Below, piece after piece: positions 1 through 22,196 of a DNA stretch of 22,196 nt. Made by a program: the position numbers and the translations under genes. The stretch is from positions 160,918-183,113 of the IMG/VR virus record IMGVR_UViG_3300026549_000035. One strand, written 5' to 3'. How positions within the stretch are numbered: position 1 is the stretch's first letter; each line of letters opens with the position of its first letter. Source of the stretch: a virus. The notes below the pieces were generated by a model that saw only the letters and a list, made by a program, of their open reading frames with translations, made no database searches and was not told the origin of the DNA.

Positions 1-546
1 AGCATGACAAGAGCGCCAATTATGAACATTTTCACTGGCGCTAAGAAAATCCAAGGGATGAACAGAAAAACAAAGATATCCTGTTACAATATCTTCTTGA
101 ATAATTCGACTTGCTTCATTTTGAATTTCTTTTAAAATGTCAGGATTACTCTCAAAAAATTTAAAGGCTTTTACAACCTTAAAATTTTTAGGAACTTTAA
201 TATCAAAATAATTAAACTCTTCGCTAGTTTTATTGTGATAAAAATCTTCTGTTGGTAGATTATAAAGAAAATTACTTAAAGCTTCATTATTATAATGAAC
301 AAAAACCATTTCTGCAAAATGACTTAATTTTTCAATTTTTGATTTTTCATCAAGTTCAAAAGATACTAATTGATCAGATTGATAAATTAAATTTCCACCT
401 AAGCGTTCAATAAAATATTTTTTTGCTAAGAGCCAAGAGTCTATAATTTTATCTATTTGAATTGAATCTTCAGGCATATTTTGAGAGTATGCGATAACTT
501 TTTTTGTTTGATTTTTTATTTCATCAATATCAAGTTTATAATTCAT
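1..546 (-). CDS. ORFan, 5' part only; the gene runs off the window start. Paralog of the 3169..4866 product through a shared LCxSxHPLD(F/Y)xxAS...W(R/H)SC motif.
   Basis: ATG at 546..544 follows an AAGGAG-containing stretch that overlaps the stop of the upstream gene. The minus frame is open to position 1 and translates to MNYKLDIDEIKNQTKK...LCFSVHPLDFLSASENVHNWRSCHA. The 3169..4866 protein has the matching LCLSIHPLDYMTASWNENDWHSCMH. Confidence 0.55.
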   Translation of the reverse strand, partial: MNYKLDIDEIKNQTKKVIAYSQNMPEDSIQIDKIIDSWLLAKKYFIERLGGNLIYQSDQLVSFELDEKSKIEKLSHFAEMVFVHYNNEALSNFLYNLPTEDFYHNKTSEEFNYFDIKVPKNFKVVKAFKFFESNPDILKEIQNEASRIIQEDIVTGYLCFSVHPLDFLSASENVHNWRSCHA

Positions 547-562
547 TATAAATTAAGACTCC

Positions 563-1597
563 TTATTTATTTTCATTTTTTCTTGCTTTTGCGCAATCAG
601 AACAATAAATTTCGTTTGATCGTTCTATTTCAAAAGGCTCTCCGCAATTTTCGCACCAGTTTACATTAAAGGATACACAATCAACACAATAATATTTCTT
701 TTCTCCAGTTTTTGTTTTTACAAGAAAAACATCATCTTCGGTAAAACTTCTTCCGCATTTAGAGCATTTATAAGGACCTGTTGAATAAACTGGGTATTTA
801 TCATAATCATAAAGATAATCATCTTCATCAGGAGATCCCCAACCCCAATATTTAGACATTCTTGACCAATAGTGTTCATAAGAAGAAGGAATGTATTTAA
901 AAGAAGGAGATGTATTAATATCATCAATCATTTTTTTAACTTTATTAATTGTTGTATATAAAGCGTTTGTATATAAAGTTTCTATTTTTTGATGTTCATT
1001 AAAATATCCTACTGATAAATTAACTCCTGCAATTTTCCATTGAGGGCAAATATAACTAATATCAGAGAAAGAACCCCATTCAGTTAAAAATCCATACCCT
1101 TCGACAAAGTTTTGAAAATCTTCATTATCACATTCATAAAAAACACAATCAGATAAACCTTGTCGGTCTAATTCTACTATATATTTTATTTCAAAGGGGG
1201 CAGAAGGAATTGATTTTATTAATGCTCTTGCTCCTAATCCGCCCATTTCTTCATCTGTGGTAAAACAAATATGCGGACGATATCCACTTTGAATTATTTT
1301 CATAATAGCAAATACACCCGCCCTATCATCAGCTCCTAATCCTTGAGGAGACCATAATACACATTGTTTTTGATCATAAAAAATTTGTTGAGGAAAATGT
1401 GTAAACACAGTATCCATATGAGCAACAAGCATAATAGGAGCAGTTCCTTCACAAAGTAAATAATCTTTAGTTGAAATAATTTTATCTTGAGAATAATGTT
1501 TTTTTAAATAATTCTTTAAAGATTTTTGTAAAGAATTTTGCTTCATTTGTGCAATAGCAGTAAAAAGTTGATAATCAGCATTATTCATTTCGATCAT
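563..1597 (-). CDS. M42/M28-like zinc aminopeptidase-family protein with a C-terminal double zinc-ribbon tail
   Basis: 344-aa ORF ending in TAA. Motifs HMDTV, GADDRAGV and TDEEMGGLGA resemble the metal-binding motifs of M42/M20 peptidases. The C-terminus carries CSKCG, CVDC, CENCG and CSDC. The class I promoter lies immediately upstream. Confidence 0.6.
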   Translation of the reverse strand: MIEMNNADYQLFTAIAQMKQNSLQKSLKNYLKKHYSQDKIISTKDYLLCEGTAPIMLVAHMDTVFTHFPQQIFYDQKQCVLWSPQGLGADDRAGVFAIMKIIQSGYRPHICFTTDEEMGGLGARALIKSIPSAPFEIKYIVELDRQGLSDCVFYECDNEDFQNFVEGYGFLTEWGSFSDISYICPQWKIAGVNLSVGYFNEHQKIETLYTNALYTTINKVKKMIDDINTSPSFKYIPSSYEHYWSRMSKYWGWGSPDEDDYLYDYDKYPVYSTGPYKCSKCGRSFTEDDVFLVKTKTGEKKYYCVDCVSFNVNWCENCGEPFEIERSNEIYCSDCAKARKNENK

Positions 1598-1620
1598 AGC
1601 CTATACTTCCTTTTTTATTT

Positions 1621-1649
1621 TCTATATATATTATAATATATTTTTTATA
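1621..1649 (-). promoter_or_regulatory. Class I (early-type) promoter, copy 1: TTGATT-17-TATAAT inside a ~55-bp conserved AT box
   Basis: Minus strand reads TTGATT, then a 17-nt spacer, then TATAAT, about 25 nt before the RBS and ATG of 563..1597. The same box recurs 8 times in the window. Confidence 0.7.
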
Positions 1650-1777
1650 AAAAATCAAGTAAGGCTTTCTGCTGTATTTTCGTTTATTGTTTTTTGTTTT
1701 TCAGCATAAGACTATAATTGATTAATAAAATTAATTGTTGAATTACAAAAATTACAATTTGAAATGCCTTGACATTT

Positions 1778-2491
1778 CTATCCACAAGTCATTCGTCTAT
1801 GCGCAAAAAACTTTTTATCATCATTTTCATAAGGAATAACTTCAAATCCTCTATTATCTACATCTACTCCAAAATTAGTTAATAAAGTATTTAAATTACC
1901 TGGCCAATTTTTATCTTCAGCATAGATTCGATATAGAGCATATTCTTTTTTAATACTATCTTTTGAATCAAACTCGAAATGATCAATATAAGCACTATAA
2001 GTTTCAATGTCTTCTGGACGAATATATGTTCCACAAATTCCATTTTCACGAGGCATATATCCATTATAACATTTATTTACTACTGCGCGCAATTCAATAT
2101 CTGGACCACAGATATTTTTTACTTTTGATAAATCAAAGAAAATTGGAGCATCTAAAAGTATTTCATTAACGCCAAGCGCAATTAAACTTCGTAACTCCCA
2201 AAAAGTTGCAGCTGGATAAGACCAAAAAGCTTTATATCCTAAATCTTTGGCTGTTTCAATCATACGAGTATCTTCGACTGCAATAACAATATTTAAAATG
2301 TCTTTATATTTCTCTATTTGATCCCAATTAACAATTTGATCTTTTGGAAGATAAATAACTATCTCACCTTTGCAAGTCCAATCATCAGAAACAAAATCAG
2401 CCAATCTTTCAATATCATTATAATTTACTCGAATTTCTTCTGCTTTTTTTAAAACTGTTAAAGGCTATCTACTTGATAACATAAATTTCAA
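1778..2491 (-). CDS. hypothetical protein. The likely true start is TTG 2491..2489 with an AAAGGAGTG SD 7 nt upstream, and there is an in-frame TAG at 2467..2465. The track ORF 1778..2404 is the part after that TAG.
   Basis: The frame is open from TTG 2491 through the TAG to 1778. The track start TTG 2404 has no SD, whereas the 2491 start has a strong one. The terminal codon at 1780..1778 is also TAG and is followed by TAA 12 codons later. Confidence 0.5.
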
Positions 2492-2509
2492 AATAATCAC
2501 TCCTTTTTA

Positions 2510-2545
2510 TTATTATTATAACAAAAAAAAATAGTAAAAGCAACT
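2510..2545 (-). promoter_or_regulatory. Promoter for 1778..2491: TTGCTT-17-TATAAT
   Basis: Minus strand reads TTGCTT TTACTATTTTTTTTTGT TATAAT. A GC-rich perfect palindrome GCTCGCGCCGCGAGC (2576..2590) sits just upstream of the -35. Confidence 0.5.
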
Positions 2546-2605
2546 TTTATTTAAGTTTACGGTCTCTTGTGGTCGCTCGCGCCGCGAGCAGTTAAAAAGA
2601 TTATT

Positions 2606-2651
2606 ATAAAAAAGCCTCTGAAGAAAAACTTCAGAGGCTTTTATTTTTTTT
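2606..2651. terminator. Bidirectional rho-independent terminator
   Basis: GCCTCTGAAG, loop AAAAA, CTTCAGAGGC, with an A-run on one side and a T-run on the other. It sits directly after the stop of 2660..3058. Confidence 0.8.
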
Positions 2652-2659
2652 ACTAAGGA

Positions 2660-3058
2660 TTAACCAACAAGGCGGTAGCCGACTAAACGACGAGTCTTAT
2701 TATCTTCGCCCTTAATAGTAACTTCTCCCTTTTCAACACCAGAACCTTCAGTCTTATACAGAGCGTTCAATCTATAAGAAACTTTGGATAGGGTTACATC
2801 TTCGCCCTCAATTCGAGCCGCAATAGTAGCAATGCTCTCGAATTCATCAGTAAGAGCTTCCTTAACGGCTTCAGCAAGGGCATCTCCCTCAGCCTTCTTT
2901 GCAGCGGCAGCTTCCTTTGCTTTAGCAGCCTTACGGTCAAGCTGACCAATTTTCTTTTCAGCCCATTCCGCAATTACATCAGGATCAAGATCCTCAAGAG
3001 TTCCCTCTGCAATAGCGGCGTAAATCTTGCGGTCAGTAAGTTTTTCAGTGTTAGTCAT
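2660..3058 (-). CDS. Ala/Glu/Lys-rich acidic protein. It is compositionally GC-richer than its surroundings and is a paralog of 15697..16131.
   Basis: The ORF ends in TAA. ATG 3058 has an AAGGAG SD 10 nt upstream, and the track start TTG 3067 is too close to the SD. It shares the segment KAAKAKEAAAAKKAEGDALAEAVKEAL with KAAEAAKKAEAEAKAK of 15697..16131. It has its own class I promoter and strong terminator. Confidence 0.65.
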   Translation of the reverse strand: MTNTEKLTDRKIYAAIAEGTLEDLDPDVIAEWAEKKIGQLDRKAAKAKEAAAAKKAEGDALAEAVKEALTDEFESIATIAARIEGEDVTLSKVSYRLNALYKTEGSGVEKGEVTIKGEDNKTRRLVGYRLVG

Positions 3059-3129
3059 AATTTTCAATCTCCTTGATTAAAATATTTTTTATTATTTTTA
3101 TAAGATTTCTTTCTTTATCTTACATATAT

Positions 3130-3158
3130 ATTATATATTATTTTTTTTTAAAAATCAA
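3130..3158 (-). promoter_or_regulatory. Class I promoter, copy 2
   Basis: aatcaa at 3153..3158 and attata at 3130..3135 on the plus strand, which read TTGATT-17-TATAAT on the minus strand. Confidence 0.65.
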
Positions 3159-3168
3159 TAAAGATTTT

Positions 3169-4866
3169 TTATGAAAAATCATCTAAGTTTATTGTTCTAA
3201 GTGTTTTTTGAAAATTCTGGATAAATGATTCTTTAATTTTAAGAGGTTTGAAATCCTTAATTCGATGGAAAGGAACGATATATTCACTACACCACCAACT
3301 ATAATACGTATCGTGATAATAAGAAAGAATTTCATCTACACCCTTTTTAAAAACCTTAGAAGCACAGTTTTCACAAATTGTCTTAACAACAGGATTATCT
3401 GCTTCATTTTTTATGATTGGAGTTTGAGTAGAAATAACTTCGCCTTCATCATTCTTCTTATAAAGAGTTTCTCCAATAACAAATTTTATCGCTTCGACAT
3501 CACCCTCATCATCGCAATGGTTTAAGTCAATAATCCTACCACAGATATCACATTCGGGTAAATTTTCATAACAATATGAACAATATTCTCTATTATTAAA
3601 TATTACAAGTTCATTACTATTTGCGATAACGTCACTACAACTACAGCAAACATGATGCTCTACGCAATTAAAGCAAGCTAAATCTGAAGACTCCTCAAAA
3701 TCTTCTTCACCACCGCATATAACGCATTCGCTTACTCCAGAATAATCAAAAATAACATCTTCATCACAATTTTCAACGAGAATTGCTGAATATCTATTTC
3801 CACTATAAAAATCATTATACATAGCAGGACCGCAAGACATATTGATATTTAAATAAGAATTTACAGTTTCATCTTCAATGGTTTCTCCAACTCTCCATCT
3901 AGAAATTTTAGAAGAAAATTTTGTTTGATCAGTAGTAAATAACTCTGCGAGCCATTTTAAAGCTAAATCTTCGAGTTCAGAATTCCAGTAGGGGTATCCC
4001 TTGATACCAAAAACTCCATAATCATTTACAATCATGAACTCTCGCCACTTTTTAGAATTCCATCTTTCCCTAGGATGCTCAGGATCAACATAAAATTCCA
4101 TATGATTAGAATTTGATTCAAGATAAGCAACTATAACATAAGGAGAATTCATCATTTCAACTACTCCTCTACGATACTCGCCATCTATCCAATGCATACA
4201 TGAGTGCCAGTCATTTTCATTCCAACTTGCGGTCATATAATCAAGAGGGTGAATACTTAAACATAAATTTGCAGATAAAAAAGACTCGTTCATAATTTGA
4301 GATTGTTTAATACGAAAATCTTCAAACTGCTGTTCCAGACCTGCCGCTCTAGCAAGACGACCCATAGCTTTCATAATTTTACAGCCATGAACAAGCTTAA
4401 ATACTTTATTATCAGGCAGATTTAATGCTAAAGTTTCTCCCTGATATCTATTGGAAATTAATGGATCAATATCAAACATATAAAATCTTAACTCTGATTC
4501 AATAGAAGTCCATTCCCAACTATATTCTGAGGAGCTAGGCTGCCACTTAGCATAAATATCATTATTTTTTGCAAGCATATCAAGAATTCTCTCTCTTAAA
4601 TAGAGAATGGGGCTATAAGAAATGAATTTTTTCATTTTCTCATGGAGCTCTTCTTCGCTTACCTTAATTTCTACCTTCTTTTTAAGGATAAGTTGATTAC
4701 CGAAAACTTTAGACATTTTTAAAGCTTTAGCTTTTTCCCAATAAGTTAAAAAGGAATCACAACTTACGAAATCTTCATGCACAAAATCTCCTAAATCATC
4801 AGTGCCGTATTTACGAACGGCATTAATTAATGATTTTTCTTCGCTACTAAGTTGCTCAATAAACAT
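3169..4866 (-). CDS. large ORFan with an HPLDY...SC motif domain and a C-terminal multi-CxxC zinc-ribbon region
   Basis: 565 aa ending in TAA, with an AAGGAG SD upstream of ATG 4866. The tail has CVICGG, CFNC, CCSC, CSYC, CDICG and CENC. It is a paralog of the partial gene at 1..546. Confidence 0.7.
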   Translation of the reverse strand: MFIEQLSSEEKSLINAVRKYGTDDLGDFVHEDFVSCDSFLTYWEKAKALKMSKVFGNQLILKKKVEIKVSEEELHEKMKKFISYSPILYLRERILDMLAKNNDIYAKWQPSSSEYSWEWTSIESELRFYMFDIDPLISNRYQGETLALNLPDNKVFKLVHGCKIMKAMGRLARAAGLEQQFEDFRIKQSQIMNESFLSANLCLSIHPLDYMTASWNENDWHSCMHWIDGEYRRGVVEMMNSPYVIVAYLESNSNHMEFYVDPEHPRERWNSKKWREFMIVNDYGVFGIKGYPYWNSELEDLALKWLAELFTTDQTKFSSKISRWRVGETIEDETVNSYLNINMSCGPAMYNDFYSGNRYSAILVENCDEDVIFDYSGVSECVICGGEEDFEESSDLACFNCVEHHVCCSCSDVIANSNELVIFNNREYCSYCYENLPECDICGRIIDLNHCDDEGDVEAIKFVIGETLYKKNDEGEVISTQTPIIKNEADNPVVKTICENCASKVFKKGVDEILSYYHDTYYSWWCSEYIVPFHRIKDFKPLKIKESFIQNFQKTLRTINLDDFS

Positions 4867-4901
4867 ATAGTAATCTTTCTCCTTTTTTATTTTCTATATA
4901 T

Positions 4902-4930
4902 ATTATATAATATTTTTTTATAAAAATCAA
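4902..4930 (-). promoter_or_regulatory. Class I promoter, copy 3
   Basis: Minus strand reads TTGATT (4930..4925), a 17-nt spacer, then TATAAT (4907..4902). The box sequence is conserved. Confidence 0.7.
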
Positions 4931-4962
4931 TTAAGCCTCTTAGAAGCTATAAAATAAAACTT

Positions 4963-5505
4963 TTAGTTAATCATGAATAAGTATAAAAACATTTGACAAC
5001 GACCAGAAGTTTTATTGTTAAATACTATATCTGTCGCTTGTTCTTCTGTTATCCACATAGGGTATATATCTTCATCTTTAGTTGTATTTTTATTAGTTAT
5101 CTCACCTGCAGCAGTGCAAACGACTGTTGCAACAGCTTCATTAGACATTCCCGCAGACTGATAAGCAGGAGGTAAAATATCTAAAATATCTTGTATTTCT
5201 AATCCTGTCTCTTCAAACAGTTCTCTTTTTGCAGTAGTTATAATATCTTCGTTATGTTCACGTAATCCCGCAGGAAAAGCGTAAATATAATCATTAACAG
5301 GAACTCGCCACTCTTTAATAACAAGAACTTTCTTAAAATCAGGAGATAAGGCAATAATGTCTACAGCATCAGCTCCTACCTTATTTATATCTTTAAGTTT
5401 TTGACGAGAAGCTACTTCATAATTACGTCCACTTTCTAATTTAAAATTATAAAAATGTAAAAATTTTCCATCATAAACAGGAACAATTTCTTTTATTTTA
5501 TCCAT
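4963..5505 (-). CDS. Nudix hydrolase (ADP-ribose/NDP-sugar pyrophosphatase-like)
   Basis: The Nudix box GLREHNEDIITTAKRELFEETGL matches Gx5Ex7REUxEExGU. The ORF is 180 aa ending in TAA, with an AAGAGGT SD 8 nt before ATG 5505. Confidence 0.8.
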   Translation of the reverse strand: MDKIKEIVPVYDGKFLHFYNFKLESGRNYEVASRQKLKDINKVGADAVDIIALSPDFKKVLVIKEWRVPVNDYIYAFPAGLREHNEDIITTAKRELFEETGLEIQDILDILPPAYQSAGMSNEAVATVVCTAAGEITNKNTTKDEDIYPMWITEEQATDIVFNNKTSGRCQMFLYLFMIN

Positions 5506-5537
5506 TCTTTTTTACCTCTTTATCATTTTCTATATAT

Positions 5538-5566
5538 ATTATATCATAATTTTTTATAAAAATAAA
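5538..5566 (-). promoter_or_regulatory. Class I promoter variant, copy 4: TTTATT-17-TGATATAAT with an extended -10
   Basis: It shares the ttttctatatatattatatcataattttttataaaaat box. The -35 is degenerate but a TGn extended -10 is present. Confidence 0.5.
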
Positions 5567-5596
5567 AGGGAGAACTTTTTGTTCTCCCTTTTTATA
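5562..5596. terminator. Bidirectional rho-independent terminator
   Basis: AAAAGGGAGAAC, loop TTTTT, GTTCTCCCTTTTT. It lies directly downstream of the stop of 5611..6879. Confidence 0.8.
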
Positions 5597-5610
5597 TATT
5601 TATTAAAAAT

Positions 5611-6879
5611 TTAAGTAGTTACGGGGGTATCGGAAATCTTGTCGGTATTTAAATTTTTCCCAAAAAGTGGGGTCGCTGTCGTAGAATTCATCATTAAAAG
5701 AAAAGGGAGCATATCATTTGCCTTATCTCCCTTTTGGCTCAAAAGGAAATACATCATCATAGGATTAGAAGCAAAGTTATTATTGCCTCCCATAGAATTA
5801 AACAAAAGCAGAGTCATTGGATCAAAATCCTTATTATCATCTGCCAGCATCAAGAAAGGCAACATATTGCCGAAAGGATTATCAGGGTCAGCGGTCAAAC
5901 TACTAAAATCGACCAAGGCGCAAACCTTAGTGAAGAAGTTAAAACCAAAAGGACTCTTAACAGGCAGAATATCTACAACAGTAGAGTTTGCATAATTCAA
6001 AACAGAAATAGTTCCGTTAGAATTAATAGAACGGACAAAAACAGGCTGATTACCATGGATAAGAATATCACCAATAGCAATAGCATTTAATGCTACTGGC
6101 ATCTTATAAATGAGTTTAGAAATATCGAAGTTGATAATATCAACATTAAAAACTTCACCAGTCTTAGAGTTATATGATACCCAGCCATTAGCGTTAGTAG
6201 CAACTGCGATACCATAAGGACTCATACGGAACTGCTTATCAGAAACAGGACCAAAATCGAATTTAATCAAATCGTTAGTATTCATATCATCTTTCTCCTT
6301 ATCATTATTAGTTTTAGTTATATATCCATCAGTATCTAATTGATTAAGAATGTTGTTATACAATGTAGTAGTATTAGAATTATACCATTCTTGGATATAA
6401 TTATTTATTGAATTATCTATTGAAGTTGTTGCATAATTGCTTGAAGAAATAGGAGCGGTTCGATAAGTTATTGTGTCTTTAGCTGAATCTAAATTGCTAA
6501 TAAAATATCCACCTTGACTTACTTCAACTGTATTTGTTTCAAGATCAAAAGGAAGATAATCTTTCCAATAATTTATTAAAAAAGCTGCTAAAGAATTACT
6601 AGATGTTATACCGCATTTCCTTGAACAAGTATAAGAATATAAAGTTTCTCCAAGTGCTTTTTTCCAAGTATCATATTCTTTTATTTGAAGTTTTTCTAGA
6701 TTGTATTCCGGAAAAGAGTGGATAACAACAAAATTAGCTGATTCAGAAACTTTTAATTTTCTCCATTCTCCATAGCCAATGCGCGTATATCCTAAAGTTT
6801 CAGTAGCTTCTTGAAAATCTTTTAAAAGTTGTTTTGAACTAACAAGAATGGCTTCTTTATCTCTTTTTATAATTGCCAC
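5611..6879 (-). CDS. hypothetical protein, 422 aa, possibly structural
   Basis: Long ORF ending in TAA. It contains the internal repeat MLPFLMLADD / MLPFLLMMNS. No domain recognised. Confidence 0.65.
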   Translation of the reverse strand: MAIIKRDKEAILVSSKQLLKDFQEATETLGYTRIGYGEWRKLKVSESANFVVIHSFPEYNLEKLQIKEYDTWKKALGETLYSYTCSRKCGITSSNSLAAFLINYWKDYLPFDLETNTVEVSQGGYFISNLDSAKDTITYRTAPISSSNYATTSIDNSINNYIQEWYNSNTTTLYNNILNQLDTDGYITKTNNDKEKDDMNTNDLIKFDFGPVSDKQFRMSPYGIAVATNANGWVSYNSKTGEVFNVDIINFDISKLIYKMPVALNAIAIGDILIHGNQPVFVRSINSNGTISVLNYANSTVVDILPVKSPFGFNFFTKVCALVDFSSLTADPDNPFGNMLPFLMLADDNKDFDPMTLLLFNSMGGNNNFASNPMMMYFLLSQKGDKANDMLPFLLMMNSTTATPLFGKNLNTDKISDTPVTT

Positions 6880-6924
6880 TTATTTTCTCCTTTCTTTATT
6901 TTCTATATATATTATATCATAATT

Positions 6925-6962
6925 TTTTATAAAAATAAAGGAGAGAATTTTAAACTCTCCTT
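6925..6962 (-). terminator. Rho-independent terminator for 6961..7695
   Basis: GGAGAG, loop AATTTTAAA, CTCTCC. A T-rich tail follows on the minus strand. Confidence 0.6.
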
Positions 6963-7695
6963 ATTTCTTCTCTAAACAGCGCGTTAAAATAGTTTGTTTA
7001 ATACCTTTATATGTTTTATGATCTTTTACAGTTCCAGAAATGTGATGTTCAGTTCCTTCTTCCCAACTTTTTGCCGCAGTAGTCCAAACATAACAATTTC
7101 CATCATAATCTCTCATAATATGCATAGTATTGGGACCAAAATATCCATCAAGAGAAATAGCACTTTCTATCGTAAGAATAAGATCTAATCTATCTCCAAT
7201 CTTACCCTGATATTCACTGATATCAGGTTCATAGATTAATGATTCGACCGCCGCAAGAACAGAATCTTCATTTTTAAGAGTTCCATCTTCATTACCAACT
7301 AAGTTCCAAGGTAATCTAACTGGTTCTACATCTTCTGGAAGATCGTCGGGAATTACATCAGTAGAAATAAAATACCAACCCCACATTCGAGTATATCTGG
7401 CTTTAGATTCTTTAAAATATTCTTTATCTTCATAGGTGTTACCTTTGAAGATGGTGATGAATCCTTCATCACCGAAGCCCAAAACTTCCCTTTGCTGTTT
7501 AAGACGGATTATTTTATCCTCGGTCTCAATCTTTTCACCGGGATACATCTTTAAATATTCTTTTTCAGTATAAAAACGAACTTGTTTTAAAGTGCCACTT
7601 TTAGTGCGCACTTGAACATATTGTCTTCCGTTCTTAATATAAGGTTCTCCTACTTGTTCTAAATTTTGATATGATTTTGCTACCACAAATGGCAC
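6961..7695 (-). CDS. hypothetical protein, 244 aa
   Basis: ORF ending in TAA, tightly linked to 7711..8274 with a 15-nt gap. No domain recognised. Confidence 0.6.
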   Translation of the reverse strand: MPFVVAKSYQNLEQVGEPYIKNGRQYVQVRTKSGTLKQVRFYTEKEYLKMYPGEKIETEDKIIRLKQQREVLGFGDEGFITIFKGNTYEDKEYFKESKARYTRMWGWYFISTDVIPDDLPEDVEPVRLPWNLVGNEDGTLKNEDSVLAAVESLIYEPDISEYQGKIGDRLDLILTIESAISLDGYFGPNTMHIMRDYDGNCYVWTTAAKSWEEGTEHHISGTVKDHKTYKGIKQTILTRCLEKK

Positions 7696-7710
7696 TCCTT
7701 TCTTTATTGT

Positions 7711-8274
7711 TTAAAAAACTTTCCAAATATCAATGCAGTTTACATTCATTACTTCAATAGCTGCTTGATGATTTTCAGGCGATGTGCCAGCGCAAAGATT
7801 ATCATACACGATGATACGAGTATTAGGGCAAGCCGCACGCAAAATTAGCGCATTAGAAATGACGCAAATATCGGTACAAAGACCTACTATAATAATCTTA
7901 TTTACTTCGTCCCTTTTAACACTCTCAATTAAATATTTTGCAAGGTCAAAGCTACCAAAGGTTTTTTTAGTCCACCAAATTACTACGGTTCCTTGTCGCA
8001 ATTTTTCTACAAGAGCTCTTTCTATAGAACTCTCAATTTCAAAACCTTCTGTAGCAGGAACGCAATGAATAGGAATATTCTTTCCTTCGATACTTTTATG
8101 ATAATCCTCTTCAAAGTGTTGATCTTGAGTAGCAAAAATATAGTCACCTTCAAAGTTTTTAATATATTCACATACCAAAGGAACTATCGCTTCTGCTTCT
8201 GGCGAACCCAAAACGCCATCAATAAAATCATTTTGCATATCTACAACTACTAACGCTGTTTTATTTTTTTCCAT
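7711..8274 (-). CDS. nicotinamidase/pyrazinamidase (PncA-like), isochorismatase-family cysteine hydrolase
   Basis: ALVVVDMQNDF (the DxQxDF motif), IPIHCV (the PncA WPxHCV-like metal site), the catalytic-Cys context IIIVGLCTDICV, and a conserved K (KKTFGSFD). The ORF ends in TAA. Confidence 0.7.
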   Translation of the reverse strand: MEKNKTALVVVDMQNDFIDGVLGSPEAEAIVPLVCEYIKNFEGDYIFATQDQHFEEDYHKSIEGKNIPIHCVPATEGFEIESSIERALVEKLRQGTVVIWWTKKTFGSFDLAKYLIESVKRDEVNKIIIVGLCTDICVISNALILRAACPNTRIIVYDNLCAGTSPENHQAAIEVMNVNCIDIWKVF

Positions 8275-8302
8275 ATTTATCGCCTTTGCTCCTTTTTTTA
8301 TT

Positions 8303-8587
8303 TTAATTAATTACTTTTTTTTCAGAAAAAATAAGTCCAGATGGAAAAAACAAATCACTTAATTCATTTATAGTTAAATTTGAAATAGTATCTTTCCAAC
8401 AGTCACCATAAAAGCTTTTTAAAGTAGTCCATTCGCAATCATTTGTTTCTTCTTTAATGACGAGGATATCCATATTTGCAGACAAAACATCAAGTTCTAT
8501 TAAATAGGAAATAAGTGCTTTTATATCTGAAGCTACAAGGAGATCGCTCATATCTCCATCTTCATGATTAATACAATATACTTTCAT
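8303..8587 (-). CDS. hypothetical protein, 94 aa
   Basis: ORF ending in TAA, first gene after class I promoter copy 5. Confidence 0.55.
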   Translation of the reverse strand: MKVYCINHEDGDMSDLLVASDIKALISYLIELDVLSANMDILVIKEETNDCEWTTLKSFYGDCWKDTISNLTINELSDLFFPSGLIFSEKKVIN

Positions 8588-8622
8588 TCTTTAAAAACCT
8601 CTTTTTATTTTTTTCTATATAT

Positions 8623-8651
8623 ATTATAATATATATTTTTATAAAAATCAA
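8623..8651 (-). promoter_or_regulatory. Class I promoter, copy 5
   Basis: Minus strand reads TTGATT (8651..8646), a 17-nt spacer, then TATAAT (8628..8623). Confidence 0.7.
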
Positions 8652-8678
8652 TTGAAGATTATAATTCTTCCTTTAAGA

Positions 8679-8707
8679 TTGCATATTATAAAAATAATTG
8701 CTATAAT
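8679..8707 (+). promoter_or_regulatory. Plus-strand promoter for the FNT-like gene: TTGCAT-17-TATAAT, divergent from class I copy 5
   Basis: gattgcatattataaaaataattgctataata, followed by an AAGGAGGTG SD. Confidence 0.55.
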
Positions 8708-8741
8708 AATATTAGAAGATTTTTTAAGGAGGTGAAACTTA

Positions 8742-9338
8742 ATGAGTGTATTAGCTGGAATTATGATAGGAATTGGCTGTATGTTGTATTTATAGATTGG
8801 CGGAATCCCAGGAGCTTGTTTATTTTCAGTTGGATTAATGTCAGTTTGTTTATTCAATATGAAATTATTTACGGGTCAGGCGGGAAAACTTGCAACATTA
8901 GAAATAAAACCCTTAAGCCTTTTAAAAATTTGGATTGGAAATTTTATAGGAATTTTTCTTGTTGCGCTAGTAGCCTTGGTGCATCCAAATTATGAAACTA
9001 TGGCGGAAGCCGCAAGAAATATAATGGCTTCTCGAGAAGCTGCAGGCTTTTTTTATTCTTTCGTATTAGGAATCCCTTGCGGTTTATTAATGTATTGTGC
9101 AGTCACCGCAAGAGGTCCGATGCGATTATTTTATATTATGATTTGCGTAGCAGCTTTTATTTTAGGCGGATTTTACCATTGTATTGCTGATTTATTTTAT
9201 ACTTGGTTAGGTGCTGGAAATATGCAATAGTTATGTAATGTTTTATTCGTAACTCTTGGAAATCTTGTAGGATGCAATCTTATCCCTTTAATAAAAATTA
9301 TTCCAAATAAAATTAAGAGGCTCAAAAAGAAAAAATGA
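8742..9338 (+). CDS. FNT-family-like membrane channel homolog, about 198 codons, with two in-frame TAG codons at 8793..8795 and 9228..9230
   Basis: ATG 8742 sits 7 nt after a perfect AAGGAGGTG SD. The frame is open to TGA 9336..9338 except for the two TAG codons. FNT-like segments lie on both sides of each TAG: FSVGLMSVCLFNMKLFTG (compare FocA FSLGLILCVVCGADLFTS), CVAAFILGGFYHCIADLF (compare GFEHSIANMF), and after the second TAG NVLFVTLGNLVGC (compare the FocA C-terminal VTLGNIIGG). Confidence 0.6.
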
Positions 9339-9344
9339 GCCTCT
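9315..9344. terminator. Hairpin between the convergent genes; a weak or bidirectional terminator
   Basis: AAGAGGCTC, a 12-nt A-rich loop, GAGCCTCTT. Confidence 0.4.
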
Positions 9345-9383
9345 TAACACTTGACGATTTGTAACGAAAAATATCGAGAATCG

Positions 9384-9662
9384 TCACGGATTATTTTGAT
9401 AAAATTCTTGTTCGATACGGGTATTTTCTTGTAAAATTCGAGCGTTTATACAATTCTGACAGTAGATATGCACAGTATCATCTTTGACTTCGATTATAGG
9501 AACCAATACCCCATTGCCGCATTTTTCGCAAACAGATATTTCTGTTACACATTTAGAGCAATAGTCTTCTGGATTAATTTTTCCCTGCATTGCAGGAATC
9601 ATAATCTAACAAGTTTTATTTTGAGGTAAATATAATTTGCATTTAGCGCATCGATAAAACAT
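9384..9662 (-). CDS. double zinc-ribbon protein, 92 codons. The true start is ATG 9662 and there is an in-frame TAG at 9608..9606. The track ORF 9384..9602 is only the part after the TAG.
   Basis: Minus strand reads TAAGGGGGTAAAAG ATG TTT TAT CGA TGC GCT AAA TGC ... TGT TAG ATT ATG ATT. The AAGGGGGT SD is 5 nt before the ATG. The N-terminal extension supplies a CAKC pair that complements CSKC, CEKC and CQNC. The track start at 9602 has no SD. Confidence 0.65.
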
Positions 9663-9673
9663 CTTTTACCCCC

Positions 9674-10186
9674 TTATTCAAGATTGACTGAAAATGAATA
9701 ATCTATACTTCCTTCTGGGATATGAATTTCTTGTTCTTGTCTATCTGTAATAAAAAAGAAATTAATAATAGGGTTAGAATTTCTCATTTGCTTTGTTTCG
9801 ATGTAAGCAGTTTCTTTCTTTTCGTCATCATAAAGAGTTGTTTTTTCTGCTTTTACACTATAAAAATCTTTTCCTCCGTCTTTATTTTCAGTAAAATAGT
9901 AATAATATAAATCTGAATCTATATATCCACTACCAATAAAGAAATATCCTGTTGAAAGATTATTATTATCTTTTAAAGCAACAATAGATTCTTTTTTAGT
10001 ATCATAAACTTCATCGGCTTCAAATTCTTGACCTATTAAAAAGGAACCCATTAATATAAAGAGAGTTACTGCAATTGATATTAGGACTCCTGTAAAAATA
10101 TCAGAAGCATATCCTAAATCAGCAAAAATTGCGTAAAGAATACTGCCAATAATAATTAAGATACCTATAATAAAAGCAAACCACAT
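9674..10186 (-). CDS. membrane protein with 2 N-terminal TM helices and an extracytoplasmic domain; tandem paralog of 10201..10719
   Basis: Hydrophobic N-terminus MWFAFIIGILIIIGSILYAIF...VLISIAVTLFILMGSFLIG. Ends in TAA. Confidence 0.6.
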   Translation of the reverse strand: MWFAFIIGILIIIGSILYAIFADLGYASDIFTGVLISIAVTLFILMGSFLIGQEFEADEVYDTKKESIVALKDNNNLSTGYFFIGSGYIDSDLYYYYFTENKDGGKDFYSVKAEKTTLYDDEKKETAYIETKQMRNSNPIINFFFITDRQEQEIHIPEGSIDYSFSVNLE

Positions 10187-10200
10187 AATAAAACCTCCTT

Positions 10201-10719
10201 TTATTCTCCTGTTATTGTTATTCCATATTTTACACTATCTTTTGGAATATAAAAATCATATTTAGTATGTCTAGGTATCCACATTGCAAAGAAATTTTTT
10301 TCTGCTACAAAAACTGTTTCTGTCATATAAGGAGTTTCATCTGTTTCATAAAAATTTACATCAGAACCAATTCCTATGGAAGTAAGATTTTGACCAGAAG
10401 AACTTTTTATATCTTTTTTATTATACCAATAACACTTGTTTGTTTTGTTTTGACCAGCACCTACATAGGCTATTTCATCAGGAGTTGAAATTGAAAAAGG
10501 TAAAAGCTCTACTTCTTCAGTCTTTTCAATTTTCATATTTTCAATTGAATAATGTGTGTCAATTGATGCAGAAATAATTACTCCCATTATTAATAATAAA
10601 CATATAAGACCAAATCCTATAACAATAAGAGAAAGAGCATCTTCATCTTCTTTTGCAAGGAAAAAATAATAAATTATAGTAAGAATAAAGATTATTCCTA
10701 TTAAGATCCACCAGAACAT
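10201..10719 (-). CDS. membrane protein with 2 N-terminal TM helices and a domain; same architecture as 9674..10186
   Basis: MFWWILIGIIFILTIIYYFFL...LIVIGFGLICLLLIMGVIIS. An AAAGGAGG SD is 9 nt upstream. Ends in TAA. Confidence 0.6.
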   Translation of the reverse strand: MFWWILIGIIFILTIIYYFFLAKEDEDALSLIVIGFGLICLLLIMGVIISASIDTHYSIENMKIEKTEEVELLPFSISTPDEIAYVGAGQNKTNKCYWYNKKDIKSSSGQNLTSIGIGSDVNFYETDETPYMTETVFVAEKNFFAMWIPRHTKYDFYIPKDSVKYGITITGE

Positions 10720-10940
10720 TTTTCTTCCTCCTTTAAAATAAGATCTTCTTTTTCAAGACAAGGACCGCCCTCGCCAAGAACACTAAGATTGAGAATTCTA
10801 GTCATTTCAGTATCTCCATACATTTCAACGAGATGCGTCATAACGTCAAGCCAAGATGCGCCATAGGTTATACCTTCCGCAATTATAGGTCCGTCTGTAT
10901 CTGCGTAATATTCTATTTTATAAAAATAAAAAAAGTTCAT
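10701..10940 (-). CDS. hypothetical acidic protein, 79 aa; overlaps the next gene start by 19 nt
   Basis: ORF ending in TAA. Sits in the operon downstream of 11133..11531. Confidence 0.5.
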   Translation of the reverse strand: MNFFYFYKIEYYADTDGPIIAEGITYGASWLDVMTHLVEMYGDTEMTRILNLSVLGEGGPCLEKEDLILKEEEKCSGGS

Positions 10941-10957
10941 ATTATTCTCCTTTGTAA

Positions 10958-11128
10958 TTATTTAATTAAGCAGGTGATAAGACCGCTTAAAATTAAAAAT
11001 GCAAAAATTAAAAAAAGAAAAGTAATAATCCAAAGTACCCAATCTTTTCCCATTACTGCAAGCTCTCCAATAAAATAGGCTGCGACAAAAGAAACAATCA
11101 TTAAAATAGATAAAAAAATTATTAACAT
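10958..11128 (-). CDS. small hydrophobic protein with 2 TM helices, about 56 aa, from ATG 11128
   Basis: MLIIFLSILMIVSFVAAYFIGELAVMGKDWVLWIITFLFLIFAFLILSGLITCLIK. The track start at 11182 would overlap the upstream gene by 50 nt. ATG 11128 lies 4 nt after the upstream TAA and has a weak GAGGT SD. Confidence 0.45.
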   Translation of the reverse strand: MLIIFLSILMIVSFVAAYFIGELAVMGKDWVLWIITFLFLIFAFLILSGLITCLIK

Positions 11129-11132
11129 TATT

Positions 11133-11531
11133 TTAACGTACCTCGAGATTCTTAATGGTATTTTCAAGGGTATTGAGTTCATTTTTTAGCTTTGTTATTT
11201 TTTTAGTAATAGAAATCCAAAGCTCTTTTTTAGAATCGTAATACCAATATCCAATTTCTTTTGGAGTACTACAATTAGAAAGATATCCCATTTCGTCTGC
11301 AAGTTTTATAGCTGCTTCATTACCTACAAAAAGATAATAACAATCTAATAAACCTTGAGTAGCTTTTCCTTCAAAAAGAGTCTCGTCTCCAATGATATTA
11401 TAAGCAAAATCATAAAAGCGCAATTGACCTTTTGCAGCTTCGCGTTTTTTAATATCTTCATATTGAACGCAATCATCATAATCGTCAAAAACAGTGCCAT
11501 CGTCTGCCATATAAGTGATTAACTCTTTCAT
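11133..11531 (-). CDS. hypothetical protein, 132 aa
   Basis: ORF ending in TAA. The C-terminus is coiled-coil-like (KKITKLKNELNTLENTIKNLE). Confidence 0.55.
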   Translation of the reverse strand: MKELITYMADDGTVFDDYDDCVQYEDIKKREAAKGQLRFYDFAYNIIGDETLFEGKATQGLLDCYYLFVGNEAAIKLADEMGYLSNCSTPKEIGYWYYDSKKELWISITKKITKLKNELNTLENTIKNLEVR

Positions 11532-11537
11532 TACTAT

Positions 11538-11912
11538 TTATCTCCTTTTTATAGTAGTTAGTGTTCCGTTAAAAATTTCTCTTTTTGATTCGACAACTTT
11601 ATATGCATCATCATCATCATCAAGTAAATCGTAAATTTCTTCCCACAAATAATTAATAAGAGTAGTTGAAGTGTTAAATAAAGTATTGGTTATGATAATA
11701 TTGTTTAAGTTGTTTTTTGCAAAGTAAAGAACATTTTTATTGACTGCCGCAACAATAGTTTCTTCGTTGATTAATTCTGACCATGGGATATCAGTATTTT
11801 TTTGCATATAGGTTTTAGATTGGTCATTAGGAAAATGTTGTAAGATATATTGTATATCTATTTGATTTTCAATCACTTGTGTTTGCGTTTGGCGCAATTT
11901 AATATATATCAT
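11538..11912 (-). CDS. hypothetical protein, 124 aa
   Basis: ORF ending in TAA. RBS AAAAAAAGGA upstream. Confidence 0.55.
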   Translation of the reverse strand: MIYIKLRQTQTQVIENQIDIQYILQHFPNDQSKTYMQKNTDIPWSELINEETIVAAVNKNVLYFAKNNLNNIIITNTLFNTSTTLINYLWEEIYDLLDDDDDAYKVVESKREIFNGTLTTIKRR

Positions 11913-11921
11913 GATTTTTAT

Positions 11922-12272
11922 TTATCCTTTTTTTTGACAAAGTTCAAAATATGTATCTCCAATTTTTTGTGGTGTTGATTTATACTGACAGTTATGTTCA
12001 TAATCAAGGCAAATATAAGCATTTTTATTATTAGAGCCTTTTATAATACCACATTCCATACAAGTAGACTTTTTATCCTAGTTATCCCAAGAAGAAGTCC
12101 ATTCTTCAACAAGTTCTTTTAAAAGTTCTTGTTCTAATTCAGTTAAACAATAAAAGGGAACCTGTGCCCAAACTTCCTTGTTTTTATTTTCAGATACATT
12201 TTTTTCTATACTATAACAATCATAATTATCATTAAATAAGAGTCTATATTGACCTAAAGTAATAACTTTCAT
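11922..12272 (-). CDS. hypothetical protein. The 64-aa ORF ends at TAG 12080..12078, and the frame stays open for 51 more Cys-containing codons to TAA 11924..11922.
   Basis: The extension reads IKKSTCMECGIIKGSNNKNAYICLDYEHNCQYKSTPQKIGDTYFELCQKKG, which is protein-like and fills the whole intergenic gap up to the next gene's RBS. An alternative is a separate mini-ORF from ATG 12059 with a poor RBS. Confidence 0.45.
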
Positions 12273-12276
12273 ATTA

Positions 12277-12486
12277 TCATTCCTTTTTCTCAGGTTTTCC
12301 CATATTCCATGATTGTCTTGATATAATATTTATCTCACCGTCTAATTTTTCTGAATATTTAAGTTTATTTTTAAAAGCAATAGGTAATTTTTCTTGTAAC
12401 TCTTCTTCAGTTTCCGCAAAAATATATAATTCTTTTATTTGATTTCCCCGAACGGGGGCTTCCGCAAGTATTTGATACAAATTCAT
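12277..12486 (-). CDS. hypothetical protein, 69 aa
   Basis: Strong AAAAAAAAGGAGAGG SD. Ends in TGA. Confidence 0.55.
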   Translation of the reverse strand: MNLYQILAEAPVRGNQIKELYIFAETEEELQEKLPIAFKNKLKYSEKLDGEINIISRQSWNMGKPEKKE

Positions 12487-12586
12487 TTTTTTACCTCTCC
12501 TTTTTTTTCAAATTCTAATCTACTAAATTCAAAAATAGAAATTGTTTAAGCTGACTTATAGGCATATATATTTTTTCTTTTTATCT

Positions 12587-12865
12587 TTATAAATTTTTTT
12601 TTACTTTTTTATATGAATCATAAATATCTAAATCTATTTCTGTTGAGTAATTACTTTTTATTGTTTTATAAATATGTTTTATATAAAGTAAAGTATCTTC
12701 AATATCAATAAAATAAATTTTTGCGGATCCAGACATACTGCCACGTATTTTTACTTGATAACCGTATTTTTTTTCTTTTAACTTAACATATTCTAATCCA
12801 TATCCTTCAACAGCGCCGAAGCCATATGAAAAATGATCTCTTATTAGTCCTAATGTGATTATCAT
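12587..12865 (-). CDS. hypothetical protein, 92 aa
   Basis: AAAGGAAT SD. Ends in TAA. Confidence 0.55.
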   Translation of the reverse strand: MIITLGLIRDHFSYGFGAVEGYGLEYVKLKEKKYGYQVKIRGSMSGSAKIYFIDIEDTLLYIKHIYKTIKSNYSTEIDLDIYDSYKKVKKNL

Positions 12866-12894
12866 ATTATTATTCCTTTTTTGAAAGTTATTTA

Positions 12895-13251
12895 TTATTT
12901 AAAAAATTCAATTTTTTCATATTCTTTATATTTTTTATCAAAATTTTCCTTTACTTCTGGAAAATCGTTAGATATAATAATAAGTATATCGCTTGGAAAA
13001 AAATTAATAATAATATCTTGGTTATTTTTTATAAGGTAGCCGCAATGCACGCCTCGTAGATTTATAATATCTTCATATTCAGTTGGAGAAACTGTAAATT
13101 TAATTTCTCCTATTTCTTTTTCATTACGTTGTAAATTGATAATTAAATTAATTCTTATTCTTTCCCAAAGAGCTTGTTTTAATTCATCATGATATTTTTT
13201 ATTTTCAAGATTTTTATCCCAAAGGATTAGCGGTTTTGGTCTATAATTCAT
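12895..13251 (-). CDS. hypothetical protein, 118 aa; first gene of a long minus-strand operon
   Basis: Class I promoter copy 6 lies immediately upstream. Ends in TAA. Confidence 0.55.
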   Translation of the reverse strand: MNYRPKPLILWDKNLENKKYHDELKQALWERIRINLIINLQRNEKEIGEIKFTVSPTEYEDIINLRGVHCGYLIKNNQDIIINFFPSDILIIISNDFPEVKENFDKKYKEYEKIEFFK

Positions 13252-13288
13252 TATTTTATTTTTCCTTTTTATTATTTTTTCTATATAT

Positions 13289-13317
13289 ATTATAATATAT
13301 TTTTATTAAAAAATCAA
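13289..13317 (-). promoter_or_regulatory. Class I promoter, copy 6; divergent from the plus-strand promoter of the RHH operon
   Basis: Minus strand reads TTGATT (13317..13312), a 17-nt spacer, then TATAAT (13294..13289). Confidence 0.7.
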
Positions 13318-13345
13318 TTGAGAATTTTTTTGTTAAAAAATTTTT

Positions 13346-13373
13346 TTACATTGTAGGACAAAGTTATATAAAT
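13346..13373 (+). promoter_or_regulatory. Candidate plus-strand promoter (TTTACA-16-TATAAA) for the RHH-led operon
   Basis: tttacattgtaggacaaagttatataaa. It contains the half-operator-like TTACATTGTAG. Confidence 0.35.
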
Positions 13374-13418
13374 TATTACAAAGTATTTTTATATATACAT
13401 GAAAGGAAGTGAAAGAAA

Positions 13419-13550
13419 TTGACTACTATTTCAGTTAGAATTGATGACACAGAAAAAAAGAAATTAGAAGAATTTGCCAGAAAAGAAGATTTAACTATGT
13501 CACAAATTATTCGTAAAGCTTTAAAAGAGTATTTAAAAAATAATACATAA
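13419..13550 (+). CDS. ribbon-helix-helix (CopG/Arc/MetJ-like) DNA-binding protein, 43 aa, TTG start
   Basis: The translation TTISVRIDDTEKKKLEEFARKEDLTMSQIIRKALKEYLKNNT has an N-terminal beta-strand followed by two helices. An AAAGGAAG SD is 9 nt before the TTG. It is absent from the ORF track because it is short and uses a TTG start. Confidence 0.55.
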   Translation: MTTISVRIDDTEKKKLEEFARKEDLTMSQIIRKALKEYLKNNT

Positions 13551-13567
13551 GGAGGCTCATAAGCAAA

Positions 13568-13747
13568 ATGCCAATTAACAAAATAATTTATTCAAAAAGA
13601 GTAATGGAGTCTTTAGTTGCTATGGGTAATATACCTCTTAAATCTATGCCTAATCCTTATAAGCCAGAGTTTTAGTGTTGGATTTTTGAAGTTAATGAAA
13701 AATTTTAGAAAGATATAGATAAAATATTAGGTGATAAATATGGTTGA
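13568..13747 (+). CDS. small protein. ATG 13568 sits after a TAAGGAGG SD, 35 codons run to TAG 13673..13675, the frame continues through a second TAG at 13706..13708 to TGA 13745..13747, and it overlaps the next start.
   Basis: MPINKIIYSKRVMESLVAMGNIPLKSMPNPYKPEF then TAG, CWIFEVNEKF then TAG, KDIDKILGDKYG then stop. The read-through text is protein-like and ends in an ATGnnTGA-style overlap with the downstream gene. Confidence 0.4.
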
Positions 13748-14111
13748 GCGCACTTTTATATTTTATCCTGATTGGCTTAATTTTATTGAACGTATTAGTA
13801 ATGAAAAAGATAAATTAGATTTATATGATATTATTGCTTCTTATGGGTGTCATGGAGAATATTCAAATAAAAATCCTATGATGACTGCTGTTTTTGAATC
13901 TTTAATTAAACCTAAAATAGATATTGCGCAAGGTCGTTATGAAGAAAAAATTACTATGGGAAAGAATTATGGACGTAAAAAAATAGTAGATGATAATATG
14001 GTCAAGTAGTTGGCGCAAGAAGGCATGCGCGCAAAAGATATTGCTGAGAAATTAAACGTGTCGGTTGATACGGTTTATCATAGTGATGGATGGAAAAATA
14101 GAAATTTGTAA
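13740..14111 (+). CDS. two-domain DNA-binding protein. An 89-aa N-terminal domain ends at an in-frame TAG (14007..14009) and is followed by a 33-codon sigma70-region-4-like HTH. It is possibly an ArpU/RinA-like regulator or an initiator-like protein.
   Basis: ATG 13740 sits after a TAGGTGAT SD. The frame after the TAG is contiguous and reads LAQEGMRAKDIAEKLNVSVDTVYHSDGWKNRNL, a classic HTH. The internal ATG 14025 is only 1 nt after its AAGAAGG and cannot initiate well. Confidence 0.5.
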
Positions 14112-14262
14112 AAATAGATGTGATTTTTTACAAAAAATATTTGTAAAAATAGATATTGTTTTTACAAAAAATATTTGTAAAAATACAAATTTTATTTGTA
14201 AAAAACAAATTTTTATTTGTAATTTGTAATTTGCTCTATTATCTATTACAAATTACAAATTT
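14101..14262. repeat. Array of TTGTAA/TTACAA half-sites in direct and inverted arrangement, including two 36-bp tandem units TTTGTAAAAATAGAT...TTTTTACAAAAAATA
   Basis: tttgtaaaaatagat appears twice. ttttacaaaaaatatttgtaaaaata appears twice. Also present are tttgtaaaaaacaaat, tttgtaatttgtaattt and attacaaattacaaat. Confidence 0.8.
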
Positions 14263-14281
14263 TCCACTGACGTGGAAAATA
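14262..14281. promoter_or_regulatory. Palindrome TTTTCCAC-N4-GTGGAAAA, a candidate operator
   Basis: ttttccactgacgtggaaaa has 8-bp inverted arms. Confidence 0.4.
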
Positions 14282-14285
14282 TGTT

Positions 14286-14341
14286 AAAGAGTATTTTAAA
14301 AATCCTAGTCGCTTCGCTCCTAGGCTTTTATAAAATACTCT
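14286..14341. repeat. Long imperfect inverted repeat (stem-loop with about 20 bp of stem) followed by a GGGGCTTTTT tract. It may act as a terminator or processing site upstream of 14372..14617.
   Basis: AGAGTATTTTAAAAATCCTAG, loop tcgcttcgctc, CTAGGCTTTTATAAAATACTCT. Confidence 0.5.
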
Positions 14342-14371
14342 AGGGGCTTTTTATGAAAGGAGAAATGAAAA

Positions 14372-14617
14372 ATGAATGATAATATTTTTTCAACAGAAAA
14401 AAATCGTGAAATAAGTGAGCTTCAAGAAAGAATAAAAAGAGATTGGATTTTAAGAGAAACAGACGAAGAAGATGAATATGAGTTAGAAATAGATGAAGAA
14501 GATTTAGAAAATGTTATAGAAGATATTCTTGAAAGACGAGAGAGAAAAAATAGAGAACTCTTAAAAGAGATAGTAGATTTATTAGAAGATATAAAGATAT
14601 ATCTGAGAAGATTATAG
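14372..14617 (+). CDS. highly acidic coiled-coil-like protein, 81 aa. It ends at TAG and is followed 2 codons later by TAA.
   Basis: SD AAAGGAGAAATG. The translation is Glu/Asp-rich: ...EEDEYELEIDEEDLENVIEDILERRERKNRELL. Confidence 0.5.
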   Translation: MNDNIFSTEKNREISELQERIKRDWILRETDEEDEYELEIDEEDLENVIEDILERRERKNRELLKEIVDLLEDIKIYLRRL

Positions 14618-14640
14618 TTTAAATAAAAGGAGGAATTTTT

Positions 14641-14886
14641 ATGGCAGGAATCCCATCAAAAATTGAACCTACTATGAAAGGGAAAAAGTTACCTTTAATA
14701 TAGAGAGTAAAATATCATGAATTAGATAGTTTTCTTAATAGAAAAGATATTGTTAGAGGAGAACTATTTATAGATGAGAACACTGGGGATTTATATGTAG
14801 CAGAAAAAGGCGATGTAGAAACTTATTGGTTAAGATTAGGTAGAACAGATTTAGAAAAAGAAGAACTGGAACAAAACAAAAATCCA
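14641..14886 (+). CDS. hypothetical protein, 81 codons, with an in-frame TAG at 14701..14703. The 61 codons downstream have no ATG, GTG or TTG.
   Basis: AAGGAGG SD 8 nt before ATG 14641. The translation is MAGIPSKIEPTMKGKKLPLI then TAG, then RVKYHELDSFLNRKDIVRGELFIDENTGDLYVAEKGDVETYWLRLGRTDLEKEELEQNKNPFLN then TGA. Confidence 0.5.
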
Positions 14887-15013
14887 TTTTTAAATTGAAA
14901 TTAAAATAAAAATGTGATATTATATAAATAATAAAAAAGGGCTTTTATAAAAATGAATTGAAAATTCATTTTTATAAAAGAAAAATGAAATGAAAAATGA
15001 GGAAGGTAGAAAT

Positions 15014-15412
15014 ATGAATTATTATTATGAGTCAGGTCATATAGGAAATTATAAAGGACATCAAGTTTGGATAATTGATTATAGTAATTTTTATAGAGAA
15101 GATACTATTGATAGTGATGATATTTGGGCAGTAAGAACAGGACCAAATCAAAGTATTAAATTAGTATTAAAAGGATATGAATTTGGTCAAATGAGTCATA
15201 GTGGAGAAGTGTCTTTATATAGAAAAGAGAAGCCTTTTAACTTTTACCATAGAAGAGAAGAAAAGGAAGTTAAAAAAACTCCGGTAGTAGTAGAAGTAAA
15301 AGAGGAGCCTTTAGAAATTAATTATAGTGATTATACTCAACCAGTAGATATGTTTTTTAAGAATCTAAAAGAGTGGTGGAAAGATTTAGATAAGGAGCTT
15401 AAATCAATATAA
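15014..15412 (+). CDS. hypothetical protein, 132 aa. The second ATG, with a GAGGAAGG SD, is preferred over the track start at 14990.
   Basis: MNYYYESGHIGNYKGHQVW... Ends in TAA. Confidence 0.5.
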   Translation: MNYYYESGHIGNYKGHQVWIIDYSNFYREDTIDSDDIWAVRTGPNQSIKLVLKGYEFGQMSHSGEVSLYRKEKPFNFYHRREEKEVKKTPVVVEVKEEPLEINYSDYTQPVDMFFKNLKEWWKDLDKELKSI

Positions 15413-15459
15413 GATAGGTATTCTACCTATTTTATATAGGGTACAGGTTTTATATAGAA

Positions 15460-15575
15460 ATAATTAAAAACTGTGAAGATTATAGTTTTATAGTAAAAAT
15501 TAAGAAATTATATTGAAAATTGTAAAAATTGCGGTTTTATATTAAAAATTGCAATTCTATGTAGAAAATTGTGGT
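15460..15575. repeat. Iteron-like AAAATTG(Y) repeats phased at about 10 and 20 bp
   Basis: aaaattg copies begin at 15516, 15525, 15545 and 15565, with variant copies upstream. Confidence 0.6.
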
Positions 15576-15579
15576 TTAG

Positions 15580-15620
15580 TGGTGGCCCCGTTCGGTGTTA
15601 ATTGTAACACCATTTTATCG
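15580..15620 (+). other. CCCCGTTCGGTG motif (inverted copy of the island motif) plus the GGTGTTA-ATTG-TAACACC hairpin with a T-tract
   Basis: ggtggccccgttcggtgttaattgtaacaccattttat. Confidence 0.5.
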
Positions 15621-15640
15621 TAATCGTCATCGTTATCATA

Positions 15641-15689
15641 ATAAATAAAAAACCCTTGAGCAACTCGCTCAAGGGTTTTTCTTATTTTC
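15641..15689. terminator. Bidirectional rho-independent terminator
   Basis: AAAAAACCCTTGAGC, loop AACTC, GCTCAAGGGTTTTTCTTATTTT. Confidence 0.85.
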
Positions 15690-15696
15690 ACTTTTA

Positions 15697-16131
15697 TTAT
15701 CTAACCATTCGATTAAGGAAATCCTCAATAGGGTCGACTGCATGAACTGCACCAGCCTTTTGGCTCTTATTTTTCAATGCTTCGAGCTCCTGGCTTAGCT
15801 CAATATACTTAGTGAGAAAAGGAAGAGATTCATCGATAACTTTAACGATCTCTTCTGGATCAGCCTCTTCGATAGCATCAAGAATCTCATCATCAACCTC
15901 ATAAACTGCCAAAAGATCTTCAAATGCAAAGAGAACTGCTTCTACAGCCGCTATCTTCTGGGCAAAAAGATTATCCTGCTTTGCTTTTGCTTCAGCTTCT
16001 GCTTTTTTGGCAGCTTCCGCAGCCTTATGCTTCTCATTTGCTTCGTTCAAGCTCTTGGTAAGTGATGCAGCAATATCTTCCGCCGACTCACCATTCTGTA
16101 GACGCTCAAGAATCTCATTTGTATAATCCAT
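15697..16131 (-). CDS. acidic Ala/Glu/Lys-rich protein, 144 aa; paralog of 2660..3058
   Basis: GC-richer than its surroundings. Class I promoter copy 7 is immediately upstream and a strong terminator lies downstream. Ends in TAA. Confidence 0.65.
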   Translation of the reverse strand: MDYTNEILERLQNGESAEDIAASLTKSLNEANEKHKAAEAAKKAEAEAKAKQDNLFAQKIAAVEAVLFAFEDLLAVYEVDDEILDAIEEADPEEIVKVIDESLPFLTKYIELSQELEALKNKSQKAGAVHAVDPIEDFLNRMVR

Positions 16132-16166
16132 TTATAAAAACCTCTTTTCTTTTATTTTCTATATAT

Positions 16167-16195
16167 ATTATATCAAAAATTTTTATAAAAATCAA
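16167..16195 (-). promoter_or_regulatory. Class I promoter, copy 7
   Basis: Minus strand reads TTGATT (16195..16190), a 17-nt spacer, then TATAAT (16172..16167). Confidence 0.7.
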
Positions 16196-16199
16196 ATTT

Positions 16200-16705
16200 A
16201 GGCTCGTAAAGCCACGAAAATTTTTCTGTGGAAAGAAATTCATGAGAACTTCCTTTTGGATAGCTGGGCTGATAAAAATCAGCCTTTGTAAATACGCCAT
16301 AGCAAAGATGAGAACTATGCGTTTTTCCCCGAACGGACATCCGAACGGGAATGGACAGGAACGAAAGAGCTGCGGAAAATTTTTGGTTTTTTTTAATATT
16401 ATACCAAAAAATTTTTTGAAAGTCAAACAAGTAATTATAAAAACAAACACCGAGCGGGGCCGGCAAGTAACTTTCAAATGAGATAAAAGCCATATGGGGC
16501 AAACACCGAACGGGGGCCCGCCCGGGGGGGCAGAGTGGTAAAAAAAAATTTCCCATTTCGGGAAAATGAGATGCCATATGGGGGGCCGCACTTGCCCTCG
16601 AAAAATTTGCATATGGGGTTAGGTGCGGGAATTCGGGCGACGTCTATTGTCGTCGGCCCGATGATTTTATCGCTTTAAGCCACTAAAGTGCCCGGGCGCA
16701 AACCC
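16200..16705. other. GC-rich non-coding island with reiterated CACCGAACGGGG and CATATGGGG motifs and several hairpins. The overlapping track ORFs here are judged spurious.
   Basis: caccgagcgggg at 16448, caccgaacgggg at 16504, ccccgaacgg and ccgaacggg near 16326..16347. catatgggg appears three times near 16491, 16575 and 16610. A bulged hairpin GGGCGACG...CGTCGGCCC is also present. Confidence 0.6.
16538..16568 (-). terminator. Rho-independent terminator for the minus-strand class II unit arrays
   Basis: Minus strand reads ATTTTCCCGAAATGGGAAAT followed by TTTTTTTTT. Confidence 0.7.
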
Positions 16706-16707
16706 TA

Positions 16708-16926
16708 TTAATTAATAGGGGGCGCAATTTTAGTAATCATATTTTCATAAAGGCATATTAATCCTTGATCGAAATGAACCCAAGGAATCATGTCACCCTC
16801 ACGATTCAAGATATACCAACCGACAGTCTTTTTCTTCTCTCTCCAATCCCAAAATTCACACCAGTAGTGAGAGACAAAGCGAGGCCTAATTTTCGTATTC
16901 CACCAAAATCTGAAGTTTGTAAACAT
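16708..16926 (-). CDS. hypothetical Trp-rich small protein, 72 aa
   Basis: It has its own class II promoter. The stop TAA is embedded in the hairpin CCCTATTAATTAATAGGG. Confidence 0.5.
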   Translation of the reverse strand: MFTNFRFWWNTKIRPRFVSHYWCEFWDWREKKKTVGWYILNREGDMIPWVHFDQGLICLYENMITKIAPPIN

Positions 16927-16956
16927 CTTTATTATCTCCTTTTCTTTGATGTATTT

Positions 16957-16985
16957 ATTATAGCGTGAATAAATTAAAATGTCAA
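16957..16985 (-). promoter_or_regulatory. Class II promoter: TTGACA-17-TATAAT, no operator
   Basis: Minus strand reads TTGACA TTTTAATTTATTCACGC TATAAT, then the conserved leader AAATACATCAAAGAAAAGGAG. Confidence 0.7.
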
Positions 16986-16991
16986 GAGTTT

Positions 16992-17174
16992 TTAAAAATC
17001 TTCTTTTCTTTTTATGATTCGTTTATTATTTTTTGAATCAATAATAATAACATACTTATCACCTACACGAGCACGCCAATGGTGAGAAAAGAAGTAGTCT
17101 GCAATAGTTTCCTTGTTATTATCACAGACAGACCAAGTATGATCTGAAAATAAAAGAATTACTTTATCAATCAT
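16992..17174 (-). CDS. hypothetical small protein, 60 aa; weakly similar to the 16708..16926 product (SHHW / SHYW motif)
   Basis: Own class II promoter and operator. Ends in TAA. Confidence 0.45.
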   Translation of the reverse strand: MIDKVILLFSDHTWSVCDNNKETIADYFFSHHWRARVGDKYVIIIDSKNNKRIIKRKEDF

Positions 17175-17203
17175 TTTTATCTCTCCCTTTTTTTGATATA
17201 TTT

Positions 17204-17252
17204 ATTATAACATACTATAACTTAATTGTCAATAATTATTACAATTTTGTAA
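17204..17252 (-). promoter_or_regulatory. Class II promoter (TTGACA-17-TATAAT) with the upstream operator TTACAA-TT-TTGTAA (17239..17252)
   Basis: tgtcaa at 17227..17232, attata at 17204..17209 and ttacaattttgtaa at 17239..17252 on the plus strand. Confidence 0.7.
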
Positions 17253-17265
17253 CCAGCCCGGGTGC

Positions 17266-17292
17266 AGTTCTCTCACCAGTGGAGAGAGAACA
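17266..17292 (-). other. Stop-overlapping hairpin GTTCTCTC...GAGAGAAC at the end of 17273..17560
   Basis: gttctctcaccagtggagagagaac. Confidence 0.5.
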
Positions 17293-17560
17293 CATAGCTT
17301 ACCTTATGATTAAATTTAACTTGATATCCTAATGTTTCGTAATAATTACGAATAATAGTATTTCTTTCATCTGTGTCCAAATCATAAAAACGGTTTCTAT
17401 CTTGAAATCTTAGAAGGATACAAGTTTCGCCCCTACTTGCGGCTGTTTCTATTAACTTATCAAAACGATTAAACTCAGAAAAAAGATAGCTATTAGCAAT
17501 TTCTTTTCTCTTTGTTTGAGCTTCTGTGGCTATCTGTCTTGCTTCTTTTGCACTAATCAT
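17273..17560 (-). CDS. hypothetical protein, 95 aa
   Basis: AAAGGAG SD 9 nt upstream. In an operon 5 nt after 17566..17832. Ends in TGA. Confidence 0.55.
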   Translation of the reverse strand: MISAKEARQIATEAQTKRKEIANSYLFSEFNRFDKLIETAASRGETCILLRFQDRNRFYDLDTDERNTIIRNYYETLGYQVKFNHKVSYVFSLHW

Positions 17561-17565
17561 CTTAT

Positions 17566-17832
17566 TTACTCCTTTTCTAAACAGCGATTAATAAATCGAC
17601 TTATCTTATCTTCTGCAACAGAAACTTCTTTTAAAAGTGAAAATAAGAAATCATTAAAATTATCGTCATAATAAAGAGCGACAAAACTATTGATATCCCC
17701 AGTACCGTGAGTTTCTTCTGCGATAAAATCAGTAATAAGGTCAATCATGCGAGTTACTATCTGAACAGCTTGTAAATTTTTTTCATCAAGATTTAAAGAA
17801 ACCTTTATTACTTTTTCAGAGTCTATTGTCAT
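17566..17832 (-). CDS. hypothetical acidic protein, 88 aa
   Basis: Class II promoter and operator upstream. Ends in TAA. Confidence 0.55.
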   Translation of the reverse strand: MTIDSEKVIKVSLNLDEKNLQAVQIVTRMIDLITDFIAEETHGTGDINSFVALYYDDNFNDFLFSLLKEVSVAEDKISRFINRCLEKE

Positions 17833-17863
17833 TTTTTTTATCTCCTTTTCTTTTGATGTATTT

Positions 17864-17917
17864 ATTATAGCACATCAAGATAAAAAAGTCAATAGTTAAA
17901 ATATTACAATTTTGTAA
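17864..17917 (-). promoter_or_regulatory. Class II promoter (TTGACT-17-TATAAT) with the operator TTACAATTTTGTAA (17904..17917) and the GCCCGGGCG box (17921..17929)
   Basis: agtcaa at 17887..17892 and attata at 17864..17869. The conserved leader is AAATACATCAAAAGAAAAGGAGATAAAAAAAATG. Confidence 0.7.
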
Positions 17918-17942
17918 TCTGCCCGGGCGCAAACCCCTTTGA

Positions 17943-18294
17943 TTAATCATCTTCAAAGGGGCATTCGTCAAACCAAGGACAAGAAGAAGCGCAAGATTCA
18001 GCAGAATCATCACATGGAACATTTAACTTGAAATCATCGGGAAGTGGGAGAGGAGGAAATATTACTTGATCATTTATGATGTGCGCTCCTGACTCAAGAG
18101 CTTCTGCGATGTCAAACCCTTGGAGCCAATCAAGTAAGGCTTCTGCGCAACTTTTTTAAGCAGGTATCCTCATCAACCTTTTGACGGTATTTATCACAAG
18201 CTGTCCAATCGCCTACTTCATAGATAGGACAATCATTACAATAAACTGTTGCTTTGTCAATAAGTTTTTTAAGTTTATTATCATTTACAATCAT
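17943..18294 (-). CDS. Cys-rich protein, about 117 aa, interrupted by a +1 frameshift at an A6 run (minus-strand heptamer A_AAA_AAG, plus-strand T6 at 18152..18157)
   Basis: Frame 0 from ATG 18294 reads MIVNDNKLKKLIDKATVYCNDCPIYEVGDWTACDKYRQKVDEDTCLKK and then stops soon at TGA 18132. The +1 frame is open from just before the A-run to TAA 17945 and reads KSCAEALLDWLQGFDIAEALESGAH...NVPCDDSAESCASSCPWFDECPFEDD. Removing one A joins the two frames. Confidence 0.5.
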
Positions 18295-18332
18295 TTTTAT
18301 AACCTCTCTTCTTAACCTTTTGGAACAAGCTC

Positions 18333-18590
18333 TTAGTAATCAACACTAATGTAACACGCTTCACCACGAGTCATACCATTTTCAAGTAAAACTTCTGCAA
18401 CATAACGCTCAGGTTTATTTAATTCCTCAAAATCTTTTTCATCTTTAGGAATCCAAAAATAAATTGCGCCACTTTGTGGAGGGCAGTATGATTCGTTAAA
18501 TTCTCCTTCTACATCTTCACCATATTTTTTTTGAATAAGGGTAAAAACTTCACTGGAATCATACACTTTATACATTTTGAACTGAAACAT
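18333..18590 (-). CDS. hypothetical protein, 85 aa
   Basis: Class II promoter and operator upstream. Ends in TAA. Confidence 0.55.
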   Translation of the reverse strand: MFQFKMYKVYDSSEVFTLIQKKYGEDVEGEFNESYCPPQSGAIYFWIPKDEKDFEELNKPERYVAEVLLENGMTRGEACYISVDY

Positions 18591-18620
18591 TTTTTTATCT
18601 CCTTTTCTTTTGATGTATTA

Positions 18621-18669
18621 AGTATAACACAGTCAGAAGAAAAAGTCAATAGCTATTACAATTTTGTAA
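18621..18669 (-). promoter_or_regulatory. Class II promoter (TTGACT-17-TATACT) with the operator TTACAATTTTGTAA (18656..18669) and the GCGCCCGGGCGC box (18684..18695)
   Basis: agtcaa at 18644..18649 and agtata at 18621..18626. Confidence 0.65.
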
Positions 18670-18695
18670 CTTTTTTTTTATTGCGCCCGGGCGCT

Positions 18696-18800
18696 CGGAG
18701 GCGTTTACACTCGCTATCCGAGGCACTACTCAGGAACGTGGTAGGAGCACGTCACTCTTTTCATGTCCTACCCTCGAATAGCAACTGTAAACGCCCCCAG
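18696..18800. ncRNA. A ~105-nt GC-rich long imperfect hairpin (about 30 bp paired in three stem segments) inserted between a gene-end hairpin and a promoter box. It is a candidate structured RNA or protein-binding palindrome of unknown class.
   Basis: Outer stem GGCGTTTACA/TGTAAACGCC, middle stem GCTATCCGAGG/CCTCGAATAGC with one wobble pair, inner stem GGTAGGA/TCCTACC. A 17-nt asymmetric loop contains ACGTG. It fails a tRNA cloverleaf test. Confidence 0.35.
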
Positions 18801-18805
18801 GGGGG

Positions 18806-18828
18806 GTTGAGGGGTTAACCCTCAACCT
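18806..18828 (-). other. Perfect 9-bp hairpin GGTTGAGGG-GTTAA-CCCTCAACC overlapping the stop of 18815..19212
   Basis: ggttgaggggttaaccctcaacc. Confidence 0.6.
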
Positions 18829-19212
18829 CAGCAGGAGCTTCATAGACTCCCACAGGAGCGAAGTAGGTTCTGCGCTTTACGCTACCCTTAGACAGCTCAC
18901 CGGCCTGAATAGCCTGACGAAGCAAAGCAGAAACATGCTGATTGCTGTCGCCTTCAACCGCAGGACACTCTTTGAGCAAATCGCTAACGGTGTAACCGTT
19001 CGACCCCTCAACAAAGTGAGTATCGATATACTCTACCAGACGCTCACGAACAACAGCGTTCTCAGTCTGACGAGCGGTAGGTTTACGCTCTATGCCAGAC
19101 TTCTTGTCGAGCTGTTCAACCATCTTCTGGAGCTTCTCAGCTACCTCGGTAGGCAGGTCATAACTCTCCAAACATAAGCAAGAGCCTTACGGTTAGTCAT
19201 CTTATTAGTCAT
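18815..19212 (-). CDS. GC-rich (roughly 50% by eye) putative DNA-binding protein of uncertain fold. The RBS-supported start ATG 19212 is out of frame by 1 nt with the long ORF, so there is a frameshift or indel near 19166..19176.
   Basis: AAAGGA SD 9 nt before ATG 19212, which gives MTNKMTNRKALAYV. The long ORF from TTG 19171 has no SD and reads ESYDLPTEVAEKLQKMVEQLDKK... Inserting one T in the TTT run joins them as ...ALAYVLESYDL.... Codon composition is unlike its neighbours. Confidence 0.5.
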
Positions 19213-19290
19213 AGTATCAATCCTTTCAGCGTTGGTCGCCACCCAAATTTTTATTGTCAAGGGAGGTTTTCCTTCCCTTTGACTGTCTTT

Positions 19291-19345
19291 ATTATATCAC
19301 ATAGAGAGGAAAAAGTCAAGGGGGTTTTCAAATTTTTTTGAAAAT
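19291..19345 (-). promoter_or_regulatory. Class II-type promoter (TTGACT-17-TATAAT) with a different upstream palindrome, TTTTCAAA-N4-TTTGAAAA (19326..19345), and a structured leader
   Basis: agtcaa at 19314..19319 and attata at 19291..19296. The leader hairpin GTCAAAGGGAAGG-AAAA-CCTCCCTTGAC is at 19256..19286. Confidence 0.55.
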
Positions 19346-19533
19346 CTGTTTCGTTACCGTGTATCCACAAAAGAGAGAACCTCGTGGGAGGGACTTTTTA
19401 TCTCTCTCCCCTTGACTGTAATATTATTATAGCAGATTCAATTGGTTTTGTCTATTGGCAAAATGCACAAAGGATTTTCAACATTTTGTTTTATTTTGTG
19501 CATTTTGCCGGGGCACCCGGGCGCTGAGTGCTA

Positions 19534-19866
19534 TTACGAAATAAAGGCAATAGCACGACAGTCAGGCTTCCACTCAAAAAACTTTTCTAAGTGATATTTA
19601 TTATAGAATTTTAAAAATGCTTGTTCATCTTTTGGATTTAAAACATACTTATCTTTATTAAATTCTTTAATATCTTCACCATAGTCAAGGATAGTATACA
19701 CAACCCCAACAAAATGCTCTTCGTCTGCCCAATCATTAAGGCATTTTGCCCATTTGTTTTCCCAGCCTTCACGGTCATTAATATCCTCAATAATATCTTC
19801 AATTGCTTCAAAATCTTCTTTACTAATAATTATGCCGTAACCAATAGCAAAAGAAAAATCTATAGC
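19534..19866 (-). CDS. hypothetical protein, about 110 aa from ATG 19866
   Basis: An AAAGGAG SD lies 9 nt before ATG 19866, and the track start at 19878 abuts the SD. It is in an operon after 19897..20337. The stop is embedded in the hairpin GTGCTATT...AATAGCAC. Confidence 0.5.
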   Translation of the reverse strand, partial: AIDFSFAIGYGIIISKEDFEAIEDIIEDINDREGWENKWAKCLNDWADEEHFVGVVYTILDYGEDIKEFNKDKYVLNPKDEQAFLKFYNKYHLEKFFEWKPDCRAIAFIS

Positions 19867-19896
19867 CATTTTTTTCATCTCCTTTCTTTGTCCCCC

Positions 19897-20337
19897 TCAA
19901 GCCGCAAGAAGCGACTTGAGGGTTTCAATCATTTCATCAGCAGGACAAGCACGACCTGTCCATGCTTCAAGGTGTCGAACTTCATCATCAAACAGAATAT
20001 CCTCGCCAGAATTTACATCATTTTTTGTAAACCAGTAAGGAACAAAACGAATCTCATCAAAACGAACGCTTTTAAGGTGACGATTAAGCCACATTTTTTT
20101 TGCCTTGATTACTGCTTCATCATATTCTGCGGAGCTGTTCTTTGACAAAGCGGTAACAATGCAAATTTCAAAACCGTTGCGCTGAACTCTATTCATCAGC
20201 CGAGCCAGAAGCGAAAGATTTACAAGGGGTTTTGCTTCTGCGTAGGGGGTAGGGTCAGAATTGATTAACTTTTCAAGCCAATCATTAACCCCATAAAGGT
20301 CAGCAATAGTGCCGTCCATGTCAAACCAAATTCTCAT
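19897..20337 (-). CDS. HAD-superfamily 5'(3')-deoxyribonucleotidase (NT5C/YorS-like)
   Basis: The N-terminal HAD motif I WFDMDGTIADL (DxDGT) and the overall 146-aa size and pattern match phage and Bacillus 5'-nucleotidases. Ends in TGA. Confidence 0.6.
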   Translation of the reverse strand: MRIWFDMDGTIADLYGVNDWLEKLINSDPTPYAEAKPLVNLSLLARLMNRVQRNGFEICIVTALSKNSSAEYDEAVIKAKKMWLNRHLKSVRFDEIRFVPYWFTKNDVNSGEDILFDDEVRHLEAWTGRACPADEMIETLKSLLAA

Positions 20338-20360
20338 AGGGTATCAATCCTTTCTCTCTT

Positions 20361-20389
20361 TGATGTATTTATTATATCATACTCTAAAT
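20361..20389 (-). promoter_or_regulatory. Class II promoter (TTGACA-17-TATAAT), no TTACAA operator. The GCGCCCGGGCG box is at 20456..20466.
   Basis: tgtcaa at 20384..20389 and attata at 20361..20366. Conserved leader AAATACATCAAAGAGAGAAAGGA. Confidence 0.65.
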
Positions 20390-20469
20390 AAAATGTCAAT
20401 ACTTTTTCTATTATTATTATAACAAATTTTTTAATATTTTTCAAAGAAGTCTTTTTGCGCCCGGGCGTA

Positions 20470-20504
20470 AATTAAAAAGCGGAATGTAAAGGCATTCCGC
20501 TTTA
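20470..20504 (-). terminator. Rho-independent terminator for 20502..20705; 11-bp perfect stem
   Basis: AAAGCGGAATG, loop TAAAGG, CATTCCGCTTT, with TTTAATTT on the minus strand. Confidence 0.65.
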
Positions 20505-20705
20505 ACAATTATCTGAAAAACAACCCAAATAAGGATCATAGCCTACTTCATAATCACAATCATCTATTTCAGACTCATTGTTATAATAAGCTGCTTCATC
20601 ACATTCTAAGATAGGATTACTCTCAGGGTACATGGAGCAATTACCATACTTATAATAAGGACAAGTACAATCTGCTACAGGACACTCAAAAACTTTTTTA
20701 TTCAT
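20502..20705 (-). CDS. small Cys-rich protein, 67 aa from ATG 20705
   Basis: An AAAGG SD lies 9 nt upstream. The translation MNKKVFECPVADCTCPYYKYGNCSMYPESNPILECDE...CDYEVGYDPYLGCFSDNC has 9 Cys. Ends in TAA. Confidence 0.5.
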   Translation of the reverse strand: MNKKVFECPVADCTCPYYKYGNCSMYPESNPILECDEAAYYNNESEIDDCDYEVGYDPYLGCFSDNC

Positions 20706-20738
20706 TAGTATCAACCTTTCTTCTTTTATTGTGATTAT

Positions 20739-20803
20739 AGTATAGCATGAAAAAATTATTTTGTCAAGGATTTTTTGGTTACAATCTTGTAATCTGCCCG
20801 GGG
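20739..20803 (-). promoter_or_regulatory. Class II promoter (TTGACA-17-TATACT) with the operator TTACAA-TC-TTGTAA (20779..20792) and the GCCCGGGG box
   Basis: tgtcaa at 20762..20767 and ttacaatcttgtaa at 20779..20792. Confidence 0.65.
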
Positions 20804-20807
20804 CGAA

Positions 20808-20834
20808 GCCAGACCTCCCCCATTAAAAGGGGAG
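20808..20834 (-). other. Perfect 9-bp hairpin GACCTCCCC-ATTAAAA-GGGGAGGTC overlapping the stop of the HD gene
   Basis: gacctcccccattaaaaggggaggtc. Confidence 0.6.
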
Positions 20835-21433
20835 GTCGCTGTCGTCAAGGATAAAATCCTCGGGGTGAGCGTCAATCTCATACTCTGCGGTAAGAGTAGG
20901 AATATCCCAAAATGACCTTGAAGCAATATAATCAGACAAGTGAACAAGGCGGTCAACAGGGGTGAAAGGTCTATCTTCTTTCGGCTCAGTCCATTGACCC
21001 ATGTGTGACTTAATCGCCAGTAAAAGCACTTCGGGAGCTTCTTCATTGAAAAATTCCTGCCATGCTTCTTTAACAGCATTTGAAGCGTGCAAACCGTGTT
21101 GCTTGAAGCAATTTTTATCTTCTTCTAAACCGCCGTATTTATAAGTGTCGTGAAGAATACAAGCGACTTTTGCATAATCTTTGTATTCATCTCTCATATA
21201 CGCATAAGTATTCATGCGTAAAAGTTCTTCACATACCATCACAACGGCTCTTGTATGACGAATTAAACCGCCCTCGCCCTGAGCGAATACAGGGTGATAT
21301 TTACCAGAAGAAGAAGCCCCAGACTTTTTAAACCATTCCCCAACACGAGTGTCAAGAAAAAATCGAGTGAAGTCTTTCAAATCTTCGCTTTGGATAAGCT
21401 GGATTTCACGCTCAAAAAATTTACTTAACTGCA
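20823..21433 (-). CDS. HD-domain metal-dependent phosphohydrolase, about 203 aa from ATG 21433
   Basis: H..H (GKYHP...IRHTRAV), HD (ACILHDTYKYG), H (HGLHASN) and D (LVHLSDY) motifs. An AAAGGA SD is 10 nt before ATG 21433. The track start at 21533 would run through the promoter and operator, so it is rejected. Confidence 0.6.
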
Positions 21434-21459
21434 TTTGTATCAAATCCTTTCTCTCTTTG

Positions 21460-21531
21460 ATTACAATGTAATTATAGCACACTCTGTCGGAAATGTCAAT
21501 AGTTATTACAAAATTGTAACCGCGCCCGGGC
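21460..21531 (-). promoter_or_regulatory. Class II promoter (TTGACA-17-TATAAT) flanked by two operators, TTACAAAATTGTAA (21505..21518, upstream) and TTACAATGTAA (21460..21470, over the -10/+1), plus the CGCGCCCGGGC box
   Basis: tgtcaa at 21493..21498 and attata at 21470..21475. Confidence 0.65.
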
Positions 21532-21546
21532 AAAAAATGGGAAGTT

Positions 21547-21795
21547 TTAATCTAAAACTTCCCATGGATAACAGCGCAAAGCGCCTTCAAGAGCTTCTTC
21601 AAGATTCTCACGAGTTAGTTTACCTTTGTAAAGAAGTCGTTCGGGGTGAAAATTATCATAAATGAAATATTCATCATCATTTTTGGTAAATCCAACCCCG
21701 CAAAGGGTATTTAATGCGTATTCTAATCCAGTTTGAAAAGTTTCACTTACTGAACAAATGGCTCCATCAAAATCTATAAAAATAAATACAACCAT
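21547..21795 (-). CDS. hypothetical protein, 82 aa; its start overlaps the upstream stop (TAATG)
   Basis: Translational coupling with 21795..22070. Ends in TAA. Confidence 0.5.
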   Translation of the reverse strand: MVVFIFIDFDGAICSVSETFQTGLEYALNTLCGVGFTKNDDEYFIYDNFHPERLLYKGKLTRENLEEALEGALRCYPWEVLD

Positions 21796-22070
21796 TAAAA
21801 AACTCTCTCCTTTCCTTTTCTTTCAATAAAATCTGCTAAATAAGTTTCCACTTCAGCAGGACGATTAATAAGATCTTCGATAAATTCGGTAAAATTACCA
21901 TTACCATAAACAGCTTTTATAAAATCAGTCAGTTCATACTGCTGATGAAGTTCTTGGTAAATGAATTCTTTGAAATTTTCAAGAATATTCAAAGTTCCTT
22001 TTAGACTTAATACATCTTCCGAGGAAAAGGTAAAGTCAATACTGATTGTTTTACTGGCAGAAAGTTTCAT
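21795..22070 (-). CDS. hypothetical protein, 91 aa
   Basis: An AAAGGAAAT SD lies 7 nt upstream, directly after the poly(T) tract. Ends in TAA. Confidence 0.5.
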   Translation of the reverse strand: MKLSASKTISIDFTFSSEDVLSLKGTLNILENFKEFIYQELHQQYELTDFIKAVYGNGNFTEFIEDLINRPAEVETYLADFIERKGKERVF

Positions 22071-22084
22071 TGTTTTATTTCCTT

Positions 22085-22182
<98 letters not shown>

Positions 22183-22196
22183 CTCTTTCTCTCACT

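What the first reader, a model, noticed from the sequence alone, without database searches (positions are those of the whole stretch)
16926..21531. Array of eight self-contained class II transcription units, each with a GCCCGGGCG box, palindromic operator, consensus promoter, conserved leader and stop-codon hairpin
Almost every small gene between 16.7 and 21.5 kb has its own TTGACA/TTGACT-17-TATAAT promoter followed by a near-identical leader (AAATACATCAAARGARARGGAG). Five promoters carry the operator TTACAA-NN-TTGTAA 4 to 8 bp upstream of the -35, and the 21.4-kb unit has a second copy over the -10/+1. Each upstream gene ends in a GC hairpin that contains its stop codon (CCCC...GGGG type). 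An SmaI-site palindrome GCCCGGGCG lies between the hairpin and the operator in 8 copies at 16691, 17256, 17921, 18684, 19515, 20456, 20798 and 21521. Such cassette-like, individually repressible units in a phage suggest an accessory or anti-defense gene array under a common repressor, possibly assembled by recombination at the conserved boxes.
Basis: seen in the sequence. Interest (0 to 1): 0.8.

Follow-up and report, generated by a model that had tools for sequence, protein, structure and literature searches.

The report
Shuffled early-gene cassettes in a phage
A large uncultivated phage of gut or rumen Firmicutes carries a row of small early genes, each bracketed by a near-identical promoter cassette and a hairpin, and related phages have swapped whole genes at exactly these boundaries; this resembles a mechanism already described in T4-like phages, with two new sequence signatures.

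Summary
All genes lie on the minus strand. Between 16.4 and 21.5 kb there are 9 near-consensus promoters (0.06 expected), 9 CCCGGG boxes (none in about 25 kb of flanking genome), 5 exact TTACAA-NN-TTGTAA palindromes, a shared leader, and hairpins that hold the stop codon.

Eight related metagenome contigs (L244-L246, L252, L253, L256, L258, L264) show the same design, with up to 22 promoters in 13 kb. They differ by whole gene cassettes. Homology breaks fall at the GC box or at the start codon.

This matches the promoter-early stem-loop (PeSL) cassettes of T4-like phages in architecture and in evolutionary behaviour. It also resembles the SPO1 host-takeover module, here in a phage of at least 177 kb from Firmicutes.

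The "common repressor" reading is not supported:
- the palindrome sits upstream of the -35 and is present at only 5 of 9 promoters;
- it is replaced by an UP-like A/T tract at other promoters;
- it is absent from a distant relative (L258) that keeps everything else;
- it equals the published BceR/MbrC response-regulator box;
- it occurs with the same 6-nt spacing before envelope-related genes in Oscillospirales genomes.

Most hairpins lack a U-tract, so insulation of the units is unproven. An anti-defence role is untested.

The parts
21547..22070 (-). First two genes held in the window (91 aa and 82 aa). Their own promoter cassette is missing and is replaced by poly-A at 22090-22196.
   Evidence: ORFs. 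Orthologues in L252, L256 and L264 are preceded by a GC box, an A/T tract and a consensus promoter.
21537..21565 (-). Hairpin 1, with the stop codon TAA in the loop. It is one of the few hairpins followed by a U-run.
   Evidence: A compensatory change (T-A to C-G) is seen in L252 and L256.
21435..21532 (-). Regulatory cassette 1: GC box 21523-21532, palindrome 21506-21519, -35 at 21494-21499, -10 at 21471-21476, related palindrome ATTACATTGTAAT at 21460-21472, then leader and Shine-Dalgarno (SD) site.
   Evidence: It is 97.9% identical to L252, against 74-91% for the flanking genes.
20823..21434 (-). HD-domain phosphohydrolase gene (203 aa).
   Evidence: Pfam HD E=4.8e-10 and phrog_5889. Homologues occur in Clostridium phage c-st and SPO1-like phages.
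20706..20837 (-). Hairpin 2 (20812-20837, stop codon in loop) plus cassette 2: GC box about 20797-20804, palindrome 20779-20792 (11 nt from the -35), promoter 20739-20767.
   Evidence: A compensatory GAC/GTC to GAG/CTC change is seen in L252 and L256.
20502..20705 (-). Cys-rich 67-aa gene.
   Evidence: Orthologues are present in L252 and L264.
20338..20503 (-). Hairpin 3 (20476-20503, with U-run) plus cassette 3: GC box 20459-20467 and tandem promoters 20416-20444 and 20371-20399. There is no palindrome, and the leader is the canonical one.
   Evidence: It is 99.2% identical to L252.
19534..20337 (-). Two-gene unit: an NT5C/HAD-like nucleotidase (146 aa) and a 114-aa protein.
   Evidence: Pfam NT5C E=9.8e-6 and phrog_2643.
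18694..19560 (-). GC-rich 'fam0' cassette. It comprises: hairpin with stop codon; GC box 19514-19523; inverted repeat GGCAAAATGCACAAA...TTTGTGCATTTTGCC (about 19457-19508); promoter 19426-19454; promoter 19291-19319, preceded by TTCAAA-N4-TTTGAA; a winged-helix gene at 19212-18815 (frameshifted here); and a 110-nt structured element at 18694-18810.
   Evidence: GC content is 51%. The gene has a 1-nt deletion relative to L252 and L264. The family has 308 relatives. The model shows a winged helix. The structured element folds at -74.6 kcal/mol with z = -7.9.
18591..18693 (-). Cassette 5: GC box 18684-18693, palindrome 18656-18669, promoter 18621-18649, leader.
   Evidence: Homology with L252 breaks immediately after this GC box. 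The same cassette sits in front of a different gene in L252.
17943..18590 (-). Unit with an 85-aa gene and a Cys-rich gene of about 113 aa. The second gene is split by a 1-nt insertion in an A-run.
17833..17961 (-). Hairpin 6 (17933-17961, stop codon in loop) plus cassette 6: GC box 17920-17929, palindrome 17904-17917 (11 nt from the -35), promoter 17864-17892, canonical leader.
   Evidence: Homology with L252 ends exactly at the ATG at 17832.
17273..17832 (-). Two-gene unit (88 aa and 95 aa).
   Evidence: Weak PHROG matches of unknown function.
17175..17291 (-). Hairpin 7 (17267-17291, TGA in the stem) plus cassette 7: GC box 17256-17264 (one mismatch), palindrome 17239-17252, promoter 17204-17232.
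   Evidence: The orthologous promoter in L252 has a T8A8 tract in place of the palindrome.
16992..17174 (-). 60-aa gene. It has no hairpin and no GC box after it.
16927..16985 (-). Cassette 8: a perfect TTGACA-17-TATAAT promoter (16957-16985) and the canonical leader, with no GC box and no palindrome.
16687..16926 (-). 72-aa gene, hairpin 8 (16703-16720, stop codon in loop) and GC box 16689-16698. This is the downstream edge of the array.
   Evidence: Homology with L252 resumes 6 nt before this GC box.
16148..16686 (-). Conserved non-coding block after the array. It contains CATATG-bearing GC-rich repeats, an extra GC box at 16519-16528, a hairpin at 16549-16565, and a promoter at 16398-16426 that drives an ORF-less transcript of about 230 nt.
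   Evidence: It is 87% identical to L252 and is also present in L245, L264 and L258.

Best explanation
The region is the hyperplastic early-gene array of a large virulent-type phage (at least 177 kb) of Firmicutes. It is built from two kinds of exchangeable modules.

Module 1, the gene module. It runs from the start codon to a gene-specific hairpin whose 5' arm encodes the last few codons and whose loop or stem holds the stop codon.

Module 2, the regulatory module. It is about 100 bp long and highly conserved. In order it contains:
- the GC box ((G)CG-CCCGGG-CGC);
- an upstream element, either a T-tract/A-tract that matches the UP-element consensus or the 14-bp palindrome TTACAA-NN-TTGTAA;
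- a consensus sigma-A promoter with a -16 TRTG motif;
- a conserved leader and a strong Shine-Dalgarno (SD) site.

Shown: the motifs and their statistics; family-wide conservation; compensatory changes in the hairpins; and the fact that related genomes differ by whole modules, with junctions at the GC box or the ATG.

Inferred:
(a) The host RNA polymerase fires all these promoters immediately after infection, giving high independent expression of many small host-takeover or accessory proteins.
(b) The hairpins attenuate or stabilise transcripts rather than terminate efficiently, because U-tracts are rare.
(c) The conserved cassettes act as portable homology for the phage recombination system, so genes are inserted, deleted and reordered without losing expression. 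This is the mechanism demonstrated for PeSL cassettes in T4-like phages.
(d) The palindrome is an optional site for a host OmpR-family (BceR-like) regulator, or for a phage DNA-binding protein. It is not a universal operator.

The specific role of the exactly conserved CCCGGG core is not explained. The most likely options are a binding site for a dimeric phage protein that marks the cassette edge, or simply the conserved 5' end of the recombining repeat.
For: Motif statistics.

Relatives with the same design: L252, L256, L264, L244-246, L253 and L258.

Cassette-level differences in gene content and order.

Junctions:
- W versus L252 blocks end at the GC box (18682, 16702), at ATGs (18585, 18297, 17833) and just upstream of the -35.
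- L252 carries an extra 347-bp cassette relative to L256. It is flanked by a direct repeat running from the GC box to the -35.
- 34 of 98 block ends lie within 12 nt of a GC box or a cassette ATG, against a 6.8% background.

Conservation: two of three cassettes are 98-99% identical between the window and L252, while the flanking genes are 74-91% identical.

Hairpins: compensatory changes.

Firmicutes and phage affinity: HD and peptidase homologues in Clostridium, Bacillus (SPO1-like) and Enterococcus phages, plus PHROG matches.

Genome size: a 177,555-nt contig is identical to window 1-16195.

Published SPO1 host-takeover description: PMC6873191.
Against: - There is no transcript data, so early timing, promoter use and termination are all inferred from sequence.
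- Most hairpins lack a U-tract, so the units may not be insulated, and long read-through transcripts are possible.
- The block-end statistic counts each junction in both genomes and in several pairs, so its P value is inflated.
- Homologous recombination does not by itself explain why an exact CCCGGG palindrome is kept across relatives of very different GC content.
- No structural or replication hallmark gene was seen in the DNA examined, so 'phage' rests on protein similarities and genome style.
Confidence: 0.7

Rival explanations
1. First reader's model. The palindrome is the operator of one phage repressor that can switch each unit off individually. The array is an anti-defence island under that repressor.
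For: - The palindrome is exact, far above chance, and conserved at orthologous promoters.
- A winged-helix gene (fam0) lies inside the array.
- An AbrB/MazE-like gene lies in the arrays of relatives.
Against: - The site is outside the core promoter and is present at only a minority of promoters.
- Its distance to the -35 is 1, 6 or 11 nt, which puts it on opposite faces of the helix.
- It is interchangeable with an UP-like tract at an orthologous promoter.
- It is absent in L258, which still has the fam0 gene and the array.
- The same site with the same spacing occurs in bacterial chromosomes.
- There is no significant anti-defence match.
Confidence: 0.12
2. The palindrome is a host response-regulator box. 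The phage has wired a subset of early promoters to a BceR-like or other OmpR-family regulator of the host envelope or envelope-stress regulon. Alternatively, the many copies titrate that regulator.
For: - Exact identity to the S. mutans MbrC/BceR consensus TTACAAnnTTGTAA (PMC4048456).
- Agreement with the ACA-N4-TGT core of BceR-like boxes.
- Near identity to the CusR/HprR and LciR boxes.
- In a capped genome scan, the 6-nt spacing is over-represented (32 of 122 matches). Of those 32, 21 are in Bacillota, including 10 Acutalibacteraceae plus Ruminococcaceae and Oscillospiraceae.
- These sites have proper -10 elements. They are followed by Wzy_C O-antigen-ligase-like genes, a GT8 glycosyltransferase and YtrA-like GntR-ABC operons.
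- A Carnobacteriaceae copy precedes a BceAB-like pair of 251 aa and 669 aa.
Against: - The phage core promoters are already full consensus and should not need an activator.
- The variable spacing (1, 6 or 11 nt) is unusual for a face-specific activator.
- No regulator was identified and no binding was tested.
- The host is not known.
Confidence: 0.3
3. Hairpin plus GC box is a site-specific recombination or cleavage site, in the manner of an integron attC site or a homing site. It would be used by a dedicated phage enzyme to move gene cassettes, rather than serving as passive homology.
For: - The hairpins vary in sequence but are conserved in structure, and each is followed by an invariant palindromic core at the 3' end of each gene module.
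- Junctions fall within a few nt of the GC box.
- The ENA assembly of the source sample places the array on a contig (L001) separate from the 177-kb contig. L001 diverges from the window at about 16148, and the 177-kb contig diverges at about 16195, at the repeated promoter next to fam12.
- A weak T5orf172/HTH protein occurs in relatives.
- The PeSL authors speculated about a protein that recognises their stem-loop.
Against: - No integrase, recombinase or clear nuclease lies in the window or in the arrays examined.
- An equal number of junctions lie at the ATG or inside the promoter, as expected for homologous exchange anywhere in a 100-bp repeat.
- The cassettes carry their own promoters, unlike integron cassettes.
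Confidence: 0.1
4. The GC box is part of the termination signal. A block of hard-to-melt G+C just downstream of a U-poor hairpin slows RNA polymerase and makes the hairpins work as terminators or attenuators.
For: - The box always lies 3-10 nt after a hairpin, usually after a short T-rich stretch.
- Hairpins otherwise lack U-tracts.
- It is established knowledge that downstream sequence modulates intrinsic termination. This was not tested here.
Against: - A generic GC clamp would not need an exactly conserved palindrome.
- GC boxes also occur at a fairly fixed 21-25 nt from the -35, which suggests they belong to the promoter module.
- One unit has no hairpin and no box.
Confidence: 0.15

Closest known systems
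PeSL (promoter-early stem-loop) regulatory cassettes of T4-like phages (Arbiol et al. 2010, PMC2839356; Comeau et al. 2014, PMC4122927)
   Same: - Intergenic composite elements in a hyperplastic region of small ORFans.
[quoted passage not shown]
- Related genomes differ by insertion, deletion or replacement of genes, with crossovers inside the cassettes.
   Different: - The host is a Firmicute and the phage lineage is different; no T4 core genes were seen.
- The hairpin belongs to the gene module and contains the stop codon.
- An exactly conserved CCCGGG palindrome marks the cassette edge.
- A subset of cassettes carries a 14-bp regulator-type palindrome in place of the AT-rich region.
- Terminator activity and mini-circles, shown experimentally for PeSLs, are untested here.
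SPO1 host-takeover module (Stewart et al. 1998; summarised in PMC6873191 and PMC7414437)
   Same: - A stretch of about 12 kb in a large Firmicutes myovirus, packed with small early genes in many short operons.
- Each operon has a strong sigma-A promoter and a strong ribosome-binding site.
- The HD protein of the window has an SPO1 homologue, gp32.6, elsewhere in that genome.
   Different: - No protein or DNA similarity to the SPO1 module, apart from one short match within the ORF set tested (27 aa, E=2e-4).
- SPO1's terminal repeat has only 1 promoter matching the strict pattern, no CCCGGG and no palindrome.
- A location in a terminal repeat is not established here.
BceR/MbrC-type response-regulator boxes of Firmicutes, and the CusR/HprR/LciR boxes of Proteobacteria
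   Same: - The same sequence: TTACAAnnTTGTAA, with an ACA-N4-TGT core.
- The same position, just upstream of a -35.
   Different: - In bacteria these boxes precede activator-dependent promoters of transporter, dlt or copper genes.
- Here the box precedes consensus phage promoters, at variable spacing.
- No regulator is known.
UP element of strong bacterial promoters, and the upstream A-tracts of SP82/SPO1 early promoters (own knowledge)
   Same: Promoters without the palindrome carry a T-run followed by an A-run from about -54 to -40 (for example cattttttttaaaaaaaactc-TTGACA). This fits the UP consensus in position and composition.
   Different: Function was not tested. In this family the tract is bounded upstream by the GC box.
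Integron attC gene cassettes
   Same: Each gene is followed by a structured site of variable sequence with a conserved core, and whole genes are exchanged.
   Different: There is no integrase. The cassettes have their own promoters. The hairpins are short. Junctions are also found at start codons.

Membership tests
PeSL cassettes (T4-like phages) | Composite intergenic element: a stem-loop next to a strong sigma-70-type early promoter with an AT-rich upstream region | tested here: met
   9 promoters, 8 hairpins and A/T tracts. The definition is taken from PMC2839356.
PeSL cassettes (T4-like phages) | Located in a hyperplastic region of small, mostly unknown genes | tested here: met
   13 genes of 54-203 aa, of which only 2 have a Pfam domain. 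Gene content varies between relatives.
PeSL cassettes (T4-like phages) | Indels and replacements between related genomes have their junctions inside the cassettes | tested here: met
PeSL cassettes (T4-like phages) | The stem-loop is an effective transcription terminator | tested here: inconclusive
   The hairpins are stable and covary, but U-tracts are mostly missing. No functional assay is possible with these tools.
PeSL cassettes (T4-like phages) | Formation of excised mini-circles by recombination between flanking cassettes | not testable with these tools
   This needs inverse PCR or long reads from infected cells.
PeSL cassettes (T4-like phages) | Carried by a T4-like (Tevenvirinae-type) genome | tested here: not met
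   Protein relatives are in Clostridium, Bacillus SPO1-like and Enterococcus phages. There is no nucleotide match to any deposited phage. It therefore works like PeSLs but is not a member of that lineage.
SPO1-type host-takeover module | Many short operons of small genes with strong sigma-A promoters and strong ribosome-binding sites | tested here: met
SPO1-type host-takeover module | Lies in the long terminal repeat of the genome | tested here: inconclusive
   In the ENA assembly the array is on a contig (L001) separate from the 177-kb contig. That contig matches the window only up to about 16195, about 0.5 kb downstream of the array's last GC box. Termini were not determined.
SPO1-type host-takeover module | Homology to SPO1 genes 37-60 | tested here: not met
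   tblastn of the array proteins against the SPO1 terminal repeat gave only one 27-aa match.
   The sites end 6 or 11 nt upstream of the -35. The palindrome over the start of the HD unit has a different half-site spacing.
   The site is present at 5 of 9 promoters. No HTH or RHH gene was detected in the array by Pfam. The only candidate is the frameshifted winged-helix gene.
BceR-like response-regulator box | Inverted repeat TTACAAnnTTGTAA (ACA-N4-TGT core) upstream of the -35 | tested here: met
   for the phage sites; for the published consensus.
BceR-like response-regulator box | Precedes BceAB-type transporter or envelope-modification genes in bacterial genomes | tested here: inconclusive
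   In the capped scan, one clear BceAB-like pair was found. The Oscillospirales copies precede Wzy_C, GT8 and YtrA-ABC genes. In the phage the box precedes unrelated genes.
BceR-like response-regulator box | Bound by a phosphorylated OmpR-family regulator | not testable with these tools
   This needs EMSA or DAP-seq with the regulator of the (unknown) host.
Intrinsic terminator | G+C-rich hairpin directly followed by a U-tract | tested here: not met
   3 of 8 hairpins in the window pass a lenient scan. By a stricter criterion, 1 of 64 passes in five genomes.

The most novel reading that the evidence does not exclude
A lineage of large gut and rumen Firmicutes phages has turned its early region into a true cassette system. 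The invariant CCCGGG box next to each gene's terminal hairpin would be a protein-recognised exchange or boundary site, possibly read by the multi-copy, highly conserved winged-helix protein encoded inside the array. A sub-lineage has in addition grafted the host's BceR-type envelope-stress regulator box onto a third of its early promoters. This would couple early gene expression to, or titrate, the host's envelope-stress signalling.
Probability: 0.15. Interest if true: 0.8.

Novelty: new variant of a known kind. Interest (0 to 1): 0.55.

Why it matters
It extends PeSL-type modular shuffling, so far documented in T4-like phages of Gram-negative hosts, to an unrelated lineage of large phages of anaerobic Firmicutes. 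This is a very clean natural example:
- up to 22 stereotyped promoters in 13 kb;
- junctions at single-nucleotide-defined landmarks;
- several independent metagenomic variants.

It offers a defined 100-bp strong-promoter cassette for Clostridia-type hosts. It also yields two testable questions: what reads the invariant CCCGGG box, and whether phage early promoters borrow a host envelope-regulon site. The match to chromosomal promoters of Acutalibacteraceae and Ruminococcaceae also gives a host lead for an uncultivated phage family.

Tried and rejected
- Rfam scan of the whole window at E<=1: nothing in the array.
- tRNA scan: none.
- Megablast against deposited phages: no match.
- GC-box-plus-palindrome pattern and the HD protein in IMG/VR: no hits.
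- The 16-nt leader pattern in IMG/VR: mostly single chance hits, not followed up.
- A shared regulator between this phage and other palindrome-bearing viral contigs: none found by tblastn.
- Pfam and PHROG searches of all plausible ORFs for HTH or RHH regulators in the window: only DUF6291/HTH_7 on the opposite strand, outside the array.
- Homology to the SPO1 host-takeover genes: none.
- Expectation that the palindrome would mostly precede ABC transporters in bacterial genomes: only 2 of 122 matches.
- Reading 'class II' as T7-type: rejected, because these are host-type promoters.
- Treating the element at 21460-21472 as a second operator: rejected on spacing.
- Fold search for the winged-helix protein: only generic wHTH matches (E 0.01-0.1), so no family assignment.
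- The position of BceR boxes relative to the -35 could not be taken from the papers read.

Full report
**Orientation and check of the observation**

All genes of the region lie on the minus strand, so the units are read from 22070 down to 16400.

The pattern TTGAC[AT]-17-TATA[AC]T occurs nine times in the window. All nine are on the minus strand, with -35 starts at 21499, 20767, 20399, 19319, 18649, 17892, 17232, 16985 and 16426. Dinucleotide-preserving shuffles give a mean of 0.06 and never more than one. Six or seven of the nine also carry TRTG just upstream of the -10, and every gene has an AAAGGAG-type ribosome-binding site. From established knowledge of Gram-positive promoters, this combination points to a Firmicutes host.

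The eighth, near 20800, is a one-base-longer variant. There is a ninth copy at 16520. Chance expectation is 0.24. CCCGGG is absent from the remaining 16.1 kb of the window and from a further 9.4 kb of the same genome.

TTACAA-NN-TTGTAA occurs five times exactly, against 0.24 expected. It lies 6 nt (three cases) or 11 nt (two cases) upstream of the -35.

The leader TATAATAAATACATCAAA is shared by five promoters.

A stable hairpin precedes every GC box, and in seven of eight gene ends the stop codon sits in its loop or stem.

- The 60-aa gene at 17174-16992 has neither a hairpin nor a GC box.
- The 'second operator' over the start of the HD unit (21460-21472, ATTACA-T-TGTAAT) has half-sites 3 bp closer together, so it is not the same site.
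- Only three hairpins are followed by a U-run.

**What the array encodes**

Two products are recognisable: an HD phosphohydrolase and an NT5C/HAD-like nucleotidase. The remaining genes are small and have no family, apart from weak matches.

One gene, which I call fam0 (19212-18815), stands out at 51% G+C.
- In the window it is broken by a one-base deletion relative to intact orthologues.
- It belongs to a family of more than 300 highly conserved proteins, found on contigs of up to 197 kb.
- It occurs in two or three copies per related genome.
- Its model has a C-terminal winged helix, with generic similarity to MarR, ArsR and Fur domains.

The rest of the window encodes NUDIX, isochorismatase and peptidase proteins, among others. 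Their nearest phage relatives are in Enterococcus, Bacillus (SPO1-like) and Clostridium phages.

A 177,555-nt contig from the same ENA sample is identical to window 1-16195. The element is therefore part of a very large genome. I did not see structural genes, so 'phage' rests on these similarities and on the style of the genome.

**Relatives**

Scanning metagenome contigs for the GC box joined to the palindrome returned two long relatives, L252 and L256, and four short ones, L244, L245, L246 and L253. Looking up the fam0 protein added L264, which is close, and L258 and L261, which are more distant.

All show the same order of elements: hairpin, GC box, upstream element, consensus promoter, leader, gene.
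- L252 has 18 promoters and 16 CCCGGG in 11 kb.
- L256 has 22 promoters and 14 CCCGGG.
- L258, whose array is 45% G+C, has about 24 promoters and 19 CCCGGG in 12 kb but no palindrome at all.

So the deep, conserved design is hairpin, GC box, A/T tract and promoter. The palindrome is a lineage-specific addition.

Promoters without the palindrome carry a T-run followed by an A-run at about -54 to -40. This is the position and composition of an UP element.

At the orthologous promoter of the 60-aa gene, the window has the palindrome and L252 has T8A8.

**Cassette exchange**

The window and L252 are collinear at 84% identity from the first gene to the GC box at 18685. Homology then stops 3 nt past that box.

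The other blocks behave as follows:
- The same promoter cassette reappears in L252 in front of a different gene.
- The next shared block runs exactly from one ATG to the next ATG.
- Another block starts 8 nt upstream of a -35.
- Homology resumes 6 nt before the last GC box.

Gene order also differs. The window has H, then I, then J; L252 has I, then H, then J. Whole cassettes are present or absent among the window, L252, L264 and L256.

L252 carries one extra 347-bp cassette relative to L256. It is flanked by a direct repeat that runs from the GC box to the -35. The single L256 cassette has the upstream flank of one L252 copy and the downstream part of the other, which is the footprint of recombination between two cassettes.

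Over all pairs, 34 of 98 block ends lie within 12 nt of a GC box or a cassette start codon, against a 6.8% background. The ends are not independent, so the P value is inflated, but the effect is large.

Two of three orthologous cassettes are 98-99% identical between the window and L252, while the flanking genes are 74-91% identical. The hairpins show compensatory substitutions.

In the source sample itself, three different junctions exist at the promoter next to the gene after the array.

**Comparison with what is known**

This is the behaviour described for PeSL cassettes of T4-like phages. Those are a stem-loop (often GGGG...CCCC), an AT-rich stretch, a strong sigma-70 promoter and a ribosome-binding site. 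They are repeated through hyperplastic regions of small ORFans, and recombination between them causes insertions, deletions and replacements and even excised mini-circles (PMC2839356, PMC4122927).

The array also resembles the SPO1 host-takeover module, in which small early genes sit in many short operons with strong promoters and ribosome-binding sites (PMC6873191). However, SPO1's terminal repeat shows no sequence or protein similarity apart from one short 27-aa match. It has only one promoter matching the strict pattern, no CCCGGG and no palindrome.

I therefore file the array as working like PeSLs in a different phage lineage, with three differences:
- the hairpin belongs to the gene module and contains the stop codon;
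- an exact CCCGGG palindrome marks the upstream edge of the regulatory module;
- some cassettes carry a regulator-type palindrome.

**The palindrome**

TTACAAnnTTGTAA is, letter for letter, the consensus reported for the BceR-type regulator MbrC of Streptococcus mutans (PMC4048456). It fits the ACA-N4-TGT core given for BceR-like regulators of Firmicutes. It is nearly identical to the CusR/HprR box of E. coli and the LciR box of Legionella. All of these are sites for OmpR-family activators upstream of the -35.

A capped scan of bacterial genomes for the palindrome followed by TTGAC gave 122 matches.
- The 6-nt spacing is over-represented, at 32 of 122.
- Of those 32, 21 are in Bacillota: ten Acutalibacteraceae genomes, plus Ruminococcus, Ruminococcaceae, Oscillospiraceae, goat and rabbit gut Clostridia, and two Streptococcus genomes.
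- Eighteen of the 32, mostly in these Bacillota genomes, also have a -10-like element 16-18 nt downstream of the -35.
- They are followed by Wzy_C O-antigen-ligase-like genes, a GT8 glycosyltransferase and YtrA-like GntR-ABC operons.
- A Carnobacteriaceae copy precedes a BceAB-like pair.

The palindrome is thus a chromosomal cis-element of envelope-related promoters in exactly the kind of bacteria expected as hosts. Several related contigs come from ruminant gut studies, judging by their record names.

This makes a host regulator site more likely than an operator for a phage repressor, but it is not proof. The phage core promoters need no activator, the spacing varies by half-turns, and no binding was tested.

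**What remains unexplained**

The exact conservation of CCCGGG across relatives of very different base composition is not accounted for by passive homology. The candidates I considered are:
- a site for a dimeric phage protein, where the co-conserved winged-helix protein is the obvious one to test;
- a termination-enhancing G+C block;
- a specific exchange site.

Because U-tracts are rare (1 of 64 by a strict criterion), the claim that each unit is transcriptionally self-contained is not established.

**Verdict**

- The common-repressor part is not supported.
- The anti-defence part is untested.
- The array is a new variant of a known kind of system.

Noticed in passing
window 16195, 13317, 8651, 6916, 5543, 4930, 3158, 1658 (minus strand); L386: The rest of the window uses a second, equally stereotyped promoter cassette: TTGATT or TTTATT, an all-A/T 17-nt spacer, TATAAT, the leader ATATATAGAAAAT, then an SD site. 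It has no GC box and no palindrome. There are 8 copies in the window and 8 in the 21-kb L386 locus, which overlaps window 1-11597 and extends 9.4 kb beyond it. This may be a different temporal class.
   Followed up: partly
window 22090-22196: About 100 nt of poly-A (on the gene strand), with a few interruptions, sits where relatives have a GC box, an A/T tract and a consensus promoter for the first gene. The independent contig L001 also ends in poly-A. This is probably an assembly artefact at the window edge.
   Followed up: partly
window about 19170 and about 18155: Two array genes are broken by single-base indels relative to intact orthologues. The winged-helix gene has a deletion after GTT, and the Cys-rich gene of about 113 aa has A6 instead of A5. 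These are either real pseudogenes or homopolymer errors.
   Followed up: yes
window 16148-16688: A conserved non-coding block follows the array. It has three CCCCATATGG-type repeats, two CGGTGTTTG repeats, an extra GC box, a hairpin with a U-run, and a consensus promoter (16426) driving about 230 nt without an ORF. It is conserved in L252, L245, L264 and, more loosely, L258. Rfam has no match.
   Followed up: partly
window 18694-18810: A very stable structured element of about 110 nt (-74.6 kcal/mol, z = -7.9) lies between the winged-helix gene and the next GC box. It was seen only in the orthologous copy of L252 (other fam0 copies in L252, L256, L258 and L246 lack it; L264 was not examined). 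One L256 copy has an unrelated insert of about 100 nt at that place, and another has a tRNA-like sequence (anticodon loop CTTTTAA).
   Followed up: partly
window 19457-19508; L252, L256, L258: The inverted repeat AAATGCACAAA...TTTGTGCATTT lies just after the GC box upstream of each winged-helix (fam0) gene copy, together with two tandem promoters and a long conserved leader. It could be the autoregulatory site of that protein.
   Followed up: no
L388 1-480, L001 5990-6447, window 16148-16195: In the source sample (ENA ERZ27252065), three different sequences are joined at the repeated promoter in front of the 144-aa gene: the window arrangement, the 177-kb contig k141_7166 with another gene upstream, and L001 with an unrelated AT-rich continuation. 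This indicates strain heterogeneity or recombination at the second cassette class.
   Followed up: partly
L012, L021, L030; L023, L062, L069, L097; L022: Unrelated viral contigs (44-55% G+C) also repeat TTACAA-NN-TTGTAA 11-12 nt upstream of TTGACA at several strongly conserved promoters. No protein is shared with this phage.
   Followed up: partly
L054, L103: Two other viral contigs carry 9 and 4 copies of GTTACAAGGTTGTAAC just upstream of gene starts. This is a different repeated palindrome of unknown role.
   Followed up: no
window 13731-14009 (+ strand): A DUF6291 protein, which carries an HTH_7 match in the longer gene call, is encoded on the opposite strand in a small divergent island. 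Synteny with the array is conserved in L258 and L261.
   Followed up: no

What the first reader, a model, noticed from the sequence alone, without database searches (positions are those of the whole stretch)
18696..18800. A ~105-nt GC-rich long imperfect hairpin inserted into one class II intergenic unit
Only this unit has an extra element between the gene-end hairpin and the GCCCGGGCG box. It is one long imperfect hairpin, ~105 nt end to end, with three stem segments (GGCGTTTACA/TGTAAACGCC, GCTATCCGAGG/CCTCGAATAGC, GGTAGGA/TCCTACC) and an asymmetric 17-nt loop carrying ACGTG that could pair with the apical CACGT. It sits 3' of the GC-rich, apparently horizontally acquired gene 18815..19212. 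It could be an sRNA, a 3'UTR stability or anti-termination element, or a small palindromic mobile element (MITE-like).
Basis: seen in the sequence. Interest (0 to 1): 0.55.

Follow-up and report, generated by a model that had tools for sequence, protein, structure and literature searches.

The report
Conserved phage 3'-end RNA hairpin module
The ~100-nt hairpin is real: it is a conserved, strand-specific RNA structure at the 3' end of an early gene in uncultured Firmicute-type phages, absent from Rfam, and its exact job (probably mRNA 3'-end processing or protection, and release of a small RNA) is still unproven.

Summary
The hairpin exists as described, at window 18697-18798, and reads as RNA on the minus (gene-sense) strand. 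It folds at -55.6 kcal/mol (z -7.6), about 12 kcal/mol better than the antisense strand. It is not a chance palindrome. Near-identical "type A" copies lie at the same place in eight other metagenomic phage contigs. They are 95-99% identical where measured, while the adjacent gene is only 75-78% identical. A diverged "type B" (58% identical) keeps every helix through compensatory and wobble changes. Two inner helices that cannot fully coexist are both kept. GAAA and AGUAGUGCC are invariant. The element replaces the short hairpin that normally precedes the GCGCCCGGGCGC box of these phages' hairpin-box-promoter units. Close relatives carry that short hairpin, other ~100-nt hairpins (types C, D) or a tRNA-Lys instead. 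Only one copy was seen per stretch examined, none was found in bacterial genomes, and there is no target-site duplication, Rfam match or conserved ORF. Best reading: a new structured RNA module in the 3' UTR of an early winged-helix gene. Its ~27-bp stem is a likely RNase III-type processing or stabilising site, and the conserved apical domain probably binds a specific partner. Function is inferred, not shown.

The parts
18697..18798 (-). Type A long hairpin RNA element (102 nt), read 5'->3' from 18798 to 18697
   Evidence: CM R1 hit of 117.5 bits on the minus strand versus 43.8 on the plus strand. Fold -55.6 kcal/mol, z -7.58. Eight other type A copies are near-identical.
18786..18798 (-). 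P1 5' arm GGGGGCGUUUACA, including the UUUACA shared by types A, B and D
   Evidence: Pairs with 18697-18709. 13 bp. The outer 7 pairs covary between types A and B, while UUACA/UGUAA never varies.
18697..18709 (-). P1 3' arm UGUAAACGCCUCC
   Evidence: The A/G polymorphism at the sixth base gives U-A or U-G with its partner in the sense strand.
18772..18783 (-). P2 5' arm UGCUAUUCGAGG
   Evidence: 12 bp with 18712-18723. Three pairs changed on both sides between types A and B, and five more changed on one side (mostly to G-U) while staying paired. No substitution in the nine type A copies.
18712..18723 (-). P2 3' arm CCUCGGAUAGCG
18766..18770 (-). S1 5' strand UAGGA (extends P2 in conformer I; complementary to the apical loop of S2)
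   Evidence: Pairs with 18742-18746. 5 bp, 100% paired, with two compensatory pairs between types A and B (U-A to C-G, A-U to C-G). It is broken in the natural variant L183.
18742..18746 (-). S1 3' strand UCCUA, lying in the 7-nt loop of S2
18748..18755 (-). S2 5' arm GUGACGUG
   Evidence: Pairs with 18733-18740. Three pairs changed on both sides between A and B, plus wobble changes within types.
18733..18740 (-). S2 3' arm CACGUUCC
18759..18762 (-). Invariant GAAA on the 5' side of the apical domain
   Evidence: Invariant in types A and B. In conformer II it lies opposite AGUA. Reading this as a loop-E/sarcin-ricin-like motif is inference.
18722..18730 (-). Invariant AGUAGUGCC (3' asymmetric loop plus the first two P2 pairs)
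   Evidence: Invariant in all type A and B copies.
18807..18827 (-). Gene-end hairpin GUUGAGGGUUAACCCCUCAAC with the UAA stop codon in its loop
   Evidence: Sequence. A compensatory U-A/C-G change is seen among orthologues.
18683..18694 (.). GCGCCCGGGCGC palindromic box, 2 nt after P1
   Evidence: 6 matches in the window versus 0.03 expected. It is present at the same place in most related loci.
18815..19212 (-). Upstream early gene: GC-rich, ~132-aa family with a winged-helix C-terminal domain. The window copy carries a 1-nt deletion (frameshift) near 19170.
   Evidence: 287 homologues. Alignment column 182. AF2 model with pLDDT 86.7 and weak ArsR/MarR/DsrD-type winged-helix matches.
19291..19319 (-). 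Sigma-70-type promoter that drives the gene and, by read-through, the hairpin. A second promoter lies at 19426-19454.
   Evidence: 11/12 consensus matches with TG extension.
18621..18669 (-). Next unit: TTACAAAATTGTAA palindrome (18656-18669) and the promoter of gene 18333-18590 (18621-18649)
   Evidence: (D10/D11).

Best explanation
The element is a structured RNA module. It is transcribed as the 3' end of the early winged-helix gene's mRNA, from the strong promoters at 19291-19319 and 19426-19454, with no promoter or terminator in between. It is the 'long' allele of the hairpin that normally sits just before the GCGCCCGGGCGC box in these phages' repeated hairpin-box-promoter units. It folds into a ~27-bp basal duplex: P1 of 13 bp, one G-G mismatch flanked by a U-A pair, and P2 of 12 bp. 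The duplex centre carries an invariant UUUACA/UGUAA. On top sits a ~50-nt apical domain with two mutually exclusive conserved helices (S1 or S2) and invariant GAAA and AGUAGUGCC. The proposed mechanism is inferred. The long duplex defines and protects the 3' end of the upstream mRNA and is a substrate for host RNase III, as at the inter-cistronic hairpins of T7 and SP82 early transcripts. Cleavage would release a discrete ~60-100-nt RNA whose sequence-constrained apical domain binds a specific protein or RNA partner. Shown: existence, strand, structure conservation, single copy, allelic replacement. Inferred: transcription, cleavage, partner binding.
For: The fold is far beyond shuffles and stronger on the sense strand in all three cases tested: window -55.6 vs -43.6, L006 -66.1 vs -39.7, L053 -59.0 vs -46.6 kcal/mol.

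Between types A and B, 96.9% of cells are paired and 13 pairs changed on both sides. 0/500 shuffles reach the observed paired percentage or covariation score. Slid controls give 44-48% paired.

Within types, 8 of 9 stem substitution events keep pairing, including one GC-to-CG swap.

Conservation exceeds the flanks. Type A elements are 95-99% identical against 75-78% for the gene and 52-55% for the window's downstream sequence. Type B is 91% against 63.5%. Type C is 86% against 60%. P2, GAAA and AGUAGUGCC are invariant in nine type A contigs.

The position is the same in every copy: gene-end hairpin, then the element, then the box 2-5 nt later. TTTACA to CCCGGG spans 105-108 nt in types A, B and D.

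No intrinsic terminator or promoter lies between the gene and the element. The continuous duplex of about 27 bp exceeds the roughly two helical turns RNase III needs (established knowledge). [quoted passage not shown] The window's HD-domain gene has distant relatives in SPO1-like phages and Clostridium phage c-st.
Against: There are no transcript data, so neither cleavage nor a discrete RNA is shown.

Most orthologous loci manage with a 10-15-bp hairpin, so the long form is dispensable for basic gene-end function.

A generic stabiliser or RNase III site would not need near-invariant loops. The strong sequence constraint could instead reflect recent recombinational spread of the module.

Covariation rests on essentially two lineages (A and B). 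One natural type A variant (L183) breaks S1, and two (L183, L184) carry an A-C mismatch in P1.

The loci sampled were all fetched through the upstream gene family, so association with that gene is partly a sampling effect.
Confidence: 0.45

Rival explanations
1. It is mainly a trans-acting accessory RNA, for example a decoy or scaffold for a host or phage factor with a possible anti-defence role. On this reading the gene's 3' UTR is only its delivery vehicle, and any cis effect on the mRNA is incidental.
For: Loops and P2 are near-invariant within a type. Several alternative ~100-nt hairpin types (A-D) of constant size occupy the same site, and close relatives differ in which one they carry, which is a pattern typical of accessory or arms-race loci. 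In related loci a tRNA-Lys or an odd tRNA-like gene lies between this gene family and the box. The conserved bulge/loop complementarity (UAGGA/UCCUA; CAGGC/GCCUG) and the GAAA/AGUA internal loop are typical interaction surfaces.
Against: It has no promoter of its own. No complementary target was found in the phage sequence held. There is no similarity to any Rfam family, CRISPR repeats included. No partner has been identified. tRNA-bearing loci keep a separate short pre-box hairpin, so the long hairpin is not strictly in the tRNA position.
Confidence: 0.25
2. It is a selfish or neutral palindromic module. It spreads between the conserved hairpin-box-promoter units by homologous recombination or gene conversion, as cassettes bounded by T4 PeSL motifs do. 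On this reading its high identity reflects recent spread, not function.
For: The distribution is patchy. Type B follows two paralogues that are only about 54% identical (protein), while their closest relatives (92% and 77% identical) have the short hairpin. Type C likewise follows an orthologue and a paralogue. Conserved flanks (the C-run/G-run and the 12-bp box) could serve as crossover points. PeSL-mediated shuffling is documented in T4-like phages (PMC2839356, PMC4122927).
Against: Only one copy was seen per stretch examined, none in bacterial genomes, and there is no target-site duplication. The conservation boundary coincides with the P1 stem rather than extending into the flanks. Substitutions within types preserve pairing (8 of 9 events), and types A and B kept all helices through about 42% divergence. 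Both observations indicate selection on structure.
Confidence: 0.15
3. It works at the DNA level, as a cruciform or single-strand hairpin. Candidate roles are a recombination site (attC-like), a replication or packaging signal, or a protein-binding inverted repeat, for example for the adjacent winged-helix protein.
For: It is a long inverted repeat next to a perfect 12-bp palindrome and follows a predicted DNA-binding protein gene. It is single copy. Hairpins of variable length at the 3' ends of gene cassettes recall integron attC sites.
Against: At least 4-5 G-U pairs per copy become A-C mismatches on the other strand, and the antisense fold is 12-26 kcal/mol weaker. As double-stranded DNA, covariation would be unnecessary. 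The attC core sites RYYYAAC/GTTRRRY are absent: the element has GTTTACA/TGTAAAC. Most relatives lack the element, so it cannot be an essential origin or packaging site.
Confidence: 0.08

Closest known systems
RNase III processing hairpins between early genes of phages T7 and SP82/SPO1
   Same: It is a long imperfect hairpin between two cistrons of a strongly transcribed phage early region. It has a duplex of more than two helical turns with a small internal mismatch and conserved sequence around the duplex centre. The host lineage (Firmicute-type promoters, distant SPO1/c-st-like HD gene) matches the SP82 precedent.
   Different: There is only one such hairpin in 22 kb rather than one per gene junction. 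It is about 100 nt with a conserved, bistable or pseudoknot-capable apical domain. No sequence similarity was tested or is known. Cleavage is not shown.
PeSL (promoter-early stem-loop) composite motifs of T4-type phages
   Same: Repeated intergenic units combine a stem-loop with an early promoter and flank small variable genes. Related phages differ by replacement of modules at these units (PMC4122927).
   Different: The sequence is different, there is an extra GCGCCCGGGCGC box, and the phage lineage is different. The finding concerns an unusually long, sequence-conserved variant of the stem-loop, not the unit itself.
phi29-family prohead RNA (pRNA, Rfam RF00044)
   Same: It is a phage RNA of about 100-120 nt with paired ends and a bulge/loop pair whose complementarity covaries between otherwise diverged relatives. 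Intramolecular pairing of the two is sterically constrained, which in pRNA means intermolecular ring formation.
   Different: There is no Rfam hit. The phage type is different (contigs of roughly 140-240 kb). The element is dispensable in most relatives, so it cannot be an essential packaging RNA. Multimerisation is pure conjecture here.
Integron attC sites
   Same: Imperfect palindromes of variable length (here about 26 to 113 nt) lie at the 3' end of small genes, the structure is strand-specific, and the terminal structure is variable.
   Different: The core sites RYYYAAC/GTTRRRY are absent. Each gene has its own promoter. No integrase was seen. The context is a lytic-type phage.

Membership tests
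Any Rfam 15 family | Covariance-model score at or above the family gathering threshold | tested here: not met
   There were 0 hits in the whole window at gathering thresholds. With E<=10 the hairpin matched only mir-617 at 19 bits against a threshold of 80, which is generic long-hairpin noise.
tRNA / tmRNA | Cloverleaf detected by ARAGORN | tested here: not met
   0 genes in the window. Related loci do carry tRNA-Lys after the same gene family.
Intrinsic (Rho-independent) terminator | GC-rich hairpin immediately followed by a U-tract on the transcribed strand | tested here: not met
   On the minus strand the element is followed by GA, then GCGCCCGGGCGC, then AAUAAAAAAAAAG. The scan found no minus-strand terminator there. 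In L001, L014 and L169 a T-run follows the box, so the feature is not conserved.
RNase III processing site (T7/SP82 type) | Duplex of at least ~20 bp with small internal distortions, inside a transcript between cistrons | tested here: met
   P1 (13 bp), a G-G mismatch flanked by a U-A pair, and P2 (12 bp). Promoters lie upstream with no terminator between.
RNase III processing site (T7/SP82 type) | Cleavage by RNase III in vivo or in vitro | not testable with these tools
   No transcript or enzymatic data are available.
MITE / dispersed palindromic repeat | Many dispersed copies in the genome or host | tested here: not met
   One copy in the window and one in each locus held. The IMG/VR motif scan found only the one known copy on a 200-kb contig. 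The 69 pattern hits in 185,579 genomes all fail the CM.
MITE / dispersed palindromic repeat | Target-site duplication flanking an insertion into an otherwise intact site | tested here: not met
   Comparing L006 with L173, whose downstream flanks are near-identical, shows the short hairpin replaced by the long one with no direct repeats.
Integron attC | R''/R' core sites RYYYAAC ... GTTRRRY at the base of the folded strand | tested here: not met
   The stem carries GTTTACA ... TGTAAAC in type A and CTTTACA ... TGTAAGG in type B. There is no AAC/GTT.
PeSL-like regulatory cassette (analogy, not homology) | Repeated intergenic composite of a stem-loop and an early promoter that flanks variable small genes and marks module replacement | tested here: met
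   Repeat families D3, D7, D10 and D11 plus the box. Consensus promoters. Replacements between close relatives.
Loop E / sarcin-ricin (bulged-G) motif | AGUA opposite GAA in an internal loop flanked by helices | tested here: inconclusive
   Invariant GAAA and AGUA face each other in conformer II, flanked by a 3-bp helix (100% paired, with one-sided changes only) and by S2. The 3D geometry cannot be tested.
phi29 pRNA | Match to RF00044, and an essential role in packaging in every family member | tested here: not met
   No Rfam hit. The element is absent from most related phages.

The most novel reading that the evidence does not exclude
The hairpin may be one member of a polymorphic set of ~100-nt phage 'cargo' RNAs (types A-D). 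These share a fixed-size duplex handle (UUUACA/UGUAA core) and carry interchangeable apical domains. They would be cut out of an early mRNA and act in trans, for example as decoys or scaffolds for a host factor or an RNA-targeting defence. Alternatively they could self-associate through the covarying bulge/loop pair, as phi29 pRNA does. On this reading the S1/S2 alternative folds would be a functional switch.
Probability: 0.2. Interest if true: 0.75.

Novelty: new member of a known kind. Interest (0 to 1): 0.45.

Why it matters
If the best reading is right, this adds an undescribed structured RNA motif to the small catalogue of phage-encoded RNA elements. It also shows that the repeated hairpin-box-promoter units of a large, uncultured group of Firmicute-type phages carry exchangeable RNA modules (short hairpin, four kinds of ~100-nt hairpin, tRNA-Lys) at one site. 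That gives a concrete, testable case of how phage early transcripts are processed and stabilised in Gram-positive hosts, where only the SP82 sites are classical examples. It may also be a possible entry point to phage accessory RNAs. If the hairpin is only a stabiliser spread by recombination, it is an ordinary feature with an unusually clean comparative signature.

Tried and rejected
- **GenBank phages.** Megablast and blastn of the region gave no match. tblastn of the upstream protein gave no match either.
- **Rfam.** Gathering and E-value modes found nothing relevant.
- **tRNA or tmRNA.** None in the window.
- **Small ORF inside the element.** No frame is open or conserved across types A and B, and L053 has a frame-breaking indel.
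- **sRNA with a target in the phage.** The complement of the invariant loop (GGCACUACU) is absent from sense strands of the window and the element-bearing loci.
- **MITE.** Rejected on copy number, absence from hosts and lack of a target-site duplication.
- **attC.** Rejected on the core-site consensus.
- **Intrinsic terminator.** No U-tract in the window.
- **Similarity of the CUCCUA loop to the 23S sarcin-ricin stem, to the anti-SD, or to an anticodon loop (CCU).** Only type A fits, so these were treated as coincidence.
- **Link between TTACA/TGTAA in the stem and the TTACAAAATTGTAA operator-like palindrome.** The palindrome is absent next to the element in L001 and L006, so this was treated as coincidence.
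- **Paralogy of gene 2660-3067 with the upstream gene.** BLASTP gives only E 0.028 over 23 residues, so it is not established.
- **Generic screen for long hairpins in all loci.** It was too noisy in GC-rich loci to count other types.
- **Caveat on the large CM search.** With default filters over 322 kb it did not report the type C hairpin in L041, although type C in L180 scored 39 bits in a small search. Weak relatives may therefore have been missed.

Full report
**Observation**

The window is AT-rich (about 27-33% GC over most of its length). It consists of small genes, mostly on the minus strand, each preceded by a near-consensus sigma-70-type promoter.

Between 16.9 and 21.6 kb the intergenic units read, on the minus strand: stop codon, short hairpin, GCGCCCGGGCGC-like palindrome, and promoter. 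Several units also carry a TTACAAAATTGTAA palindrome before the promoter. The box gives 6 matches against 0.03 expected.

It folds far better than shuffled sequence: -55.6 kcal/mol, z -7.58 on the minus strand, and -43.6, z -5.88 on the plus strand (with flanks). It was the only hit in the window of an inverted-repeat-plus-fold screen.

**The element is conserved, and as RNA on the gene-sense strand**

The gene upstream (18815-19212, minus strand) has 287 homologues of about 132 aa in metagenomes. I fetched their loci.

- **Type A.** The same hairpin lies at the same position in eight further contigs: L001, L014, L015, L169, L170, L179, L183 and L184.
- **Type B.** A diverged version, 58% identical, lies in L006 (a 200-kb IMG/VR contig) and L053.
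- **Flank comparison.** Among the window, L001, L014 and L015, the type A elements are 95-99% identical. The adjacent coding sequence is only 75-78% identical, and the window's downstream DNA is 52-55% identical to the others. L014 and L015 are near-identical to each other throughout. Type B copies are 91% identical against 63.5% for their genes. The alignment shows the block of identity starting and ending at the P1 stem.

On a six-sequence alignment the structure P1/P2/S2 plus S1 is 96.9% paired. Thirteen pairs changed on both sides, and 0/500 column shuffles reach the observed paired percentage or covariation score. Slid controls give 44-48% paired.

Within types, 8 of 9 stem substitution events keep pairing. 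One is a GC-to-CG double change and the others are wobble transitions that work only on the sense strand.

The sense strand folds 12-26 kcal/mol better than the antisense strand in the window, L006 and L053. No reading frame is conserved.

I conclude that a sense-strand RNA (or, less likely, sense single-stranded DNA) structure is under selection. One caveat applies: the covariation comes from essentially two lineages.

**Anatomy**

- **Basal duplex.** P1 has 13 bp. It is followed by one G-G mismatch flanked by a U-A pair, and then by P2 with 12 bp. Together they make a duplex of about 27 bp.
- **Invariant core.** UUUACA/UGUAA in the middle of the duplex never varies in types A, B and D.
- **Apical domain.** About 50 nt can form either S1 or S2.
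  - S1 is UAGGA/UCCUA in type A and CAGGC/GCCUG in type B, and it extends P2.
  - S2 is GACGUG/CACGUU in type A and UCAACGC/GCGUUGA in type B.
- **S1 and S2 compete.** Each helix has compensatory changes. S1's 3' strand is the loop of S2 with only about 1 nt of linker. A full pseudoknot therefore looks sterically unlikely (inference), and the two folds differ by only 3.4-4.5 kcal/mol.
- **Natural variation.** The MFE fold is conformer I in type A and conformer II in type B. The natural variant L183, which breaks S1, flips to conformer II.
- **Possible loop-E motif.** In conformer II the invariant GAAA faces the invariant AGUA, between a 3-bp helix and S2. This matches the loop-E/sarcin-ricin consensus, but that reading is my inference.
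- **Invariant parts.** P2, GAAA and AGUAGUGCC show no substitution in nine type A contigs.

**Context and distribution**

The element always sits between the gene-end hairpin, whose loop holds the stop codon, and the GCGCCCGGGCGC box. TTTACA to CCCGGG spans 105-108 nt in types A, B and D.

Most orthologous loci have a 10-15-bp hairpin there instead. That short hairpin usually has a CUUUAG or CUUUAC loop and itself shows covariation.

Close relatives differ by replacement.

- L173 has a protein 92% identical to L006's and near-identical downstream flanks. It carries the short hairpin where L006 has type B.
- L177 has a protein 77% identical to L053's and also carries the short hairpin.
- L053's protein belongs to a different paralogue subfamily from L006's.

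Two further ~100-nt hairpin types exist at the same site.

- Type C is in L041 and in L180-182. The copies are 86% identical against 60% for the genes, and they follow a paralogue and an orthologue respectively.
- Type D is in L185. It shares UUUACAGUUGC/GCGAGUGUAA with type A but has a different apical domain.

In at least 11 other loci a tRNA-Lys (UUU or CUU) lies after the same gene family. In several of these it sits between the gene-end hairpin and a short pre-box hairpin.

The element appears once in each locus held. The strict motif scan of IMG/VR found only the known L006 copy. None of the 69 pattern hits in 185,579 bacterial and archaeal genomes matches the covariance model. There is no Rfam match.

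The sampling is biased, because all loci were fetched through the upstream gene. The large CM search with default filters also did not report type C in L041, so weak relatives may have been missed.

**The phage and the gene**

There is no nucleotide match among GenBank phages. The HD-domain gene at 20823-21533 has distant relatives in Clostridium phage c-st and in SPO1-like Bacillus phages. Related contigs are 138-240 kb. This points to an uncultured, large Firmicute-type phage group.

The upstream protein is predicted with pLDDT 86.7 to be helical with a C-terminal winged helix. Foldseek matches to ArsR/SmtB, MarR and DsrD are weak (E 0.01-0.09).

The orthologues examined are about 11-17 GC points above their surrounding locus. 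High GC therefore looks like a family trait and is not evidence of recent transfer. The window copy has a 1-nt deletion that shifts the frame after codon 14.

**Mechanism**

No promoter or terminator separates the gene from the hairpin. It should therefore be transcribed as the 3' UTR, and by read-through it lies between two cistrons.

A 27-bp duplex with one mismatch is a canonical RNase III substrate (established knowledge). The closest precedents are the inter-cistronic RNase III hairpins of T7 early RNA and the B. subtilis RNase III sites in SP82 early mRNA (cited in PMC4838370).

The repeated hairpin-box-promoter units resemble the PeSL promoter/stem-loop composites that mediate module shuffling in T4-type phages (PMC2839356, PMC4122927).

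My best explanation (confidence 0.45) has three parts.

- It is a long allele of the cassette hairpin.
- It defines and protects the mRNA 3' end and is processed by RNase III.
- Processing releases a small RNA whose sequence-constrained apical domain binds a specific partner.

The rivals are:

- a mainly trans-acting accessory RNA (0.25);
- a selfish or neutral module spread by recombination (0.15);
- a DNA-level site (0.08).

The invariance of loops and P2 argues against a purely generic stabiliser. The structure-preserving substitutions argue against pure neutrality. The G-U asymmetry argues against a double-stranded DNA role.

**Comparison with known families**

It works most like a T7/SP82-type processing hairpin inside a PeSL-like cassette. 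It is not a member of any Rfam family, and it is not a tRNA, an intrinsic terminator, a MITE, an attC site or a pRNA. The defining features of each were tested and not met (see membership rows).

**Verdict**

The finding is a real, conserved structured RNA motif that is absent from Rfam, in uncultured phages. Its function is inferred only. I rate it a new member of a known kind (phage inter-cistronic structured hairpin). There is a modest chance (about 0.2) that it represents a more interesting class of exchangeable phage cargo RNAs. Interest 0.45.

Noticed in passing
window 19165-19175 (gene 18815-19212, minus strand): There is a 1-nt deletion relative to all orthologues (TATGTT-TGGAG versus TATGTTCTGGAG). 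It puts the first 14 codons out of frame with the rest. This could be a pseudogene, a sequencing error or an internal TTG start, while the hairpin downstream is intact.
   Followed up: partly
window 16688-16699, 17919-17930, 18683-18694, 19513-19524, 20457-20468, 21522-21533 (also 17255 and 20795): A GCGCCCGGGCGC-like palindrome (containing a SmaI site) sits just upstream of the promoter in almost every class II intergenic unit (6 hits versus 0.03 expected). It is conserved at the same place in phages whose loci run from 38 to 50% GC. Its role is unknown; it could be a protein site, a mini-hairpin or a recombination point.
   Followed up: partly
L010, L013, L034, L048, L060, L061, L073, L079, L080, L082 (downstream of the homologous gene); L020:1924-1997; L028:1922-1993: tRNA-Lys (UUU or CUU) genes recur after orthologues and paralogues of the winged-helix gene, immediately after it in several loci. 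Two loci have tRNA-like genes with aberrant anticodon loops. A link to tRNA-Lys-targeting host defences is possible but untested.
   Followed up: partly
L041:1887-1984, L180:~918-1015, L185:909-1008: Two further types of ~100-nt hairpin (C and D) occupy the same pre-box position. Type C is 86% identical between loci whose genes are 60% identical. Type D shares the UUUACAGUUGC/GCGAGUGUAA duplex with type A but has a different apical domain.
   Followed up: partly
window 16200-16690 (minus strand): A ~500-nt GC-rich stretch has no convincing ORF and carries its own consensus promoter (around 16397-16425). It contains CCCCATATGG three times and CGYTCGGTGTTTG twice. There is no Rfam hit, and the overall fold is not better than shuffles (z -1.2).
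   Followed up: partly
window 19213-19330 (minus strand) and the tandem promoters up to 19454: The 5' leader of the gene (AAAUUUGGGUGGCGACCAACGCUGAAAGGAUUGAUACUAUG) is invariant in 5 of 6 type A loci aligned. Tandem promoters upstream each start short GUCAAGGG... RNAs. A sub-threshold match to Rfam cow-rumen-4 (18 bits against 48.5) lies at 19232-19284.
   Followed up: no
window 22070-22196: A run of more than 100 T, with a few interruptions, lies at the end of the window. It may be a genome terminus, an assembly artefact or a homopolymer tract.
   Followed up: no
window 18807-18827 and orthologous loci: The stop codon of the gene lies in the loop of a gene-end hairpin in the orthologues examined. 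A compensatory U-A/C-G change is seen among type A loci, so translation termination would open this hairpin right next to the base of P1.
   Followed up: no
window 18656-18669, 17240-17253, 17905-17918, 21507-21520: A TTACAAAATTGTAA palindrome lies 8-10 nt upstream of the -35 hexamer in several class II units, like an operator. It is absent from the units of more GC-rich relatives.
   Followed up: no
window 19534-19878 (minus strand): The neighbouring 114-aa protein gives only sub-threshold Pfam hits to AcrIC5 (E 0.005) and Tad5 (E 0.018). This is a weak hint of an anti-defence neighbourhood.
   Followed up: no
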